Shown here: positions 1 to 64,000 of the stretch, piece by piece | How positions within the stretch are numbered: the first letter of the stretch is position 1 | How the letters are laid out: each line of letters starts with the position of its first letter | Source: an uncultured Candidatus Actinomarina sp. | GTDB taxonomy: Bacteria; Actinomycetota; Acidimicrobiia; Actinomarinales; Actinomarinaceae | Direction: 5' to 3' | Assembly: GCA_902593475.1 (NCBI GenBank) | Contig: CACJIM010000005.1 | Span: forward strand, 116-64,115 | Length of the DNA stretch: 64,000 bases | The notes under the pieces: model-generated | What the model was told of the DNA's origin: nothing | What the model saw: the letters and a program-made list of their open reading frames with translations, nothing else | Databases searched by the model: none | Made by a program: the position numbers and the translations under genes

Positions 1-1
1 C

Positions 2-1849
2 GCAGGAGTTAAAACTTCAAATACATCCTCTCAAGATACTGAACCTCCAAAATGGGGCAATGATTCCCTACAGCTTACAAGAGTAAACGGAACATTCCTT
101 GATATCCTTTGGGGTCATGTAACTGACAATAATGGTATTGATAAGCTCCACCTGTATATTGATGGAGAATTACATTCCTCAGTTGATGGTAATGGTTGTA
201 TATCAAGCTGTAGTAGTACTACAAGTGAGACAAGGTTTAAAGTTACAAATTTATTAGTAGATACTTCATACATATTTGAAGTTGTAGCTTGTGACAGTTC
301 TGGAAACTGTTCAAAAAACAACCCAACAACAGCACAGATACTTGTTGATAAGCCACCAATTTGGGACGATTCTAATCCACCTGTTGTAGATAACCTAGGT
401 GAGAGATTTGATTTATCTATACCTACTAACTCAGCGATTGATGATATAGGAGTAGTGTCTTACGAAGTGTATGTAAATGGCGTACTTGCATCTTATACAA
501 AAATTTCTGATTCCTATTTTTCAGTCCTACCTGCATTCGACACAACTTGCGGGAAGCAAATTGTGTATGTAATAGCATATGATACTGCTGGTCAATCCTC
601 TCAGAGTACCCCAATAACATTTGAAAGATCTGCATGTTCAGTAGTTGTAACTACAACTACAACTACTTTGCCTGGTACACCAACAGTCACTATTACGGCT
701 TCTCAAGTAAGCGATGGGGATACCTCTGCTGATAGCTCAATTACTCTCACTTTTACTACAAGTGCAAGCACAACTAACTTTGCAGCTGGAGATGTTACCG
801 TCAGTGGTGGAACACTCACTAATTTTATAGGATTTCAAACAGAATATAATGCAACATTTACGCCTACTGGTGTCGGTGCAACAACTATTGATGTTGCTGC
901 AAATACATTTACTAATACTGCTACAGGTATAAGCAATGTAGCTGCTGCACAGTTCAACTGGACGTATAGCCCTGCACCTACTATGACTATTACTGCTGCT
1001 GAAGTAAATGATGGAGATACATCAAATGACAGTTCTTTATCTCTCACCTTTACTGCAAGCCAGAGTACAACAAACTTTGCAATTGGAGATGTTGTTGTCG
1101 GTGGTGGAACACTCAGTAATTTTTCAGGATCTGGTACAACCTATACAGCAACCTTTACACCTAGTGCTGAAGGTGCTACAACAATTGATGTAGCTGCAAA
1201 TTCATTTACTAACGCATTTAACACGAACAATACAGCTGCTACACAGTTCAACTGGACATATAGCACTGTATCTGCTTCCACTACGAGCGCAAACAGATGG
1301 GTAATTGCTGTTATTGATGAAACTGGTGGAGCATATAATTGTGCAGGTGGTGTATCTAATAGTTATCCTGGACCACAGCACAATGGTTACTGCGATGTAG
1401 ATGGTGCATGGGGTGAGTTTAGAACACTATGGCCAAATAGAAAGTTTTTCTTAATAGAACCTTGGGGTAGTACCGGCCAACAAAGTTTAACTGGGCTAGA
1501 TCAATCAATAGGAACTTCTTCTAGAATAAAAATGCCTACAGCATTCGTAACAGAGGCTCAAGCTGGGGTGAATGCAGTTTACATCCAAAGTACGAGAAAT
1601 ACTGGCGGTACAAATTGGTGGAGTAAAATCGGTGGTAGCAGTCTTCCAAGCGGTGCAGAGGTAATTCTCTGGGTTGATAATTCAGGAAGTTTAACTACTG
1701 CTAAGGTTCAAACAGAATATAATGCCTTCAAAGCTGCTGCTGCAGCTGCAAATATAACGGTGACAGAGGTTACTAATTTAACAGAAGGTCAGGGTGGAAG
1801 TCTCAAAAAAGAAGACTGGATTAATCCATTTGATCCTGATTATCCGTAA
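2..1849 (+). CDS. Repeat-rich secreted/surface protein, 5' end lies outside the window
   Basis: The frame of the listed 455..1849 ORF stays open back to nt 2 (my translation: AGVKTSNTSSQDTEPPKWGNDSLQLTRVNGTFLDILWGHVTDNNGIDKLHLYIDGE...). The listed 'MSYEV' start is internal (..DDIGVVSYEVYVNG). It has FN3/Ig-like modules, a poly-Thr linker, two tandem Ig-like repeats and a C-terminal domain of about 190 aa with no family call. Confidence 0.75.
   Translation, partial: AGVKTSNTSSQDTEPPKWGNDSLQLTRVNGTFLDILWGHVTDNNGIDKLHLYIDGELHSSVDGNGCISSCSSTTSETRFKVTNLLVDTSYIFEVVACDSSGNCSKNNPTTAQILVDKPPIWDDSNPPVVDNLGERFDLSIPTNSAIDDIGVVSYEVYVNGVLASYTKISDSYFSVLPAFDTTCGKQIVYVIAYDTAGQSSQSTPITFERSACSVVVTTTTTTLPGTPTVTITASQVSDGDTSADSSITLTFTTSASTTNFAAGDVTVSGGTLTNFIGFQTEYNATFTPTGVGATTIDVAANTFTNTATGISNVAAAQFNWTYSPAPTMTITAAEVNDGDTSNDSSLSLTFTASQSTTNFAIGDVVVGGGTLSNFSGSGTTYTATFTPSAEGATTIDVAANSFTNAFNTNNTAATQFNWTYSTVSASTTSANRWVIAVIDETGGAYNCAGGVSNSYPGPQHNGYCDVDGAWGEFRTLWPNRKFFLIEPWGSTGQQSLTGLDQSIGTSSRIKMPTAFVTEAQAGVNAVYIQSTRNTGGTNWWSKIGGSSLPSGAEVILWVDNSGSLTTAKVQTEYNAFKAAAAAANITVTEVTNLTEGQGGSLKKEDWINPFDPDYP
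680..1264 (+). repeat. Intragenic tandem duplication encoding two ~97-aa Ig-like modules (680..970 and 977..1264)
   Basis: PTVTITASQVSDGDTSADSSITLTFT..TTIDVAANTFTN..AAQFNWTYS versus PTMTITAAEVNDGDTSNDSSLSLTFT..TTIDVAANSFTN..ATQFNWTYS. Confidence 0.85.
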
Positions 1850-1897
1850 ACTTTTTTAACATAAACATATCGAAATATGTAACTCTAGAATTCAATC

Positions 1898-2410
1898 ATG
1901 GAAAAAGTTATTGCAATTGCAATACCAGGCCTATTTATAGTTGGAATTATATGGCTAATTATTGCATCAAATAAAAGGATAAATAATGCCCTTTCAACTG
2001 CTTCAAAAACTTTAGGTTTTACTTATATACCCTCTAAAAACATATTCAGAAAGAAAAGAATATTTGGTGAATTAGATGGATACAACTGTGAAGTGGAAGT
2101 CTACACAAGAACTCACGGTAAGTCCTCAACAACATATGTCTCTTTCTTTGCTTATTTTCCAGAGAGCTTTGATATGGGATTGAAGATTAATTGGCGAGGT
2201 GAGTTTGATGGAGATGATGAGTATCTGACAGACCTATTTATAAAACGAAATGAAGAACTTATAGAGGCATCAAAGAAGAACCTAAGAAGACTAAGAGTAG
2301 AGGATGCATTTGTAAATTCGAGAAAAGTCTTATTTAGAAAATATTACAAAGCTGATGAGATTGTAAAAACAATGCGAGATGTACTTAACTTAGCAAAAGC
2401 AATTAAGTAG
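1898..2410 (+). CDS. Hypothetical N-terminally membrane-anchored protein
   Basis: 170-aa ORF with one N-terminal hydrophobic helix (IAIAIPGLFIVGIIWLIIA). No recognisable family motif. Confidence 0.5.
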   Translation: MEKVIAIAIPGLFIVGIIWLIIASNKRINNALSTASKTLGFTYIPSKNIFRKKRIFGELDGYNCEVEVYTRTHGKSSTTYVSFFAYFPESFDMGLKINWRGEFDGDDEYLTDLFIKRNEELIEASKKNLRRLRVEDAFVNSRKVLFRKYYKADEIVKTMRDVLNLAKAIK

Positions 2411-3083
2411 TCTTTTTAGCTAACTCTCTTCTAGAGAAATAAATAATAACTGGAACTAGAAATACGTTAGGCATTGCCCAGTTCATCCATTCTTGTGGAA
2501 ACAATTCAATAGTACTGATAAATGCAGTAGTAGCAGCAATTGTTCCAGCAAGCATAAGACTTAAATGAGTGCTGGTTCTGTCGTAAAAATTCGGTTTATC
2601 TGTTTTTCTATATCTGTTGAGATCATATGCTGTGATATACATAGCCCCAATTCCAAAAATTATTGATATAGTATTCATTCCTTCAAACTGACCATAAAAA
2701 CCATAATTAATTAGTCCTGCTGCGTTCAGAAACAACAATACTCCGGCAATAAACATTAGCAATGTGAGAGCTTTATCCACATTCTCCCTAGCGCCAGTTC
2801 GGACTTTTGCTTGTCTATATCCAGCAAAAGCAAAATAAAATGAGAAAATTGCTATAGCAAACAAAAATGGTTGCACAACACCCATCATGCTGAGTGGTAT
2901 AGCGGTTACAAAAATAGTTGACATACCATAGACGTAGTACATTCCATACTTTTTATGACGCTTGTCGCCTTTTTTTAGAAATAATAGTAAATAAGCTGTT
3001 CCCAAAGACACAAACCCAGCCAAAATATGAATATATAATAGTGGTTTTTCTAAATCTGTGTAAACACCATCGATTAATGTCAT
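2403..3083 (-). CDS. Polytopic membrane protein (possibly DUF2306-like)
   Basis: 226 aa with about 6 hydrophobic spans. Divergent from the TetR gene. Family assignment is weak, from memory. Confidence 0.5.
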   Translation of the reverse strand: MTLIDGVYTDLEKPLLYIHILAGFVSLGTAYLLLFLKKGDKRHKKYGMYYVYGMSTIFVTAIPLSMMGVVQPFLFAIAIFSFYFAFAGYRQAKVRTGARENVDKALTLLMFIAGVLLFLNAAGLINYGFYGQFEGMNTISIIFGIGAMYITAYDLNRYRKTDKPNFYDRTSTHLSLMLAGTIAATTAFISTIELFPQEWMNWAMPNVFLVPVIIYFSRRELAKKTT

Positions 3084-3141
3084 GACATTAGTTCCTTTCT
3101 TAAAGCTTCAAAATATTTCATCATTATACTTCAAATCCTGT

Positions 3142-3166
3142 TATAATGTATACTTAGTCAACATTA
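3142..3166 (+). promoter_or_regulatory. Candidate -10 box (TATAAT 3142..3147) overlapped by inverted repeat TAATGT-n11-ACATTA (3144..3166); possible TetR operator
   Basis: Read directly in the 90-nt divergent intergenic region, 8 nt upstream of the TetR ATG. The arms are short and AT-rich, so this could be chance. Confidence 0.25.
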
Positions 3167-3173
3167 ATCTTAT

Positions 3174-3737
3174 ATGAGCTATCACAAAGAAAATCTGAAA
3201 GAGCAATTTGCTCAAATTGCATGGAACATCTGCAAAACAGAGTCTTGGCAGAAAGTTAATATACGAAGGGTTGCTCAGAAAGCTGGGGTTTCAAATAATG
3301 CCTTTTATAGACATTTTAAAGACAAAAATGATCTTAAAGCAGAATTGATGCGGAGGGGTTTCGAAACTCTTAATGAAGGCATGAGGGATGTAACTAATAA
3401 TTTCTCAAGTTACGGAGCTCATTACATAAGATTTGGATTGGACTACCCGCATATTTACGATTTGATGTTTGGGAATACGGATTTAGATATGTCTCTTTAT
3501 CCTGATTTAGAAGTTCTGTCCAATGGATCCTTTAGCGGGATAGTTGAAGGACTGAAAGCTTTTATGCCTGATGAGTCAGATAACGATATCATGATAAAAG
3601 CATACAATGTTTGGGCATCTGTTCATGGGATAGTGCTAATTTTGAGGCAATCGAAATGGGAAGGAAATCGAACTGAAACTCTTGAATGGATTGAGAATAA
3701 CTTAGAAGAATATTTAGAAATTACAACTTTTGGTTGA
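3174..3737 (+). CDS. TetR/AcrR-family transcriptional regulator
   Basis: N-terminal HTH 'VNIRRVAQKAGVSNNAFYRHFKDKNDLKAELM' and typical size of about 190 aa. Confidence 0.8.
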   Translation: MSYHKENLKEQFAQIAWNICKTESWQKVNIRRVAQKAGVSNNAFYRHFKDKNDLKAELMRRGFETLNEGMRDVTNNFSSYGAHYIRFGLDYPHIYDLMFGNTDLDMSLYPDLEVLSNGSFSGIVEGLKAFMPDESDNDIMIKAYNVWASVHGIVLILRQSKWEGNRTETLEWIENNLEEYLEITTFG

Positions 3738-3775
3738 AGGTTGCTATCAACTCATTCGAGGACTACCAAATATCC

Positions 3776-3934
3776 TCATATATCTAGTAAATAGAGTACT
3801 CCTACGCCAAGACCTATAGCTAAAAGAGTAAGCACAGCAACTTTGTATGTTTTAGGACTTTTCCAATCTACATTTTTAATATTGATTATCGTTGCAAATG
3901 CAGCAATTATTAGGCCTATGTCATAGAACTCCAT
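3776..3934 (-). CDS. Small (52 aa) two-helix membrane peptide, not in the ORF track
   Basis: My translation: MEFYDIGLIIAAFATIINIKNVDWKSPKTYKVAVLTLLAIGLGVGVLYLLDI*. It starts 18 nt downstream of the pntB stop on the same strand. No clear RBS. Confidence 0.3.
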   Translation of the reverse strand: MEFYDIGLIIAAFATIINIKNVDWKSPKTYKVAVLTLLAIGLGVGVLYLLDI

Positions 3935-3952
3935 ACGGGAACTTTAGTCTAT

Positions 3953-5287
3953 TTAAACTAATTCGAAGGATTTAATAATATTTTCTAAACCCTCTTTTGC
4001 ATCTGCAAAAAGCATTTTTGCATTGTCATTTATAAATAGTGGATTTGCAATACCTGCATAACCAGGCGACATAGATCTTTTTATCACGATGACTTGTTTT
4101 GCTAGGTCTACATCAAGTATTGGCATTCCATAAATTGGAGAGTCTTCATCAGTTCTAGCCAATGGATTTACAACATCATTTGCTCCAAGAACTATTACAA
4201 CATCCGTTGAGGAAAACTCAGAATTTATATCTTCTAAGGTAAACATATCTTCATAGTCAATATCTACCTCAGCTAAAAGTACGTTCATGTGTCCAGGCAT
4301 TCTTCCAGCAACTGGATGTATAGCAAACTTCACTTCAATGTTTTTATCTTTTAAGGTATTAGTTAATTCTTTTACAGCTGCCTGTGCTTGAGCTACTGCC
4401 ATTCCATAACCTGGAACAATAACTACAGATTCTGCATAGCTTAACTGGATTGCAACGTCTTCAGGGGAAGTGCTTATTGGTTCTTTATCATATTCATTGT
4501 TAATAGCTGTACCACCAAATCCACCCTTTAAAACATCTAAAAGTGTTCGATTCATTGCAGCACACATAAGGAGTGTGAGAATTATTCCAGATGCACCTAC
4601 TAAGGCACCAGCTACGATCAAAATAATACTATTTACAATAAACCCAGCAGACATCGCCGCAATTCCAGAAAGTGAATTTAAGAATGCTATGACAACTGGC
4701 ATGTCAGCTCCACCAATTACTGCAACTCTTATGATTCCAGCAATTAGTGCAAGAAGCATAAAGTATTCAAGGGATAATATTTCCATTTCTTCCCAAATTG
4801 CAGGTAATAAAATTAGAGGTGGTAAGAAAGCTGAAAAGATGTTGGCGATAGTTGTATTTACATTGTTTAACTTTCCACGAAGCTTTAGAACAGCAATGAT
4901 GCTTCCAGAGAAAGTAAACACACCAATAACCATAGAAAATATGGCTACAAAAAAATCAGACATAACTAACGAATTGTTTGATAACTCAACATATGCAATT
5001 GCTCCAGAAGCTCCTCCACCAAAGCCATTAAACAAACCAACTAGTTCTGGCATTTGTGTCATCTGAACACGTTTTGATATTAAAACTCCAAGAAGTCCTG
5101 AAACAACAATTGTGATATAAAAAGCAGAATCATATTTAGAAAAATCAAAATTGAATGCGCTAAAAACAGCTAATGCCATGGCCAACATAGCAAAAGTATT
5201 TGCTCTATGTGCCGTTGACGGTCTTCCAAAGAGTTTCAAGGCGAAGATAAAGAGTACAGATGAGACAAGTAGTATTATTTCAATCAT
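3953..5287 (-). CDS. pntB: NAD(P) transhydrogenase subunit beta
   Basis: Polytopic N-half plus soluble dIII half with 'PGYGMAVAQAQ', 'HPVAGRMPGHMNVLLAE' and 'GANDVVNP'. 8-nt overlap with pntAB. Confidence 0.93.
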   Translation of the reverse strand: MIEIILLVSSVLFIFALKLFGRPSTAHRANTFAMLAMALAVFSAFNFDFSKYDSAFYITIVVSGLLGVLISKRVQMTQMPELVGLFNGFGGGASGAIAYVELSNNSLVMSDFFVAIFSMVIGVFTFSGSIIAVLKLRGKLNNVNTTIANIFSAFLPPLILLPAIWEEMEILSLEYFMLLALIAGIIRVAVIGGADMPVVIAFLNSLSGIAAMSAGFIVNSIILIVAGALVGASGIILTLLMCAAMNRTLLDVLKGGFGGTAINNEYDKEPISTSPEDVAIQLSYAESVVIVPGYGMAVAQAQAAVKELTNTLKDKNIEVKFAIHPVAGRMPGHMNVLLAEVDIDYEDMFTLEDINSEFSSTDVVIVLGANDVVNPLARTDEDSPIYGMPILDVDLAKQVIVIKRSMSPGYAGIANPLFINDNAKMLFADAKEGLENIIKSFELV

Positions 5288-5567
5288 TTTTCTTAAACAT
5301 TTCTAATATTCGACCAGTTACTGAAAACCCACCGACAATATTTAGGGTTGCAAATGCTATTGCAATTAAAACAATAATTTTAAGCAATTGAGACTCTCCT
5401 ACTTCTGGGTATATAAGAATTGCTGCAATCAATGTAATTCCAGAAATAGCATTGGAACCAGACATCAGCGGAGTGTGTAGTGTCTGTGGAATTTTAGATA
5501 TAAGTTCATATCCAATAAAGCTTGCCAAAAATGTTATCAACAATGTAAGTAGGAATGTTGCTTCCAT
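5280..5567 (-). CDS. pntAB: NAD(P) transhydrogenase subunit alpha, part 2 (membrane)
   Basis: 95 aa, 3 TM, with the 'LHTPLMSGSNAISGI' signature. Confidence 0.9.
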   Translation of the reverse strand: MEATFLLTLLITFLASFIGYELISKIPQTLHTPLMSGSNAISGITLIAAILIYPEVGESQLLKIIVLIAIAFATLNIVGGFSVTGRILEMFKKND

Positions 5568-6580
5568 TATGAACTCATCTCCACAAAAATCTCATCGTCA
5601 CTATTTTCTATATATAGCTCAATTAAATTTCTTACATTCTCTGAATACAGCTTTGTAGCTGCATGTTTAACAGTGTTTAAGATATTTGTTTCACCAACTA
5701 TCTTTACACCATTAATCTCAACAACTTTGTCCACCTCTGTGCCTTCACAGTTTCCACCAGTACCAGCAGCTAGGTCAATAATTACAGAGTTCTCTTTCAT
5801 GTTTTCAACAGTTGACTTTTCAATCAAGACAGGTGCTTTCTTTCCTGGTATTTGAGCAAATGTTAAAACAATATCGCTATCAATTACTTGTTTCTTTAAT
5901 GCTTCTTGAATTTTCTGGTTCTCTTCTTCTGAGACTTCTTGTGCGTATACGCTATCTTGAGCTTCAGTGCTTGCTTCAACAAATTTAGCACCTAAAGACT
6001 CCACTTGGTCCTTAGCCTCTTTTCTAATATCGAAAGCCCACACTCTAGCCCCAAGTCTTTTTGCAGTGGCAATTGCTTGAAGGCCTGCAACCCCTACTCC
6101 AAGGATTAATACTTTTGATGGTTGGATATTTCCTGCTGCAGTTGTCATCATTGGTACGACGTCTGATGTCTCTTTTGCTGCTCGTAAGACTGAGGCGTAT
6201 CCAAGCAAGTTTGCTTGAGAAGAAAGGGCGTCTAGGTTTTGAGCTCTTGAGATTCTAGGAAGTTTAAAAAAACTTAATACTTTTAGATCAGGTCTTAAAC
6301 TTTTTATCTCTTCGATCTTATCAAAATCAAATATACCAATAAGAACTGCTCCTTCTTTAAGTTCCTTTATTGTTTTATCTTGGATATTTTCTACACAGGC
6401 AACAATGTCTAAATCACTTAAGTTAGATATATTTTTTACATTGTCTAGGGAAGAATCTGCGTAATTTAAGTAATCAAATATATTTTTCTCCAAATGAACA
6501 TCTGATGAATATTTCTCAATAGATTCAGGGTGAATTGGAGCCCTGTACCCATCAACATCTGTTAAAAATCCTATTTTCAT
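5567..6580 (-). CDS. pntAA: NAD(P) transhydrogenase subunit alpha, part 1 (AlaDH/PNT domain)
   Basis: Rossmann segment 'VLILGVGVAGLQAIATAKRLGARVWAFDIR' and operon context pntAA-pntAB-pntB. Confidence 0.9.
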   Translation of the reverse strand: MKIGFLTDVDGYRAPIHPESIEKYSSDVHLEKNIFDYLNYADSSLDNVKNISNLSDLDIVACVENIQDKTIKELKEGAVLIGIFDFDKIEEIKSLRPDLKVLSFFKLPRISRAQNLDALSSQANLLGYASVLRAAKETSDVVPMMTTAAGNIQPSKVLILGVGVAGLQAIATAKRLGARVWAFDIRKEAKDQVESLGAKFVEASTEAQDSVYAQEVSEEENQKIQEALKKQVIDSDIVLTFAQIPGKKAPVLIEKSTVENMKENSVIIDLAAGTGGNCEGTEVDKVVEINGVKIVGETNILNTVKHAATKLYSENVRNLIELYIENSDDEIFVEMSS

Positions 6581-6635
6581 ACTTTCCTAGTTTAAATATG
6601 CTGGCAACTTACTAAGAATTAAATAAAATACATAC

Positions 6636-7676
6636 ATGAATATTGCTGTTTTTAGTGACAAGTTTTCTGGTACGTTAAGCGCCATTGAAGTACTTAATAT
6701 TGTTCAAGGTAAGTTTTTGGATTCAAATATTAATGCAGACTTTTTCAGCGTTACCGATGGTGGGCAAGAAAGTACAGAAATTTTTAAAAGTCACAATTTT
6801 CAAACTCTTGAAAGTTTTGAAGCTTTGAATTGTGATAATTCTCTCTCAGTAGTTGAATCATTAAACATAAACGGGAGTGTTTTTTTTGAATCAGCTCAAT
6901 TAATTGGTGTTGATTCAGAAAATGAATCCATGTCGATAAATACAGGATGTTTGCTTGAGGCAGTTCAAAAAACAGAAGTTCTTGGAACAGGTGGCTCAAA
7001 AACTATTGATTTTGGAATAGGGCTCTTAAGTAAGTTGGGTATGGAATTCATCTCTAATGGTGAAACTTTAGTAAATCCTGTTCCCAAAGACTTTTCTTAT
7101 ATAGATCAAATTAAAGCAACCAATTTTAAATCTAATTTAGAAAATAGAATTTTAAGTGATACCAATATTTCTCTGCTTGGTGAGAATTCAGCTTTTGATG
7201 TTTTTGGACCTCAAAAAGGTTTATCTGAGAAAGATATACATAAACACAAATTAGAGGTTGAGAGATTGATAACGCTAATTGATAAAGAGCTTGTTTTAGG
7301 TTTAAATCCAACTGAAATTAACTCAGGAGCAGCAGGTGGTTTAACATTTGCATTAAATCAAATTCTTGGCTGTGAAATTGAAAACGGTGCAAAATACTTT
7401 TTAAAGGAAACAAATTTAATCAATCAATTAGAAAATTATGACATTGGTATCTTTTGTGAAGGAAGATTTGATGAATCATCATTAGAAGGAAAAATAATTG
7501 GAGAGTTGTTGAAAAATTTTAAAGGACGTAGGTATTTTTTGGGTGGGCAGTATACAGCAAAAAATGAAGATATTTTTACAAGCTATTTCCAGTGTGGGCC
7601 TGAAGGTGTCAGTGATCCAAAAAGCTCATTAGAGATTGCTACAAATGGATTAATTAAAGAAATACAAAAGCATTAA
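6636..7676 (+). CDS. Glycerate kinase family protein (divergent, short)
   Basis: 'FSDKFSGTLSAIEV' (cf. DSFKGSLSA.EV), 'DGGQES' (cf. DGGEGT) and C-terminal 'CEGRFDESSLEGKIIG' (cf. GEGRLD.Q...GK). Confidence 0.6.
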   Translation: MNIAVFSDKFSGTLSAIEVLNIVQGKFLDSNINADFFSVTDGGQESTEIFKSHNFQTLESFEALNCDNSLSVVESLNINGSVFFESAQLIGVDSENESMSINTGCLLEAVQKTEVLGTGGSKTIDFGIGLLSKLGMEFISNGETLVNPVPKDFSYIDQIKATNFKSNLENRILSDTNISLLGENSAFDVFGPQKGLSEKDIHKHKLEVERLITLIDKELVLGLNPTEINSGAAGGLTFALNQILGCEIENGAKYFLKETNLINQLENYDIGIFCEGRFDESSLEGKIIGELLKNFKGRRYFLGGQYTAKNEDIFTSYFQCGPEGVSDPKSSLEIATNGLIKEIQKH

Positions 7677-7685
7677 TATCTCATT

Positions 7686-7943
7686 ATGACAATTCCTTCG
7701 CCATGTATAAGTGTTTGTGTAACAGATCCTGGTAGTGACTTATGTTACGGATGTGCAAGGACTACGCCTGAAATAGCTAAGTGGTCAAAATTTACAGATG
7801 AAGAGAAAAAACAAGTAATTGAAATAAGCAGATCAAGGATGTCGGGTTGGCAGTTAGAGGCTTTTGATAAGGCCTATAAGGAAATTTTAGAAACCGGATC
7901 CAGTCCAATAAAAAAGCAAAAGCTACAAAACAAACAAGACTAG
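7686..7943 (+). CDS. DUF1289-family small Cys-rich (Fe-S-like) protein
   Basis: 'SPCISVCVTDPGSDLCYGCARTTPEIAKW' is the typical C-x3-C...C-x2-C DUF1289 core. Confidence 0.7.
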   Translation: MTIPSPCISVCVTDPGSDLCYGCARTTPEIAKWSKFTDEEKKQVIEISRSRMSGWQLEAFDKAYKEILETGSSPIKKQKLQNKQD

Positions 7944-7950
7944 TTATCTT

Positions 7951-8109
7951 TTAAAACTTTTTGCGATAATAAACAAGAAATGCAATAAAAGCTGCGAATG
8001 TCAGAGCATTAGAAATATTTATTGGATTGGGCATATCAGCCCAAACACCTGTTGCAAAAGCTAAAAACCATAAGATTACAGCAAGAAGAGGCCAATTTAA
8101 TTTCTTCAT
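7951..8109 (-). CDS. Small (52 aa) membrane peptide, not in the ORF track
   Basis: My translation: MKKLNWPLLAVILWFLAFATGVWADMPNPINISNALTFAAFIAFLVYYRKKF*. It starts 13 nt after the GH57 stop, with AGGA about 9 nt upstream of the ATG. Confidence 0.35.
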   Translation of the reverse strand: MKKLNWPLLAVILWFLAFATGVWADMPNPINISNALTFAAFIAFLVYYRKKF

Positions 8110-8122
8110 ACTAGGAATCCTA

Positions 8123-11100
8123 TCATGAATTTTTACTCACCAATGGAATGCTTGCGAGTAAATCTGTAGGAATATCATCAACATAACCTTCATACTCTCC
8201 ATATGAGCTTAATAAGTCTGCCTGCACTCCTTCATCGGGGAAAATGACATCAAAAATATTTGGATGATTTACAACATTTGGAGCTCCACCACCTCTGTAC
8301 TGTTCCGCTGACGGATTGATTTCTCTAATTCTTGATCCATTTGGACCATAGCCATCTTGAGACATCATAACTACTCCATAGTGCCATTCTTCAGGATTTC
8401 CACCGCCAAGCTGGTTGTCAATATCAAGCTTTACAACTATTACACCTTTGTCTGGTACAACGACAATATCAAATTGATTAGTCACTAATTCAGACTCTCC
8501 ACTTGGAAGAGACTTCCAAATCTGTGGTTCCCATCCCTCTATTACAATATGATATTCCCAACCAGAACCATCTGGCATTTTTGCAAACCTATAGTTACCT
8601 AACTGTTTTACTCCAGTGTCAGATCCAAAGTCTTTATCAATATACACGTCAATAGTTTGAACAGATAGACTCCTTGGAGATCCCCACGGGTTTTTTACAG
8701 CACTTAAAATATCAAAATTCATAACAAGACTTCCATCCGCAATGCCTGCTGAAAATCCTTCAAAATCATAACTTCCAGGTATAAATACACCATCTGTTGG
8801 ATAGGTGTATGAACCTTCTCCATAATCATCTTTAATTGGATCTTTTATATCTATAAAGAGTTCAACATTTGATACTTCAGGTACAAAAAGTGCCAAAGGT
8901 CTTGAAGGCTCAACAAAACCATTGAATATGTCTGAATAAAGTCTAAGTTTGATTTTATCGCCAAAGCTAAGTGAGCCGAGTTCACCTAATGGTATCTTTA
9001 AGTAAAGTTCATTACCTGATGCAGAAACCTCTGTAGTTTCTTTTGTTAAGCACTCAGTTGAGAAAGTTGCTTCTTTAACACTTCCTTCATTAGGTAAATC
9101 TCTTTTAGTGCATGTAAAGTATGAACTATTTTTAAGTTTTTCACCACTGTGAAAAATTGCCTGTGTTGTTTCAATTCCTAAAAATTCCTGACTAGAAGCT
9201 TCTCCATCTTTAAATGGAACAGAAGATCTTCTAATCTTTGTTCTTGATGGACTTTCTAAATAAATATCTAAATCGATGTTTTTCCAAGGTTCTGCTTCTT
9301 GCATTGTGGAAGAAGATTTTTGAATAGCAACATACAAGTGCTCATCTGAGAATCTATATTTAATTTTTGAAATTATATCTGAAGTCTCGATCACTCCAGC
9401 ATCATTCCAAATATTAGAGTTCGTAGTTCCATTAATCAGTAATGCCTGGTTTGAAGTCAAAATGGAGTCTGATTGTTTATCAAACAATTGAGCTGAAGGT
9501 GAGATAATTGGAATATCAAGATAAGCTGGTGGCTTTTCTCCAAGTGACGAATAAACATTTTTTAGAAGATTTCTAAATGCTGAACCAAAATAATCATCAT
9601 TTCCACTCGATTGATCACTACCGTACCACCAAAACCAGTCCGAACCTTCAGCAAGTAACATATAATCAAATGCTTGCTCAAGTTGTTTTTCTGTATAACT
9701 ATCAGATGCATTTGCCCTGTCATAAAAGGCTCTTGTTTTTTGTAAGTAATCCCATGCGTACGTCTCTTCTGTCTCACCAATCCAGGTAGCAAAATTTGGT
9801 TGGAACCATGAGGCAGGGAATACTCTTTCTAATTTTTCAATTTGGGGTCCATATTTTTCAATATATTCAGTTGGTGTAGTTGTTTTAAGCCAATCTGTTG
9901 TAGTGAGTGTTTCGTACATTAGGCTAAGGAAATCTATACCATCATTTTGATAATGCTCCCATGCATTTTCGCCATCTAAAACAATTGAGACCACAAGTGG
10001 TCTATCCAACGTTGTGCTAACTTCTCTAGCAGCTTCAAGTGCTTTCATCATATCTGCCACTGCCATCTCAGGTGACATTCCACTATAGGTAAATCCGACT
10101 TGATCGGAAATAGATAGATCTCTAAAGAAAATAGCTACATCATCTTGTCTATTTAGCTGTCCGTACCAGGGTGTATAAAGTACTTCAGGGTTAGTAACTA
10201 TGCCCTCTGTGTTTCTTTTAAATGTTGGAATATCTAAAGATTTTGATAGAACATGTTCACCAGTAGCAATCCACTTAACCCCTTCTTTTGCAAACATACC
10301 TAATACTTCTTGGGATACCGCACCTTCTGCTGGCCACATTCCAGTTGGTCTCTGTCCTAAAAGTTTCTCAGCTAAATCCAAGCCTTTCTCAACCTGAATC
10401 GCAGCATCTGTTGGTTTGTTAAATCTATTTGTTGGAAGCTCTGCTCCTATATCGCCAACTGCTGCCAAGTTTGTATCAAAAATTAATGGAAGGATTGGGT
10501 GAGCGTAAGGTGTGGTTGTTATTTCAATCTGACCAGTTTTCCATAGCTCAGCATGAGTTGGAATAACTTTATCTATCAGTTTTGAATGCTCATTTAGAAG
10601 AACGAATTTATCATCTTCGGAATAATTTCTTCCTTTACTTACTAGTCCTTTTAAAGGTTCTTGGGCTAAATATTTAGGATCCGTCCAAGCTAAATTGAAC
10701 ATAATTTGTAAATCAAGAAAATCTTGTGATGTCCAAGAAGACCAACTCTGATTGTTATTCCTTAGTTCAACATATCTAGGGAATCTTGCAATGACTTTTG
10801 GATTTGTATCAAAAAACCTCGACACAATAAAAGCTTTGTCGTCATCAGATAATTTGTCTGAATCAATCTCCGTATAAAACCAATACAAATCTTTTGCGCC
10901 ATTTGAAAAATCTTCAAGCTGTCTGAGAAGTACTGGGGTCAAGTTAAAAGTAGCTTTTAAGTCTGGATAATCTGCAACTAACTCCACCATATCTAGATAA
11001 TCTTTAGTTGCGTGAACCCTTACCCATGGCCTGGTGTAATAGCCATCACTATTTTTGGTATAAAAAGGTTGGTGTTGATGCCACATTAACATTACATAAA

Positions 11101-11233
11101 GTTCTGGTTCGGTTTCTTTAATTTCTTCTATTGGTTGAGAAGTAGTTGTAGTTGTTTCATCTAATTCATCGACAGAAGAGGTATCTCCACAAAAGATAAA
11201 AAATATTAAAAATAAAACAATGAATTTTTTCAT
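8123..11233 (-). CDS. GH57-family alpha-glucan-active enzyme (amylase/amylopullulanase-like) lipoprotein with glucodextranase-like C-terminal module
   Basis: Lipobox 'FIFC'. GH57 motifs 'MWHQHQPFY', 'TTPYAHPILPLI', 'WPAEGAVSQEV' and 'VLDGENAWEHY'. C-terminal 'DDYGEGSYTYPTDGVFIPGSYDFEGF'. Confidence 0.85.
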   Translation of the reverse strand: MKKFIVLFLIFFIFCGDTSSVDELDETTTTTSQPIEEIKETEPELYVMLMWHQHQPFYTKNSDGYYTRPWVRVHATKDYLDMVELVADYPDLKATFNLTPVLLRQLEDFSNGAKDLYWFYTEIDSDKLSDDDKAFIVSRFFDTNPKVIARFPRYVELRNNNQSWSSWTSQDFLDLQIMFNLAWTDPKYLAQEPLKGLVSKGRNYSEDDKFVLLNEHSKLIDKVIPTHAELWKTGQIEITTTPYAHPILPLIFDTNLAAVGDIGAELPTNRFNKPTDAAIQVEKGLDLAEKLLGQRPTGMWPAEGAVSQEVLGMFAKEGVKWIATGEHVLSKSLDIPTFKRNTEGIVTNPEVLYTPWYGQLNRQDDVAIFFRDLSISDQVGFTYSGMSPEMAVADMMKALEAAREVSTTLDRPLVVSIVLDGENAWEHYQNDGIDFLSLMYETLTTTDWLKTTTPTEYIEKYGPQIEKLERVFPASWFQPNFATWIGETEETYAWDYLQKTRAFYDRANASDSYTEKQLEQAFDYMLLAEGSDWFWWYGSDQSSGNDDYFGSAFRNLLKNVYSSLGEKPPAYLDIPIISPSAQLFDKQSDSILTSNQALLINGTTNSNIWNDAGVIETSDIISKIKYRFSDEHLYVAIQKSSSTMQEAEPWKNIDLDIYLESPSRTKIRRSSVPFKDGEASSQEFLGIETTQAIFHSGEKLKNSSYFTCTKRDLPNEGSVKEATFSTECLTKETTEVSASGNELYLKIPLGELGSLSFGDKIKLRLYSDIFNGFVEPSRPLALFVPEVSNVELFIDIKDPIKDDYGEGSYTYPTDGVFIPGSYDFEGFSAGIADGSLVMNFDILSAVKNPWGSPRSLSVQTIDVYIDKDFGSDTGVKQLGNYRFAKMPDGSGWEYHIVIEGWEPQIWKSLPSGESELVTNQFDIVVVPDKGVIVVKLDIDNQLGGGNPEEWHYGVVMMSQDGYGPNGSRIREINPSAEQYRGGGAPNVVNHPNIFDVIFPDEGVQADLLSSYGEYEGYVDDIPTDLLASIPLVSKNS

Positions 11234-11238
11234 CTAGA

Positions 11239-12642
11239 TTATTTTAAAGGTTCGAGTTTAGCTGTAAAGTGTCTAAGTAATTTTGGTTGTTCAAGAATCT
11301 TATATCCTTTTAACTTATCTTTTTTCTCAGCTAACTTTTCTAAAACTTCAGCAACATAATCAAAATGACTTTGTGTGTATGTCCTTCTTGGAGCAGCAAG
11401 TCGAACAAGTTCATGTGTTGCAGGTGTATCGGGTTTCCCATTTTCATTTGCAACACCAAAGGCAAGCGTTCCCAATTCGACAGCTCTCACACCACCAATT
11501 AAGTAGATTTCACAGGCAACAGAGTGCCCAGGGTATTCATGAGGTGGAATGTTTGGTAAAAAAGTTTTTGCATCAATATATAACGCGTGACCACCTGCAG
11601 GTTGAACAACAGGTATGTCATAACTCAATGCTTTTTCAGCTAAATAGGATATTGACCTCGCACGATATTCTAAGTAGTTCTTATCAGTTATCTCTTTAAG
11701 ACCTTGTGCTAAAGCATCTAAATCTCTACCTGCTAATCCCCCATATGTCGGAAACCCCTCAGTAAGAATTAATAAATTTCTTGCAGCCTCTGCCATAGCA
11801 TCATCATTGAGTGCAAGAACTCCACCAATATTGCCGAATCCGTCTTTTTTCAAACTAATTGTGCAACCATCAGCAAGTCGAAAAGCTTCTTTTGCTATTT
11901 CTCTTATCTCAACATCTTTATACTCTTCTTCTCGCTGTGAGACAAACCACGCATTTTCTGCAAATCTACATGCATCAAGTAAAAACATCTTATTGTATTT
12001 TCTACAAAGCTCTTTAACTTTTTTTAAGTTATCCATCGAGACAGGTTGGCCACCGCCTGTATTGTTTGTAATTGTCATTAATACAAATGGAATTTTGTTA
12101 CTATCAGGTCCTTTCAAAAGTTCTTCTAATTTTTCTAAATCAACATTCCCTTTAAAAGGTGCGGGAGATAAAAGGTCTAAGCCCTCCTCACAAAGAAGAT
12201 CTATAGGATTTGACTGTGCAAATTCAAAGTTCGCTCTTGTAGTATCAAAGTGGCTATTGCTTGGAATAATGTCGCCTTCCTTAACGCTAATTGTTGCAAG
12301 AATTTTTTCACTTGCTCTACCTTGATGTGTTGGAATAATATGTTTGTACCCAGTGATTTCAGAAAGCACTTCATGAAATCTCTGCCATGAATGTGACCCT
12401 GCATAGGATTCGTCTCCACGCATTATTGCTGCCCACTGTTCTGATGACATCGACCCTGTACCCGAATCAGTGAGTAGGTCTATGGTTACCTCTTGTGATT
12501 TCAGTCCAAAAACATTCCAATGTTCTCTCTCAAGAAATTCTCTTCTCTCTTGTTCTGTTGTAATAGGTAGAGATTCAACAGATTTTATTTTAAAAGGCTC
12601 AATGATTGTTTTAAACTCCATAGACAAATTGTAACTAATCAT
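11239..12642 (-). CDS. Beta-eliminating lyase: tryptophanase / tyrosine phenol-lyase family (PLP)
   Basis: Near full-length motif agreement with TnaA/TPL: 'EPFKIKSVE', 'IDLLTDSGTGSMS', 'IPTHQGRASE', 'GGQPVSMDNL', 'ISLKKDGFGNIGG' (PLP Lys) and 'LLRHFTAKLEPL'. The true start may be the internal Met at 12621 (MEFKT..). Confidence 0.9.
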   Translation of the reverse strand: MISYNLSMEFKTIIEPFKIKSVESLPITTEQERREFLEREHWNVFGLKSQEVTIDLLTDSGTGSMSSEQWAAIMRGDESYAGSHSWQRFHEVLSEITGYKHIIPTHQGRASEKILATISVKEGDIIPSNSHFDTTRANFEFAQSNPIDLLCEEGLDLLSPAPFKGNVDLEKLEELLKGPDSNKIPFVLMTITNNTGGGQPVSMDNLKKVKELCRKYNKMFLLDACRFAENAWFVSQREEEYKDVEIREIAKEAFRLADGCTISLKKDGFGNIGGVLALNDDAMAEAARNLLILTEGFPTYGGLAGRDLDALAQGLKEITDKNYLEYRARSISYLAEKALSYDIPVVQPAGGHALYIDAKTFLPNIPPHEYPGHSVACEIYLIGGVRAVELGTLAFGVANENGKPDTPATHELVRLAAPRRTYTQSHFDYVAEVLEKLAEKKDKLKGYKILEQPKLLRHFTAKLEPLK

Positions 12643-12657
12643 TTTTTAGATATCATA

Positions 12658-13140
12658 ATGTCTATGGTGGAAATTCATAATTCTGTTGCAAAAATCTATG
12701 AAGAGAATAAAGACACTCTTGAAATATTTGAATGCTTAGATGAATTTTCTGATACACAAAACTTTTGCGATCATTATGGTTTTGATATTGAAGATTCCTG
12801 TAATGCAATTTTAATTAAAGCAAAAAAGCCGGAAGAGTTTTACGCCATGTTTTGTGTTTTGGGTGCAAACAGATTAGATGTAAACCATAAAGCTAAAGAG
12901 GCTATGGGAGCAAAAAGAGTTAGTTTTGCCTCAAGAGAAGAAGCTGAAGCTGTGACTGGTCAAATTTATGGGGGAATTAGTCCATTGGGATTGCCTGAAA
13001 ATATTAAGGTTTACATGGATAAAAATGTAACTGATCGTGAAAAACTCTTTATTGGAGCAGGAAATAGAGTCTCTAAATTTTTTCTTTCGCCAGAAACTTT
13101 AATCCAGTTATCTAGTGCTACGGTACTAGATTTAACCTAG
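12658..13140 (+). CDS. YbaK/ProX-type aminoacyl-tRNA editing (deacylase) domain protein
   Basis: 160 aa with 'IYGGISPLGLP' (cf. GG.SP.G) and typical size. Confidence 0.6.
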   Translation: MSMVEIHNSVAKIYEENKDTLEIFECLDEFSDTQNFCDHYGFDIEDSCNAILIKAKKPEEFYAMFCVLGANRLDVNHKAKEAMGAKRVSFASREEAEAVTGQIYGGISPLGLPENIKVYMDKNVTDREKLFIGAGNRVSKFFLSPETLIQLSSATVLDLT

Positions 13141-13575
13141 ACCAGTTCGACATAAACTTGCAGCTTGAGGAAGTAAAGCTTTACCATTAAATCCAGGAAG
13201 CCTGCCACCTTGAAGATAGGTTTTTAAACTTCCTTTTATGTTTTCAAATTCTTCTGGGTCTAGCTTTTGTGGTTCAAGCAACACTTGGAGATTATCTGGT
13301 AAACGTTCCTCTAAAAACTCTCTTTGGACACTATCTAGTTCATCTACATACTCTGATAAAAGATTAAGGGTTATTTCATAACTATCAATTACTTCAATAC
13401 AGTTTTCATACTCTATTTTAGAAAGTGGGCTGGTGTCTACTTCATAGTCTGCCCTGTATTGAAAAAACAATATAAGAGTTACAAAAATTAACAATGTATA
13501 AAGTAAAAATTTAAACGGAAGTAAAACAATTTTTTTCACAGGCCATAGTACAAATTTAAAAAGTCTTTTAATCAT
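13132..13575 (-). CDS. Hypothetical membrane-anchored protein
   Basis: 147 aa with an N-terminal hydrophobic helix. No family motif. Confidence 0.45.
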   Translation of the reverse strand: MIKRLFKFVLWPVKKIVLLPFKFLLYTLLIFVTLILFFQYRADYEVDTSPLSKIEYENCIEVIDSYEITLNLLSEYVDELDSVQREFLEERLPDNLQVLLEPQKLDPEEFENIKGSLKTYLQGGRLPGFNGKALLPQAASLCRTGLG

Positions 13576-13582
13576 GTAGTTT

Positions 13583-14377
13583 TTAGTTTAATGCTATTAC
13601 GAGACACTGGCATGCACCGCCAGATTTTAGAAACTCAGATACATTGGCTACCTCAGCGTTAAGACCAAGTTCCTCTACAGTTCTAATTGCCTCAATATCT
13701 TCTGAAGGAAATATGACTGTGTTATTTATTACAACTGCATTACAAGCCAACTGGTTTGCATCGTGCTCTGAGACAGGAATAAGGTTAAATAAACTTTCAA
13801 ATGCACTTAATGATTGATCTTTAAAAGCCTCTGGATAAAATATGGCATCTCCAGTTGGAAATTGTTGAAAACAAGTATCTAAATGATAAAACTTTTCTTG
13901 AGCTAGCTCAACAATGATTGGTTCTAGTTGAAATTCTTCTGCAATAAAAAGCAGAGCTTCTTTGTCACTTCGAATGCCGTAAGACCCAACTAAGTAATCG
14001 CCATAAACAAAAGCATCGCCTCTACCCTCGAATTTAAACTCTGAAGGTATTCGTCCAACACTATAGCCATTATCGCTAAACCAGTTCATATATAAATCTT
14101 CTTCACCACGTCTTTCTTCATATTTGAAATTAGCGATAAGAACATTTTTATCATTTATTATTCCTGAATTTGCTGTAAATACTAGATCTGGATATTCCTC
14201 AGATGGAGGTACTACTTTTACTTCTGCTCCTGCTTTTTCAATTGTAGATTTTAAATTATTCCACTGATCTTTTGCCAAATTTAAATCAACAGTTACACCA
14301 GCAACCATCCAGGGATTAATAGAGTACTCTACTTTGAAAAAATCGGGTGAACTCATGAGAATTTGTTTTTGGCTCAT
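13583..14377 (-). CDS. Amidinotransferase / DDAH-fold (guanidino-group modifying) enzyme
   Basis: 264 aa with a 'HLDT' motif and the C-terminal catalytic-Cys motif 'SGGACQCLV', typical of this superfamily. Confidence 0.6.
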   Translation of the reverse strand: MSQKQILMSSPDFFKVEYSINPWMVAGVTVDLNLAKDQWNNLKSTIEKAGAEVKVVPPSEEYPDLVFTANSGIINDKNVLIANFKYEERRGEEDLYMNWFSDNGYSVGRIPSEFKFEGRGDAFVYGDYLVGSYGIRSDKEALLFIAEEFQLEPIIVELAQEKFYHLDTCFQQFPTGDAIFYPEAFKDQSLSAFESLFNLIPVSEHDANQLACNAVVINNTVIFPSEDIEAIRTVEELGLNAEVANVSEFLKSGGACQCLVIALN

Positions 14378-14421
14378 ACTGATATTTTACATTTTTATAC
14401 ATTAAATGTATATTCCTAGAT

Positions 14422-14943
14422 ATGAAAGATTATTTGTTTTCCCCAATTAATAGTGACTTTGTTGCGCAATGCCATGAATTAAACGAGAAAAATGTTCCTA
14501 ACGTTGGCACAAAATCCTTAGATGGATTTATTAATCTTGTAGAAAACTCTGATTACAACGAATGCATACTAAAAAACAATGAAGTTGTAGGATATGTAGT
14601 TTGTTTTCAAGATAATGAAAGCACTATTGACTACATGCATGAGATAAAACATAAAAACTTTAACGAGATTGAAAATAGAGTAAGTAATTTTTTATATATT
14701 GATAGAGTTGCAGTTGATAATGAACATAGAAAAAATAAACTGGGCACATCTCTTTATGAAAACACTCTTAATTTTGCGAAAGAAAATTTTATTAAACATT
14801 TAACAGCGGAGATAAATCTTCTTCCTTCTATAAATGAAGCTTCATTCAAATTCCATAAGTCTTTTGGATTTAATGAAATACAAACTGTTAAATATTCTGA
14901 AGATTATGAGGTCTCATTACAAAAGCTAATAATAAATAGTTAG
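14422..14943 (+). CDS. GNAT-family N-acetyltransferase (probable)
   Basis: 'IDRVAVDNEHRKNKLGTSLYE' matches GNAT motif A (R/Q-x-x-G-x-G/A). Confidence 0.55.
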   Translation: MKDYLFSPINSDFVAQCHELNEKNVPNVGTKSLDGFINLVENSDYNECILKNNEVVGYVVCFQDNESTIDYMHEIKHKNFNEIENRVSNFLYIDRVAVDNEHRKNKLGTSLYENTLNFAKENFIKHLTAEINLLPSINEASFKFHKSFGFNEIQTVKYSEDYEVSLQKLIINS

Positions 14944-14952
14944 AATAAATCT

Positions 14953-15234
14953 ATGCAATTTGATTTACCTAGACGTCAGAGAAAAAGTTTTAAAGTTATT
15001 ACAAAAACTGCCTTATCAGATAAATTAAATAAAGAACAAGCAATAGAGGTTTTCAATAAGATTAAAAAAGAATATGAAAACTCACCTAATACTTTTGGTT
15101 CCTCTTCAGGAAAAAAAGAATCTGTAATGGAGTTATTAGTTATAGTGGGTAATCAAATTGCAGGTGAATATAAAGATTGTGAAATTTCAATCAAACAAGG
15201 TGTTCCAGAAATTAATAAAATTAAATCTCAATAG
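14953..15234 (+). CDS. Hypothetical small protein
   Basis: 93-aa ORF, tightly packed between neighbours. No motif. Confidence 0.4.
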   Translation: MQFDLPRRQRKSFKVITKTALSDKLNKEQAIEVFNKIKKEYENSPNTFGSSSGKKESVMELLVIVGNQIAGEYKDCEISIKQGVPEINKIKSQ

Positions 15235-15836
15235 TGCAACTTCAATCACTAACTATCGAATTTATTCTTCTCCAAATTAGTGTCGCTTTTAGCCCAGGAC
15301 TAATTATTGCTTTGGTTGTTAATGAAGCAGTGCAAAAAGGAAGAAAAAATGCTCTTCAAGTTGCTTATGGTGCAGCAGCTGGTGCTATCGGAATAACCAT
15401 AATCACTGCTGCCGTCATTACTTACATCTTTTCATTAATTCCTGAGATACTCACTTTTATTTATATTTTTGGAATAATTTATATTGTTTATAAAGGAATC
15501 AAAACCATACAAGACAAAGGAGAGAGTCCTAAAGTCCTTGGCTCAGCATCTTTTTTGTCAGGATTTAAGATTAACCTTGCTAATCCAAAGATGTGGGTTT
15601 TCTATTTGTCTGTATTGCCTTTGTTTATAACAGATGAATCTAATATTTTTTCTTCTCTTATTTATCTTGGAATTGTGACAATATTTATTAATCTTTTTGC
15701 CGACATCTCATATGCTTTACTGAGTAGTTATTTATTCAATAATTCAACAACAAAAGTAAAAAGGTACATAAATATAATCAGCGGTGTCTGTTTGATTGGA
15801 ATTGGTATCTATTTATTCTTCAGTAGATTTATCTGA
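15234..15836 (+). CDS. LysE/RhtB-family amino-acid exporter
   Basis: 200 aa, about 6 TM, N-terminal 'FSPGLIIALVVNEAVQKGRKNAL..AYGAAAG' pattern, GTG start. Confidence 0.7.
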   Translation: MQLQSLTIEFILLQISVAFSPGLIIALVVNEAVQKGRKNALQVAYGAAAGAIGITIITAAVITYIFSLIPEILTFIYIFGIIYIVYKGIKTIQDKGESPKVLGSASFLSGFKINLANPKMWVFYLSVLPLFITDESNIFSSLIYLGIVTIFINLFADISYALLSSYLFNNSTTKVKRYINIISGVCLIGIGIYLFFSRFI

Positions 15837-16778
15837 ATCGTCAGAAGTTTTAGCTGAATCATCAGATTTCTCATCTTTAAAGAGTTCTGAAATTGCACCT
15901 ATGCTTCCAAGAGTGGCTGATAAATCCGCCGGTAAGAAAATCTTTGTAGCATTACCATCAGCGACTTTTTCAAGTGACTCTAAATACTTAATTGCAATTA
16001 GATCATTTGTTGGGTCACCTTTGTGTATTGCTGCAAAAACTTTTTCTATTGCTTCAGCTTCACCTTCAGCAATTGCAATTTTTTCATATTTTTGTGCATC
16101 AGCAACTTCCTTGAGAGCTTCTGCTTCACCAACTGCATCCAAAACTTGAGATTCTTTTCTTCCTTCTGCGGTAAGAATTGCTGCTCTCTTTTCACCTTCA
16201 GCTTCTGTAACTACAGCTCTTCTGTCTCTTTCAGCTTTCATAACTTTGTTCATAGCATCTTGAACATCTTGTGGTGGATCGATTCTCTGAATCTCAACTC
16301 TGACAACTCTTGTTCCCCATTTGTCAGTTGCTTCATCGAGAATAAGCTTTAGCTGAGTGTTAATAGTCTCTCTTGAGGTTAATGCAGCATCTAACTCTAA
16401 GTCACCAACAACATTTCTTAAGTTTGTTTGTGCTAATTTTGTAGCAGCTTGAATAAAGTCCCCAACATTATAAACAAGCTTTTTTGGATCAGTTGGTTCA
16501 TAGTAAATAATTGCATCAACTGTTATAGTTACATTGTCTTTTGTAATAACTTCTTGAGGAGGAACATCGATTACTTGCTCTCTCATATCTACAATGATTA
16601 TTCTCTCTAAACCGGGTATAACAATATTTAGTCCAGATTTTGCCTCTCTATGAAACTTACCTAATCTTTCAACAAGTCCAGTCTCGAAAGGTCTAATAAT
16701 TCTGAATATTCTAAATAATACAACCCCGAGTAGTGCAATTATGACTACCCATCTAACTATTCCAAATATAATTTCCAT
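15813..16778 (-). CDS. SPFH/band-7 (stomatin/prohibitin-like) membrane scaffold protein
   Basis: N-terminal TM, then the SPFH core ('LERIIIVDMREQVIDVPPQEVITKDNV', 'RVEIQRIDPP') and an Ala/Glu-rich coiled-coil tail. Confidence 0.9.
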   Translation of the reverse strand: MEIIFGIVRWVVIIALLGVVLFRIFRIIRPFETGLVERLGKFHREAKSGLNIVIPGLERIIIVDMREQVIDVPPQEVITKDNVTITVDAIIYYEPTDPKKLVYNVGDFIQAATKLAQTNLRNVVGDLELDAALTSRETINTQLKLILDEATDKWGTRVVRVEIQRIDPPQDVQDAMNKVMKAERDRRAVVTEAEGEKRAAILTAEGRKESQVLDAVGEAEALKEVADAQKYEKIAIAEGEAEAIEKVFAAIHKGDPTNDLIAIKYLESLEKVADGNATKIFLPADLSATLGSIGAISELFKDEKSDDSAKTSDDSDKSTEE

Positions 16779-16787
16779 ATTTTAAGT

Positions 16788-17222
16788 TTAACCTTCCTTC
16801 GTTTGTACTTCTAATTTAGTTCCATTTACACTTGTAACTTTTACCTCTGATCCTGCTGGAATTCTTTTATCAAGTGAAACTACTTGCCAGTCATCTCCAT
16901 AAACATGCTGCAGGGTTGATTCATACACATCCAACTCTTCTGTTGTAACAAAAGTCATGCCTATATATTTATTTGCTCCTTCAGTAAAGCTTGTACTTGT
17001 TTTCTTATCTTTGTTTCTGGGTCCAAAAACTTTTACTGATAAATACACCCCAACTAGGCTAAACACAATAAACGTAGAAAGCTGAATATTTTGACTATCT
17101 GTGAATAAAGAAGCTATCCCAGCGAAAAAAGATCCTATGGCAAAAGGAAGTATAAAAAATGTTGGAACTAAGAGTTCTGCCAATAATAGAACGGCTGCTG
17201 CAATAAACCAGATTTGTGTCAT
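16788..17222 (-). CDS. NfeD-family membrane protein (stomatin operon partner)
   Basis: 144 aa: 3 TM plus a C-terminal OB-like beta domain ('WQVVSLDKRIPAGSEVKVTSVNGTKLEV'). Classic NfeD-SPFH gene pair. Confidence 0.8.
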   Translation of the reverse strand: MTQIWFIAAAVLLLAELLVPTFFILPFAIGSFFAGIASLFTDSQNIQLSTFIVFSLVGVYLSVKVFGPRNKDKKTSTSFTEGANKYIGMTFVTTEELDVYESTLQHVYGDDWQVVSLDKRIPAGSEVKVTSVNGTKLEVQTKEG

Positions 17223-17231
17223 AATGACAAT

Positions 17232-17600
17232 CTAATTATCTTGATCTTCCTTTTCAAGCTGTTCTTGCTCAAACCTGTTAAGAGCTAATAAAAACATTAC
17301 AAAAAGAATTCCAGAACCAACTAAGAAAGTTAATGGAATAATTCTTATTTCGAATGCATTTAAACCATCTATGTTTGCTGGAGCTGGGCCACGTGGAGCA
17401 TAAAGGATGAAGAAAATTGAATTAATAACTCCCCAGCCAAATATTGCAGCTCCAGTGATTAAAAAACCTAATCTCTTTCCAACATTTGTAGCGTTTAACA
17501 AAAAAGTAGATCCAGCAAATGTGATTATCGAACCTATGAACATGAGTATTCCAGTAACTAATAAGTTAGAGGACAAAAGTGATCTCATTATTTCACGCAT
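17232..17600 (-). CDS. Small polytopic membrane protein, last gene of the Rieske/cyt b cluster
   Basis: 122 aa, about 3 TM, 8-nt overlap with the cytochrome c gene. No family motif. Confidence 0.55.
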   Translation of the reverse strand: MREIMRSLLSSNLLVTGILMFIGSIITFAGSTFLLNATNVGKRLGFLITGAAIFGWGVINSIFFILYAPRGPAPANIDGLNAFEIRIIPLTFLVGSGILFVMFLLALNRFEQEQLEKEDQDN

Positions 17601-19017
17601 CAGGTGTCATTCCTCTCAAATAATCAATAATTAGCTCAATATCAGATTGAGGAAGAACAGCTCCAAAACCTGGCATTTTTCCTCCACCAACACCGTTGAC
17701 TCCATACGCTTTACCATTTACAGAACCTTTAACAATAAAATCTATCAAGTCTTCCCTCTGCTTAAACTGGATATTGGCTCTACCTGCTCTTAGTGCAGGT
17801 CCCAAACCACCAGATGCTATCTCTTTAGTATATGCTACACCAGCAGAATAACCTGCTGTATGACATCTTGCACAGTAAGCGTTAAATAATCCAACTGCTC
17901 TTTTAGCTTTTTCTAGATCTCCATCAAAAGTTGAATCAGCAATTTCATCGAATGAAACTTCCCAAAGTTTTTCTTCCAATGCTTTTTCAAGAAATGCTAA
18001 ACCAGTTTCAGCCTCTTTGATAAATTTATCGTATCCCTCTGCAACAATTGTTATGTTGATTAATTCGGATTCAAGTTGTGATAAGTAACCGCTTGCAACA
18101 GATTTGTCTTTTCTTCCAGGGATAGATTCTTCGTTATCTGGGTCTAAATTTAATATAGAAGTTCCCAAAACTTCAGAAACGGTACTGCTGTAAGCTGATA
18201 ACTCTGTTTCAGTAGAGTCACTTAAACCGTCTTCATCTGTATCAATTCCACCTTCTTTGGAAAGTAGTGCTGAAACATCTTCTACTGCTTTTTGAACAAC
18301 AGGTAATTTTCCTGGTGCGTCTTTTACGCTTTGAATTAATTCTTTTTGCCTTGCAATTTCATTCTCAACTAATAGCTCAGATGTATCGAGTCTTGATAAT
18401 GAGCTATTGATATTCATTTCAATAGTTTGTAGCTCTTCTGATTGTGATATTTGAAAGTGATGCATGTACTCAATCAAGTCATCCAATTGTCCATCATTCA
18501 TTGGACCACCACCTTCTAATCCCCATGCAGGCATTGGTGAGTTTGCACGTCCATAAATTAACCAATAACGAACTTCTTCATCATCATATCTATAGAAAAC
18601 ATTGTTTATTGCAGGAGCAGTCCATGTAACATTTATTCCACTTCTCTTTTCAACATATGAAGCTGCACCACCAGATCCGTCAACACCATGGCAGTTACCA
18701 CATCCGAATTCTTCATATAGATGTTCTCCTCTTTCTACAGATACCTCATCAAATTCTTCTACAAAACCTTCTTGTCTTTCTTGTTCTCCAAGGTAATAAA
18801 GAGGAATCATGATAGTTAAAAGTGAAGCAATTAAAACTGCAACAGTTAGAGTTCTATCAAGTGTTTTTGTTTCTAAATCATCATCATTTCGATATTTTGA
18901 CAAGTTTGGTGCATAATCAGAGACTTTACCTGAGCCTCTAAAGCCTGCAGCAGTAAAAAATGCTAGAGCAGCAATTATCCCTAAAGCAATTAATGTAATT
19001 GAAAGTGAACTTGTCAT
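17593..19017 (-). CDS. Membrane-anchored diheme cytochrome c (QcrC-like) with long inter-domain insertion
   Basis: Two CxxCH motifs ('CGNCH', 'CARCH') with downstream Met-ligand motifs ('SPMPAWG', 'GKMPGFG'). Two N-terminal TM helices. Confidence 0.88.
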   Translation of the reverse strand: MTSSLSITLIALGIIAALAFFTAAGFRGSGKVSDYAPNLSKYRNDDDLETKTLDRTLTVAVLIASLLTIMIPLYYLGEQERQEGFVEEFDEVSVERGEHLYEEFGCGNCHGVDGSGGAASYVEKRSGINVTWTAPAINNVFYRYDDEEVRYWLIYGRANSPMPAWGLEGGGPMNDGQLDDLIEYMHHFQISQSEELQTIEMNINSSLSRLDTSELLVENEIARQKELIQSVKDAPGKLPVVQKAVEDVSALLSKEGGIDTDEDGLSDSTETELSAYSSTVSEVLGTSILNLDPDNEESIPGRKDKSVASGYLSQLESELINITIVAEGYDKFIKEAETGLAFLEKALEEKLWEVSFDEIADSTFDGDLEKAKRAVGLFNAYCARCHTAGYSAGVAYTKEIASGGLGPALRAGRANIQFKQREDLIDFIVKGSVNGKAYGVNGVGGGKMPGFGAVLPQSDIELIIDYLRGMTPDA

Positions 19018-19018
19018 A

Positions 19019-19882
19019 CTATTCCTCTGTAGTTAGAGCTATACAAGATAAACCTTGGGGATACTTCACTGACATACCTGGTGCTCGAGGTGATTCAATA
19101 ATTGTACCCGTGTCAATAACAAGTCTTCCATTTACATTGGCGACATTAAACCTATCAAGATTTCTTGGAGCTGGACCTGCAAAATATTCACCAACCATAT
19201 TATATTTTGAACCATGGCAAGGACATTCAAATCCTTGTGATGAGTTACACCATGGAACCCTACAGCCTAAGTGAACACATCTTTGATAAACAGCTACTAA
19301 ACCATCAGTAATTGTGGAGCCCGTCGCAAACTGAGAATTTGCCGCCGCAGCCGCGTCCAATGGAAGCACATAAGCTCTTGCTGCTGGAATAAAAGCTGGA
19401 ATAACGGAACCATCAGCTTGAAATATTTGACTCTTTATATCTTCAATCGGACCTGCATCAACTTTAGATCCAAAACCTCCAGAAACTTTTGGCCAAAAAA
19501 ATCCTAGCCATGCAATTGCTTGAATACCTGCAAAAGCACCGAATGAAATTCTTAGAGCTTTTGTTAAAAACTGTCTTCTAGTTATTCCTGCTTCCTCTTC
19601 GGAGATCTCTTCATAAATAACTTTTTCTTCAAGTTTTACAGCACCATCTGATTCAACAACTGGTTCATCAATTTCTTCAACAGTTGCTTCAGTTTCGCCT
19701 TTTGGCATCTCTGGTTCTAAAAAGTTGGTTTGAGATTTATCCTCTTTTAGAGCTTTTTTATCAAGATTTTTTTTCCAATTAAAACTTTTTGGACCTCTAC
19801 CAGTGACAATAACTACGATACCAACAATGCCTAAAAACCCAACCAAAGCAAAGGCTGCAAAAGATAATTCAACTATGCTCAT
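19019..19882 (-). CDS. Rieske [2Fe-2S] subunit of a quinol:cytochrome c oxidoreductase
   Basis: 'CVHLGCRV' plus 'CPCHGSKY' boxes. Internal twin-arginine motif 'TRRQFLTKAL' before TM2. I moved the start to Met at 19882, which gives an ATGA overlap with the upstream stop; the track start is 19897. Confidence 0.9.
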   Translation of the reverse strand: MSIVELSFAAFALVGFLGIVGIVVIVTGRGPKSFNWKKNLDKKALKEDKSQTNFLEPEMPKGETEATVEEIDEPVVESDGAVKLEEKVIYEEISEEEAGITRRQFLTKALRISFGAFAGIQAIAWLGFFWPKVSGGFGSKVDAGPIEDIKSQIFQADGSVIPAFIPAARAYVLPLDAAAAANSQFATGSTITDGLVAVYQRCVHLGCRVPWCNSSQGFECPCHGSKYNMVGEYFAGPAPRNLDRFNVANVNGRLVIDTGTIIESPRAPGMSVKYPQGLSCIALTTEE

Positions 19883-20685
19883 TCGAAATGAATCCAATCA
19901 AGCAAATCATCAAACCATATTCCATCAATCCAAGGATAAGTCCAGTTCCAGCCAGGACCTCTAAAAAGTACTCCAATAATAGTAAGTACACCAGCGCCAG
20001 CTAAGAAAAAGGTATAGAACATAATTGCAAATTTTCTTTTAGAAGGATGTGTTTCTGGGTTTCTGTCTATGTATGGGAAAGCCATCCATAGAACGACACC
20101 TAATACTAAAGGAATCATAACTCCGGCAATTTGAGGATCCCAATATGACAATAATTCCTGCAAGCCCAAAAAATACCAAGGTGCTTTTGCAGGGTTAGGT
20201 GTTACGTTTGGATTTGCTTCTTCAAGAAGAGGTGCTTGCAATATTGCTGATAGAAAAATTAAAAAAGCTGTCATTGCCATCAATGAAACAAATTCTGGAA
20301 GCATCAAATGCGGCCAAGTGTTAACTTTATCAACCGGCTCAGAAACTGATTTTTGAATTGGTTTTGCTTTTACAACAGTTAACAATCGTTGAGTTACCTT
20401 TACTTCAGGTGCAAAATCAACTTCTTCAGGAGTATCAGGTTCGGGAGCTTTTGCTGCTGGAGCTGGAGTCTCTGCTGCTGGAGCTGGAGTCTCTGCTGCT
20501 GGAGCTGGAGTCTCTGCTGCTGGAGCTGGAGTCTCATCAATAGTTTTTACCTCTGGCTCTTTAGAGATAACTGTTGGATCTGATTCACCTTTCATTTCAG
20601 CTAAAGCTTGTTCAACACTGATGCCCAAAGCTTTTGCTCTTGCCTCCGCAGATCTCTGCAACAAATGTTCTGGAATATCTACCAT
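19879..20685 (-). CDS. Cytochrome b C-terminal half (subunit IV-like) with N-terminal 'RSAEARA' module and (ETPAPAA)4 linker
   Basis: The C-terminal ~160 aa carry 3 TM and a Qo-loop box 'KAPWYFLGLQELL' at the PEWY position. The N-terminus is 'MVDIPEHLLQRSAEARAKALGISVEQALAEM'. Confidence 0.85.
   Translation of the reverse strand: MVDIPEHLLQRSAEARAKALGISVEQALAEMKGESDPTVISKEPEVKTIDETPAPAAETPAPAAETPAPAAETPAPAAKAPEPDTPEEVDFAPEVKVTQRLLTVVKAKPIQKSVSEPVDKVNTWPHLMLPEFVSLMAMTAFLIFLSAILQAPLLEEANPNVTPNPAKAPWYFLGLQELLSYWDPQIAGVMIPLVLGVVLWMAFPYIDRNPETHPSKRKFAIMFYTFFLAGAGVLTIIGVLFRGPGWNWTYPWIDGIWFDDLLDWIHFE
20453..20536 (-). repeat. Perfect 21-bp in-frame tandem repeat x4 (encodes ETPAPAA x4)
   Basis: The plus-strand unit gctgctggagctggagtctct occurs at 20453, 20474, 20495 and 20516. 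The last copy has 1 mismatch. Confidence 0.95.
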
Positions 20686-20691
20686 AAGTCT

Positions 20692-21465
20692 CTACAAAGG
20701 TCCTGAAATTCCGCCATCTTTTCTAACTCTCCAGAAATGGACAGCCATAAAGATAACAATAATAAATGGTAAGAAAAGTACATGAAGAACATAAAATCTT
20801 AACAGTGTAGCTGTAGTTGCCTCAAGTCCGGCAAACAATCCGAATTTGGCCTGAGCTCCAATAACGGGTGTGTAGCCAGCCATATTACCTCCAACAGTAA
20901 CAGCCCATATAGCCAGCTGGTCCCAGGGAAGAAGGTAGCCTGTAAATGACAACAATAGAGTTAGCAAAAGTAAAATTACTCCTATGACCCAGTTGAACTC
21001 TCTCGGTGCTTTATATGCTCCGTGATAAAAGACTCTAGACATATGAAGGAATACAACTAAAACCATAAGGTGTGCACCCCATCTATGCATATTTCTAACA
21101 AGCGAACCAAATGCGATACTGGTTTGTAAGGTCTGAATATCAACATATGCAAGTTCAGTTGGACGGAAATAAAACATTAGCCAAATCCCTGTAATTGTTA
21201 AGACGATGAAAAGAAAGAAGCTCAATCCACCCAGGCATAGAGTGTAAGATAGCCTAACGCCGTGTCTTTTAACTTTTACTGGATGGAGGTGGTACAAAAC
21301 ATTATTCATAACAACATACGACCTGTTTCTAGGACTATCTACATAACCTTTTCTAAAAGGAGATCCTGGTCGGAAAATACTGGACATTAATTTTCCACCT
21401 CTGAAACTATCACTAGCAGTAGCTCTTGCCTCTTTAATCCTGTCTCGAAGGGATAATTTTTGCAT
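20692..21465 (-). CDS. b6-type cytochrome b (four-helix N-terminal half)
   Basis: Heme-ligand pairs 'MHRWGAHLMVLVVFLH' (H-x13-H) and 'LHVLFLPFIIVIFMAVH' (H-x14-H). 'TLCLGG' sits at the position of the b6 'YCLGG' heme-ci cysteine. Confidence 0.9.
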   Translation of the reverse strand: MQKLSLRDRIKEARATASDSFRGGKLMSSIFRPGSPFRKGYVDSPRNRSYVVMNNVLYHLHPVKVKRHGVRLSYTLCLGGLSFFLFIVLTITGIWLMFYFRPTELAYVDIQTLQTSIAFGSLVRNMHRWGAHLMVLVVFLHMSRVFYHGAYKAPREFNWVIGVILLLLTLLLSFTGYLLPWDQLAIWAVTVGGNMAGYTPVIGAQAKFGLFAGLEATTATLLRFYVLHVLFLPFIIVIFMAVHFWRVRKDGGISGPL

Positions 21466-21474
21466 TATATAATT

Positions 21475-21921
21475 CTAAAGCCTTCCATATATATATCCGT
21501 GTCTGTCGTTTCTCTCACCTGAATCCTCATCCCACGGAGCTTTGTATACCCCGTTTTGAACAGCTTGATCTGCTAATGAGCCAGCAAACTTTCCGAGAGA
21601 AATTACTCCTGTTGGGCATCTATCTACACACAATGCACATCTAGTACAAGCTTCCTCATCCACGACAAAAAATCCTGGGGCTTCAGATTCATCTGGGGCC
21701 TCAACATTTATTGAGTCGTCAATTGCATCAACAGACAAATAATGAATACATTTCCAAGGACATATATCAACACACCCTTCACATAAAATACACTCTGCTT
21801 CATCTATATGTAAAAATTGTTTTGGACGGACACGAGAAGTAACTTTTTCTGTATCAACCATTGCAAGATTGTACTTCTTTTCAAACTCTGGCATCTCTAT
21901 TAAGACTTCTGATTTAGGCAT
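21475..21921 (-). CDS. 2x[4Fe-4S] ferredoxin-domain protein encoded inside the Rieske/cyt b operon
   Basis: 'CILCEGCVDICP' and 'CTRCALCVDRCP'. No TM segment. 8-nt overlap with the upstream gene and 9 nt before cyt b. Confidence 0.85.
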   Translation of the reverse strand: MPKSEVLIEMPEFEKKYNLAMVDTEKVTSRVRPKQFLHIDEAECILCEGCVDICPWKCIHYLSVDAIDDSINVEAPDESEAPGFFVVDEEACTRCALCVDRCPTGVISLGKFAGSLADQAVQNGVYKAPWDEDSGERNDRHGYIYGRL

Positions 21922-22507
21922 CTTGCTCCACCCTTACGACCTCTTTGCCGTAATCAGAAATTCTTGATTTAGAACTTTCTATTTTGTTATTTACGTCTTG
22001 AATTAAGTATGCGACAACCAAACCTGCGATTAAAAAGTTAGTTGAAATACCTAACTGTATGATGTCTTTTAACGCAGCAAGGCTTAGGCCAATTTCATTA
22101 TTTAAAAATAGTATTGGTGGAAACTGTATAAACTCTCTTTGACCTGTCCACTCTAAAGGTCCTTGTGCTAGGTTCAACCACTCAGATGGAACGATGCCTA
22201 AGAGAATTGACATTTCGATCCATGTTAGAAATGCGAAATAAGTAGCTTTTGCCCAAGTTAATTCCTTCTGATTCCATACCACCAGTACTAAACCAAGCAA
22301 AAGAATTTGACTAGCACCAAATGCTATAAGCTGACCAATAGATTGTGGTAACCACCCTCGTGGAATCCAGTTAAAATAATTTACTACTTCACCTTCAGAA
22401 AGACCAGCAAAATGAGCAATGATAACTCCAATGGTCATACCACCGAGCCCTGAAACAATTGAAACTAAACCTATTCTGTATCTAAATTTATAAATTGTAT
22501 AAATCAA
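21914..22507 (-). CDS. Polytopic membrane protein, first gene of the Rieske/cyt b operon
   Basis: 197 aa, about 4-5 TM. No family motif recognised. Confidence 0.55.
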   Translation of the reverse strand: MIYTIYKFRYRIGLVSIVSGLGGMTIGVIIAHFAGLSEGEVVNYFNWIPRGWLPQSIGQLIAFGASQILLLGLVLVVWNQKELTWAKATYFAFLTWIEMSILLGIVPSEWLNLAQGPLEWTGQREFIQFPPILFLNNEIGLSLAALKDIIQLGISTNFLIAGLVVAYLIQDVNNKIESSKSRISDYGKEVVRVEQDA

Positions 22508-22642
22508 ATTTCCTCAAACCTTACCTATATATAATATCGTAAGTTTGGATAAAAATATAAATTGAATTATTATCTTTTTTAAAAAATTTTCGTCAACACC
22601 AAGCTACATTTTTCCAATATAATAGTAAAGTCATATTGAATA

Positions 22643-24046
22643 TTGGCTAAATTGATGAAAATAAAGTTGTTTCCAAAAAACGAACAAGAACTTTCAAAAC
22701 TCTTTGTTTTGATTTTTCCACTTACCTTATTGCTATCACTTACTATTTCATTTTTAAAAAATGCGTACTTTACTTTTGCAAACCTTCTACCAAACAACTC
22801 AGTTTTTAACTATGGATTCCTAGACAGGCTCGACACACAGGCAGCGTTAGGTTTAGTTTTCGGTGCGTCACTTTGTTTGAGCTTTTCATATTTATTTTCA
22901 AAATCACTAGGTAGATCAATGGTATTATTTCCGCTTGTATTTTTAACTTTACTAGGTGTTGTTGGGACTGAATTTTTAGACATACTTGTAAACTTCTTTT
23001 TTCAAAACACAGCATACGATTTAGGCAATAGTTCCCTGCTCATTCTTTTAAAAATTCTGGTTGTATTTGGGTTATTTGGACTTGCCACTCTAAACCTACT
23101 TGCTAAAAAAGAAGCCTCAATTTTTGCAAGTGCACAATTTATATATGGTGCGGTAGTCTTTTACTTAATTTCATTGTTTATTGTTAGAGCAGAATTAAAT
23201 GTTTTTTCAGACATATTTTTGGTTAACTCTTTATATACAGGTACACATATATATGTTGGTGTTGCTTTCATATATATGGCAATAGTTCATTTTTTAATGA
23301 CTAGACCACTCCAGGCAGTATTATTCAACAAAACCCTTTCATCTATTACATTTTGGGGTTTTTTGTTCCTATTGCCTTGGACAAATTTTAAATATTATTA
23401 TGGCTCGGTACTTCCAAATTGGATTGAAAATATATCTATCTATCTCTCAATGAGTCTTGTTGTTCCTTTGTTAGCTTTCCTAGTTAATTACATCAAAACA
23501 ATTCAAACTAAGGAAGTTGATGGAGTAGGATCACTAAATCTGCTTAACTTTTCAGTAATCCTTTTTTCTATAACAACAATTTTTCATATGATTTCAAGTT
23601 TTGAAAACCTTCTTCCAATTTTAGGGATTACAAATTTTGTTAATGTTATTACCTATGGGCTCATTGGGTCTCTTGTGCTAGCAACAATATCTTTAAGCTA
23701 TTATTTAATACCTAAGTTATATGGAAGAGAAGTTGCTTACTCTAGACTTGAAGACATTACTTTTTTTGGTTTCAAAATATCATATCTTTTATTGTTGATT
23801 AACAATACTGTATTGGGTGTTAACTCAGGTTATTCATGGAATGCGGGAGCAAATGCAGGAAACCCAACAATTTATGGAGAAGGGTATGGTATCGTCTGGA
23901 GTCTTATAAGTTTTAATTTTTCTTTAAATACTTTCATCTCTCTACTTTTACTTGGTAGTGGTTTTCTATATTTAATTTCTGTTTTACGAGCAATCTCATC
24001 TGGTTCAATAACAACTGTTGAAGAAATGGTTTATAGCAATGATTGA
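22643..24046 (+). CDS. CcoN-like (heme-copper oxidase subunit I-like) polytopic membrane protein lacking the canonical metal-ligand histidines
   Basis: 467 aa with about 12 hydrophobic spans. 'LSYYLIPKLYGREVAYSRLEDITFFGF' and 'LSSITFWGFLFLLPW....LPNW' resemble CcoN helix VII and XI-XII motifs recalled from memory. Only 3 His in the whole protein. Followed by CcoO-like and cyt c genes. The track start is TTG; an ATG lies at 22655. Confidence 0.55.
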   Translation: MAKLMKIKLFPKNEQELSKLFVLIFPLTLLLSLTISFLKNAYFTFANLLPNNSVFNYGFLDRLDTQAALGLVFGASLCLSFSYLFSKSLGRSMVLFPLVFLTLLGVVGTEFLDILVNFFFQNTAYDLGNSSLLILLKILVVFGLFGLATLNLLAKKEASIFASAQFIYGAVVFYLISLFIVRAELNVFSDIFLVNSLYTGTHIYVGVAFIYMAIVHFLMTRPLQAVLFNKTLSSITFWGFLFLLPWTNFKYYYGSVLPNWIENISIYLSMSLVVPLLAFLVNYIKTIQTKEVDGVGSLNLLNFSVILFSITTIFHMISSFENLLPILGITNFVNVITYGLIGSLVLATISLSYYLIPKLYGREVAYSRLEDITFFGFKISYLLLLINNTVLGVNSGYSWNAGANAGNPTIYGEGYGIVWSLISFNFSLNTFISLLLLGSGFLYLISVLRAISSGSITTVEEMVYSND

Positions 24047-24135
24047 GGTGTTAGCAGAAATTTTTGAATTCATAGCTGGAGGCTGGTACACGAAGCGAAA
24101 AAAGAAACCTTTGGAAACTAATGAGGAGAACTCAA

Positions 24136-24933
24136 ATGAGTGATTTAGTAAATAAAGTAGCTGAATTATTAAATGCACCAGTTGATCTTGTTCAGAGGTC
24201 TGCAGAGGCAAGAGCGCAGGCATCAGGAAATTCTGTTGAAGAGGTATTAAGTTCTTGGGCTGGTGGCGAAAGTGTAGCTGCATCCGCTCCAAAAGAAGAA
24301 GCTCCTGTTGAAGAGGCTCCAAAAGAAGAAGCTCCTGTTGAAGAGGCTCCAGCTGCAGAAGTTGTAGAGGAGACTGTTGAGGAAGTAGTTGAAGAAACTG
24401 AAACCCAGGAGGTTGTTGAGGAAGTGGTTGAAGAAGTTGTTGAGCTAAAAAATGAAAGTGCTTTAAGTTTTATTTCAGGAGTTCTTTTAGTTGGTCTATT
24501 TACATTTCTATTCGCCTTTGTGATTCCAAAAAACCAAGCTACTGATATTGTTAGTGACTCTCTAAATAACAGCGTTAGTGCATCAAATGAAGTAATTAAG
24601 GGAGCTGAAGTATACGCAGAGTTGAATTGTCAATCCTGCCATACACAGAATGTTAGAACTCTCATTCCAGACACTCAAAATGGTAAAGTTCTAAAAAATA
24701 AATTTGCAAATGAAACGTTAATTAATAATGTTGGAAATATAAGACTTGGACCAGATCTTTCCACCAGCGCAACACGTGAACCAACAAACAATAGTCAATG
24801 GTTAACTCGATACCTATCAGACTCAACATCTGTCAATAGGGATATACCTCATCCAAGTTATGACTTTCTAGATGATGACGATTTGGAATATCTCGTAACT
24901 TATTTACTATCATTAGGAGAATCAAATGAGTGA
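24136..24933 (+). CDS. CcoO-like membrane-anchored monoheme cytochrome c with N-terminal 'RSAEARA' module
   Basis: 'CQSCHTQNVR', 'RLGPDLS' and 'PSYDFL' match FixO/CcoO hallmarks. Start moved to 24136 (MSDLVNKV..) by identity with the paralog start, with AGGAGAA 5-6 nt upstream in both. Confidence 0.75.
   Translation: MSDLVNKVAELLNAPVDLVQRSAEARAQASGNSVEEVLSSWAGGESVAASAPKEEAPVEEAPKEEAPVEEAPAAEVVEETVEEVVEETETQEVVEEVVEEVVELKNESALSFISGVLLVGLFTFLFAFVIPKNQATDIVSDSLNNSVSASNEVIKGAEVYAELNCQSCHTQNVRTLIPDTQNGKVLKNKFANETLINNVGNIRLGPDLSTSATREPTNNSQWLTRYLSDSTSVNRDIPHPSYDFLDDDDLEYLVTYLLSLGESNE
24286..24345 (+). repeat. Perfect 30-bp in-frame tandem repeat x2 (APKEEAPVEE x2)
   Basis: gctccaaaagaagaagctcctgttgaagag occurs at 24286..24315 and again at 24316..24345. 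Confidence 0.95.
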
Positions 24934-25858
24934 TTTAGTAAATAAAGTAGCAGAGATTTTAAACGCACCAGTTGACTTGGTGCAGCGTTCAGCGGAAGCA
25001 AGGGCTGCTGCCTCTGGAGTTTCAGTTGATGACGTTTTAAGTTCTTGGGCTGGTGGCGAAAGTGTAGCTGCATCCGCTCCAAAAGAAGAAGCTCCTGTTG
25101 AAGAGGCTCCAAAAGAAGAAGTTGTTGTTGAAGAAACAGTTGAAGAAGAAGCTCCTGTTGAAGAGGCTCCAAAAGAAGAAGTTGTTGTTGCAACTGCTGT
25201 AACACGACAAGTAACTAAATCTATTTCCTTTGCTAATGAAACAATGGGTATAAAAATTAATTCAGAAAACCTTCTTCCTAAGTGGCTCAACTTTAGTTTT
25301 ATTATCATTCCATTATTTATCCTCATAGGACTTATTAGCTCTTCTAACACACAAGAGTGCGGTGAAAGAGGGATGCTAAATGTTGATAGAAAGTCGCAAG
25401 AGGCTGTAAATTGTGATGGATCTCCCTATGAAGGTAGAGGTGTTGCTGCAACAAACACAGTAAATTATATTGCACTCGGTCAAGAAGTTTATGCTGGTGC
25501 TGCTGCGTGTGCTGGCTGTCACGGAGGTGGCGGTGGCGGTGGAGTTGGTCCAGCATTTACTGGTGGTGCGTTATATACCACTTTCCCAACATGTGCAGAC
25601 CACACTAAATGGATTCAACTCGGATCTGCAGGTTGGCAAGCTGAAGTAGGACCTACTTATGGTGCTGAAGATACAGTCTCTATTGGAGGAATGCCAGGAT
25701 TTCAAGGAAAGCTGACAGAAGATGAATTATATGCTGTTGTTGTTTTTGAAAGAGTAGTTTTTGGAGGCGGAAACACTGAAGAAGTACTTAGTGACTGTGG
25801 GCTTTTAGAAACTGAAGAGGAAGACGTAACCACAGAGGCTGTTAGCTCAACTCCTTAA
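24926..25858 (+). CDS. Membrane-anchored class I monoheme cytochrome c (CcoP-domain-like) with N-terminal 'RSAEARA' module
   Basis: 'CAGCHGGGGGGGVGPAF' plus 'GGMPGF' (Met ligand). TM segment 'FSFIIIPLFILIGLISS'. 8-nt overlap with the upstream gene. Confidence 0.85.
   Translation: MSDLVNKVAEILNAPVDLVQRSAEARAAASGVSVDDVLSSWAGGESVAASAPKEEAPVEEAPKEEVVVEETVEEEAPVEEAPKEEVVVATAVTRQVTKSISFANETMGIKINSENLLPKWLNFSFIIIPLFILIGLISSSNTQECGERGMLNVDRKSQEAVNCDGSPYEGRGVAATNTVNYIALGQEVYAGAAACAGCHGGGGGGGVGPAFTGGALYTTFPTCADHTKWIQLGSAGWQAEVGPTYGAEDTVSIGGMPGFQGKLTEDELYAVVVFERVVFGGGNTEEVLSDCGLLETEEEDVTTEAVSSTP
25083..25190 (+). repeat. 48-bp exact direct repeat at 60-bp period (25083..25130 and 25143..25190), in frame
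   Basis: aagaagaagctcctgttgaagaggctccaaaagaagaagttgttgttg occurs twice and encodes EEAPVEEAPKEEVVV. Confidence 0.95.
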
Positions 25859-26265
25859 TGAAAAAGTTCTCACTTCTATATATATTTGTTTTCTTTGATG
25901 GATTATCTGTTGCCTCAAGTTCACTATTTGGATTTTTCTTTCCAAAACTATTTTCTGATATATTTGGAGCAAATTTTCAAGGCAATGATTTAGTTTGGCT
26001 GAAATTTGTTCTTCTACCTGGAGTAGCAATAAATGTTCTTCTTATGTTTTTTGCATTAACTAAAAATAGGCCGGGTATTTTACTCTCAAATTTTCTAAGA
26101 GTTTTTACAACTGTAAGTTACTTATTTATGTGGGGAGAGGCAACAATTATTAGGTCTTTATTAAACCTTATTATTATCCATCATGTAATTGTTGTGACAA
26201 CTACTTTTGTTTTATATTTTAAAAAAGAAGATAACACAACCTCGGAGGAACTCAATTCAATTTAA
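25858..26265 (+). CDS. Small 4-TM membrane protein, translationally coupled to the cytochrome c gene
   Basis: TAATG stop/start overlap. 135 aa, hydrophobic. No family motif. Confidence 0.5.
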   Translation: MKKFSLLYIFVFFDGLSVASSSLFGFFFPKLFSDIFGANFQGNDLVWLKFVLLPGVAINVLLMFFALTKNRPGILLSNFLRVFTTVSYLFMWGEATIIRSLLNLIIIHHVIVVTTTFVLYFKKEDNTTSEELNSI

Positions 26266-26392
26266 CTTGTTATAAAAAACAGGTTTGTTTCTTTCTAAAA
26301 CTTAATTAAAATTTTTTTATGCTACCTGTAATTTATTTTCACATAGCTCTCGTTGCTATCAGTGCGCTTTTGTTTTACGTAATCCTTCAATA

Positions 26393-26833
26393 ATGGTTAA
26401 ACAAAAACGAGAGAAAAGAGTCGTAGGATGGAAAGAGCATGCGGCTTTACCTGATCTAAATGTTAAAAGTGTTATTGCAAAAATAGACACTGGAGCAACA
26501 TTAGCTTCAATTGATGCTGCCGATATAAAAATTGTTACTAGAAATAAGGTCAAATACGTAAAGTTCAAGGTAATGAAAAGAAATAATACAGTAAGAAAAA
26601 CATCTGCTCCACTAGAGGGATATAAAAGGATAAAAAGTTCTAATGGTGATGTTGAGAGAAGACCCTATATAAAAACAACTCTATTAATGGATGGGATTTC
26701 TAAAAAAATAGAACTCACATTAACTGACAGAGGCCCAATGGATTACACAATGCTTATTGGAAGAAAAGCATTAGGTAGAAGATGGGTAGTTAACCCATCT
26801 ATAAGTTTTCTAACAAAGCCTGATGGAAATTAA
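26393..26833 (+). CDS. RimB-like retropepsin-fold protease (DUF785, RimK-associated)
   Basis: 'GWKEHAALPDLNVKSVIAKIDTGATLASIDA' carries the DTGA aspartic-protease motif. It lies directly upstream of rimK. Confidence 0.65.
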   Translation: MVKQKREKRVVGWKEHAALPDLNVKSVIAKIDTGATLASIDAADIKIVTRNKVKYVKFKVMKRNNTVRKTSAPLEGYKRIKSSNGDVERRPYIKTTLLMDGISKKIELTLTDRGPMDYTMLIGRKALGRRWVVNPSISFLTKPDGN

Positions 26834-26835
26834 AT

Positions 26836-27738
26836 ATGAAACTTGGAATACTTTCGCAGGATATAAGACTTTATTCAACAAGTAGGCTTTATGAATCGGC
26901 TAAAAACAGAGGTCATGATACAGAAGTAGTCAGTTATTTACGCTGTTATATGAACATAGCAAAAGCTAAACCTCGAATCTTCTTTCAAGGTAGGCAAATG
27001 AATTTTGATGTGGTGATTCCAAGAATTGCTGCAACATGGACTTTTTATGGAGCTGCGGTTGTTAGACAGTTTGAATTAATGGGAGCTTTGTCTGCAAACT
27101 CTTCGGCCTCAATTAGTAGATCAAGAGATAAATTGAGAGCATTACAGTTAATTGGAAATAGTGGTGTTGAAATGCCTATTACAGGATATGTTCATCTTTC
27201 AAGAGACATAGAGTCAGTATTAAAAACTGTTGGTGAACCTCCATACGTCATTAAGTTGCTTGAAGGAACTCAAGGAAGAGGAGTTGTATTAACCGAAACT
27301 ATGGAAGCTGCGATTAGTGCTATAGAAACAATGAAAAAGATTGATGCAAACATATTAATTCAAGAGTTTATAAGCGAGTCCAAAGGAGAAGACATCAGAG
27401 CAATTGTTGTTGGTGATAAAGTTGTAGCCTCGATGAAACGTAAAGCCAAGCCTGGAGAGTTTCGTTCAAATGTTCATCTAGGTGGAAGCGTTGAAAATTA
27501 TGAATTAAACGAACAAGAAAAAGAAAGTGCAATTAAGGCAGCAAAAGTACTTGGCCTTTCTGTTGCTGGAGTTGATTTAATTCAATCAAATAGAGGTCCA
27601 CTGGTGTTAGAGGTTAATTCTTCACCTGGATTAGAGGGAATTGAAAAAGCTAGTGGTATAGATGTTGCTGATAAGATCATCGAATACCTAGAATATGAAC
27701 ACAGCAACAGAGATAAATCTAAACCAATAGATATTTAA
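26836..27738 (+). CDS. rimK: RimK-family ATP-grasp alpha-L-glutamate ligase
   Basis: 300 aa. 'YVIKLLEGTQGRGVVL', 'ILIQEFI..SKGEDIRAIVVG', 'EFRSNVHLGG' and 'AGVDLI.....PLVLEVNSSPGLEGIE'. Confidence 0.88.
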   Translation: MKLGILSQDIRLYSTSRLYESAKNRGHDTEVVSYLRCYMNIAKAKPRIFFQGRQMNFDVVIPRIAATWTFYGAAVVRQFELMGALSANSSASISRSRDKLRALQLIGNSGVEMPITGYVHLSRDIESVLKTVGEPPYVIKLLEGTQGRGVVLTETMEAAISAIETMKKIDANILIQEFISESKGEDIRAIVVGDKVVASMKRKAKPGEFRSNVHLGGSVENYELNEQEKESAIKAAKVLGLSVAGVDLIQSNRGPLVLEVNSSPGLEGIEKASGIDVADKIIEYLEYEHSNRDKSKPIDI

Positions 27739-27956
27739 AAAAATAAATTTTTTACAATAGACAATCTAGAGAATATTCCCTCGACCAAAACTTTATCATT
27801 TTTGATTAGTACAGGAACTCTTAATAAATATTCTTTGTACTCACTCTGAACATCAACTATTTTTATTGAAAAAAATAGTTTTAAAAAACCAATTTTTTTT
27901 TCAGCTTTATTGCAAAGCTCACAATTCTCTGTTGTAACAAAAATTAATTCAGACAT
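27735..27956 (-). CDS. Glutaredoxin-like small protein (DUF836-type)
   Basis: 73 aa with a 'TTENCELCNKA' CxxC motif and 'VPVLI'. Confidence 0.5.
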   Translation of the reverse strand: MSELIFVTTENCELCNKAEKKIGFLKLFFSIKIVDVQSEYKEYLLRVPVLIKNDKVLVEGIFSRLSIVKNLFF

Positions 27957-28048
27957 GTATTATGTACTCATGAGGCCATGGACTTTAGTATTCATAATTT
28001 TGCTAGTGCTAATTATTTTTATATCTGGTTCAATAGCCATCTCTAATT

Positions 28049-28852
28049 TCAGACTTTAATAGTAACTTTTGAATTGTCTTTGCAGTTAAGTAACTTTTGT
28101 GCATTTCCATTACTTAAAAACAATGAAACCATTCCCCAAGAGTCAACAACAATTCCAATTGCGCCAATTTTTTCATTTTTATAGTTATCACACCAATTAG
28201 CTGTTAACTCCTGATTATCAACCTTTAATGATATAGAATCGCCTATCTTATAATTTTTATCACTAAGTTCTTGCGGTGAAATATTAGTTTGGCAATTTCC
28301 AAACTCATCAATATATAAGATCTCACCTTTAATTTCTTCATCTGTAATATCTGTCAGTGGAATTAGGTACTGATTTAAATCTTCAAGGTTTAATTCTTTT
28401 CCAAAATCTTCTAGTTTTAATTGTCCAGAAGCATATCCAGCTGCAAATGGAGCAAATATGTCTCTCGCATGAAAGGTATTTCCTTCATGAGGGATAATCC
28501 AATTTTCATTTTCTAATTCAAAAGCTTGCTTTGCTCCACCAACGGTTGCACAAGCTAGATTTAATAACCCATTGTCTGGGCCAATCATTACTCCCCAATC
28601 AGTTGTTATAGCTATTGCTTTCCTGTTAGTTCCTACACCAGGATCAACTACAGCAAGCAATACTCCTTGCGGTATATACTGAATTGCTCTCATTAAAAGA
28701 AGGCTTCCGTATTTTATATCTTGAGGTGGAATTCCGTGAGAAATATCATTTACTTTTAGTGAATCATCTATTCTGCTAATTACCCCTTTTACAACCCCTA
28801 CAGACCCATCATTTAGTCCAAAATCAGATGCAAAAGAAATAATTTTACTCAT
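28049..28852 (-). CDS. SAM hydrolase / SAM-dependent halogenase family protein (DUF62)
   Basis: 'ISFASDFGLNDGSVGVVKGVI', 'VVDPGVGTNRK' and a C-terminal beta-barrel region. Confidence 0.75.
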   Translation of the reverse strand: MSKIISFASDFGLNDGSVGVVKGVISRIDDSLKVNDISHGIPPQDIKYGSLLLMRAIQYIPQGVLLAVVDPGVGTNRKAIAITTDWGVMIGPDNGLLNLACATVGGAKQAFELENENWIIPHEGNTFHARDIFAPFAAGYASGQLKLEDFGKELNLEDLNQYLIPLTDITDEEIKGEILYIDEFGNCQTNISPQELSDKNYKIGDSISLKVDNQELTANWCDNYKNEKIGAIGIVVDSWGMVSLFLSNGNAQKLLNCKDNSKVTIKV

Positions 28853-28901
28853 AGAAATGATTATAAGTTCACTTGAAAGTATTAATAGTGTAATCTTATA
28901 A

Positions 28902-29864
28902 ATGCGGGGGGAGATAATTAAAAAGTTTTTAGCATTTTTTCTAGTTTTACTAGTTGCTATATATTTTGGAGTAGGCTGGTTTGCTTACGGGCAAGCAGCA
29001 TCAGTGCCGTGTGATGTGTGGTATGAAGAAGCCAATAATACACCAAGTAACTGGTCATTAGGAACAAAAGCTGAATGGGATCCATCAGATTACTTTATTG
29101 ATGGTTATGAAGAGGTGACCATCTTGGCTGATGGTGGTGAGATTGAGCTTAATTCCTGGTGGGTTGAGAACGATTTATCAAACCCAACAATAATTTTTAT
29201 ACATGGTTTAACAAGTAGTAAAAACTCGCCTGACATACTTTTGCCAATGGGTATTTTAAATAAAAACGATTTTAATTTATTAGCAATAGATATTAGAGAC
29301 CACGGAAAAAGTACATGTGAAGATGGCTTTTATGCAGCAGGGCAAAATGAAACTGATGATGTTGTAGCAGCTATAGACTGGTTGAAAAATAAGGGAGTGA
29401 AATCATCCAGTATTGGAATTTATGGAAGTTCTTTAGGTGCACTAATTGCATTAATGACGCCAGCTAAAAGTAATGACTTTGGCTCTATTGCTGTCATAGA
29501 TCCTCCTGTAGATTTTAAAACGCTTGTTCGAGAGGAAATGGCGTATCAAGGTCTTCCAACTTTTTTGTGGGAACCTATCTATCATTATGCTGGCATATTT
29601 AAAGGTATAAATATGTTAAAAGATATTCCAGAAGAAGCATTAGCTAAAGGTAACAAACAGCCCCTACTTATATTTACAGGATTGCTAAACGAAAGGGTGC
29701 TACCCCATCACTCCGATGACTTGGTTAATATAGCTATTCAAAACAATATTGAATACGATATACATAAATACACAGATATGAATCACACTCAAATTTTATA
29801 TTTTTACACTGATGAATATTCTCAGATACTTACTGACTTTTATGAAAGGACACTCAATGGTTAA
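28902..29864 (+). CDS. Membrane-anchored alpha/beta-hydrolase
   Basis: Signal anchor, 'IIFIHGLTSS' (oxyanion HG), 'IYGSSLGA' (GxSxG) and C-terminal 'MNH'. Confidence 0.7.
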   Translation: MRGEIIKKFLAFFLVLLVAIYFGVGWFAYGQAASVPCDVWYEEANNTPSNWSLGTKAEWDPSDYFIDGYEEVTILADGGEIELNSWWVENDLSNPTIIFIHGLTSSKNSPDILLPMGILNKNDFNLLAIDIRDHGKSTCEDGFYAAGQNETDDVVAAIDWLKNKGVKSSSIGIYGSSLGALIALMTPAKSNDFGSIAVIDPPVDFKTLVREEMAYQGLPTFLWEPIYHYAGIFKGINMLKDIPEEALAKGNKQPLLIFTGLLNERVLPHHSDDLVNIAIQNNIEYDIHKYTDMNHTQILYFYTDEYSQILTDFYERTLNG

Positions 29865-31071
29865 AAAGCTTGGATATGTATTTATTATTTTTATTTTTGT
29901 TGCTTTAGGAGGCGCCGGTTGGTTTTTTTCAGGTGTTATATATGAAGGTGGATTAAATCCAGATTTCAATGACACTGAAAGCATCGGTACTGCTGAAGAC
30001 AGGGTTCTTGTTTCAAGTATAAGTAACAACTCTATTGTTTTAAATGTAGAAGAAGAAATGTGGGGTCCACTTTTAGAAAAGGGAATATATGGAATAATAG
30101 GGCAAAATGGAGATGCTATTGTTGGAGATATAATTTCAACTAATGGAACTTTTGTTGAAAGAAGCCTCATAAATCTAAATGGCACATTGGTTGAAGGGGA
30201 TAAAATTAGAGGAACGAGCCTTGTAGTTCGAGAGGATACAGGTGAGTTTAAAATTCTTGGAACTTCTAGCTGGTCTGGTCAAGCTTCTGAAGGAGTTTAT
30301 ACTCCAAAGTCTGTCTCTGGTCTTGACTATGAAACTATTTACTATCAATCTGACCTTGGTGAATTTCCTGCTTACTTAACTAATGATGGCGATGTTGGAA
30401 TTGTAATTTTTGTACACGGTTTTAGAGGAGATTACTCAAGAGAAGTTTTCGCAAAAATGAGAGCTGGTGAGATTGCAGATATGGGGTATAGATCAATGAT
30501 TATCTCATATAGGAATGATAAAGGCCTTCCGAAGGATCCTTCTGGTATTTTTCAATATGGCACGACTGAATGGAAAGATATTGATGGAGCAATCGATAAG
30601 GCTCTAGAGTTCACTGATAATGTAGTGCTTTGGGGTACAAGTGGTGGAGGTGGCCCAATCTCCTCATGGTTAGGAAATGTTGGAGATAAAAGTAAAGTTA
30701 AAGGAATCATTTATGAAGCACCCGTGATTAATTTCTGGGAAAGCGTTGAGGTAAATGGCGCAGCAAGATATCCATGGGTTCCTCAACAGTTATTTGGTTA
30801 TTTCAAAATTTTTACAGAAATTAGATATGGTATAGATTTTGAAAATATGAACTTTACTGACAATGTAATAAACTCAGATATTCCTGTGTTGCTGTTTCAT
30901 GGTGATGATGATGAGTGGGTCCCTGTAGAAATGTCAGACTTAATTGCAGAAAATAGAGATACCAACTTTACATATATACGTTACCAAAACGTTGGTCATG
31001 TTACTTCTTGGAATGCAGATCCTGATAATTATGTCTACCAATTAGATACTTTTTTGTCCGGTTTAGATTAA
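29857..31071 (+). CDS. Membrane-anchored alpha/beta-hydrolase (second, larger paralogous type)
   Basis: 'VIFVHGFRGD', 'LWGTSGGG', 'LLFHGDDDEWVP' and 'VGH'. Start moved to Met at 29857 (MVKKLGYVFIIF.. signal anchor), overlapping the upstream stop by 8 nt. Confidence 0.7.
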   Translation: MVKKLGYVFIIFIFVALGGAGWFFSGVIYEGGLNPDFNDTESIGTAEDRVLVSSISNNSIVLNVEEEMWGPLLEKGIYGIIGQNGDAIVGDIISTNGTFVERSLINLNGTLVEGDKIRGTSLVVREDTGEFKILGTSSWSGQASEGVYTPKSVSGLDYETIYYQSDLGEFPAYLTNDGDVGIVIFVHGFRGDYSREVFAKMRAGEIADMGYRSMIISYRNDKGLPKDPSGIFQYGTTEWKDIDGAIDKALEFTDNVVLWGTSGGGGPISSWLGNVGDKSKVKGIIYEAPVINFWESVEVNGAARYPWVPQQLFGYFKIFTEIRYGIDFENMNFTDNVINSDIPVLLFHGDDDEWVPVEMSDLIAENRDTNFTYIRYQNVGHVTSWNADPDNYVYQLDTFLSGLD

Positions 31072-32201
31072 GCAAAAGCCTTATAAAGATTCTCTATTTC
31101 TGTGGCTGTATTAGCCCAGCTATAAGCTTTTGATTTCTTGAGACAGTTCAACATAATTTCGTCGAATTTGTCATTGTTATTCAATAACTCTTTTACAAAA
31201 TTATTTACATTTCCGTCAATCAGATTGTCCGAATAGTAACCATTTTTGCTGTTCTCAACAATCTCTAACAAAGAACCACTATTAGTTGTTAGAACTGGCA
31301 CACCCATTGCATTAGCTTCAGCTGCTACGAGTCCAAAGGTTTCAAATTTAGATGTATGTATTAATAGTTTTGACTTATTTAATAAATCTCTTATTTCTGT
31401 TTGTGGAAGGTTGTCAAGAAACTCAATATGCGATTCAAGGTTTAAATCTACAACAGTTTGTTTTAATTCTTCTAAATATTCACTACCAGATTTTCCACTT
31501 GGTCCGCCAACAAAATAACAAACAAAATTATTTTCAACTTTTCTAAAATTATCCAAAAACTTAATCGTTTCAATTTGCCCTTTTTGTTCTTGAATTCTTC
31601 CTATGGATAAAAATATATTTTCTCTTTTTATTGTTGAGTCGGGTGAAAATACCTCTACATCAACTCCAGGGGTTATTAGTTTTATCTTGTCAGAGTCAAC
31701 ATTATAATTTTTTAAAATCAGATCTTCTTCAAACAATGAAGATGCTGTAATAACATCTGCCGAAGTCATGATAATTTTTTCACAATCAACTCTTTCTTTG
31801 TTGTACCCATCAAGGAAAATTCCCAAACTATGAGATGTGTAAACAAGCGGTATGTTAAATTTATTTGCAATCTCTTTTCCAACTAAACCAGATAACCAAT
31901 AGTGAGTATGTACTAAATCAAAACTTTCTATATCAATTGATTCGTATAATTTATTTATAAATTCCTGCATATGGATTTCTTTATCTTCAACAGAAAGATC
32001 TTTATCGAATAAATTTAATGACTTAAATTCTAGATTGCCCTTTACAAAGCTCTCTGCCTTTTCAGCAGTTACAATTGTTACAAAATTATTTTTGGATAAT
32101 TGCTCTGAAATTTTCTCAACATAAATATTTAAACCTCCAGAATCATACTTTCCAGCGCTGCCAAAAGGTGCTGTATGAAAGCTAATTTGTAATATTTTCA
32201 T
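31068..32201 (-). CDS. GT4 glycosyltransferase, MshA-like N-terminus
   Basis: 'HTAPFGSAGKYDSGGLNIYVEKIS' (cf. MshA ..GGMNVYV..). C-terminal GT4 'E..G' region 'SKFETFGLVAAEANAMGVPVL'. Confidence 0.75.
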   Translation of the reverse strand: MKILQISFHTAPFGSAGKYDSGGLNIYVEKISEQLSKNNFVTIVTAEKAESFVKGNLEFKSLNLFDKDLSVEDKEIHMQEFINKLYESIDIESFDLVHTHYWLSGLVGKEIANKFNIPLVYTSHSLGIFLDGYNKERVDCEKIIMTSADVITASSLFEEDLILKNYNVDSDKIKLITPGVDVEVFSPDSTIKRENIFLSIGRIQEQKGQIETIKFLDNFRKVENNFVCYFVGGPSGKSGSEYLEELKQTVVDLNLESHIEFLDNLPQTEIRDLLNKSKLLIHTSKFETFGLVAAEANAMGVPVLTTNSGSLLEIVENSKNGYYSDNLIDGNVNNFVKELLNNNDKFDEIMLNCLKKSKAYSWANTATEIENLYKAFA

Positions 32202-33013
32202 AAACTTACATTCAAGTCATACAGTTGAACTGATTTTCCACCTAAATCAAACTTGTATCTTTCAGTACCTTTTAGAAAATCAAAAAAAGACTTGCCATTA
32301 TTAATTAAACCTTGAATTATAAGGTCATTTAAGACAATTCCAGGATTTATTGAATTAAATTCATTATCTCGACTTGAGTTATAAAGATAGCAGCCATTGT
32401 TGTTTTCATAGCAGAACGCAGTAGAGACCACTCCTTTGTCGGTATTTAAATAATAAATTTTCCAACCATCTAGATTGAGAAGTTCTTCAAAATAAGCTTC
32501 AACATTCTCTGTCATAAATTTTCCTTTTTCACCTTTAGATTTTTTATGTTGTGAAACAAAAATTTTAAATATCTCATTTTCACGGGACTCTAGAACTTCA
32601 AATGAATTTACTTGATCTGAGAATTTTCTTTTTTTTCTGTTAAGTTCATGACGATTCTTTTTTGTTAAGATTTGAAGATAATCCTCGTACTGTTCTGGTA
32701 ATGATAAATTTACAGATATGTCTGATTTTTTTACCCTGATTGATTTATAAACTTCCGATCGTAATATTTTTTGAATTTGGAAATAATGTAATGAGTCAAA
32801 ATTAATATTTGAAATAGAATTATCCTCTAAAATTTTCTTACTAATTTCACTTGTAGGTCTGTAATCAACAAAATCTCTATTACCAATATTTACAATTGTT
32901 TTATCTGATATTGCAAAATCTTCAAAAATTAAATCTTGATCATCATTAAATTGTTCTACTAAGTTTAAAAATTCTTTTTTAGTAAATGGTGAGTCTAAAA
33001 CTTGTTTTTCCAC
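32198..33013 (-). CDS. FemAB/CelD-like GNAT-fold acyltransferase (probable)
   Basis: 271 aa with a C-terminal 'FDFLKGTERYKFDLGG' pattern, as in BioF2/CelD-like acetyltransferases. 4-nt overlap with the GT4 gene. Confidence 0.45.
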   Translation of the reverse strand: MEKQVLDSPFTKKEFLNLVEQFNDDQDLIFEDFAISDKTIVNIGNRDFVDYRPTSEISKKILEDNSISNINFDSLHYFQIQKILRSEVYKSIRVKKSDISVNLSLPEQYEDYLQILTKKNRHELNRKKRKFSDQVNSFEVLESRENEIFKIFVSQHKKSKGEKGKFMTENVEAYFEELLNLDGWKIYYLNTDKGVVSTAFCYENNNGCYLYNSSRDNEFNSINPGIVLNDLIIQGLINNGKSFFDFLKGTERYKFDLGGKSVQLYDLNVSL

Positions 33014-33018
33014 AAAAC

Positions 33019-33765
33019 TTAGAATAAACCATTTACAACATTTAGGGAATCAACAATGTATAACGATGCTATAAAGGCCAGCATGAAATCAAATATATAA
33101 ATCTGACTAGAAAGTCTTGTTGTCAATTCGTACTCTAAGCGAATTTTAACAAACATAAAAGCTATTAATGTTGTAAATAATGCTGTCGTTAGCCCTGCTA
33201 AAAATATGTACAAAGTATTAGGTGAGTAAAAACTACTTACTCCGATAAACACAATAGAAACAATAAAAAAGTTAAAGAAGAACTGAAAATTGCTGAACTG
33301 CACAGCAAAATAGGTTGCAAGAATTTTTAAAAATAGCAGCAAAAGATATAGATAGGAAACGTAGTAGATATTTTCTTGAAAGCTTTCAATTACGATAAAT
33401 CGATTTACTAGAAAGGACAGAAATAAAACTACAAGCACATTACCGACTTTATATATATTTATATCTTTTTGAAATAAAAAGTAAGTTATAGAAAGCAATA
33501 AACATGAAAGCAACAAGCCGACTAAATCTATATTTATGTAGATACTTTGAATTGCAACAGAAGAAAAAGATAGTAATAAAACTGTAAGAACCACAAGATA
33601 TTGTTGTGACTTAATATCAAATTGCCCTATGAGCATCTCTGTTAGCCAAACTAATGTTAGGCCTACAAAACAGGATGTGATCAATGCTTCACTTGATATT
33701 ACGACGCCTACAAGAATTGTAATTGATAGAATATATTGAAAATAACGTAGTTGAATTTGAAACAT
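33019..33765 (-). CDS. Polytopic membrane protein
   Basis: About 8 TM. I prefer the Met at 33765 (MFQIQLRYF..) over the track start at 33864, which would run through the nrdJ regulatory region. Confidence 0.5.
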   Translation of the reverse strand: MFQIQLRYFQYILSITILVGVVISSEALITSCFVGLTLVWLTEMLIGQFDIKSQQYLVVLTVLLLSFSSVAIQSIYINIDLVGLLLSCLLLSITYFLFQKDINIYKVGNVLVVLFLSFLVNRFIVIESFQENIYYVSYLYLLLLFLKILATYFAVQFSNFQFFFNFFIVSIVFIGVSSFYSPNTLYIFLAGLTTALFTTLIAFMFVKIRLEYELTTRLSSQIYIFDFMLAFIASLYIVDSLNVVNGLF

Positions 33766-33827
33766 CCTCGCGAAAATTTTACTTGGAAAAGCTTGAAATT
33801 GTAAGCACTTTATAATATAGTTATAAA

Positions 33828-33843
33828 ACACTATATTTAGTGT
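33828..33843 (+). promoter_or_regulatory. NrdR box 1
   Basis: ACACTATATTTAGTGT is a near-perfect match to the 16-bp palindromic NrdR consensus (acaCwAtATaTwGtgt). Confidence 0.65.
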
Positions 33844-33858
33844 TATTTTGTATCCCAT

Positions 33859-33874
33859 ATACAATATTTAGTTA
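33859..33874 (+). promoter_or_regulatory. NrdR box 2 (weaker)
   Basis: ATACAATATTTAGTTA matches about 12-13/16 consensus positions. Its centre is 31 bp from the box 1 centre, the canonical tandem spacing. It ends 14 nt before the nrdJ GTG. Confidence 0.5.
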
Positions 33875-33888
33875 TTAAAGGAGAAAAA

Positions 33889-36800
33889 GTGGCAAAAAAA
33901 TCAGGGCTAAAAGTAGATAGAAAATACACAACACCGGGTAATCCATACAACAACATCACATGGGAAAAACGAAGTTCAAAAATTACTAACCCGGATGGAT
34001 CAGTTGTATTTGAAATGAATGATGTAGAAATTCCCTCCACATGGTCACAAGTTGCAACTGACATCATGGTTTCAAAATATTTTAGAAAAGCTGGTGTACC
34101 TCAAATAGACGCTGATGGAATTGAATTAAAAGATGAGAACGGTGAACGTGTTCTTGGTCCTGAGACATCTTCAAGACAAGTGTTTGATCGTCTAGCTGAA
34201 ACATGGAGGCACTGGGGAGAAAAAACTGGATATTTTGCTTCATCTGATGATGCACAAGCATTTGAGGATGAGCTTAAATATATGCTTGCAACGCAAATGG
34301 CAGCTCCAAATAGCCCTCAATGGTTTAATACTGGTTTGAATTACAAATACGACTTAACTGGCCCACAGCAAGGTTTTTGGTATGTAGATCCAAAAACTGG
34401 TAACTTAACTCCAGGTGAAGATTCCTATTCACGCCCACAACCACATGCCTGCTTTATTCAATCTATTGATGATGACTTGGTAAACGAAGGTGGAATAATG
34501 GACCTCTGGGTTAAAGAGGCTCGCCTATTCAAGTTTGGCTCTGGAACTGGTACAAACTTTTCAAATTTAAGAGGTGAAGGAGAGCAGCTTTCAGGCGGTG
34601 GTGTTTCTTCAGGAGTTATGTCATTTCTTAAAATTGGAGATAGAGCAGCTGGAGCTATAAAATCAGGTGGAACAACAAGAAGAGCTGCAAAGATGGTCAT
34701 ATTAGACCTAGATCATCCGGATATCGAAGACTTTATTGAGTGGAAAGCTATTGAAGAAGACAAAGCAAGAGCACTAATTGCTGCAGGATACCCAGCTGAC
34801 TTCAATGGTGAAGCTTATGCAACTGTCTCTGGTCAAAATTCAAATAACTCAGTAAAAGTTCCAACTGAATTTTTAACTGCAATAGAAGAAGATGGTGATT
34901 GGGATCTTATAGCAAGAACAGATGGATCGGTAATGAAAACTGTGAAAGCTAGAGATCTGTGGAACAAAATCGCTGATGCAGCATGGAGATGCGCAGATCC
35001 AGGTGTCCAGTACGATACAACGATAAATGAATGGCACACTTCACCAATGGGTGGAAGAATTAGAGCTTCTAATCCATGTTCAGAATACCTATTCTTAGAC
35101 AACACAGCATGTAACTTAGCAAGTCTTAATCTTGTTAAATTTTACGATGATGAAACTCAAATTTTTGATGTTGCTTCTTATAAACATGCTCTTAGAATTT
35201 GGACTATTGTTCTTGAAATTTCTGTTGAAATGGCACAATTTCCATCAAAAGAAATTGCTCAGGGTTCTTATGATTATAGAACTTTAGGTTTGGGTTACGC
35301 AAACTTAGGCTCTCTGTTGATGAGAAAAGGTATAGCTTATGATTCACAACTTGGAAGAGCTATTGCTGGAGCTTTAACCGCAATGCTTACAGGAGAGGCC
35401 TACAAGGCATCTGCTGAAATGGCAGGAATTGTTGGTCCTTTTCCTAAGTTCAAAGAAAATTCTGAAAATATGTTAAGAGTCATGAATAATCACAGAAAAG
35501 CGGCATATGATTCAAATGACTACGAAGGCCTTAGTCATGATTTGATTGCAATTGATCAGGAACTATGTCCTGAATATTTGTTAAAAGCAGCTCAAGCTTC
35601 TTGGGATGATGCTGTTGAGCTTGGGACTAAAAATGGTTATAGAAATGCGCAGGCTACAGTATTAGCTCCTACAGGAACTATTGGATTATTAATGGATTGC
35701 GATACAACTGGTGTGGAGCCTGACTTTGCATTAATGAAATTCAAAAAACTTGCTGGTGGTGGTTATATGAAAATAGCTAACCAATCAATTGGACCTGCAT
35801 TAGATGCACTTGGCTATAAATCTAATGAAGTTGATGAAATAATTAACTATGTAATTGGATCAATGTCACTAAATGACTCTCCTTACATAAATAAGAACTC
35901 ATTAATGGAAAAAGGATTAAGCGAAGAAGATGTTGCAAAAATAGAAGGTGCTCTTCCGGGGGCTTTTGAAATTCAACATGCTTTTAATGTTTTCGTATTA
36001 GGCGAAGAAACACTAAAAAATCTTGGTATTGATGAAGAAGCTTACACATCATTTGATTTCAATTTACTTGAAACACTTGGATATTCTCGAAATGAAATCG
36101 CACAAGCAAATCTTCATATATGTGGAACTCAAAAAATTGAGGGTGCACCATATTTGAAGGAAGAACATCTAGATGTTTTCGATTGTGCAAATAAATGTGG
36201 AAAAGATGGGGAACGATTTATTCACTACATGGGACATGTAAGAATGATGGCTGCTGCTCAACCATTTATATCTGGTGCAATCTCTAAGACTGTAAATATG
36301 CCTAATGAAGCAAGCATTGAAGATATTGAAGATTGCTATTTTGAAGCTGCAAAAATTGGTGTTAAAGCTATTGCCATTTATAGAGATGGATCAAAAGCAT
36401 CACAACCTCTATCTGCTTCATCTGATGAGGGTGACTCCGATGAAAGTGACTCAGAAGTAAATAAAATTCTTGAGGAAGAAGCAATGCTTATACAGGGTAA
36501 CTATGCTCCAGGAACAAGTCCATCATTGGCTTATGCTGGGGTAAATAGACCAAGATTCCTTCTTCCCGAAAGAAGAGATGGCTGGACTCAAGAAGCAAGA
36601 GTTGCCGGACATAAAGTGTACTTAAGAACGGGTGAATACCCTGACGGAACACTTGGTGAAGTATTTATTGATATAGCAAAAGAAGGAGCAACCCTTAAAG
36701 GTGTCTTGGGTTGTTTTGCAATAGCTGTTTCAAAAGGGCTTCAATATGGTGTTCCTCTTGAAGAGTTTGTAGATACTTTTACTTTCCAAACGTTTGAGCC

Positions 36801-37323
36801 AAGAGGAATGGTTGAGGGACATGAAAATATCAAAATGAGTAACTCTATTGTTGACTACGTCTTTAGAGCATTGGGTCTTGAGTATCTTAATAGAACAGAT
36901 CTTGTTCAAGTACCACCAAAAGACTCTCTTAGCCAGGTAACTGAAACAGTAGAGCCTATTCAAGAAATTGAGCCTGCTCAAAAAAAAAGTGAAACACTAA
37001 AACCAGTTCAAGAAGCTGAAACTATTGAGCTAGTTGAAAAAAATGAAGTAGAGGAAAGTGTTCAAGACACTCAACCATCAAATAGTGTTCAAACTAGTGA
37101 ATCTGTAATAAAAAAAGAAGAGATACAATTTGTAACGAAAGTTGAAGAGCTTAAAGAGAATGAAACAGTTGAAGCTGTTTCTAATTCCGTCTCAACTGTT
37201 CAGGAAGTTCTAGGGGATATGATGGGTGACGCTCCAGCTTGTCCTGACTGCGGACATATAACAATTAGAAATGGTTCTTGTTACAAATGTCTAAATTGTG
37301 GCAATTCTTTAGGTTGCAGCTAA
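33889..37323 (+). CDS. nrdJ: Class II (adenosylcobalamin-dependent) ribonucleotide reductase
   Basis: 1144 aa. 'NPCSEYLFLDNTACNLASLNL' active-site region, 'GLGYANLG', 'APTGTIGLLMDCDTTGVEP' and a C-terminal Cys cluster 'CPDCGH..CYKCLNCG'. GTG start with AAAGGAG RBS. Confidence 0.93.
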   Translation: MAKKSGLKVDRKYTTPGNPYNNITWEKRSSKITNPDGSVVFEMNDVEIPSTWSQVATDIMVSKYFRKAGVPQIDADGIELKDENGERVLGPETSSRQVFDRLAETWRHWGEKTGYFASSDDAQAFEDELKYMLATQMAAPNSPQWFNTGLNYKYDLTGPQQGFWYVDPKTGNLTPGEDSYSRPQPHACFIQSIDDDLVNEGGIMDLWVKEARLFKFGSGTGTNFSNLRGEGEQLSGGGVSSGVMSFLKIGDRAAGAIKSGGTTRRAAKMVILDLDHPDIEDFIEWKAIEEDKARALIAAGYPADFNGEAYATVSGQNSNNSVKVPTEFLTAIEEDGDWDLIARTDGSVMKTVKARDLWNKIADAAWRCADPGVQYDTTINEWHTSPMGGRIRASNPCSEYLFLDNTACNLASLNLVKFYDDETQIFDVASYKHALRIWTIVLEISVEMAQFPSKEIAQGSYDYRTLGLGYANLGSLLMRKGIAYDSQLGRAIAGALTAMLTGEAYKASAEMAGIVGPFPKFKENSENMLRVMNNHRKAAYDSNDYEGLSHDLIAIDQELCPEYLLKAAQASWDDAVELGTKNGYRNAQATVLAPTGTIGLLMDCDTTGVEPDFALMKFKKLAGGGYMKIANQSIGPALDALGYKSNEVDEIINYVIGSMSLNDSPYINKNSLMEKGLSEEDVAKIEGALPGAFEIQHAFNVFVLGEETLKNLGIDEEAYTSFDFNLLETLGYSRNEIAQANLHICGTQKIEGAPYLKEEHLDVFDCANKCGKDGERFIHYMGHVRMMAAAQPFISGAISKTVNMPNEASIEDIEDCYFEAAKIGVKAIAIYRDGSKASQPLSASSDEGDSDESDSEVNKILEEEAMLIQGNYAPGTSPSLAYAGVNRPRFLLPERRDGWTQEARVAGHKVYLRTGEYPDGTLGEVFIDIAKEGATLKGVLGCFAIAVSKGLQYGVPLEEFVDTFTFQTFEPRGMVEGHENIKMSNSIVDYVFRALGLEYLNRTDLVQVPPKDSLSQVTETVEPIQEIEPAQKKSETLKPVQEAETIELVEKNEVEESVQDTQPSNSVQTSESVIKKEEIQFVTKVEELKENETVEAVSNSVSTVQEVLGDMMGDAPACPDCGHITIRNGSCYKCLNCGNSLGCS

Positions 37324-37327
37324 ATTA

Positions 37328-38314
37328 TTAAATTTTTGTATTTAATTTAAATTCAATAATTTTAGTAAGCATCTCTTCAAACGTTACTTCAGTCTTCCAG
37401 CCAAGATTGTCGTAAATAAGCTTAGGGTCTGAAACAATATTCGTTGGATCTCCAGCTCTCAATAAAGAACTGTCTACTTTAACATAGTCCTGGTAGTCAA
37501 AATTAAAATATTCAAATACAAACTTGACCATATCTAATATTGTATTTCCGGTTCCTGAACCGATAACATAGTCAACAGGATCATCTTCATGAATAATCAA
37601 ATCTATAGCTTTAACAATATCATAAGCATAAGACCAGTCTCTTTTGTACTCAAGACTTCCAACAATTAATTCCGAAGTTTTTTGATTAAAAATATCTATA
37701 ACCGAATTGATTACCTTCATGACTAAAAAGTTTTCCAGTCTATATTCCGATTCGTGATTAAACATTACTCCAGATTTAATATTCCAATCATTACTATTTC
37801 TTAATTCGTAAACTTTGTTGTGTAAAGCATATTTTGCCTCAGAATATGGTGATCGTGGTTCCATTTTTGAAAACTCATTTAGTGGTAACTGTTCGGAAGC
37901 AGAAAACATTTCTGATGAGCTTGCTTGAAAGAATGTGGGTAAAGTATTGGTTAAATAACAACCTTTCACCAAATTGTTAAATTGATTTATTATTATATTT
38001 TTATATTCATCAGTATTTTGAAAAGAATTATAAACAGAGCTTGGTCCAGACAAGTTAATAATCTTGTTTACTTTTAAGTCAGTTAATAATTTTTCTACAT
38101 CGTTTTGATTTAGTAAATCTAGTTTGATTAAATCTAGGTTGTTTTCATCGTATTTACCTGTCACGTTATGTAAATTTTTATAAAAATTATTATTTTTATT
38201 TGACCTAGTAATACCGAAAATCTTTAAATCTTCCCCTTTTTTTAGTAAATGAGAAGTAAGAAATATTCCATCTTGGCCTGTTATGCCAGTAATCAATATT
38301 TTTGTTGTAGACAT
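37328..38314 (-). CDS. GDP-mannose 4,6-dehydratase-like SDR (divergent paralog)
   Basis: 'ILITGITGQDGIFLTSHLL', 'SSSEMF', 'SPYSEAKY' (YxxxK) and 'FNHESEYR'. Confidence 0.75.
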   Translation of the reverse strand: MSTTKILITGITGQDGIFLTSHLLKKGEDLKIFGITRSNKNNNFYKNLHNVTGKYDENNLDLIKLDLLNQNDVEKLLTDLKVNKIINLSGPSSVYNSFQNTDEYKNIIINQFNNLVKGCYLTNTLPTFFQASSSEMFSASEQLPLNEFSKMEPRSPYSEAKYALHNKVYELRNSNDWNIKSGVMFNHESEYRLENFLVMKVINSVIDIFNQKTSELIVGSLEYKRDWSYAYDIVKAIDLIIHEDDPVDYVIGSGTGNTILDMVKFVFEYFNFDYQDYVKVDSSLLRAGDPTNIVSDPKLIYDNLGWKTEVTFEEMLTKIIEFKLNTKI

Positions 38315-38356
38315 ATTTTAAATTTTATAGGAATAACCATATTATTCTTTAGAGTA

Positions 38357-39265
38357 GTGAAAGTTTATTTATCAGATATTAACGAATCCTGGATAGTAGA
38401 CAGAATAAGAGCTGAGTGGTACAAACACAACTCTAAATTGTCTACAGAAAAAATCAAAACTGCTGATACAATATGGATTATTTCTCCTTGGTTGTGGAAT
38501 AAATTACCTAAGAAATATCTTAAAAAATGCAAGGTTGTATGTTCTATATATCATTTTGAAAAAAAAGATTACTCTTCTTCGAATATAAAAAAGTTTCATA
38601 AAAGAGACAAATATGTAGATAGTTATCATGTGATTTCACCGAAAATTGTTAGTGAACTTAAAAAATTTACGTCAAAACCCATAACATATATTCCGTTCTG
38701 GGTGAATCAAGATATATGGTATGAAATTGAAAATAAAGAAGAATTAAGATTGAAACACAATGTACCAATTAATTCTTTTGTGATTGGTTCTTTTCAAAGA
38801 GATACTGAAGGCAAAGATTTAAAAAGTCCAAAATTAATTAAAGGGCCTGACAGGTTTATTGAAATTGTAAAGCATTATAAAAAATTACACCCTAACTTGC
38901 TTATTCTGCTTTCTGGCAAAAGACGTCAATATATTATTAATGAACTAAAAAAAGAAAATATAAGTTTTTTATACTATGAAATGGCAAGCTTTGAAGAACT
39001 GAATGAATTTTATAATATTTTAGACCTATATATTGTCTCATCAAGAATAGAAGGTGGGCCACAAGCGATTGTTGAAAGTGGAATAACAAAAACTCCAATA
39101 ATTTCAACAGATGTTGGGTTTGCTTCAGACATTTTGTCAAATGAATCAATTTTTGATATGAATAATTTTGAAAATGCAAAACCAAATATTGAATATGCAT
39201 ATAAGAAATCAAAAGAATTAATTATGCCTGATGGGTTCAAAAAATTTATAAAAATGCTTTCTTAA
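38357..39265 (+). CDS. Glycosyltransferase (GT-B, GT4-like C-terminal domain)
   Basis: 'SSRIEGGPQAIVESGITKTPIISTDVG'. Start moved to GTG at 38357 because the track start at 38249 overlaps the divergent gene. Confidence 0.55.
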   Translation: MKVYLSDINESWIVDRIRAEWYKHNSKLSTEKIKTADTIWIISPWLWNKLPKKYLKKCKVVCSIYHFEKKDYSSSNIKKFHKRDKYVDSYHVISPKIVSELKKFTSKPITYIPFWVNQDIWYEIENKEELRLKHNVPINSFVIGSFQRDTEGKDLKSPKLIKGPDRFIEIVKHYKKLHPNLLILLSGKRRQYIINELKKENISFLYYEMASFEELNEFYNILDLYIVSSRIEGGPQAIVESGITKTPIISTDVGFASDILSNESIFDMNNFENAKPNIEYAYKKSKELIMPDGFKKFIKMLS

Positions 39266-39324
39266 AATAAGATATTTTACTTAACTTATTTTATTTATTT
39301 TGTATTATTAAAAAGTGATACTGA

Positions 39325-39398
39325 GGGCGCTTAGCTCAGTCCGGCAGAGCGCTTCCCTTACAAGGAAGAAGTCACAGGTTCAAATCCTGTAGCGCCCA
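39325..39398 (+). tRNA. tRNA-Val (anticodon UAC), no encoded CCA
   Basis: Hand-folded cloverleaf: acceptor GGGCGCT/AGCGCCC, D-arm GCTC-AGTCCGGCA-GAGC, anticodon arm CTTCC-CTTACAA-GGAAG, variable AAGTC, T-arm ACAGG-TTCAAAT-CCTGT, discriminator A. 74 nt. Confidence 0.9.
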
Positions 39399-39505
39399 CA
39401 AGGGTTTTTCAAAATCTACTACTGCAAAATAATTCTCAAACGCATATTTGATTGAGAAATTAGGAAAGAATAAAGTTTTTTATAATTAAACAGATAAAAT
39501 ACCTT

Positions 39506-40306
39506 ATGACTAATAAAGTGTTCGGAACGCTTCTTTTTTACTTAATTAAACTAAAAATTGTAAATTTTCTAAATTTATTATTTTTTTTATTTGAAAAAGA
39601 TATTCGTATTAAAAAAGAAGGAGCCTTTTACTTAGTTTATTCAGAATCATACAAATTGTACTTATACCTTCTGGAAAGATTAGATTTATTTCTCGATGGA
39701 TTTGAATTTAGGTTTGAAAAACTTTTTCATGAATATTTTTTAGACCTTATTGAATTTGAAGAAGGAGATAATATTATTGATTGTGGAGCTCATTTAGGGG
39801 AAATTCTATATTACTTTAAAGATAGAAAAATAAATTATTTTGCTTTTGAGCCATCAACTAAGCTATGTGAATGTATTGAAAAAAACATAAGTATAAATCA
39901 AAATAACTATTTAAGTTATAAAGTGATTAATAAACCGTTACTGGATATTGAAGATAAAGTGACAATATATATTAGAGATGAAACGGGCGATACCTCTTTA
40001 GAAGCAGACGGTTTTTCAAAATCATTATTAGTTGATTCGATTAGATTGGACCAATATTTTAAAGGGGATACTTTGATAAAGCTTCTAAAAATTGATGCTG
40101 AGGGTTTTGAATATGAGGTTTTAAAAGGAGCAGAAAATTTATTAAGCTCAATTAAGTTTATTGCAGTTGATGCTGGATTTGAGAAAGTTTCAAATACTTT
40201 AGATACATTCAGTGAAGTAAATGAATACTTGTTATCAAATGGATTTAATTTAGAAAATAAAAATACTGAAAGACATACCTATCTTTATAAAAATTCAAGA
40301 ATTTAA
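39506..40306 (+). CDS. FkbM-family SAM-dependent methyltransferase
   Basis: 'IIDCGAHLGEILYYF' and 'LLKIDAEGFEYEVLKGAENLL'. Confidence 0.7.
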   Translation: MTNKVFGTLLFYLIKLKIVNFLNLLFFLFEKDIRIKKEGAFYLVYSESYKLYLYLLERLDLFLDGFEFRFEKLFHEYFLDLIEFEEGDNIIDCGAHLGEILYYFKDRKINYFAFEPSTKLCECIEKNISINQNNYLSYKVINKPLLDIEDKVTIYIRDETGDTSLEADGFSKSLLVDSIRLDQYFKGDTLIKLLKIDAEGFEYEVLKGAENLLSSIKFIAVDAGFEKVSNTLDTFSEVNEYLLSNGFNLENKNTERHTYLYKNSRI

Positions 40307-40352
40307 TAAATTATTAATTATGTTTTGGAAGAAAACTATAAAAGCTATATCT

Positions 40353-41216
40353 CTAAGTTTTAGTTTTGTATATAAAGCCTAAAATTCCATAAAACACATC
40401 AACAATAAGGTATAGAATTCTAAAATATATTAAGGCACTTAAATCTTGTGAAACTACAAAATTTGTACCAAGTAAAAATAAAAAAATTCCTTCTCTTATA
40501 CCAAAACCTGCAGGTATACCTACAAAAAAAAGGCCAGCATAACTTGCTATAAGATAATAAATTCCATGATTTAAATAATTTTCATAGCCAAGATTATAAA
40601 AAACAAAAAATGTAAGAAAATAGGTTAATAAAATCGAGATTATTAAATAATTTGAAAAATTTAAAATAGAGATATTTCTTATTTTTTTATTAACAAAATA
40701 TCCACTTTTAAATAAATAAACAAAAACTATTTGGACTGAGATTAAAAGTACATAAAAGTATTCATTATCTAAAAAAAAAGATGAAATAAATAATACAGGT
40801 AATGATAAGCTAGGAATTAAAAACTGTTCTTCAAATAAACCAAATAATATTTTTTTTGAATTACCCTTCTCAGTATCTTGATTAAGCCTTATTGAAATTA
40901 AACCAACACCTCCAGGAAAATATTTTCCAATATTTGAATACGACCAGGAAAAAAAAATATTTTTCTTTTTTGTATAGACAGAATCCGTTGAAAAATTAAC
41001 CCAGGTGATGCCCATTATAAAGTAAGTGAGTCCGAGTAGTAGTACTTCAAGTAGATTTATTGAAAATAAAATTTTTAAACTTTCTCCATTTAAATAAATA
41101 ATTGTCACTATATATGCAATTGCAATTAAGGCAATTCCGACATTTATTGTTTTGAGTTTCTTTTGAAAATTTCTGTCATTTACATATGAAAATAACTTTT
41201 CGATATTATTCTTCAT
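40353..41216 (-). CDS. UPF0104 / lysyl-PG-synthase-TM-like 'flippase-like' membrane protein
   Basis: About 8 TM with 'VGIPAGFGIREG' (cf. PGG.G..E). 11-nt overlap with the GT2 gene. Confidence 0.55.
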   Translation of the reverse strand: MKNNIEKLFSYVNDRNFQKKLKTINVGIALIAIAYIVTIIYLNGESLKILFSINLLEVLLLGLTYFIMGITWVNFSTDSVYTKKKNIFFSWSYSNIGKYFPGGVGLISIRLNQDTEKGNSKKILFGLFEEQFLIPSLSLPVLFISSFFLDNEYFYVLLISVQIVFVYLFKSGYFVNKKIRNISILNFSNYLIISILLTYFLTFFVFYNLGYENYLNHGIYYLIASYAGLFFVGIPAGFGIREGIFLFLLGTNFVVSQDLSALIYFRILYLIVDVFYGILGFIYKTKT

Positions 41217-42165
41217 TGCTTATATGATCATTCCTGATAGACTTTTCTTCTTTAAATGATTCAATAAACAGAAACATAGTAAAGAATGAAATTAATAATA
41301 GTATTAATGCCCATGAGCCAATAAAAGAAGTATTAAATATTTGAATGCTCGTAAAAATTAAAGCAAACCTTAAAAAAACAACAAAATTTAGTATTAAAAA
41401 AAATAAAAACACAAAGTCTAAAAAAGCCGATCGTTGGTATTTTCCAATCAATAATTTGTTTTTAATTTTTAAGATTAAAAAATGAAAGGATAACCTGATA
41501 AGTGTAAAAAACATTTTTATTGAATTTAAATTACTTTTTTCATTTCCATAGGAAACTACATTGTTTATTTGAAAAATTTTAAAAAATGAAATTGCTGTCA
41601 AACCCGAAAAATAGAATGGATAACCATATCTTTTTGGATAAACTTTTTTGTTAATATAATTTAGCACTTTTACGTTTGTTCCAAATAATCCGTTTAATGG
41701 GTCAAAAAGTTTATTTGTTCCAGAGATAAATTGAAGCAATATCGTAGCAAATAAGTTACCAAAATATCTATTTCTAGGGATTTTACCCTCAATTCCATTT
41801 TCCCAGAATCTATTTGACTTGATGAAGTCATAATTTTTATCTTCATAAAGTTTTATTATTTTATTTATATCATTTAATTTAAATTGATTGTCGCCATCAA
41901 CTTTAATGACAAATTCAAATCCGTCATTTTTAGCCCTTTCAATAATCTTAAGTGTCGAGTTTCCAGCACCTTCATTTTTTATATTATTTATAATCGTAAA
42001 ATTTTTTGTAGTATTCAATTCCTCTAATATATCCATTGTTCTGTCAGTGCTTGAATCATTTAAGACATACACATCTCTATTAAGAGTTAAAATTTCATTT
42101 AACACCCTTTCAATATGCTGCTCTTCATTATAAGCAAGTATGCCAATGGCAATTTTTTTTACCAA
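41206..42165 (-). CDS. GT2 glycosyltransferase with C-terminal TM helices (GtrB / polyprenyl-phosphate sugar synthase-like)
   Basis: 'IAIGILAYNEEQHIERVL', 'LNDSSTDRT' and 'KVDGDNQ' (DxD), plus 2-3 C-terminal TM. TTG start 1 nt after the upstream stop. Confidence 0.8.
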   Translation of the reverse strand: MVKKIAIGILAYNEEQHIERVLNEILTLNRDVYVLNDSSTDRTMDILEELNTTKNFTIINNIKNEGAGNSTLKIIERAKNDGFEFVIKVDGDNQFKLNDINKIIKLYEDKNYDFIKSNRFWENGIEGKIPRNRYFGNLFATILLQFISGTNKLFDPLNGLFGTNVKVLNYINKKVYPKRYGYPFYFSGLTAISFFKIFQINNVVSYGNEKSNLNSIKMFFTLIRLSFHFLILKIKNKLLIGKYQRSAFLDFVFLFFLILNFVVFLRFALIFTSIQIFNTSFIGSWALILLLISFFTMFLFIESFKEEKSIRNDHISNEE

Positions 42166-42166
42166 C

Positions 42167-44032
42167 TTAATGTTCCCATTTTTCTACTATTGAAGACTTC
42201 TTAAAATTGTCTAATCTTTCCATTACAAAATCATAATCTATGTCAATAAGATCACAATATTCTTTTATCATATTAAATCTTGGTTGGTTTTCATAGTCTA
42301 CTTTTATTAAAGCCTCTTCTCTTTTAATTTGTCCTTCTCGGATTTGATTACTTCTATAAAAATCGTTTTCAGTAAATCCAGCATATATCCAATATATATA
42401 GTTATAAACTGGAGAAGTTCCATCTCCGATACGCCAGGTTGTAGGTGTGCTAGGATCACATTCCCATAAAAACTTTTCCTGTAAGTACTCATTAACTTCA
42501 TCCTCTATGAATGGTTTATATTCGTATAAAGAGAGTATTTTTTCTGTCTTAAAATAAAATGAAAAAAATCCTTTTAGAGAATCCCAGAGAGATGAATTTA
42601 AATATTTTGGATTTAGTAAAATATTTTTTAAATAGTAAAAACCTAGTTGTAAAGTGAAGAAGTACTTTTTTGATTTTCTCTCTATAAAATTTCTAGTTGT
42701 AAAGAGTGGTTTTACTCCAGCAAATCCATATTTAAAATAAGTGGCTTCGAAAGGGCTTTGAAACTGAACAACATATTCCGTTTTTTTATTTTTTGCCGCA
42801 TTAAATAATTGTTTTTGCCATTCTTTATCTCCTGCCATAAGTATTGGGACCATTCCTAAATCTGGCTTATGCAGCCATGCTAAAAAATTTTTTTTGATAT
42901 TTTTTCTTTTCTTTGAAATATCGGCAGAGACCCATACATGTTCAACCCCAAGCTTTCCTGTTACACGTGCTTGATTTCTCCTAGCAAGATCAGTAACCAT
43001 TCCCCAATCATAAGACACCGCAACATAATTTGATTTAACTTTACTTTTTAAATAACTTAAACCATAAGAGCTGTCTCGTCCACCTGAAAATCCAACTACA
43101 ATTGCTTCCTGCTCGTTAAGTATTTTTTTCAAATCTAGAATATCTTTAAATTTATGTTGCAGGTGTTCTTTACAGTAATTACAGATACCATTCTTATCAA
43201 AATAAATAAATGGAACTGTTGCTGGTAATATACAACGAATACATCTCTTTAAAACTGGGCGAATTATTTTTTTATTTTCAAATGTTTTAATAATATCTTC
43301 CAATAAAATTGGATTTTTTTCTTTACCTTTACACTCTTGATTAAACTTTTCAATTATTTCATTTTCAGAATTTATTATAATTCCTGTGTTTGGTTCAAGT
43401 TTTTGTATAACTCCTTTGATTTTATTTTCTAGACTTATTTTTTCTGTAATCCATTCTTCAGATGAAAAAAACTTTATTTTGTTATGGTCAAGAATGTAAT
43501 ATATAGAACCCGTGTTGGTGTACAGAAAATAATTTCTTCCTTTTTGATATGTACCTGCAAGTGATACTTCCCCTGATAAATTTTTAATAGTATTTTTTAT
43601 AGAATCAATTAGATTAAATTCTTTTAAAAAATGATTCATTAATAAAGGAATTACTTCAGAATCAACTTCTCCGGTAGGCACTAAATCAAATTCTTCAAAG
43701 ATTTCCTGAAAATTTACAACAATACCATTGTGTACAACTGATATATCTTCACATGTTACAGGTTGATTGTTTTCTTCTACTTCTTGATTGCCATGTGTTT
43801 TTAGTCTCGTGTGTCCTATAAAACTTACCCTATCACTAAAAAGTTCTTCGTTTAATATATTTTCTCTTACAATTTTGTTGGAGAAAGGGACTGGAAACTT
43901 TTTTATTACTTGCTGAGAACTAGAAACTGCAATAAATCCTGAAGCTTCTTTTCCTCTTGTTTCTGAATATTTTCCAAGATCATAAAATATATTTGCTTCA
44001 TTTATATTAAAATTTCCAAATATTCCACACAT
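42167..44032 (-). CDS. Fusion protein: class II (Ntn) glutamine amidotransferase domain + PP-loop N-acetyl-sugar amidotransferase (WbuX/PseA/WbpG-like)
   Basis: N-terminal 'MCGIFG', 'GHTRLKTHG' and 'VVHNGIVVN...DSEVI'. Central 'VVGFSGGRDSSY' PP-loop, preceded by 'CIRC...CNYC'. Start set to the second Met (44032) so that Cys is residue 2. Confidence 0.75.
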   Translation of the reverse strand: MCGIFGNFNINEANIFYDLGKYSETRGKEASGFIAVSSSQQVIKKFPVPFSNKIVRENILNEELFSDRVSFIGHTRLKTHGNQEVEENNQPVTCEDISVVHNGIVVNFQEIFEEFDLVPTGEVDSEVIPLLMNHFLKEFNLIDSIKNTIKNLSGEVSLAGTYQKGRNYFLYTNTGSIYYILDHNKIKFFSSEEWITEKISLENKIKGVIQKLEPNTGIIINSENEIIEKFNQECKGKEKNPILLEDIIKTFENKKIIRPVLKRCIRCILPATVPFIYFDKNGICNYCKEHLQHKFKDILDLKKILNEQEAIVVGFSGGRDSSYGLSYLKSKVKSNYVAVSYDWGMVTDLARRNQARVTGKLGVEHVWVSADISKKRKNIKKNFLAWLHKPDLGMVPILMAGDKEWQKQLFNAAKNKKTEYVVQFQSPFEATYFKYGFAGVKPLFTTRNFIERKSKKYFFTLQLGFYYLKNILLNPKYLNSSLWDSLKGFFSFYFKTEKILSLYEYKPFIEDEVNEYLQEKFLWECDPSTPTTWRIGDGTSPVYNYIYWIYAGFTENDFYRSNQIREGQIKREEALIKVDYENQPRFNMIKEYCDLIDIDYDFVMERLDNFKKSSIVEKWEH

Positions 44033-44078
44033 ACACAATTAAGCTTAATATCAGAAGTAGTATAAAAAATTGATACTT

Positions 44079-45665
44079 ATGAAATATAAAAATAACATTC
44101 TAAAAATTATTTTACTTTTATTTATTTTTTCCTTATTTTTTCGTATAGATTTCAGATTTAAAAGCACAGTCGAATGTTGTTCAGATGATTTTGACTACTT
44201 TTCTCATGCAGAAACAATAGCAATTGACCAAGATTTTGATTACACAAATCAAATACCAAATTATCAAACATTTCTTTATAAGAATTCTGAAAATGGAAAA
44301 ATTGCTCCTGTTGGGTTTCCTGGTGCTGGAATGTTGGCAGCACCCTTTTTCTACTTAGGAAGTTTACTTGACAAGAACTTTAATCCAGCTGGTGGTAATG
44401 AAATTTTGAATTATACACTTTTGTTTTATTCGCTCTCACCTATTTTTTATTTCTTTGCAAGCATCTTAATTATCTTCAAATCTTGTAGGCTTTTAGATTT
44501 AAATGTTGAAAAATATAAGATTTTATTATTGATTAGTGGGTCTGGTATAACTTACTTTGCATTTGAAAGGTTTAGCATGACTCATATTTATGAGATGTTC
44601 ATAATTTCATTCCTTATGTGGAATTGTATAAATTTTTATAAAAATGAAAGTAATTTTTCAGGATCATTAGTTCCAATATCTTTAATGATTTCTTTTCTAG
44701 TAAGAATGTCTAACTATTACGTTTTTTTAATTCCATATATACTCAAAAAAATTATTCCAAAAAATACAAAAAATATTTCTAGAAATTTATATTTCCAGAT
44801 ATCATCTGTATTATCGATTTATCTTTATTCAACTATTTCAAACGGAATTTATGGGAAATTAATTTTTAATCCCCAGGAAGTTTACGGAACTAATGTTACT
44901 GTTGGAAGTGTTTTGAATGAAAATAGCAATTTAATAGATTTCTTAATTGCAAAGTTGAGTGATTTATTCATCATACTTTTTGGGAACGAATTTGGAATAT
45001 TTTGGGTATCTCCAATTGTATTTTTTGGATTTTTTATTGTATGTTTAAATATTAAAAATATTAAAAATGTCGCTAACTTACTTCTTTTTATTTGCTTTTT
45101 ACAAAACTTAGCAATCGTACTTATATGGAGATCAACTGCTGCTTCATATGGTTTTAGATACCTGTACTCTTTAGTGCCTCTTTGTATCGTAGTTTTGTTT
45201 CTTCATCAAAAAGAAAATCAAGATAGTAAAGTTTTAAATTTAGCTGTCTTCATGTCAATTTTTTCAAATTTGTCTGTTTTGTTTTTTGAAACAACTGAAC
45301 AAACTCAACTTTCTATGATCGAAATTGAAAATTCATTTGGATTAATGAGGAACTATTCGGAACCAAATTATGTAACTGGTGTAGTTAAATCATTTACAGA
45401 GTTAGAGAGTTATTTAATTATTTTTACAACGAGTCTTGTTGGTATTGTTTTTTTTAAAATATGGCTTTTAATTTTTGATAAAGCATCAATTATTAATTTT
45501 TTAAGTTCACTAGGTCTTCCAACAGATAATCAAGATTTTATTAAATATTTGGAAAATTTAGAGATAATATCTGTTTACAAAATTTTGTTTATATTCTTAA
45601 TTCTCTTATTTTTTTGTATTTATTTTGTTAATAATTTAAGTAACTATAAAAAATATTTGTATTGA
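44079..45665 (+). CDS. Large polytopic membrane protein, GT-C (ArnT/PMT)-like glycosyltransferase candidate
   Basis: About 528 aa with more than 10 TM and an acidic first loop 'DDFDYFSHAE'. Sits in glycan-cluster context. The family call is tentative. Confidence 0.4.
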   Translation: MKYKNNILKIILLLFIFSLFFRIDFRFKSTVECCSDDFDYFSHAETIAIDQDFDYTNQIPNYQTFLYKNSENGKIAPVGFPGAGMLAAPFFYLGSLLDKNFNPAGGNEILNYTLLFYSLSPIFYFFASILIIFKSCRLLDLNVEKYKILLLISGSGITYFAFERFSMTHIYEMFIISFLMWNCINFYKNESNFSGSLVPISLMISFLVRMSNYYVFLIPYILKKIIPKNTKNISRNLYFQISSVLSIYLYSTISNGIYGKLIFNPQEVYGTNVTVGSVLNENSNLIDFLIAKLSDLFIILFGNEFGIFWVSPIVFFGFFIVCLNIKNIKNVANLLLFICFLQNLAIVLIWRSTAASYGFRYLYSLVPLCIVVLFLHQKENQDSKVLNLAVFMSIFSNLSVLFFETTEQTQLSMIEIENSFGLMRNYSEPNYVTGVVKSFTELESYLIIFTTSLVGIVFFKIWLLIFDKASIINFLSSLGLPTDNQDFIKYLENLEIISVYKILFIFLILLFFCIYFVNNLSNYKKYLY

Positions 45666-45679
45666 CTTACAAACTGTAA

Positions 45680-46624
45680 TTATTCATCGCTAATGTTATA
45701 AATTACATCGTGTGCATACTTTACAATTTCTAAATGATTTTCGTCGAGTTTATTGTGATGAATATTGTTAATAAATGCATTTAATTGAATTTGTGCAGTT
45801 TCAATATGATTTACAAAAGATAGCCTAGAATGATTTACTTTGGAATTTAACAGGTTAGTGGATGTAAAATTTACCGTTCCAGATTCATAAATATCAATTG
45901 ATTTTTGCATTAGATCAATTTGATACAACTTATTTTTTGTTAATATATCCCATTTTCTTATTTTTATTTGAGATTCACGAGAAGTAGAAATAAATATATT
46001 TTTTCCCTCAAAAGTATATAAAAGATCTGCTGATTCGATTGAATTTTGAACAAGATTTAAATTTTGACCAATAGGTTGCAAATCTGGATTTCCAAACAAA
46101 TAACCTAAGACAGAAATGTCATGAAGAGTCAGATCAAAAAGTACATTTTCTAACTTTCTTTGTCCAGCTACTGGCTGTGAGTGTCTGTAAATATGTACTG
46201 AAATTATATCATTTAAATTTAATCCTTTGATGTATTGAAATATAGGATTATAAGTTTCAATTAACCCACATCGAAAAATAGTCTTTTGACTTGAGGCAAG
46301 AATTAGAAGTTTCTCTATTTCACTTTTATCTATTGATATTGGTTTTTCTAAAAAAACAGGAATATTTCTTTCTAAGAATTGTTTGGCAATCTCGTAATGA
46401 GTACTTGTTGTTGAAGAAATTACCACTCCATCAATGAGTCCATCATCTAAGTTAACTAAGTGAAAATCATTAAAATATTCAATACCATCTACTATTTCAT
46501 GTTTCTTCTTAAAAGATATATCCACAATCCCATACAAATTAGTACTATCATCATTTTCAATAACACGTTTATGGACTTTACCCATATTTCCTAGGCCAAT
46601 GAGGAGTATGTTTAATGGATTCAT
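45680..46624 (-). CDS. Gfo/Idh/MocA-family NAD-dependent sugar oxidoreductase
   Basis: 'ILLIGLGNMGKVHKRV' Rossmann segment and the 'FLEKP' motif. ATGA overlap with the aminotransferase gene. Confidence 0.75.
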   Translation of the reverse strand: MNPLNILLIGLGNMGKVHKRVIENDDSTNLYGIVDISFKKKHEIVDGIEYFNDFHLVNLDDGLIDGVVISSTTSTHYEIAKQFLERNIPVFLEKPISIDKSEIEKLLILASSQKTIFRCGLIETYNPIFQYIKGLNLNDIISVHIYRHSQPVAGQRKLENVLFDLTLHDISVLGYLFGNPDLQPIGQNLNLVQNSIESADLLYTFEGKNIFISTSRESQIKIRKWDILTKNKLYQIDLMQKSIDIYESGTVNFTSTNLLNSKVNHSRLSFVNHIETAQIQLNAFINNIHHNKLDENHLEIVKYAHDVIYNISDE

Positions 46625-47721
46625 TTAAATTTTTTAATTTTTGTTACTAAATAGTCTAACTCCTCATCTTCTGGAAATGAGTAGAAAGGCAGAGAAATAA
46701 TAGATTTACTTATTTCTTCAGTTTTTTTCAGACTTACTCTTTCATATTTGTCTAAAACAGCTTTTTGAAGGTGAATAGGTTTTTTGTAATAAATGGATGC
46801 CCCAATTTGATGTTGATTTAAATAAGATAATAACTTATTTCTTATAAGTGGAGATACCGTAATGGTAAAATAGTTAAGTATTATATTTTCATTTTCTTTT
46901 GTTGGTAGGTTTATCCATTCAAGATGGGATAGGTTATTAATATAAAAATTATAAAAATCATTCCTACTTTTCTTAATTTCTTGGAAAATAGATAATTTTT
47001 CATTTAAGACAAAAGCATTTAATGAATCCAGTCTTGAATTAATACCTACAAACTCATGCTCGTAGTTCTTACCTTGACCATGGTTTCTTAGTTTTAATAT
47101 TTTTTTATACTGAGAAAGATTATTAGTAACAATACATCCACCATCTCCAATGCCCCCTAATGTTTTGCTCGGAAAAAATGAAAAGGCACCCATATCTCCA
47201 ATCGAGCCAAGTTTTCTATTATTTTTTGTTCCACTTCCAAAAGCCTGCGCCACATCTTCGATAATTTTTAAATTATATTTGTTGCAAATATTTTTAATTA
47301 TTTCGATATTGGAGTTGTTCCCAAAAAGATGAACTGGTATTACCGCTTTTATGGTTTTATTTACTTTTTTTTTGAAGTCATCTATATCAAAGGTGTAAGT
47401 TTCTTTATTTATCTCTACAAAAACAGGAACTGCCCCTAAGTGCATGACTACTTCTATTGTTGCAAAGAAAGTAAACGACGGGACCATTACTTTATCCCCT
47501 TTTTTGATTCCCAAAGCCATAAGACTTAACAACAGCGCATCTGTACCAGAGTTGACAGTAACACAATACTTTGAACCTATATAGTTTGCAACATTCTCTT
47601 CAAAAGTAAGTACATCTTTTCCACCAACATATAGTCCATTTTTCAGTTTTTTATTAAACTTTGATTCAAAATTTTTTATTTTATTTAATTCTCTTGCTGG
47701 ATTAGCTAAAGGGATTTTCAT
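46621..47721 (-). CDS. DegT/DnrJ/EryC1/StrS-family PLP sugar aminotransferase
   Basis: 'VNSGTDALLLSL', 'IIEDVAQAFGS' and 'FSFFPSKTLGGIGDGG' (PLP Lys). Confidence 0.88.
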   Translation of the reverse strand: MKIPLANPARELNKIKNFESKFNKKLKNGLYVGGKDVLTFEENVANYIGSKYCVTVNSGTDALLLSLMALGIKKGDKVMVPSFTFFATIEVVMHLGAVPVFVEINKETYTFDIDDFKKKVNKTIKAVIPVHLFGNNSNIEIIKNICNKYNLKIIEDVAQAFGSGTKNNRKLGSIGDMGAFSFFPSKTLGGIGDGGCIVTNNLSQYKKILKLRNHGQGKNYEHEFVGINSRLDSLNAFVLNEKLSIFQEIKKSRNDFYNFYINNLSHLEWINLPTKENENIILNYFTITVSPLIRNKLLSYLNQHQIGASIYYKKPIHLQKAVLDKYERVSLKKTEEISKSIISLPFYSFPEDEELDYLVTKIKKFK

Positions 47722-47866
47722 AATTTAATTTTAGTAAATTAATTTAACTATAAATTAAACAAATTATTATAAAAACAAATAAAATCTCTAAAATAGAATT
47801 ATGAAACCCGTTTAGGAAACCCTGTCGTAAAAGTTAAAAAAATAAATCTTAAATGAACTTAAAAAA

Positions 47867-48940
47867 ATGAAAAAAAATGAAATACTTTATGTGCTTGGAA
47901 CAAAAGCACAATTTATTAAATCGAAGTTTATATTAGAACATTTAATCAACAATAATTTTAAAGTATTTATTCTTGATACTGGACAACATAAAGAAATTAC
48001 AAGTTCTGAGTTAAACTATTTTCGCAATAATTTTGAATATATAAGCATTTCTAATAATAAAAAAAATATTTCTTCAATTTTCTCAATGATTATTTGGTTT
48101 ACAAAAGTAATTTTTTCAAATAATAAAATTGATAATTTAAAAGACACAAAATATTGCCTCATTCATGGTGACACAATTAGTACTCTGATAGGTTTGATTA
48201 TTGGTAAAAAAAATAATTTAGAAGTAGTACATATTGAATCAGGCCTTAGGTCTTATAACTGGTTAAAACCTTTTCCTGAAGAGATAATTCGAACTCTTGT
48301 AACGCGATATTCCGATATCCTGTCTGTTGACAGCAAAGAAGCTGAAAATAATGTACGTAAATATGAATCCAAAAAGAAGATAATTCGGCTTTCCAGAAAT
48401 ACAATCTATGACTCAGTAGTTATGACTTTAAATGATAAAAAACGTATAGACAACAATACCCTAACTGTAACAATCCATAGAACCGAAAATATTTATAACA
48501 AGAAAAGACTGAAGAGTCTTGTAAATTTGCTTATTAAATTAAAAAATGAAAATTTATATAGTGAAATTGAGTGGTACTGTCATGATATAACTATTAATGC
48601 ATTAAATAAAAATAACTTAATTACATTACTTAAAAATAATGATGTGCGATTAAAAAAACTTATCCTACACGATAACTTTATTAATAAAATTTATTCTTCC
48701 AAGGCTGTAATTACTGATGGCGGCTCAATAGCTGAGGAGTGTTCAATAATGAATTTAAGAACCGTGATTTGGAGAGATGTTGTAGAAAACAGAGAATATT
48801 TAAATAAAAATATGCTCCTATCAAAATATAACCACGATGAAATAGTGTATTTTCTCAATGAAACTTCTGATAGTAATAAAATTTCTCTTGATGAAATTAG
48901 CCCATCTGAGCAATTTGTAGAACAATTAATGTCAATATAA
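47867..48940 (+). CDS. UDP-N-acetylglucosamine 2-epimerase family (WecB/NeuC-like)
   Basis: 'VLGTKAQFIK', 'IHGDTISTL', 'VHIESGLRSYN' and 'PFPEEIIR'. Confidence 0.8.
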   Translation: MKKNEILYVLGTKAQFIKSKFILEHLINNNFKVFILDTGQHKEITSSELNYFRNNFEYISISNNKKNISSIFSMIIWFTKVIFSNNKIDNLKDTKYCLIHGDTISTLIGLIIGKKNNLEVVHIESGLRSYNWLKPFPEEIIRTLVTRYSDILSVDSKEAENNVRKYESKKKIIRLSRNTIYDSVVMTLNDKKRIDNNTLTVTIHRTENIYNKKRLKSLVNLLIKLKNENLYSEIEWYCHDITINALNKNNLITLLKNNDVRLKKLILHDNFINKIYSSKAVITDGGSIAEECSIMNLRTVIWRDVVENREYLNKNMLLSKYNHDEIVYFLNETSDSNKISLDEISPSEQFVEQLMSI

Positions 48941-49116
48941 AAACTTTTTAATGAATTAACAAATTAATTTTTATATGAACAAACTCAAGGAATACTGGTC
49001 AAAATTTAACTACATACTTGTTTAATCTCTATAAATATTTTTTTTGGCCCAGTAAAAAATTGGCGTCGTAAATCATTTCTTTTTTATTAAATTACCCTGC
49101 GGACAGTCTTTTAAAG

Positions 49117-51060
49117 CTATTCGTTGTTAATACTTTTAATTATTTCAATAATTCTATCACCCACTAATTCAGCACCTTCGATAGTTAAATGATTATTGTC
49201 TTCATATAAAATTTGATTTCCTATTGCACCCACACAATAGCCTGCCAAAACTTCATTACAGAGAATGTCCGAAGTAAATACCCTATAAATGTTTGCATTC
49301 TCAATGTCATCATATATTTTGTGTGATCTTATGGTATTGGATGACTCTAAAAATATTTTACTTTCCATAACAACAGGGTCTCCAAACTCTATATTTCTCA
49401 AAAAATATTGATTCAAAACATCAAATGGTATGCCATTTATATAAAGATGGGGTATCTGGTACACAACTATGACTTTGTTATTATTTCTTAGAAAAAAATT
49501 AATTGTCTCTGGAATTGTTTTTTCAAGTTCAAGTCCTTCATAATATATGTTGTCGAGTTTATCCCAGGCATTTGCAATGTATACAATTATTGAGTCTTGA
49601 ATATTAGGTGCTAATGTATTAATTGCTTCTTTGTCTTTCCTTGCGCAATCAGGAACGTCCGTGTTGACTAAAAATATACAAGAATCGCCAGTAATTAAAT
49701 GGAGAGGGTTAGTTGACACATTGGAAACAATATAGCTAGAAATTAGCTTCGCATGAGAATCACCGAAAATATATACTGGATTTTTACTATTGTCATTATT
49801 AAAAATACAAATATCTTTTGAGTTATTAGATTTAGAATGATGACAGTTTTCACCGTTCTGATAAGCACTAAAGTTATCAGCATCATAAAAAAGTATTACT
49901 TTTTCTGGCATATCATATTTTTGGGTAAAAAACCCATTATTTTTAATAGTTAAAGCATTAAAACCTATAATCAAAAAAAGAATGGGTAATAAATTTAGAA
50001 CTTTTATATTTTTTTCTAATTTTATAAAATACTTTTCTATGTATATGTAATTAAAGTAAGAAATTCCATATATAAATATAAGTAAAATTAGTGAGTCGAT
50101 GAATATTGATATTAAAAATTCTATTTGATATTTGTATAAAAACCATTTGAAAAAAGAATAAACAGGTTGATGAAAAAGGTAGATTGAATAAGAAGCCTTA
50201 CCTATGTTTTTAATTGTTTTATTATTATTTATTTTTATAAAAATAGATGACGAATCGTTAGAAATAAGTACAAAAAACACACCTGCTGTCAATATTATTT
50301 TTGGCTCAATATCAAGTATCCAATTATCATCAAAAAAACAGATTGGGAAAATAATTAAGAAATATGAGAAATAAGTAAAAAATTTATTTGAATTTATTCG
50401 TGGTATAAAACCTGCAACTGATCCTACGAGAAGTTCCCAGCCTCTATATTGAGTAAGGTAAAATTTATCATTTAGCTCTGTTTGGTTCATAAAAAAAGAA
50501 ATTATTAATAATAAAATTAATGATTTCAATAATATCTTTTTATTTATCCTAAATATTAGAAATAAAAATAATGGAAATAATATATAAAACTGTTCTTCAA
50601 CCGCTAAGCTCCATGTATGCAAAAGTGGCATTAACTCTGCTCCAGAAGAATTGTAAAAGTCTAAATTATTGAAATAGAGATTTGAATAAAAGAAAAGAGA
50701 TGCAAATACTGATTTAGCATAACTTATGTATTCATTTGCTGGTAATAAGTAATAAGCAAAAGGTGTTGTAAATATCAATACACTCAAAAGTGCTGGTATG
50801 ATCCTTTTAATCCGTCGAATATAAAAATTTTTAAATTTAAATTGATCATTGTTTAAATCAGAAATTATTATGTTTGATATTAAATAACCAGAAATTACAA
50901 AAAATAAATCTACGCCTAAAAATCCGGCATCAAATAACTTTATTTCCGAGTGGTATATAACAACTGATGAAACTGCTATCGCTCTTAGAAGATTTATATC
51001 ACTCCTGTAAGAAATTCTTGAAATATCTTTTAAGGGAGAAAATATATTGAAATTTTTCAT
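49117..51060 (-). CDS. Acyltransferase-3 (OafA/YrhL) membrane O-acyltransferase with C-terminal SGNH-like domain
   Basis: 'DINLLRAIAVSSVVIYH', about 10 TM, then a soluble C-terminal ~250 aa ('IFGDSHA'). Confidence 0.8.
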   Translation of the reverse strand: MKNFNIFSPLKDISRISYRSDINLLRAIAVSSVVIYHSEIKLFDAGFLGVDLFFVISGYLISNIIISDLNNDQFKFKNFYIRRIKRIIPALLSVLIFTTPFAYYLLPANEYISYAKSVFASLFFYSNLYFNNLDFYNSSGAELMPLLHTWSLAVEEQFYILFPLFLFLIFRINKKILLKSLILLLIISFFMNQTELNDKFYLTQYRGWELLVGSVAGFIPRINSNKFFTYFSYFLIIFPICFFDDNWILDIEPKIILTAGVFFVLISNDSSSIFIKINNNKTIKNIGKASYSIYLFHQPVYSFFKWFLYKYQIEFLISIFIDSLILLIFIYGISYFNYIYIEKYFIKLEKNIKVLNLLPILFLIIGFNALTIKNNGFFTQKYDMPEKVILFYDADNFSAYQNGENCHHSKSNNSKDICIFNNDNSKNPVYIFGDSHAKLISSYIVSNVSTNPLHLITGDSCIFLVNTDVPDCARKDKEAINTLAPNIQDSIIVYIANAWDKLDNIYYEGLELEKTIPETINFFLRNNNKVIVVYQIPHLYINGIPFDVLNQYFLRNIEFGDPVVMESKIFLESSNTIRSHKIYDDIENANIYRVFTSDILCNEVLAGYCVGAIGNQILYEDNNHLTIEGAELVGDRIIEIIKSINNE

Positions 51061-51129
51061 TTTTTATAATGTTAGTTAAGTTTCTTGATTATTTTCAAAA
51101 TGAGATTTTTAATGTTTAATATAATATGT

Positions 51130-52047
51130 ATGAATATATTGATTTTTGGATTTGGTAATAGAGCAAGGTCATATATATTAAAGTCGATTTTAATAGCTAT
51201 AGAAAATCCTAAAATAACTGTAATCACTAAAAAATCAAATCCCAACAAAGAGCAGTTTCCAAACATAGAATTTTTTAATTTTCATGATTTTTATAAAATA
51301 AAAAATCAAAATTTTGACTTAACCATTCTCTCAGTTCCTAGTTCAAATCAGCTAGAGATTTTGAATGAATTAAATAAAAATTATCATAAAAATATATTAT
51401 TAGAAACGCCTGTGAGTAAAAACATATTAAAAGTTTCAGAAAATTTAAATATTAAAGTATTGGAAGACATTCAGTTTGCTACTGAAATAATAAACATATT
51501 TAAAAATTTATTACACAACAGTGATAAAAAAGAAATTTACTTTATAGAGTCAGCACATGAGTACCACGGAATTGCATTAGCCGAGTCGTTAGTTGGAAAT
51601 AACTTTATTAAAAAGAAAAGAAATATAAATAAAAATTCTGAAATAGAACTATACCTTGAGTCAACAAACTCAGAAAAAATCTATACTACAAGTCCTAGTC
51701 GTTTTGACCTTGGATATATTTTTTTCCAAACAGACACTGGCAATTATCTATGTGGAAATGAATCCTCTTTTTTAGCTGATAAAAAATTTAAAAATATAAC
51801 TCAATACAAAAAACTAGAAGATATATTTCAATTAAAAACTTTCGATAAGACTGTTTCAGATAATTGGGTAAGAGACCTTTCAGAGTTTAGATTTCTTGGA
51901 TTAATTAATTTTTTTGAAAATATAAATGAAATAAATCATGCACAAAGCATTAGTGACTCATTGAGGCAACAGCGAGTAGCGAAAACCAATAAATTATTAG
52001 TAGAAGTTAAGAAAAGAATTTATAATAAGATTTATGAATCACAATAA
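51130..52047 (+). CDS. Hypothetical protein with N-terminal Rossmann-like segment (possible oxidoreductase)
   Basis: 'MNILIFGFGNRARSY' and 'LLETPVS' (cf. the Gfo/Idh/MocA E-K-P motif). Start chosen at Met 51130. Weak call. Confidence 0.35.
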   Translation: MNILIFGFGNRARSYILKSILIAIENPKITVITKKSNPNKEQFPNIEFFNFHDFYKIKNQNFDLTILSVPSSNQLEILNELNKNYHKNILLETPVSKNILKVSENLNIKVLEDIQFATEIINIFKNLLHNSDKKEIYFIESAHEYHGIALAESLVGNNFIKKKRNINKNSEIELYLESTNSEKIYTTSPSRFDLGYIFFQTDTGNYLCGNESSFLADKKFKNITQYKKLEDIFQLKTFDKTVSDNWVRDLSEFRFLGLINFFENINEINHAQSISDSLRQQRVAKTNKLLVEVKKRIYNKIYESQ

Positions 52048-52711
52048 TCAAGATTTATTTAATAAACTTCACTTTGATGGTTTCGTTTTATTCCCAATTG
52101 ATAATAAAAATGAACTAGTAAATTATTGTATAAATGAAATTAAAAATGTATCAGAAGAAAAAATTAAAGAAGGTTTTTACCTAGATAGAGATGCCGCAGT
52201 TGGTAAAGAAGGGTTGGCAGCTGATTTGAAACCGTCGGTTTTTGAGTATGATCAAAACTTGGAAAAATTCTATACAGAAATAGGTGTAGTTGATTTCCTA
52301 GAAGAATTCCAAAATTTCAAATCAAGTATTGCAACGCTACAACTTAGAGGTGCCTACGACGGGTCATCATATTTAAGCTGGCATAGAGATACTCATTATT
52401 ACAGTAATGCTAAAGAACCCTCTGGTAATGTTCCTCCAATTTTTAAATCTATTTTTTATCCGAATTTACATGGAAACAGTTCAAGGCCGACCTTACACGT
52501 AAGCAATGGGTCGCATTTAAGATATTTTAAAAATAAGAATGTAGATTTAATAGTTCCGAGAACACCATTTTTTAAGAAAACTAAAGTATTTGAATCTAAT
52601 GATTATGTATTAGTTTTCAATACTTCGATATTGCATGCTGTATTGCCGGTATCGGGTCCCCCAATATTTAGAATGATTGCTGCGTTCAAGAGTCCACAAT
52701 CTAAAAATTAG
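52034..52711 (+). CDS. PhyH-like Fe(II)/2-oxoglutarate dioxygenase (probable)
   Basis: 'WHRDTHYY' (HxD), 'NGSHL' and distal 'ILHAVLP'. Size of about 225 aa. Confidence 0.5.
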   Translation: MNHNNQDLFNKLHFDGFVLFPIDNKNELVNYCINEIKNVSEEKIKEGFYLDRDAAVGKEGLAADLKPSVFEYDQNLEKFYTEIGVVDFLEEFQNFKSSIATLQLRGAYDGSSYLSWHRDTHYYSNAKEPSGNVPPIFKSIFYPNLHGNSSRPTLHVSNGSHLRYFKNKNVDLIVPRTPFFKKTKVFESNDYVLVFNTSILHAVLPVSGPPIFRMIAAFKSPQSKN

Positions 52712-54494
52712 ATAAGTATTTCTCAATAAAATACAATTTCCAAATTCTATTTGAATTAATTCTTGTTCGAAAATTTTTTAAATTAGAAATATTTTTATTT
52801 CCTAAAAGATTCATTAAGTAACCATCATTAATTTCTTCTTCAATCTTGTTAATATTGTTAAAGATCCAATTTTCTATATCAAAACTAAATCCCATTTTTT
52901 TTCTTGATAAAAATTCATTATCAAAATCAGAAGCTAAAAATTGCTTTAATGGTTTTTTTGGATTAGAAGTTATAACATTTTTTAAATCTGTAGACACTAC
53001 GTATTCTATTAATTTATGATCTAAAAATGGAGACCTTACTTCAAGTGAATTTGCCATTGAGGCTCTATCTACTTTAACAAGCATCATTTCGGAGAGGAAG
53101 AATTTATATTCATTAATCATTAATTTTTTTATTAAATCAATATTTACATGCTCAGAAGATTCATTTAGATAGTTATTTTTTTCAAACCCTAAAAAATTAG
53201 AAAATTTTGTATCTTCAAGTGTAGAAAAATAAGACTTCATAGCATCTCCAGAGTATTTTGAAAATTTATAACCTGTACCTAAAAAATATGGCTGGAAGTT
53301 ATGTAATTTTGAATATAAATTATTTAAAATACTTCTTTTAATTAATGAATTTTGGAATCTATCATAACCTCCTAGAAGCTCATCTCCTCCATCGCCAGAT
53401 ATTGCTACCTTATATTTTTTTGAAATTTCTTTAGATAATACGTAAGTTAATACAGAAGATGGATCAGCATAAGGTTCGTCAAATGCACGAATTGAATGTG
53501 TAATTTCATTTTGATATATATTGTTTGAAATATTTACTTTTTCTTGATTTGTATTATATTTATGAGCAACAAAATCAACCCATTTTTCCTCATTGTATTT
53601 AGGGCTTTTTTGAACTATCGAAAAAGTGTCTACACTTTCTAATACTTCATTTAAGTTTTTAGTAACTGCTGTTGAATCAATTCCCCCTGACAAAAAAGAT
53701 GAAAAAGGAACGTCAGACCTAGTTCTTACACTGCATGCCTCATAAAACAAATTTTCAAACACTTGATTACTAAATTGATTTTCGCCGATATAGTTTTCAA
53801 TATTCCAATATTTAATTTCTTGAACAAATTCAATATTTTTAAACAAATTAAATTCGAGATAGCTTCCCGGTCTTACTTTGTATATATTTTGAAATATTGT
53901 ATCAGGGGATGGAACTACACCCAAGTTGATATATTTATTTAATGAACCATAAGAAATGTCTGACTTATTTAATTTTAAACATTTCACAAGTGAAATTAGA
54001 TTTGTTGAAAAAACAAGTTCATTATCTTCATGTTTATAAAATAAAGGCTTTTGTCCTAACCGATCTCTACATAAAATTACTTTTCCAGTATTGAGATTCA
54101 TATAAAAAAAAGAAAATTGTCCATTGCATTTATCTAAAAATTTTGCTCCATATCTTGAGATTCCTAAAAGTAAGACTTCTGTATCAGAATGGCTGGTTCT
54201 AAACTGTTCGCCTTTTTGTTCTAATTCTCTCCTTAATTCAGTAAAATTAAATATCTCTCCGTTAAACAATATGTATGAATTGTGTTCTTTTGAGAACATT
54301 GGTTGGCTAGCTTTAGTATCAAGATCAATTATCGCTAACCTATTAAAGATTAACGATATATTAAACCTGTCTTTATATTGTAAATTTAAACTTTTAGTTT
54401 CATCTGGTCCTCGACAAACTTGAATCTGATTCGCTTCATCTAATAATTTGGAATCTATTTGGTTTAATGAAATTTTGCCTATATAGCCGCACAT
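52701..54494 (-). CDS. Asparagine synthase (glutamine-hydrolysing) family amidotransferase, glycan-cluster type
   Basis: N-terminal 'MCGYIGK' Ntn domain and 'FLSGGIDSTAV' PP-loop. 597 aa. Confidence 0.88.
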   Translation of the reverse strand: MCGYIGKISLNQIDSKLLDEANQIQVCRGPDETKSLNLQYKDRFNISLIFNRLAIIDLDTKASQPMFSKEHNSYILFNGEIFNFTELRRELEQKGEQFRTSHSDTEVLLLGISRYGAKFLDKCNGQFSFFYMNLNTGKVILCRDRLGQKPLFYKHEDNELVFSTNLISLVKCLKLNKSDISYGSLNKYINLGVVPSPDTIFQNIYKVRPGSYLEFNLFKNIEFVQEIKYWNIENYIGENQFSNQVFENLFYEACSVRTRSDVPFSSFLSGGIDSTAVTKNLNEVLESVDTFSIVQKSPKYNEEKWVDFVAHKYNTNQEKVNISNNIYQNEITHSIRAFDEPYADPSSVLTYVLSKEISKKYKVAISGDGGDELLGGYDRFQNSLIKRSILNNLYSKLHNFQPYFLGTGYKFSKYSGDAMKSYFSTLEDTKFSNFLGFEKNNYLNESSEHVNIDLIKKLMINEYKFFLSEMMLVKVDRASMANSLEVRSPFLDHKLIEYVVSTDLKNVITSNPKKPLKQFLASDFDNEFLSRKKMGFSFDIENWIFNNINKIEEEINDGYLMNLLGNKNISNLKNFRTRINSNRIWKLYFIEKYLSNF

Positions 54495-54541
54495 AGGAAC
54501 ATGATAATAAAGTACTTCTTTAAAATTAAGAGAATTTTATA

Positions 54542-55492
54542 ATGATTAAAATGGAGACTTACTATCCGGTAGCAATCTTTTGTTATAACAGGCCCAATCA
54601 TCTAAAAAAAACACTTGAGTCAATTCAGAGAAATGATGAAACCGTTCACACTAAAGCTTATTTTTTTATTGATGGCGCTAGGAATGATCAAGACAAAATA
54701 AAAATTAATAAGACTAAAGAAGTAATTAACAGTTCTAATATCTTTAAGGAAAAAATAATTATTAGTAGAGATAAAAACTTTGGTATGCAAAAAAATGTAA
54801 TCTCTGGCATAACGGACGTACTACTTGAAAATGAGGCCGTGATAGTTGTAGAAGACGATTTAAAGTTTTCAAAGTATTACTTAAATTTTATGAACAAAGC
54901 TCTAAAGTTTTATAAACCTTATCAGAATGTTTGGCAAATAAACGCATGGAGTTATCCAAGTTATGTTTCTTTCGGAAAAAAAACAAAAATAAGTAATCAA
55001 ATGAGTTCATGGGGTATGGGCCTTTATAAAGATAAGTGGGAGTTTTTTGCTAAAGACGAACTTAAACTAACTAACAAAATAGAAAAAAAAGATGATGAAT
55101 ACAAAAAAAAGTTTAATTTTGAAAATGGTTATCCCTGGCTTAGGGAAATTGAAATGAATGAAGAAGGAAGAATTAGTACTTTTTCGTGTTTTTGGTATCA
55201 ATGTATTTTTATAAACAATGGTGTGACAGTATTCCCAGGAAAATCTTTAGTCTTTAATACAGGTTTTGACGGATCAGGCGTACATAGTGGAGCTAGAGAT
55301 GTACATGGTAAAAAGATTTTTGAGGGAGAAATTAATGATTTTAAAATTCCTACTTCATTTAATAAATTGTTTAAATTAAATGCAAGAATTTTTTACTTCT
55401 TTTTTTCGGTGAAAGACTATTTCAATTACCATAAAACAAAAATATCATCTATTAGTAATTTCTCTTCTTTTATCAGGTCAAAACTCAAATGA
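54542..55492 (+). CDS. GT-A fold glycosyltransferase with 'VEDDL' motif (GnT-I/GT13-reminiscent)
   Basis: 'YPVAIFCYNRPNHLKKTLESI' and 'VIVVEDDLKFSKYYLNF'. Confidence 0.5.
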   Translation: MIKMETYYPVAIFCYNRPNHLKKTLESIQRNDETVHTKAYFFIDGARNDQDKIKINKTKEVINSSNIFKEKIIISRDKNFGMQKNVISGITDVLLENEAVIVVEDDLKFSKYYLNFMNKALKFYKPYQNVWQINAWSYPSYVSFGKKTKISNQMSSWGMGLYKDKWEFFAKDELKLTNKIEKKDDEYKKKFNFENGYPWLREIEMNEEGRISTFSCFWYQCIFINNGVTVFPGKSLVFNTGFDGSGVHSGARDVHGKKIFEGEINDFKIPTSFNKLFKLNARIFYFFFSVKDYFNYHKTKISSISNFSSFIRSKLK

Positions 55493-56619
55493 AAGTATTT
55501 TATATTTCTGGTTTTAGATATTCATTAAAAGTCTGGGATGTATCTGGTTCTTTGGGAAGAGAGTTAATGTATTTTGAAAAACTATATAAAGATTTTAAAG
55601 TCAAACATGCAATATTTACCTACGGAGATGTTGATGAATTAAATTATGTAAATAATGAATATATAACAATATACCCGATGTTTAGTATGTTTAAAAAAAC
55701 AGAGTCAAAAATTATGACCTTTATATTATCTATTGTCTATCCATTCAAAGTAAGAAAAGAATTAAAAAATAATATAGACATTATTAAGGTGAACCAACTT
55801 ACAGGAGCATGGGTTGGGATAATTTTGTCAATAATATTAAAAAAACCACTATATGTAAGGACAGGGTATGATCAGTATTTATTTAGTATCAAAGATGGTA
55901 AAAATTTCTTTAAAAGAATGTTTTTTTACTTTTTAACCTATATAGCTTTAATATTTTGTGACATATATTCTGTAACAAGCAAATCAGATTTTAAATTTAT
56001 AACAAATAAATATCGATTTAATAAATCAAAATTAATTTATAGGCCAAATTGGATTCCTGTTAATAAATCGTTTAATTCTAAAAATAGAAATACGAAAACA
56101 ATATTATCAGTAGGTAGATTAGAAGAGCAAAAGAATTTCAAATTTATAATCGATGAAATAAAAAATACAGATTTTAGTCTAGAAATTATTGGTGATGGAT
56201 CATTAAAAGAGGATCTTAAATGGTATGCAAAAGAAAATAACGTTAATTTAAAAATTATAAGTAAAATAAATTATTTTGAATTACTTGAAAAATATAATGA
56301 CTATCAATATTTTGTACTACCTTCTTTCTATGAAGGAAATCCAAAAGTATTAATTGAAGCCATGAGTAAAGGCTGTATTGCATTAGCCTCAAATATTTCA
56401 AACCATACAGAAATTATTAAAAATAATGAAAATGGAATTATTTTTGATTTTTCTGAGGGGTCTTTAACAAACTATTTAGAAAAATTAGATAAAAATATAG
56501 ATTTAAGAAAAAATATTGCTTTAAATGCATACGAAGAGGCTAATTTGAAATTTTCTATTGATAAAGCTGCCATGTCTGAATATGAAGATTACAAGCTTGT
56601 ATGCAAGGTTAATAATTGA
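55489..56619 (+). CDS. GT4 glycosyltransferase
   Basis: 'VGRLEEQKNFKFII' and 'PSFYEGNPKVLIEAMSKGC'. ATGA overlap with the upstream gene. Confidence 0.85.
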   Translation: MKVFYISGFRYSLKVWDVSGSLGRELMYFEKLYKDFKVKHAIFTYGDVDELNYVNNEYITIYPMFSMFKKTESKIMTFILSIVYPFKVRKELKNNIDIIKVNQLTGAWVGIILSIILKKPLYVRTGYDQYLFSIKDGKNFFKRMFFYFLTYIALIFCDIYSVTSKSDFKFITNKYRFNKSKLIYRPNWIPVNKSFNSKNRNTKTILSVGRLEEQKNFKFIIDEIKNTDFSLEIIGDGSLKEDLKWYAKENNVNLKIISKINYFELLEKYNDYQYFVLPSFYEGNPKVLIEAMSKGCIALASNISNHTEIIKNNENGIIFDFSEGSLTNYLEKLDKNIDLRKNIALNAYEEANLKFSIDKAAMSEYEDYKLVCKVNN

Positions 56620-56621
56620 GC

Positions 56622-57563
56622 TTACTTAAATAGACTTTTCAAAAATTCATAAGCAAAAAAAAATTTTTTCTTAACTCCGAAAAATTTTAAATTAATAAAT
56701 GACAATAAAAAATACATCAACGAATTTAATCTCCATACATGAGTAATTAAAAATTTATTTAAACCAAGCTTTCTATATTCATTTTGAAAAATAATTGAGT
56801 CTTTTTCTAATATGCCTTTTACTGTCCAGGGTTTTAATTTTCCGTTGTAATGTACACAAATAACATTTTCATATATATCATTAAATTTCTTTTTGCTATA
56901 TTCAATATTTGATGGATTAAAATTTAATTTTTGAGACATTTCGAGGTACTCACCGTCAAGAAAAGAATTAAATACATCCTGATCCCAGTAAATTAATCTA
57001 GACCCCATTCTGATTTGTGTTTCAATCAAGCTCTCGTGTACTCTTTGATTTCTCCATTTTGTTAAGTCAATAAACATTACCCCTGCGTTTAAGTATTTAT
57101 TTGACTTCATTTCAAGATTAGTAAACCTTTCTTCGTTCAAATCGTTCCTAGAATATTCTGTTGTTGCAGCAACAACATATTTTGATTCCGCTAGATTATC
57201 GGTTAATTCCTTATAAATATTGGTTATATCATTTAAAAATATGATATCTGCATCAACATAAAGTATTGAATTAGTATCTGATGGAAGAAATTCATTAAGG
57301 TATATTCTATAATATGTAGCTTCTGATACATGACTATTTTCAATATTTGGAAAATCTTTATGTTTTAAATCAAAAGTATTAATTGTTATTTTGTTTAGAT
57401 TTTTGTGATTAATTATAATTTTTGGAAAGTAGTTTATTGTTATTTCTTCCTTATGTATTATATATAAATTAATAATATCCTCAGAATGATCTAGTAAAGA
57501 AATCATTGATGTGAAAGCTTGCAGGTTATAATTTTTATCAAAACAATAAAGTATATTTACCAC
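56622..57563 (-). CDS. GT8 glycosyltransferase (LPS glycosyltransferase-like)
   Basis: 'ILYVDADIIFLND' (DxD), 'YLNAGVMFIDL', 'YWDQDVFN' and 'HYNGKLKPW'. GTG start. Confidence 0.82.
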   Translation of the reverse strand: MVNILYCFDKNYNLQAFTSMISLLDHSEDIINLYIIHKEEITINYFPKIIINHKNLNKITINTFDLKHKDFPNIENSHVSEATYYRIYLNEFLPSDTNSILYVDADIIFLNDITNIYKELTDNLAESKYVVAATTEYSRNDLNEERFTNLEMKSNKYLNAGVMFIDLTKWRNQRVHESLIETQIRMGSRLIYWDQDVFNSFLDGEYLEMSQKLNFNPSNIEYSKKKFNDIYENVICVHYNGKLKPWTVKGILEKDSIIFQNEYRKLGLNKFLITHVWRLNSLMYFLLSFINLKFFGVKKKFFFAYEFLKSLFK

Positions 57564-57617
57564 AATTAAATACTACACTTTATTTACAGTAGTAAATTAT
57601 GTTATTTAACTTTTCAA

Positions 57618-57932
57618 ATGAATAAAGATGTAATACAGTTTTGTGGGGAATATCCAAAAGATTTTGTATCTATAAATATTGCTAGTTCTCCAGATTTTGT
57701 TTTTAAACCTGATAGTTCTTTTAGTTCAGTTAAGTTGCATGATATTGATGGTAATACTGTTTTTGTAAATTCATTTATTGAGTGTGAGCATTATGTTATG
57801 GGAGGGTGGAATTATAATTATTCAGAAATAAATAATTTTTCTTATACAGAACTATCTGTAATTTTAATTGTAGCTATGTCCATACATTTTTTATTTAATA
57901 AAAACAAAAAACAAAAAACAAAAAACTTATAA
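57618..57932 (+). CDS. Hypothetical small protein with C-terminal TM anchor and Lys-rich tail
   Basis: 104-aa ORF that ends 3 nt before the next start. No motif. Confidence 0.4.
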   Translation: MNKDVIQFCGEYPKDFVSINIASSPDFVFKPDSSFSSVKLHDIDGNTVFVNSFIECEHYVMGGWNYNYSEINNFSYTELSVILIVAMSIHFLFNKNKKQKTKNL

Positions 57933-57935
57933 AAT

Positions 57936-59939
57936 ATGAATTCAATAAAATATTCAAAATCTTTAAAAATTTTAGTTGTATTTACATTAATTGTATTAAT
58001 TTTTAGCTATACATTTTTTGATGATCAGAAAGTTGTTGAATTGACTGATGAACTTGGATATTACCAAATAAATACATGCAAACATTCTTTATTTGAATTT
58101 CAGTCAAACAATCTTAAGACAACATTTCAAGACCACTATATTATCAATGTATATAACTATTCAGATATTAGTTGCTATGGAAAGATTAGTGCTATCGATC
58201 GAGTTAAAGATACATTCTACATATCAGTTGGATTCAATCCATTTGTAAACTTAGTGCTTACATCTTTATTGTTATCATTTGTTTTTTATATCTCGAATAA
58301 AGAAAAAAAAGAAAAGAGTGTCTTAAATTTAAAATTTTTTATTAGTTTATTTTTAACTTCTGGTTTATTTACATACGGCATAATTTCTGAAACTAGATTT
58401 TACGAAAAAAAGCTACGATATCTAGATTTAACTTTATCTTCTACCTATATAACGATTTTCTTGTTTTTTTTATTTTCTATTTATTTTATTAATTTCTATT
58501 TTTTAAATAGTTCTGAAAAATTAATCAATTATTTCCCATATTTATACCTTTTTTTAGGTGTAATTAACGGTTTCAATATAAATATATTTTATTTAATCTT
58601 TATTTTTTATTGGATACAAGAAATGTTGAAAAATTCAAAACTTCTGAAATACAATATAATATTGTTTATCTGGATATTGTTTTGGATCAGTCAAGTTGAA
58701 AGTAACAACTTCTACCTGGATCCAGATAAAATAGTTGGAAGTTCAAGCACTGTTTACAATAAACATTCAACAATATTTTGGTCTATATTGTTTTTTTACA
58801 CATTGCTAGGAATTATTAGTTATGTCAAAAATAACATAGGAGCAATAAATTTATCGTTTTTAAATAAATCATTTTTAAATGCTGGTACAACTTTATTTTT
58901 ATTCGGACTTATCACCTCAAAATTTTCAACTTTAAATGCACTATCTTTTGTTTTATTAGGCCAAAATAAAACTACAACGAGAGATTTAGATTTAAATTTT
59001 TTTTACTCGTGTTTTAATACAGATTTGACGCAAACAGCAGGTAGGTTTGAGGGGTGTACAACTAGAGGTTTTAGTCCCAGTGCTGAACATATAGGGGAAT
59101 TTTATGGAATTATATTAATATTTTATTTTCTAAATTTTTATTATAAAAAAATAGAATCAAATATTTTTGACTATTCAAAATTATTTCTTGTATTCATAGG
59201 ATTACTAATTTCAAACAATAAAGCTGCTATTTATCTAGTTGCTTTATTTTGTTTATATCCTTTTTTAAAAAAACTACAAAGAAAAAAAGCAATATTATTT
59301 TTATTAGTTTTAATAATTTGCTTTCTTTTAATTATTGGAATCGACAACTACTTACACTATTCAGAGTTTGGCGAATATAAAATTTTTAATATAAAATTTA
59401 GTTCTTCAAAGATTTTATCAGAAGGGAAAATAAACTCATTTGAAGGAGCAGAATCTAAATCAATAGAGTATCTTTCTAGTGCATATAATAATAACAATTA
59501 CTTTGTGATATTTGTCTTAGGGTTAATCAGTACTTTTGCTTTTTATATAAATCGAGGAAATCTTTGGGGAATGTTCATTGCTAGATATAACCCCTCTCCA
59601 GTGGATTTGGTTTTTGGGACGGGTCCATATAATCTATCAAAAGTTTACAATGAAGTAAAAATATTGGGCCAATCTGATTTTCGAGGTGATTTTCTACTAA
59701 CCCACTCGTCATTAATTCAAATATTAATTTATTTTGGATTTATTGGTTTACTAGTTTTATTTTATGAATTTTATAAAATGCTTAAAAAACGTAATAAATT
59801 TAAAAATAATTTAATTATGTTTTTACCTTTTTTATTTTTAGTAATAAACCTACTAAAAAGTGACTCCATTTTTTATTTGAGCACACTTTTTACTTTACTG
59901 TTCTTTTACACGGTGAATAAAAGTAGTTATAAAATATAA
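57936..59939 (+). CDS. Large polytopic membrane protein, Wzy/O-antigen-ligase-like polymerase candidate
   Basis: 667 aa with more than 12 TM. Sits in glycan-cluster context. No firm motif. Confidence 0.4.
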   Translation: MNSIKYSKSLKILVVFTLIVLIFSYTFFDDQKVVELTDELGYYQINTCKHSLFEFQSNNLKTTFQDHYIINVYNYSDISCYGKISAIDRVKDTFYISVGFNPFVNLVLTSLLLSFVFYISNKEKKEKSVLNLKFFISLFLTSGLFTYGIISETRFYEKKLRYLDLTLSSTYITIFLFFLFSIYFINFYFLNSSEKLINYFPYLYLFLGVINGFNINIFYLIFIFYWIQEMLKNSKLLKYNIILFIWILFWISQVESNNFYLDPDKIVGSSSTVYNKHSTIFWSILFFYTLLGIISYVKNNIGAINLSFLNKSFLNAGTTLFLFGLITSKFSTLNALSFVLLGQNKTTTRDLDLNFFYSCFNTDLTQTAGRFEGCTTRGFSPSAEHIGEFYGIILIFYFLNFYYKKIESNIFDYSKLFLVFIGLLISNNKAAIYLVALFCLYPFLKKLQRKKAILFLLVLIICFLLIIGIDNYLHYSEFGEYKIFNIKFSSSKILSEGKINSFEGAESKSIEYLSSAYNNNNYFVIFVLGLISTFAFYINRGNLWGMFIARYNPSPVDLVFGTGPYNLSKVYNEVKILGQSDFRGDFLLTHSSLIQILIYFGFIGLLVLFYEFYKMLKKRNKFKNNLIMFLPFLFLVINLLKSDSIFYLSTLFTLLFFYTVNKSSYKI

Positions 59940-59973
59940 AAATTAAAAATCCTAAATTAGTTAATATGATTAA

Positions 59974-60897
59974 ATGAAAGTTTTAATTCTAGGAAGTAGC
60001 GGCCTTGTTGGGTCTTCCTTAAGAAGAATTCTTGATAATAATCAAAAGATAACTGAATTAATAGCATCTACGAGAAAAGATACTGATCTATTCAGCTTGG
60101 ATTCAACAAAAAAACTAATAAATGAGCATAAGCCAGACGTATTAATTAATGCTGCAGCGAAAGTTGGAGGTATTTATGCAAATAATACTAAACGAGTTGA
60201 ATTTATCTTAGAAAATTTAAAAATTAATACAAATGTTCTCGAATCTTGTATTCCTCACAATAACATAAAAATAATCAACCTGGGAAGTAGTTGTATATAT
60301 CCTCTTGAAGTAGAAAATCCAATTAAAGAGGAAAGTGTAATGACAGGAAAGCTCGAGCCTACAAACTCGCCCTATGCAATGGCAAAACTTACAGCTATTG
60401 AAATTGGAAATGCGCTATCTCAGCAGTATGGTCACAATGTAATAAATTTAATGCCTACAAATTTATATGGTCCAAATGATCGTTTTTCTGAGAATGATAG
60501 TCATGTTATACCAGGTCTCATTTTTAGAATGCACACAGCAAAGTTAAAAAATGAGCAATCATTTGAAATCTGGGGGTCAGGAAGGCCAAAAAGAGAATTT
60601 ATGTATGTTGATGATTTGTCAGAATCTATAAATTTTATAATCGAGAACAACATTAATGTTAATTTATTAAACATTGGAAGTGGTTATGAAATCACTATTA
60701 AAGAACTTGCTCTAAAAATAAAAGACATCGTTGGATTTAGTGGTGAGGTATCTTTCAATACATCTATGCCTGATGGTATAGAAAGAAAATTCTTAAATTC
60801 CAAAAAGGTTATGGATCTTGGATGGAGTCCTAAAATTAGCTTAGAAGATGGCTTAATAAAGACCTATGACTGGTTTCAAAAAAACTATAGGATATAA
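59974..60897 (+). CDS. fcl: GDP-L-fucose synthase (GDP-4-keto-6-deoxymannose 3,5-epimerase/4-reductase)
   Basis: 'KVLILGSSGLVGSSL', 'AAKVGGIYANN', 'GSSCIYP', 'PYAMAKL' (YxxxK) and 'PTNLYGPND'. Confidence 0.88.
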   Translation: MKVLILGSSGLVGSSLRRILDNNQKITELIASTRKDTDLFSLDSTKKLINEHKPDVLINAAAKVGGIYANNTKRVEFILENLKINTNVLESCIPHNNIKIINLGSSCIYPLEVENPIKEESVMTGKLEPTNSPYAMAKLTAIEIGNALSQQYGHNVINLMPTNLYGPNDRFSENDSHVIPGLIFRMHTAKLKNEQSFEIWGSGRPKREFMYVDDLSESINFIIENNINVNLLNIGSGYEITIKELALKIKDIVGFSGEVSFNTSMPDGIERKFLNSKKVMDLGWSPKISLEDGLIKTYDWFQKNYRI

Positions 60898-61916
60898 TTT
60901 TCCCAAGTTGGTTGAAGTAAGTTTTCTTTTATTAAAACTTTTTCTTGTTTTGCAAGGTTTAAATCATAATCTACCATCATCTTAACTAATTCATCAAAAG
61001 AAACTTCTGGCGACCAATTTAATTCTTTTTTAGCTTTACTTGCATCTCCTATTAAGTCATGAACTTCATTTGGACGATAATATTTCTCAGAGGTTTCAAC
61101 ATAATCTTCCCAATTTAAATTTACGAATCCAAAAGCTAATTTCAGAAAGTCTTTTATTGAATGCGATTCTCCAGTAGCTAATATCCAGTCATCAGGTTTA
61201 TCATGTTGCAACATTAAATACATTCCTTCAACATAATCACCCGCAAATCCCCAATCTCTAGTTGCTTCTAAATTGCCGAGTGTGACTTTTGATTGAATTC
61301 CATTTACTATTCTTCCAATTGCTCGAGTTATTTTTCTAGTCACAAAAGTTTCTCCTCTATGGGGTGATTCATGATTAAAAAGAATTCCGTTAACAGCAAA
61401 CATGTTATATGACTCTCTATAAATTTTGGTAATGTTGTGGGCGAATACCTTGCCTGCAGCATATGGACTTTTAGGATCAAAATCAGAATTTAAATCTAAC
61501 ATTCCATCAGTAACACCTCCAAACATTTCTGAAGAAGAAGCTTGATAAAATTTAATCTGTTTATCTGAGTTTCTAATAGCTTCTAATAGTCCTAATGAAC
61601 CAAAACTTGTTTCAGTTGCATATACGGGGTTTTCGAACGAGACTTTAACATGTGATTGAGCTGCAAGGTTATAAACTTCATCCGGTTGGGTTGTATTAAG
61701 TATATTTGTTAAGGATGATGGATCAAGCAAGTTCGAATAAATTAGGTTAAGTTTTCCTTCTTTTTCATACTCAGAAATCAAAGGATCTATCCTAGCTGTG
61801 TTTATAGTAGAAGATCTTCTTATGGTACCGTATACTTCGTAACCTTTTTTTAATAATAATTTTGAAAGATAATAACCGTCTTGGCCTGTAATCCCTGTTA
61901 TTAACGCTTTCGGCAT
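60885..61916 (-). CDS. gmd: GDP-mannose 4,6-dehydratase
   Basis: 'ALITGITGQDGYYLSKLLLKKGYEVYGTIRRSS', 'QASSSEMFG', 'SPYAAGKV' and 'LFNHESPHRGETFVTRKIT'. Confidence 0.92.
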   Translation of the reverse strand: MPKALITGITGQDGYYLSKLLLKKGYEVYGTIRRSSTINTARIDPLISEYEKEGKLNLIYSNLLDPSSLTNILNTTQPDEVYNLAAQSHVKVSFENPVYATETSFGSLGLLEAIRNSDKQIKFYQASSSEMFGGVTDGMLDLNSDFDPKSPYAAGKVFAHNITKIYRESYNMFAVNGILFNHESPHRGETFVTRKITRAIGRIVNGIQSKVTLGNLEATRDWGFAGDYVEGMYLMLQHDKPDDWILATGESHSIKDFLKLAFGFVNLNWEDYVETSEKYYRPNEVHDLIGDASKAKKELNWSPEVSFDELVKMMVDYDLNLAKQEKVLIKENLLQPTWENYIL

Positions 61917-61926
61917 AACTTAGATT

Positions 61927-63219
61927 TTACCCATTTGTTGGATATTTAGCAATATAGCTTAATGATAAAAAGAATAATATAGGATACTGCACACCCTCCA
62001 TTCCAATATCAAACATAGAACACAAAAGAAAAGGTATTAGAAATTGAAGCATGTGCTCACGTCTTTTTGGCGAAATTGTATAAAGAATCATCAGGTAAAA
62101 AAGAAGTATTAAAACAACTTGAATAAAACCACCTCTAGCCAAAATATTTACAATATAACTGTGAACATGTTCATTCGGTATTCCATAATTTGTTAAACAA
62201 TTTCCTTGATCTATAACTTCACAGCCCTGCCTTCCAGGTTTTTCCATTGCTGGAATTATTGAATCATATCCATATCCAGTTAATAGTATGTCTTTGTCGT
62301 TAAGGTCAAAAATCACATCTTGCCAGATATCAAGCCTCCAGTTAAAGTTTCCATCGGTAGAGTAGAGTCTCCCCTTGTCAAAATATAAGGAAAATAAACT
62401 ATCTATTGTATTTTTGTTTTGAACTAAATTAGTTAGAGCTAAGCCTGTTTCATTAATTTCATATTTATTTGATTGAACCGATATAGATGATTGCACAAAT
62501 AGAAGAGTTGCTACCAATAATAAACATGCTGTTCTGAAAAAAGATTTTAAAAAATATTTCCATTTGTATATTAATTCCCAAATTACAAATAAAAGAACTG
62601 AAAAGAAAGCCCCCCTGCTCATCCATAAAAATAAAGGGAGAAAGATTGAAGAGATTAATATAAAATAAACAAAATCATTGTATTGATAATCTTTATATTT
62701 ACTGATGAAAAATATTGTTATTACAAAAAGTGCTAACAAATCACTTCCTTTATAGATGACAAATTTATCAGAATACTCAAGAAAAAAATTTTTTAGATAG
62801 TCAGGATATCTAATTACTGAAAAAATATAAGACAAAATTAAAACACTTTTAAATATATTGAAAACAGTATTATTTGTGAATTTGTCTCTAAAAAAGAAAA
62901 GCCCTATGAAAAAATAATTTAGTGTCCATATATTAGATGATGACTTGTAGACATAAGTATCGATTAAGTTTGAACCATTAAAAAATATTAATATAACAAA
63001 ATTAAGATAAAGCAAGATTGCTATAAAATTTGGAGATTTAAATTTTTTGTTTTTAAAAAATTCATAAATAACGTACACAGAAAAAATAAAGCCAAAAGCA
63101 ACTAAGCCTTCACCAATTCGAAAATTAAGAATTTCTAATCCAACAAATGAACGTGCAAAGATAGCCAACAGTAGTAAACCAAAATAAACTAATAAACTTA
63201 ATAAATTTTTATTTTTCAA
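61927..63219 (-). CDS. O-antigen ligase / Wzy_C-like polytopic membrane protein
   Basis: 430 aa with about 10 TM, a large periplasmic-type loop and 'NEHVHSYIVNILARGGFIQ' (cf. Wzy_C H..yL..l.e.G). Confidence 0.55.
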   Translation of the reverse strand: MKNKNLLSLLVYFGLLLLAIFARSFVGLEILNFRIGEGLVAFGFIFSVYVIYEFFKNKKFKSPNFIAILLYLNFVILIFFNGSNLIDTYVYKSSSNIWTLNYFFIGLFFFRDKFTNNTVFNIFKSVLILSYIFSVIRYPDYLKNFFLEYSDKFVIYKGSDLLALFVITIFFISKYKDYQYNDFVYFILISSIFLPLFLWMSRGAFFSVLLFVIWELIYKWKYFLKSFFRTACLLLVATLLFVQSSISVQSNKYEINETGLALTNLVQNKNTIDSLFSLYFDKGRLYSTDGNFNWRLDIWQDVIFDLNDKDILLTGYGYDSIIPAMEKPGRQGCEVIDQGNCLTNYGIPNEHVHSYIVNILARGGFIQVVLILLFYLMILYTISPKRREHMLQFLIPFLLCSMFDIGMEGVQYPILFFLSLSYIAKYPTNG

Positions 63220-64000
63220 AATTTCCTCGAATAATTTTTAATATAAACATTTTTGTTTTAAAAATAAATTTAATTAAATTATATTTAAATAACTCAAATT
63301 TAAATAAAGAAAATGAAGGTTTATTTCGATTTTTCAAATATATTTCTTTATTTTCTAATACTTCATTAAAAGCGTCCAGATAATCCTCGCACATTTTTGT
63401 AGAGACATAAGGAAAGAATTTAAGATTTTGATAGTAGTAATCATAATTACCAATAAATTCAAGTATTTTTTTTTCTAAAGTTTTTGGGCTTGAAAAAGAA
63501 AGTCCATATCCATTTGCATATTCCGGGATTCCACCACTCTCTAAGTAAAGAATAGGCAAGCCACATAAAGCAGCTTCTATATGATGATTCCCAGACGGTT
63601 CATTTATTGAACCAGTAATATACCCATCGTACTTCTTTAACTCGGTAGCTAAACTTTCTCCTGAAAGTGGGGAAATAACTTTTGTATTTTTAAATTTAAA
63701 ATTTTTTGGAATGTTGCCAATATAAGTAAAAGAAAATAAATCTGAAAACCTTTTTTCGTTTAACATTTGATCGATAAAACTATAAGTATCAAACCCTTTC
63801 ATCCAATTAGAACTCCAATGATGAGTAACTAAGGAAAATTTACTTTTTCCATCCCATTTTTTTTTATCTTGTTGATTAAATATTATGTTATCCGAACCGC
63901 TTTTTATGACCAATCTTTCATTGCTATTTAGTCCATGTGATCTATATAACTCATCCAGCCATGAACTTACGTAAATAGTAAAATCTGATATTTTATTTGC
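63209..64000 (-). CDS. Glycosyltransferase (GT-B C-terminal domain), 5' end outside window
   Basis: The frame stays open from 63913 to the window end (my translation ..QIKISDFTIYVSSWLDELYRSHGLNSNERLVIKSG..). 'EPSGNHHIEAALCGLPILY' is a GT4-like E..G motif region. Confidence 0.6.
   Translation of the reverse strand, partial: ANKISDFTIYVSSWLDELYRSHGLNSNERLVIKSGSDNIIFNQQDKKKWDGKSKFSLVTHHWSSNWMKGFDTYSFIDQMLNEKRFSDLFSFTYIGNIPKNFKFKNTKVISPLSGESLATELKKYDGYITGSINEPSGNHHIEAALCGLPILYLESGGIPEYANGYGLSFSSPKTLEKKILEFIGNYDYYYQNLKFFPYVSTKMCEDYLDAFNEVLENKEIYLKNRNKPSFSLFKFELFKYNLIKFIFKTKMFILKIIRGNFEK

Follow-up and report, generated by a model that had tools for sequence, protein, structure and literature searches.

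Three open reading frames in a 64,000-nucleotide stretch of Candidatus Actinomarina DNA (class Acidimicrobiia; hereafter the window) begin alike, and all three encode membrane subunits of the respiratory chain. What is the segment that they share, on which side of the membrane does it lie, and what might it do there? An HMM built from the three sequences and run against the six-frame translation of the window gave exactly three matches (E 1e-21 to 1e-23; next best E > 7), at the starts of the ORFs beginning at 20685 (minus strand), 24136 and 24926 (both plus strand), just where a preliminary description of this locus had placed a common module. The module has 35 residues in its short form and 46 in its long form. 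The two long copies are not fully independent of one another, because they lie in a direct repeat of 213 nt (24132..24344 and 24922-25134, plus strand; 86% identical, 790 bp apart) that spans the module together with the first part of the linker and whose 3' part is the same DNA in both copies.

Pfam matches uphold the proposed identities of the carriers. The short, Met-type module (residues 1–35; 20581..20685, minus strand; E 1.6e-21) opens a subunit IV-like ORF (20685..19879, minus strand) with the N-terminus MVDIPEHLLQRSAEARAKALGISVEQALAEM. This carrier is of the PetD type: it matches PF00032 with 35.9 bits against a cut-off of 20.7, its membrane domain (19879..20310, minus strand) has three TM helices (residues 126–155, 183–207, and 218–244) with the motif PWYF, here APWYF, after the first, and its gene lies directly 3' of a cytochrome b6-like gene. 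Both belong to a bc-complex operon (17593..22507, minus strand; Pfam matches) that also encodes a 197-aa membrane protein, a 2x[4Fe-4S] protein, a Rieske protein, and a dihaem cytochrome c, in a gene order that is kept at loci L070 and L071. The long, Trp-type modules (residues 1–46 in each) open two cytochromes encoded downstream of a divergent CcoN-like haem-copper oxidase subunit I (22643..24046, plus strand; PF00115, 42 bits; TIGR00780, 37 bits against a cut-off of 583). The first (module at 24136..24273, plus strand; E 1.3e-23) is a CcoO/FixO-like monohaem cytochrome that matches PF02433 (FixO) with 33 bits against a cut-off of 29.6 and TIGR00781 with 22 bits against 200; its anchor, its CxxCH motif, and its position after the CcoN-like gene all fit cbb3 subunit II. 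The second (module at 24926..25063, plus strand; E 7e-23) is a CcoP-like anchored cytochrome c with a Cytochrome_CBB3/Cytochrom_C match. The window oxidase is cbb3-like but diverges from the canonical enzyme.

In all three proteins the module is followed, as had been described, by a P/A/E/V/T-rich stretch of 60 to 90 residues and then by the first TM segment. The subunit IV linker (residues 36–125; 20311..20580, minus strand) is P/A/E/T/V-rich with ETPAPAA repeats and a net charge of –7, and it shows no secondary structure at a pLDDT of about 41 in a full-length AF2 model of low quality (pLDDT 53.8) that we use qualitatively. The CcoO-like linker (60 aa; 24274..24453, plus strand) is an acidic E/V/A/P stretch made of 30-nt repeats with a net charge of –19, while that of the CcoP-like cytochrome (69 aa; 25064..25270, plus strand) carries –11. 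Across all carriers the tether spans 60 to 130 residues. A cleaved signal sequence is ruled out: module and linker are hydrophilic and acidic, the N-terminus lacks a hydrophobic segment, and the first hydrophobic segment begins only at residue 107 (CcoO-like), 116 (CcoP-like), or 126 (subunit IV). The module is cytoplasmic, as had been supposed, because the CxxCH motifs (residues 165 and 195) follow the single TM anchors of the two cytochromes (residues 107–134, with the haem c domain at 24454..24933, and residues 116–143, with the haem c domain at 25271..25858; both plus strand), because the PetD topology agrees, and because the module also occurs on KorA, a soluble cytoplasmic protein.

AF2 predicts the long module as a confident three-helix unit (pLDDT 88.9; helices 3–12, 16–30, and 34–41 in the CcoO-like copy). 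The short form corresponds to its last two helices, which the low-quality subunit IV model places at residues 6–20 and 24–31 (pLDDT about 70). The core helices follow the motif P-E-x-L-(L/V)-x-R-S-A-E-A-(R/K)-A-x-A-x-G-x-(S/T/P)-V-(E/D)-x-V-L-x-x-(W/M)-x-G. Its polar residues (Arg, Ser, and Arg/Lys) are more than 90% conserved across 274 unique copies, and these positions therefore suggest a binding surface. We conclude that the module is predicted to form an autonomous small helical domain, of two core helices with an optional preceding helix, that is specific to Acidimicrobiia. It had not been recognized as a described domain, and our searches agree. Pfam and NCBIfam, queried with isolated modules and full proteins, hold no family for it; narrow as well as broad profiles, run against PDB sequences, brought up designed repeat proteins or noise only; no Foldseek match in PDB or BFVD had an E below 1; and we found no description of it in the literature. 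The suggested likeness to a helix-extended-helix fold was not borne out, as neither the Pfam matches nor the Foldseek list contains SAP, LEM, Rho_N, or HeH.

The module is not confined to the three proteins of the window. It is rare: an exhaustive search by HMM through 1.84 billion representatives yielded 421 clusters, all of those with reliable labels from Acidimicrobiia, in which it is conserved class-wide from genomes of 33% GC to high-GC genomes. (A 46-aa profile search of a 5.8-billion database returned only fragments of up to 81 aa, cut by linker frameshifts or contig ends, from which carriers cannot be read, and a full-length subunit IV search found close relatives only.) It is always N-terminal and cytoplasmic, always precedes a long low-complexity linker, and is frequently arrayed in tandem, with one to seven copies per carrier. 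Its carriers fall into at least six classes, which belong to three respiratory loci and to one soluble TCA-cycle enzyme: bc subunit IV, a small bc-operon membrane protein, the CcoO-like and CcoP-like cytochromes, a caa3-adjacent polytopic membrane protein, and KorA. In the window the small membrane protein (122 aa; 17232..17600, minus strand), encoded after the dihaem cytochrome c, has no module, and blastp links it (E 1e-26 to 1e-30) to the C-terminal domains of homologues in other Acidimicrobiia (P0241 and P0249) that bear three to seven N-terminal modules. KorA, the alpha subunit of 2-oxoacid:acceptor oxidoreductase and a member of a ferredoxin-reducing enzyme family, carries the module in one Actinomarina subclade only (L058; TIGR03710, 649.5 bits against a cut-off of 482.75, with POR_N and POR domains). 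The module is missing where CcoO is fused to CcoN, and CcoO therefore lacks a free N-terminus. At the loci examined, c-type cytochromes are membrane-anchored or fused to an oxidase subunit. No cultured organism carrying the module was identified, and the single IMG/VR match proved to be a cellular CcoO/cytochrome c fragment, so that viral carriage was dismissed. We rejected the SPFH/NfeD pair of the window as a conserved partner because it is missing beside the operon at L070 and L071; the carriers have no conserved partner gene beside them, and no neighbor of unassigned function is shared by all carrier loci examined.

The preliminary description had read the copies as one tag on two complexes. 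We found instead two sequence subtypes that divide almost perfectly between oxidase-side and bc-side carriers: 143 of 144 oxidase-side copies are of the Trp type, and subunit IV copies have Met, Leu, or Ile in 255 cases against Trp in 14. Trp-type modules sit on cbb3-like oxidase subunits and the caa3-linked membrane protein, and Met/Leu-type modules on bc-side proteins and KorA. What stands of the earlier reading is a portable module on several unrelated carriers, cytoplasmic, not a signal, and new; the single tag and the helix-extended-helix likeness do not.

What might such a module do? We tentatively propose, with somewhat less than even confidence, that it is a tethered protein–protein docking domain of the aerobic respiratory chain; protein binding and the choice of partner are what we infer. 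The Met/Leu type would mark bc-complex subunits (plus KorA in one subclade) and the Trp type cbb3-like oxidase subunits and the caa3-linked protein; modules would bind each other, or the cytoplasmic face of a neighboring complex, and so keep the bc complex and the oxidases within mutual reach. In favor of docking are the three window copies, which match far above chance, and a linker that is unstructured in prediction and biased in composition. The mostly respiratory carriers, the clean subtype partition, the conserved polar residues, the confident three-helix prediction, the cytoplasmic location, the absence from fused CcoO, the tandem arrays, and the purifying selection described below appear to point the same way. 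Against it, carriage by KorA does not fit a purely respiratory role, the tandem-copy proteins that exceed a Pfam helix-turn-helix (HTH) cut-off hint at another ancestry, copy number varies so widely that module stoichiometry is not fixed, a conserved partner gene is absent, gene conversion accounts for much of the identity between the two adjacent copies, and the subtype pair could reflect an old duplication without functional meaning. A stronger version, which we think unlikely, is a two-letter cytoplasmic address code. Met-type modules, on the bc complex and KorA, would pair with the Trp type on the terminal oxidases. Through such multivalent, heterotypic contacts on flexible tethers, with as many as seven modules on a subunit, a respiratory patch would form from the bc complex, both oxidases, and, in some lineages, a ferredoxin-reducing TCA enzyme. 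The supercomplex would then be held from the cytoplasmic side by tethered docking domains, not through transmembrane or periplasmic interfaces.

Known docking and swinging-arm systems likewise place small tandem domains on Pro/Ala-rich linkers. The E2 chain of 2-oxoacid dehydrogenases has N-terminal lipoyl domains and a peripheral subunit-binding domain (PSBD), 35 to 80 aa each, in variable tandem copies on Ala/Pro-rich linkers; the PSBD itself is a two-helix protein-docking domain of about 35 aa. The module shares this beads-on-a-string layout, but it has no match to PF02817 (E3_binding, the PSBD family) or to related models and no conserved cofactor-bearing lysine, and its carriers are membrane respiratory subunits, not an acyltransferase core. 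The RIIa dimerization/docking domain of PKA and the docking domains of PKS/NRPS are N-terminal helix-turn-helix hairpins of about 30 to 45 aa on a flexible linker that serve docking only. They may be functional analogues of the module, although they occur in other taxa and on other carriers and have neither sequence nor Foldseek similarity to it. Among known connectors, actinobacterial bcc-aa3 has the dihaem QcrC, and bc1-cbb3 supercomplexes have an anchored cytochrome cy with a long flexible linker. These devices, too, hold the bc complex close to the oxidase or carry electrons to and fro on a tether, but they bear haem and lie in the membrane or on the periplasmic side, whereas the module is cytoplasmic, cofactor-free, and present on several subunits of both partners. 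Bacterial III–IV supercomplexes are covered by reviews and structures (PMC8361435, PMC10556555).

Of the alternatives to docking between complexes, an adaptor for one or two shared soluble cytoplasmic factors (for example a chaperone or protease, a regulator, a ferredoxin, or a factor for assembly or cofactor insertion) survives best, and we hold it to be possible, if rather unlikely. It would account for the same conserved polar positions on unrelated carriers, soluble KorA included; a 2x[4Fe-4S] protein is among the products of the bc operon, and KorA comes from a family of enzymes that reduce ferredoxin; an N-terminal module emerges first in translation; and two subtypes could match two partners. 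However, no conserved neighbor gene of unassigned function is common to all carrier loci, these loci yielded no candidate partner, and arrays of up to seven copies are more typical of avidity or cross-linking than of the recruitment of one factor.

Doubtful in our estimation is a module without a specific ligand, which would cap an entropic spacer with a folded unit and so aid biogenesis or stability. It could retain the N-terminus in the cytoplasm, shield the long tail from FtsH-type proteolysis, or form a polyanionic brush around the complexes, and it would suit the extreme N-terminal position, the linker that always follows, the evolutionary lability of linker length, linker composition, and copy number, and the strongly acidic linkers of Actinomarina (–7 to –19 in the window). 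Yet the linkers of high-GC relatives are neutral and Pro/Ala-rich, a topology determinant would be of no use to KorA, the inner copies of a tandem array are no caps, and a cap would need neither more than 90% conservation of Arg/Ser/Arg nor a strict Trp versus Met split by carrier.

A degenerate HTH that binds nucleic acid and ties complexes or mRNAs to the nucleoid or ribosome is, we think, very improbable, although HTH families are the only ones that the module weakly resembles in sequence. In its three-helix form a helix-Gly-x-Pro-helix pattern, e.g. SVEEAAAALGMPEKLLRRS, resembles HTH domains such as PF20432 (Xre-like; found N-terminally in Xre/MbcA/ParS antitoxins) and further tri-helical families; P0245, with five copies, scores 39.5 bits against PF20432 (gathering score 25.8; P0253 scores 22.3); HTH_23, HTH_31, and Sigma70_r4 match weakly; three carriers have a precomputed PF20432 annotation; and the middle helix is mildly basic (mean +1.1). 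The cut-off is exceeded, however, only in multi-copy proteins through their summed score, and the lead was not sustained on 97 diverse single modules: PF20432 matched one (E 0.012), only one to three touched any HTH family (E 0.003–0.08), and about 97% had no such match. The window modules match no HTH family, PF20432 included at E ≤ 10, no HTH protein is among the Foldseek matches, net charge is negative on average (–1.2; 41 of 252 copies positive) as are Actinomarina linkers, and the subunit IV copy lacks the first helix of the putative HTH. Moreover, the proteins on which it stands in tandem are membrane proteins and not transcription factors.

Gene conversion between the two adjacent window copies is indicated by the identical 3' DNA of their repeat, and adjacent oxidase-side copies are identical in DNA in 17 of 25 genomes; conversion thus explains much of the identity between adjacent copies. 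We discarded the idea that concerted evolution marks binding partners in co-evolution, since the DNA, too, is identical in most pairs of identical copies. The core of the window long copies differs at 16 synonymous and 5–6 non-synonymous codons, which places the protein under selection. The totals over seven well-diverged pairs, each from within one genome, are 114 synonymous and 25 non-synonymous differences (about 4.6:1), copies at distant loci of one genome differ at 17 synonymous and seven non-synonymous codons, and copies hundreds of kb apart keep their protein sequence despite 16–18 synonymous differences. These codon counts show strong purifying selection on the module. That it is a neutral repeat without function of its own, which duplication and gene conversion have spread, might be suggested by the 213-nt repeat, the identical DNA, and the short DNA repeats of the linkers, but this reading is largely refuted by these ratios and by class-wide conservation, and is scarcely tenable.

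To our knowledge, the ways in which bacterial respiratory complexes are kept close are membrane or periplasmic contacts. If the docking reading is right, Acidimicrobiia would do it otherwise, by a strongly conserved cytoplasmic domain that occurs throughout the class, has no cofactor, and is joined by long tethers to bc-complex subunits and those of two oxidase systems, its two subtypes matching the two halves of the respiratory chain. The idea is cheap to test, as the module can be synthesized as a peptide of 35–46 residues. If there is no ligand, the module would still be a new lineage-specific domain family of abundant marine Actinobacteria. In many public assemblies, modules and repetitive linkers lead to gene calls that are frameshifted or cut short and to misannotation as stand-alone "hypothetical proteins", Xre-like HTH, or "ArfA", which a dedicated family model would correct.

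We found that the N-terminal module is a real, undescribed and class-specific cytoplasmic domain carried on disordered tethers. The three open reading frames reported in the preliminary description were confirmed in both coordinates and N-terminal sequence, and an HMM of their three copies recovered exactly these three from a six-frame translation of the window (E 1e-21 to 1e-23; next best segment, E>7). The first carrier is a PetD-type subunit IV (PF00032, 35.9 bits) encoded 3′ of a cytochrome b6-like gene, the second is a FixO/CcoO-like monohaem cytochrome (PF02433, 33 bits) encoded 3′ of a divergent CcoN-like gene, and the third is a second monohaem cytochrome c, membrane-anchored. This CcoN-like oxidase subunit I, encoded upstream of both cytochromes (22643–24046, plus strand), is very divergent, scoring 42 bits against PF00115 and 37 bits against TIGR00780 (ccoN), for which the cut-off is 583. 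The window belongs to Candidatus Actinomarina (OCS155, class Acidimicrobiia), the label also borne by loci whose proteins are 90–100% identical.

On subunit IV the module spans 35 residues, and on both cytochromes 46. It is followed by linkers of 90 (subunit IV), 60 (CcoO-like), and 69 (cytochrome c) residues, abundant in Pro, Ala, Glu, Val, and Thr and underlain by short DNA repeats, with net charges of −7, −19, and −11, respectively; the first hydrophobic segments begin at residues 126, 107, and 116. Because CxxCH comes after the single transmembrane helix in both cytochromes, their N-terminal part is cytoplasmic and the haem domain faces outward. The three helices of subunit IV are arranged as in PetD, with APWYF following TM1, and the PetD/b6f topology puts its N terminus inside. 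Thus, the earlier argument for a cytoplasmic module holds. AlphaFold2 predicted the long form as a confident three-helix unit (pLDDT 88.9; helices 3–12, 16–30, and 34–41), the last two helices of which make up the short form. The predicted model of full-length subunit IV was poor overall (pLDDT 53.8), with two N-terminal helices (pLDDT ~70), ~85 unstructured residues (pLDDT ~41), and then three transmembrane helices.

That the domain is undescribed, as first proposed, was borne out by the lack of a robust match in Pfam, NCBIfam, PDB, or Foldseek searches. Isolated modules gave nothing in Pfam at E≤10 except a sub-threshold match to DUF1805, carrier N termini had no match in NCBIfam, PDB sequence searches with narrow and 97-sequence profiles returned designed repeat proteins or noise, and Foldseek found no match below E=1 in PDB and BFVD. 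No mention of the module was found in the searchable literature, and the suggested likeness to a helix-extended-helix was unsupported. P0245, a subunit IV protein with five copies, reaches 39.5 bits against PF20432 (Xre-like HTH), and three carriers bear a precomputed PF20432 annotation. However, only 1–3 of 97 individual modules touch any HTH family (E 0.003–0.08), and the copies in the window matched none. The module may have an HTH ancestry, but membership is not established. Public names of carriers vary: one source calls a carrier “ArfA”, and Xre-like HTH is the annotation of a few.

We searched 1.84 billion cluster representatives exhaustively with HMMER and obtained 421 clusters at E≤0.001, in which a single protein contained as many as 7 matched stretches. 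Scanning 185,579 species genomes with a sequence pattern gave 68 loci, nearly all labelled Actinomarina, OCS155, or Acidimicrobiia (Candidatus Spongiisociaceae, among these labels, is a member of Acidimicrobiia). Two loci are instead labelled Gammaproteobacteria and one Acidobacteria, from the MAGs LRMED-300, Co_bin_463, and N075bin71 (loci L002, L035, and L040). Their bc/oxidase loci are 62–99% identical to Actinomarina/Acidimicrobiia proteins, and for this reason we consider them probably mis-binned contigs or wrongly labelled. A 4.2-kb contig of a viral collection (IMGVR_UViG_3300006481_000153) is a fragment encoding an Actinomarina CcoO-like protein and cytochrome c, and we rejected a viral origin. 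In many public assemblies, the module is annotated as a separate hypothetical protein of 50–80 amino acids (P0019, P0025, P0029, P0035, P0111, P0114, and others; 7026–7256 of L002), owing to frameshifts in the repetitive DNA of the linker or to a contig end at this point.

Across this set, the module is N-terminal, variable in tandem number, and carried by quinol-to-oxygen respiratory proteins and occasionally by KorA, the 2-oxoacid:acceptor oxidoreductase alpha subunit. Subunit IV is the commonest carrier (mean 2.4 copies, maximum 6); the CcoP-like cytochrome c averages 1.55 copies (maximum 5) and the CcoO-like cytochrome ~1. In other lineages, as many as 7 copies occur on the small membrane protein whose gene follows that of the dihaem cytochrome c; the homologue of this protein in the window (17232–17600) has none. 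Another carrier, a polytopic membrane protein of 374–400 amino acids without any family match, is encoded directly 3′ of a caa3 oxidase operon (CoxII-CoxI-CoxIII-CoxIV-CtaG) at locus L004 and near CoxI/CoxII at L042. In some Acidimicrobiia, the caa3-linked carrier has a C-terminal cupredoxin-like domain (P0354, 488 amino acids, related to 5965–7158 of L042), with weak SoxE/sulfocyanin and plastocyanin matches and a C-x4-H-x4-M motif, hinting that it may be an electron carrier of the chain. In one Actinomarina subclade, KorA (TIGR03710, 649 bits), a soluble cytoplasmic enzyme, bears the module at the far end of a Glu/Val/Pro linker of ~130 residues. A KorA homologue at 3–2762 of L056 is extended at each terminus by a very long acidic Glu/Val/Pro stretch, and its module lies within the N-terminal stretch. 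No CcoO module occurs in L071, a distant Acidimicrobiia contig in which oxidase subunit I is fused to the FixO domain (CcoN-CcoO), which fits a need for a free cytoplasmic N terminus. Single representatives on short metagenomic contigs (P0307, P0320, P0275, P0263, and P0259) join the module in frame to ribosomal protein uL3, a short-chain dehydrogenase, a ParB-like domain, an ExbB/MotA-like protein, or a Lys/Ala-rich basic tail; several terminate in adapter-derived sequence, and they may be chimeric assemblies through repeated module DNA.

The module falls into two subtypes, distinguished by a signature position late in the last helix. Trp occupies this position in 86 of 87 copies from cytochrome c, all 44 from CcoO, and all 13 from the caa3-linked protein, whereas subunit IV has 255 Met/Leu/Ile copies and 14 with Trp; KorA and the small bc membrane protein follow the subunit IV pattern. 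In Actinomarina, the Trp-type always has an extra N-terminal helix, and the first Met-type copy begins directly at the Pro-Glu motif. The preliminary view of one tag on two complexes was too simple, as the two subtypes track the bc and oxidase halves of the chain.

Among 274 unique copies, the consensus is P(98%)-E-x-L(85)-[LV]-x-R(94)-S(91)-A(92)-E-A(99)-[RK](96)-A(97)-x-A-x-G(89)-x-[STP]-V-[ED](88)-x-[VI]-L(85)-x-x-[WM](84)-x-G. The adjacent long copies in the window form a 213-nt direct repeat, identical in DNA over codons 38–65, and their core has 16 synonymous and 5–6 nonsynonymous codon differences. In 17 of 25 genomes the adjacent copies are 100% identical in DNA, indicating recurrent gene conversion, which makes within-genome identity of this pair unusable as evidence of co-evolution. 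Seven well-diverged pairs together have 114 synonymous and 25 nonsynonymous differences. Copies at distant loci of the same genome likewise differ mainly at synonymous sites (caa3-linked protein and CcoO, 17 synonymous and 7 nonsynonymous; KorA and subunit IV, 10–13 and 8), and therefore selection maintains the protein sequence. We conclude that the module is under strong purifying selection.

The best-supported mechanism, and the function that we infer, is tethered protein–protein docking. We favor it because of the conserved polar surface positions, multivalency, and long flexible linkers, because it is restricted to carriers that are functionally linked, and by analogy with known docking domains. 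Small tethered domains of the docking type are already known. Docking might join respiratory complexes to one another, a reading that we hold tentatively; if Met–Trp pairing is true, it would mean an unusual cytoplasm-side organization of the respiratory chain. Recruitment of a shared soluble factor by the module is a rather less likely account, and a ligand-free cap or spacer is unlikely. Nucleic-acid binding is very improbable, as the module is net acidic (mean charge −1.2) and so few copies touch HTH families. A neutral repeat is scarcely credible for a sequence under such selection.

The bc operon architecture is kept in distant megabase-scale contigs. Ahead of cytochrome b, the operon starts with a 197–202-residue membrane protein without assigned identity and then a 148-residue 2x[4Fe-4S] ferredoxin-like protein, an arrangement conserved across the class (window 21475–22507, minus strand; 6075–7138 and 6074–7132 of the distant Acidimicrobiia contigs L070 and L071), which suggests an iron–sulfur subunit at the cytoplasmic side of the bc complex. 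Directly downstream of the operon, on the same minus strand, lie paired genes for NfeD (16788–17222) and an SPFH/Band 7 protein (15813–16778). Neither L070 nor L071 has the pair here, leaving the earlier suggestion of SPFH as a partner unsupported. Just past the oxidase cluster (26393–27738, plus strand) are genes for a RimK-type ATP-grasp ligase, from the family of poly-glutamate ligases, and for a putative zinc or aspartyl protease (PF05618); no link was found between these and the genetically encoded Glu-rich linkers. In the second half of the window (38000–64000), GC is much lower (24–29% versus 33–40%), and the genes (glycosyltransferase, FkbM methyltransferase, DegT aminotransferase, asparagine synthase-like, and AT3-SGNH acyltransferase) are those of a typical cell-envelope glycan biosynthesis island.

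Follow-up and report, generated by a model that had tools for sequence, protein, structure and literature searches.

The gene at 22,655..24,046 on the forward strand of the 64-kb window (the whole stretch of 64,000 nucleotides that was analysed) encodes a protein truly homologous to CcoN, the subunit I of cbb3-type haem-copper oxidases (HCO), in which the 12-helix fold is present without the ligands of the haems and of CuB. As the fold has been kept while all redox cofactors have, by inference, been lost, the protein is considered a pseudo-oxidase. It probably serves c-type cytochromes as a membrane platform instead of working as an oxidase, because the same dead scaffold is found in many bacteria beside complex III-type enzymes. 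Databases label it as a cbb3 oxidase despite the missing ligands, and its host, Candidatus Actinomarina, is a very abundant marine actinobacterium.

The three ORFs that the sequence-only reading had described as a trio of oxidase-like genes were all recovered. The mechanical ORF of the CcoN-like gene begins at TTG 22,643 and gives the 467 residues of that reading; the ORF stands, but its start is likely ATG 22,655 and its product of 463 aa, since database homologues are of 462-463 aa and begin with MKIK. The proposed relationships to HCO subunit I and to FixO were both significant in profile searches. For the CcoN-like protein, Pfam COX1 (PF00115) was matched over residues 21-403 with E=6.7e-11 and 42.1 bits, above the gathering score of 34.8, and the TIGR00780 ccoN profile with E=1.9e-9, at 37 bits versus an equivalog cut-off of 583. 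Sequence matches among solved structures were to cbb3 CcoN only, chains 9g6b_A, 3mk7_A and 8smr_E being the top ones. The AlphaFold2 model (pLDDT 86.8, pTM 0.90) displays 12 long helices, in agreement with the approximately 12 transmembrane segments counted previously, and superposes on solved CcoN (8smr_E, 3mk7) with TM-scores of 0.85-0.88 and an rmsd of 2.7-3.4 Å; AlphaFold is unable to tell whether the old haem pockets are filled. Several motifs outside the ligands, among them YxxIPKxxGR, LPxW and R.E..Y.S, are common to the protein and real CcoN. Between the last two long helices, the loop SGYSWNAGANAGNPTIYGEGYG (23,825..23,890, forward strand; invariant columns S395-G414) is near-invariant in Actinomarina and still recognisable throughout the His-less Acidimicrobiia clade, with the family consensus GYxWxAGAxxGxxxxxGEGF, and is by inference a candidate for the surface on which the cytochrome domains dock.

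The earlier observation of a ligand-less CcoN-like subunit was confirmed. The protein contains exactly three histidines (202, 216 and 315), as had been counted, none of which is invariant among 24 Actinomarina orthologues. HMMER alignment to Pseudomonas stutzeri CcoN (3mk7_A) gave the same substitutions as the sequence-only reading: GPHHLHY lies over NFKYYYG, placing K250-Y251 (23,390..23,395, forward strand) at the CuB ligand positions H257/H258, and IGHVHAG over VNVITYG, placing V335-I-T337 (23,645..23,653, forward strand), part of a helix with no histidine anywhere, at those of the haem b3 ligand H345 and the haem b ligand H347. Only the remaining CuB ligand, H207, aligns with a histidine (His202), which is kept in 18 of the 24 orthologues, so that five of the six ligand positions are non-His; neither the cross-linked Tyr nor the Glu of the active site has been kept. 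About 40 of 55 full-length cluster representatives lack histidine at most or all six positions, which in relatives are occupied by A/G/S/N/Q/V/L. In the His-less clade (33 sequences), no column reaches at least 70% His, Met, Cys or Lys and the equivalents of Tyr251 and Glu323 are hydrophobic. High-GC Acidimicrobiia relatives of approximately 20% identity are devoid of the same ligands; the histidine loss thus persists well beyond Actinomarina, and it is ancient. The absence of haem and copper themselves is inferred from these alignments.

Both partner genes keep a CxxCH motif. The first (24,136..24,933, forward strand) encodes a FixO/CcoO-like membrane-anchored mono-haem cytochrome c, supported by alignments to real CcoO and by Pfam FixO (PF02433, 33 bits, gathering score 29.6), at 22 bits against a TIGR equivalog cut-off of 201. 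A cytoplasmic module at its N-terminus is followed by an acidic Pro/Glu linker, a transmembrane helix and a haem domain, and the claimed hallmarks CQSCH (24,628-24,642), RLGPDLS and PSYDFL are all present. His takes the place of its axial Met ligand (IPHPSY, 24,844-24,861) in all Actinomarinales, whereas high-GC relatives retain Met. Bis-His haem c is normally of low potential, which makes such a haem awkward for a Rieske-to-oxidase carrier. The second partner (24,926..25,858, forward strand) is a membrane-anchored mono-haem class I cytochrome c (PF00034; PF13442 at 27.3 bits, gathering score 27) with CAGCH at 25,508-25,522 and GGMPGF at 25,685-25,702. Its previous description as a CcoP-like single haem c domain holds for the mono-haem class I character; orthology with CcoP was rejected, given 14 bits versus a cut-off of 180 for TIGR00782 and one haem instead of two. 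The translational organisation attributed to the trio likewise applies in part, the two cytochrome genes overlapping by 8 nt and a gap of 89 nt lying between the CcoN-like and FixO-like genes. The cytochrome c gene is itself coupled by an ATGA overlap to a gene for a 135-aa membrane protein of no assigned function (25,858..26,265, forward strand), whose position is held by an ORF in orthologous loci (dN/dS 0.03-0.04). No ccoQ or ccoGHIS was seen near the trio.

A repeat search revealed a 213-nt direct repeat (family D2) on the forward strand; one copy (24,132..24,344) encodes the FixO-like protein's N-terminal module together with its linker, the other (24,922..25,134) the N-terminal module of the cytochrome c. 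The copies share 86% identity with a stretch of about 100 nt identical, and within genome L025 the two modules are identical, indicating concerted evolution between both cytochromes. The FixO-like gene is seemingly missing from three SAG/MAG loci, for which a collapsed repeat is the likelier cause. The same module (P..L..RSAEA.A.A.G.S...VL), read as IPEHLLQRSAEARAKALGISVEQAL on the subunit IV-like protein of the divergent operon, is thereby common to three proteins in Actinomarina and the high-GC locus L042 alike, and is duplicated in the latter.

This divergent operon, on the reverse strand, is separated from the CcoN-like operon by the intergenic region 22,508..22,654, where a promoter scan found sites no commoner than chance. 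It opens with a 197-aa membrane protein (21,914..22,507), with 200-aa and 197-aa homologues at the same position in the high-GC loci L042 and L047, followed by a 2x[4Fe-4S] ferredoxin-like subunit (21,475..21,921; Pfam Fer4 families) kept in both loci. A split cytochrome b comes next, as cytochrome b6 (20,692..21,465; PF00033, E=4e-43; NF040969 cytb_ExtP, 289.3 bits) and the subunit IV-like C-terminal half (19,879..20,685; PF00032), and then the Rieske [2Fe-2S] protein (19,019..19,897; PF00355, NF010001; CVHLGC, CPCHGS), a di-haem cytochrome c with a long insert between its haem domains (17,593..19,017; PF13442 twice; CGNCH, CARCH) and a 122-aa membrane protein, the last conserved gene (17,232..17,600), with a 120-aa homologue at the same position in L042.

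The same cluster of 10-11 genes, a Rieske/cytochrome b6 operon divergent from CcoN-like, FixO-like and cytochrome c genes, is present in high-GC Acidimicrobiia (L042), and in L047 and L048 with a natural CcoN-like::FixO fusion. A second degenerate CcoN clade lies directly 3' of the genes of alternative complex III (ACIII; L045, L049, L050). In L045 the order is ACIII, dead CcoN, FixO, cytochrome c, small ORF, COX2, genuine COX1, CtaA, CtaB and COX3, the trio genes overlapping one another, and in L053 a dead CcoN fused to a cupredoxin is directly followed by caa3-type COX2 and COX1; in these two contigs the dead scaffold is thus immediately upstream of genuine A-type oxidase genes. Since no oxidase genes adjoin the Acidimicrobiia-type clusters, evidence for a link with an A-type oxidase comes from these other clades. 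No HCO signature was detected in the 64-kb window, and the terminal oxidase of Actinomarina was not located, a metagenome pattern scan returning only an unrelated contig of 52% GC.

Taken together, the reading judged reasonably probable is that the CcoN-like protein is a redox-inert 12-helix scaffold holding two mono-haem cytochromes c beside a quinol:cytochrome c oxidoreductase and relaying electrons to a real oxidase. Descended from a CcoN catalytic subunit, it would anchor the FixO/CcoO-like protein and the class I cytochrome c on the outer membrane face and dock both to the menaquinol:cytochrome c oxidoreductase of the divergent operon, composed of the Rieske protein, the split cytochrome b6/subunit IV, the di-haem cytochrome c and the ferredoxin-like subunit. 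In place of a soluble cytochrome c, the haems may together form a fixed haem-c wire over which electrons leaving complex III would reach a genuine terminal oxidase, presumably encoded elsewhere and most likely of aa3 type. Because the Rieske/b6 pairing is conserved down to approximately 20% identity, a sister clade ends ACIII operons and the scaffold stands upstream of A-type oxidase genes in two contigs, an adaptor role between complex III and a real oxidase, previously offered as speculation, gains independent comparative support. Homology and fold, ligand loss across the family, purifying selection, neighbourhoods, haem-c motifs and the common cytoplasmic module were computed directly, while association with the b6c complex, the direction of electron flow and the acceptor are inferred without biochemical, proteomic or expression data.

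Apart from the missing ligands, nothing favours a decaying pseudogene, strain-specific degenerate copy or sequencing artefact, and this possibility is already refuted: all 24 orthologues (50-98% identity) are intact, with no frameshifts or stops, the dN/dS of the gene is 0.05-0.09 (0.08 for the cytochrome c, 0.10-0.27 for the FixO-like and 0.005-0.03 for the b6c core genes), hundreds of near-identical metagenome copies exist (853 in one cluster, for example), and trait and synteny are common to the distant relatives. The sequence-only reading had likewise spoken against decay, and its conserved-scaffold interpretation is supported, none of its refutation tests, each of which was run, having gone against it. 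It is very improbable that the protein still acts as a redox enzyme with haem or metal bound through non-His ligands. Some HCO families do use Met or Lys as axial ligands of their low-spin haems (Murali et al. 2024, PMC11214002), and among the Actinomarina sequences K250 and several Tyr do not vary, but the His-less clade offers no conserved alternative ligand column, its ligand positions bear the residues listed above and it has lost the equivalents of Tyr251 and Glu323. An ion-conducting or conformationally coupled module (a proton or sodium path, or a b6c regulator), by analogy with cofactor-less NrfD/ActC-type subunits, seems quite unlikely, even though the entire fold with its high model confidence, the strong selection and the retained non-ligand motifs could fit it; ion translocation in HCOs is driven by a haem-copper chemistry absent here, family-wide conservation of acidic residues is limited to an Asp close to the N-terminus and a Glu in the C-terminal tail, and the active-site Glu/Gln position is hydrophobic.

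Less easily set aside, though still unlikely, is that the trio gives the Rieske/b6 complex an additional branch for electron exit which does not feed an oxidase, the scaffold-bound cytochromes donating to or accepting from other periplasmic partners. A low-potential bis-His haem in the FixO-like protein might then be a safety valve or, with the cytoplasmic ferredoxin-like subunit, a point where electrons enter in reverse or cyclic flow. The lack of adjoining oxidase genes in Acidimicrobiia-type clusters, the lower potential suggested by the Met to His change in Actinomarinales, the conserved cytoplasmic 2x[4Fe-4S] subunit with the cytoplasmic N-terminal modules, and locus L052, where the pair adjoins complex I and multihaem cytochrome genes, would all agree with such a branch. 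Against it stand the two independent contexts in which A-type oxidase genes directly follow a dead scaffold, the Met ligand retained in high-GC relatives and the absence of any alternative acceptor gene conserved in the neighbourhood.

As had been supposed, no described precedent for a cofactor-less HCO subunit I was found in the searchable literature. The cbb3 oxidase CcoNOP (Pseudomonas stutzeri, 3MK7/5DJQ) shares with the trio the order of subunit I, FixO/CcoO and a further cytochrome c, the 12-helix fold with its non-ligand motifs and a CcoO-like subunit with CxxCH and RxGPDL; it differs by its six His ligands, its Tyr and Glu, its di-haem third subunit and the Met ligand of the CcoO haem, and none of the three proteins comes near its equivalog cut-off. 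The AlphaFold2 model was matched best by bc1-cbb3 supercomplex entries (Rhodobacter capsulatus, 6XKW; Pseudomonas aeruginosa, 8SMR), which similarly combine a C-family subunit I and membrane-anchored cytochromes c with a Rieske/cytochrome b complex. There, however, CcoN is an active oxidase and the electron sink, whereas any association of the present scaffold would be purely architectural because it is predicted to be unable to accept electrons. To our knowledge, no described ACIII-aa3 or bcc-aa3 supercomplex contains a cofactor-less HCO-fold scaffold. In the actinobacterial bcc-aa3 supercomplexes (e.g. 7QHM) and in that of ACIII and aa3 from Flavobacterium johnsoniae (Sun et al. 2018, as cited in PMC8498564), fixed haem-c relays tethered to the membrane stand in for soluble cytochrome c in linking a quinol oxidase module with an A-type oxidase, a likeness extended by the position of the L045 trio between ACIII and aa3 genes. 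Altered-site HCO families (gNOR, NOD, sNOR and others) are also divergent members recognised from environmental sequence, but have one ligand or the Tyr changed with haems and metal site kept, with gNOR described as the first in which even a single active-site His is exchanged, and those histidines as conserved in all other families (Murali et al. 2024, PMC11214002); in the present scaffold, five or all six ligand positions are non-His. Pseudoenzymes and cofactor-less subunits, such as NrfD/ActC-like proteins and the CuA-less subunit II of bo3 quinol oxidase, resemble the CcoN-like protein in that a catalytic or redox fold is retained under purifying selection for a structural or coupling role once the ligands are lost, although the fold itself differs.

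The CcoN-like protein is a member of the haem-copper oxidase (HCO) superfamily by both homology and fold. Its ORF scores 42.1 bits on the Pfam model PF00115 (COX1), above the gathering threshold of 34.8 (E=6.7e-11), with a match spanning positions 6-412 of the 436-position profile, and matches the NCBIfam model TIGR00780 (ccoN) at E=1.9e-9, its 37 bits not reaching the equivalog cut-off of 583 bits. When all PDB sequences were searched with phmmer, cbb3 CcoN chains were the sole matches. An AlphaFold2 model obtained from a 27-sequence alignment displayed 12 long helices (pLDDT 86.8, pTM 0.90) and meets the criterion of a subunit I fold; in Foldseek it was placed on the CcoN structures of P. 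aeruginosa and P. stutzeri at TM 0.85-0.88 with an rmsd of about 3 Å, A/B-type oxidases and NO reductases ranking below (TM 0.7-0.8). COX1, TIGR00780, the PDB search and the fold all agree with the sequence-only reading, in which the ORF at 22643 had been proposed as an HCO subunit I homologue. The 467-aa ORF drawn there from that position is present, its true start being probably the ATG at 22655 (homologues are 462-463 aa long).

The cofactor ligands of such a protein are for the most part missing. Only three histidines are found in the whole CcoN-like protein (residues 202, 216 and 315), as had been counted before, and the ligand columns read D/G (or H202)/K/Y/V (I)/T (Y), so that the six-histidine criterion of an HCO is not met. 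Aligned to P. stutzeri CcoN (3MK7) with HMMER, the protein has K250/Y251 in place of the CuB pair H257/H258 and V335/T337 in place of H345/H347, which reproduces the changes of 'HH' to 'KY' and of 'H.H' to 'V.T' that had been read by eye. His202 stands opposite the third CuB ligand, H207; the earlier claim that all ligand histidines are gone holds for five positions, one of the six possibly being still a histidine in the window strain. MAFFT alignment with genuine C-family sequences gave the same ligand loss, small register shifts aside, and placed a Leu in the column of the cross-linked Tyr251, which is never Tyr across the clade of His-less relatives. The E323 column is hydrophobic in the CcoN-like protein and E or Q in real C-type sequences. 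No histidine column is invariant among 24 Actinomarina orthologues, six of which carry L, I or R at position 202; invariant columns elsewhere in the alignment number 108. In addition, no His, Met, Cys or Lys column reaches at least 70% in 33 sequences of the His-less clade, which leaves no conserved residue to propose for a non-canonical haem or metal site. The absence of cofactors is inferred, without haem/metal or activity data; that the protein is not an oxidase is held with high confidence.

The gene lies in one of two divergently transcribed operons. The plus-strand operon comprises the CcoN-like (22643/22655-24046), FixO-like (24136-24933) and mono-haem cytochrome c (24926-25858) genes and a gene for a 135-aa membrane protein (25858-26265), with overlaps among the last three. 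The minus-strand operon encodes, in gene order, a 197-aa membrane protein, a 2x[4Fe-4S] ferredoxin-like protein, cytochrome b6, a subunit IV-like protein, a Rieske protein, a di-haem cytochrome c and a 122-aa membrane protein. The ferredoxin-like protein, cytoplasmic and encoded ahead of cytochrome b6 (both genes within 20692-21921, minus strand), gives this Rieske/b6 type an Fe-S subunit, in which it departs from the canonical actinobacterial QcrCAB; the cytochrome b6 scores 289.3 bits on NF040969 ('cytb_ExtP'), whose cut-off is 290. Neither ccoGHIS nor ccoQ was detected among the 35 window ORFs scanned with Pfam, a set that covers neither small ORFs nor the remaining genome, and promoter and terminator scans returned sites no commoner than chance. 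A pair of NfeD-like and SPFH (band 7) genes (15813-17222, minus strand) directly downstream of the Rieske/b6 operon could be co-transcribed with it, and is not found at that position in L042, a 60%-GC Acidimicrobiia contig. On L042 (3414-4043) and on the related contig L047 (1826-2449), the Rieske/b6 operon is flanked by a Put_DNA-bind_N plus CoA_binding gene, the architecture of the redox-sensing repressor Rex; none was seen beside the window cluster. Further along, the window from about 38000 to 64000, where GC falls to 24-29%, looks like a cell-envelope glycosylation island, with glycosyltransferases, a sugar aminotransferase, an AT3-SGNH acyltransferase, asparagine synthase-like proteins and an O-antigen ligase-like protein.

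Three Actinomarina contigs and one mis-labelled MAG encode counterparts of the CcoN-like protein at 97-98% identity, and 23 orthologues (50-98% identity) were drawn from genomes of Actinomarina single cells and metagenomes. Each has an intact reading frame of 449-469 aa with 2-4 histidines, and dN/dS was 0.05-0.09 wherever dS was unsaturated (Nei-Gojobori). Both the persistence of the ligand loss in relatives and the absence of decay, as put forward from the sequence, consequently stand. Comparison with two relatives indicated constraint on all eleven genes of both operons, with dN/dS of 0.05-0.10 for the trio, up to 0.27 for the FixO-like gene owing to its low-complexity linker, and 0.005-0.03 for the Rieske/b6 core; the trio thus changes several-fold faster than this core at non-synonymous sites. 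Such a pattern fits a structural protein released from cofactor constraints and not a pseudogene. With a pseudoenzyme defined for working purposes as an enzyme homologue without catalytic residues that is kept by selection, the criteria are met: catalytic residues are absent family-wide, the ORF is intact and dN/dS is far below 1.

The two partner genes have kept their haem c motifs. The FixO-like ORF passes Pfam PF02433 with 33 bits (gathering score 29.6), conserves CQSCH and RLGPDL, and meets the CcoO/FixO criterion of a family match together with an N-terminal TM anchor and a CxxCH motif, in agreement with the FixO/CcoO hallmarks recognised earlier in 24136-24933; it misses the TIGR00781 equivalog cut-off (22 against 200.65 bits). 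The third ORF is a class I mono-haem cytochrome c with one CxxCH, which upholds the single haem c domain of the earlier description; it is not a CcoP orthologue, since it scores 14 bits on TIGR00782 (cut-off 179.95) and lacks the two haem c domains of CcoP. In the FixO-like protein the sixth-ligand Met of the CcoO haem (xMPxY) is changed to His in every Actinomarina orthologue ('IPHPSY', window 24844-24861), as well as in L044 from a related low-GC clade ('VPHPKY'); the substitution was noted in L010, L014, L025, L035 and L044, all low-GC marine contigs of Actinomarinales type. The Met is kept in L042 and other high-GC relatives, in fusion proteins and in FixO homologues linked to alternative complex III (ACIII). 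Judged from these motifs alone, this distribution suggests a putative bis-His, lower-potential haem c specific to the low-GC marine lineage, and if the His does ligate the FixO-like haem, its potential should be markedly lower.

A module of about 35 residues (P-x-x-L-[VL]-x-R-S-A-E-A-[RK]-A-x-A-x-G-x-[ST]-[VI]-x-x-[VA]-L) is common to the N-termini of the FixO-like (24136-24285, plus strand), third cytochrome c (24926-25075, plus strand) and subunit IV-like (20569-20685, minus strand) proteins, where it is followed by an acidic linker rich in Pro/Glu or Ala/Pro and then by a TM helix. The L042 cluster carries it in the same three genes, with two copies in subunit IV; it is absent from ACIII-linked FixO proteins and has no significant match in Pfam or PDB. 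By analogy with the known topology of CcoO and PetD, a cytoplasmic position may be inferred, the module preceding the TM anchor of periplasmic cytochromes or standing at the N-terminus of subunit IV. Within the locus, the best sign that the products of the two operons act together is that subunits from each carry this module. The two window cytochrome genes share a 213-nt repeat of 86% identity (about 100 identical bases), and in L025 the modules of both cytochromes are identical at the protein level, indicating concerted evolution. In three Actinomarina assemblies, L022 (11374-12366), L024 (11374-12357) and L029 (10186-11286), the CcoN-like gene has only one cytochrome gene behind it; in that gene the N-terminal module leads straight into the haem domain of the third gene, with a run of N at the junction in L029. 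This apparent loss of the FixO-like gene is most likely an assembly collapse across the near-identical repeat; a real recombination between the duplicated 5' ends is the alternative.

For this family, 119 matches came from 1.84 billion cluster representatives searched exhaustively with phmmer. Of the 55 full-length matches, about 40 lack all or most of the six-histidine set, and 11 have a histidine wherever a ligand position is aligned. Grouping was taken from a rough neighbour-joining tree, which displayed genuine C-family oxidases, a degenerate clade ending ACIII operons and a His-less clade. The window protein belongs to the last, on a long low-GC branch alongside high-GC sequences, two of which bear the NCBI name 'Acidimicrobiia bacterium'. 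Partially degenerate C-family subunit I proteins were also observed (P0177, P0234, P0168 and P0210); P0177, from the Opitutales contig L050, and P0234 have the three haem ligands and lack the CuB His pair. Such partial forms could represent intermediate stages of evolution or be enzymes whose active site differs.

The CcoN-like protein of L042 is only about 20% identical to the window protein, and the cluster there has the gene-for-gene arrangement of the window, including the small membrane proteins and the flanking SAM hydroxide adenosyltransferase and glycosyltransferase genes. In L047 and L048 the cluster is the same except that the CcoN-like and FixO-like parts are joined in one gene; P0175, the product of L047 8001-9914, is one of several natural fusions of the His-less scaffold to a FixO domain. 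The trio of the other degenerate clade comes after the ACIII genes, on the same strand, in L045, L049 and L050, each with ActB/C/D/E and two further genes, an ActA-like multihaem gene being visible in L049 only. In L045, where the trio genes overlap one another, there follow downstream a small ORF, COX2 (CuA motif), a genuine A-type COX1 (WFFGHPEVY, WGHH and HIHY motifs), CtaA, CtaB and COX3. In L053 a His-less CcoN-like protein (2903-5047, P0221) carries a C-terminal cupredoxin with a type 1 copper motif (C..H..M), and its gene is followed by caa3-type COX2 and A-type COX1 genes. Other members adjoin genes for cytochrome c maturation (L054) or complex I (L052). With these surroundings, the dead scaffold is consistently found in respiratory-chain neighbourhoods, usually abutting a quinol:cytochrome c oxidoreductase and sometimes standing between one and an A-type oxidase.

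A redox-inert pseudo-oxidase is proposed, which would serve as membrane platform for two tethered cytochromes c and would dock on the complex of Rieske/b6 and di-haem cytochrome c, the resulting haem-c chain handing electrons to a genuine terminal oxidase. As a whole, this reading is favoured with reservations. It builds on observed homology, fold, ligand loss, selection, synteny and haem-c motif retention; the physical association, the electron route and the acceptor are inferred, with only genomic association with Rieske/b6, ACIII and A-type oxidase genes behind them. The same association is independent comparative evidence in support of the adaptor or scaffold interpretation of the sequence-only reading. 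That the protein is a cytochrome scaffold attached to complex III is considered probable; whether this scaffold feeds an A-type oxidase is evenly balanced. No A-type oxidase signature or terminal oxidase gene is present in the 64-kb window, and a metagenome DNA-pattern scan for the AT-rich actinobacterial 'GHPEVYI[IV]ALPFFG' gave one match, on an unrelated 52%-GC contig. In the sister order UBA5794, coxABCD is reported from most genomes (PMC12008989), which by analogy may offer indirect support only for an Actinomarina oxidase.

Several other explanations were considered. A chance resemblance to HCO subunit I is ruled out by the profile searches together with the fold match, and a pseudogene or artefact by the intact ORFs and low dN/dS. 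Cofactors held by alternative, non-canonical ligands in the His-less clade were rejected for want of any conserved His, Met, Cys or Lys column. The cytochromes might also serve an electron path different from a relay to a terminal oxidase. This is regarded as unlikely and is retained mainly because of the Met to His change at the FixO-like haem, which is not well accounted for by any of the explanations considered; the genomic association with A-type oxidases speaks for the relay. Beyond the single locus, the platform reading leads to a broader proposal, which remains tentative: a cofactor-free relic of the cbb3 catalytic subunit would have taken on, either very anciently or on at least two occasions, a new role as structural core of a 'cytochrome c bridge'. 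The bridge would hard-wire two unrelated kinds of quinol:cytochrome c oxidoreductase, Rieske/b6 (Acidimicrobiia) and ACIII (Opitutales MAG and metagenome contigs), to A-type oxidases in obligate III-(pseudo-IV)-IV supercomplexes. If true, the 'cbb3 high-affinity oxidase' label that many genome and metagenome annotations give to these groups, the very abundant marine Actinomarina among them, would be wrong.

According to Murali et al. 2024 (PMC11214002), the active-site histidines are completely conserved in all HCO families but one, gNOR being the first family in which even one of them is replaced. The family described here would be the first case in which an HCO subunit I is shown to have been maintained essentially without cofactor ligands. 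No earlier description of a His-less CcoN family was found in full-text literature, older subscription papers being outside the scope, and there is some risk that a mention went unnoticed; a possible lead is the 'unknown group' of Muntyan et al. 2015 (PNAS) that PMC5492636 refers to. P0040, P0066-P0071, P0242, P0251 and other proteins are His-less and named 'cbb3-type cytochrome (c) oxidase subunit I' by IMG/NCBI. A cbb3 label on His-less proteins would make high-affinity oxidases seem more numerous in marine and soil metagenomes than they are. In a review of verrucomicrobial methanotrophs, ACIII-adjacent C-type genes are handled as a real cbb3 oxidase; these genes may belong to the degenerate clade, their membership not being established. 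Because of the NCBI/IMG labels and of the review's reading, the micro-oxic, high-affinity respiration inferred for Actinomarina, other Acidimicrobiia and ACIII-linked degenerate lineages may be an artefact.

Taken together, the system offers a natural experiment on an HCO fold without its chemistry and on the wiring of complex III to complex IV in bacteria without soluble cytochrome c. The trio looks like a cbb3 oxidase, but it fails the criteria that define an HCO enzyme and the CcoN, CcoO and CcoP equivalogs. In its proposed working it would instead resemble the ACIII-aa3 and actinobacterial bcc-aa3 supercomplexes, in which cytochromes c act as fixed relays.
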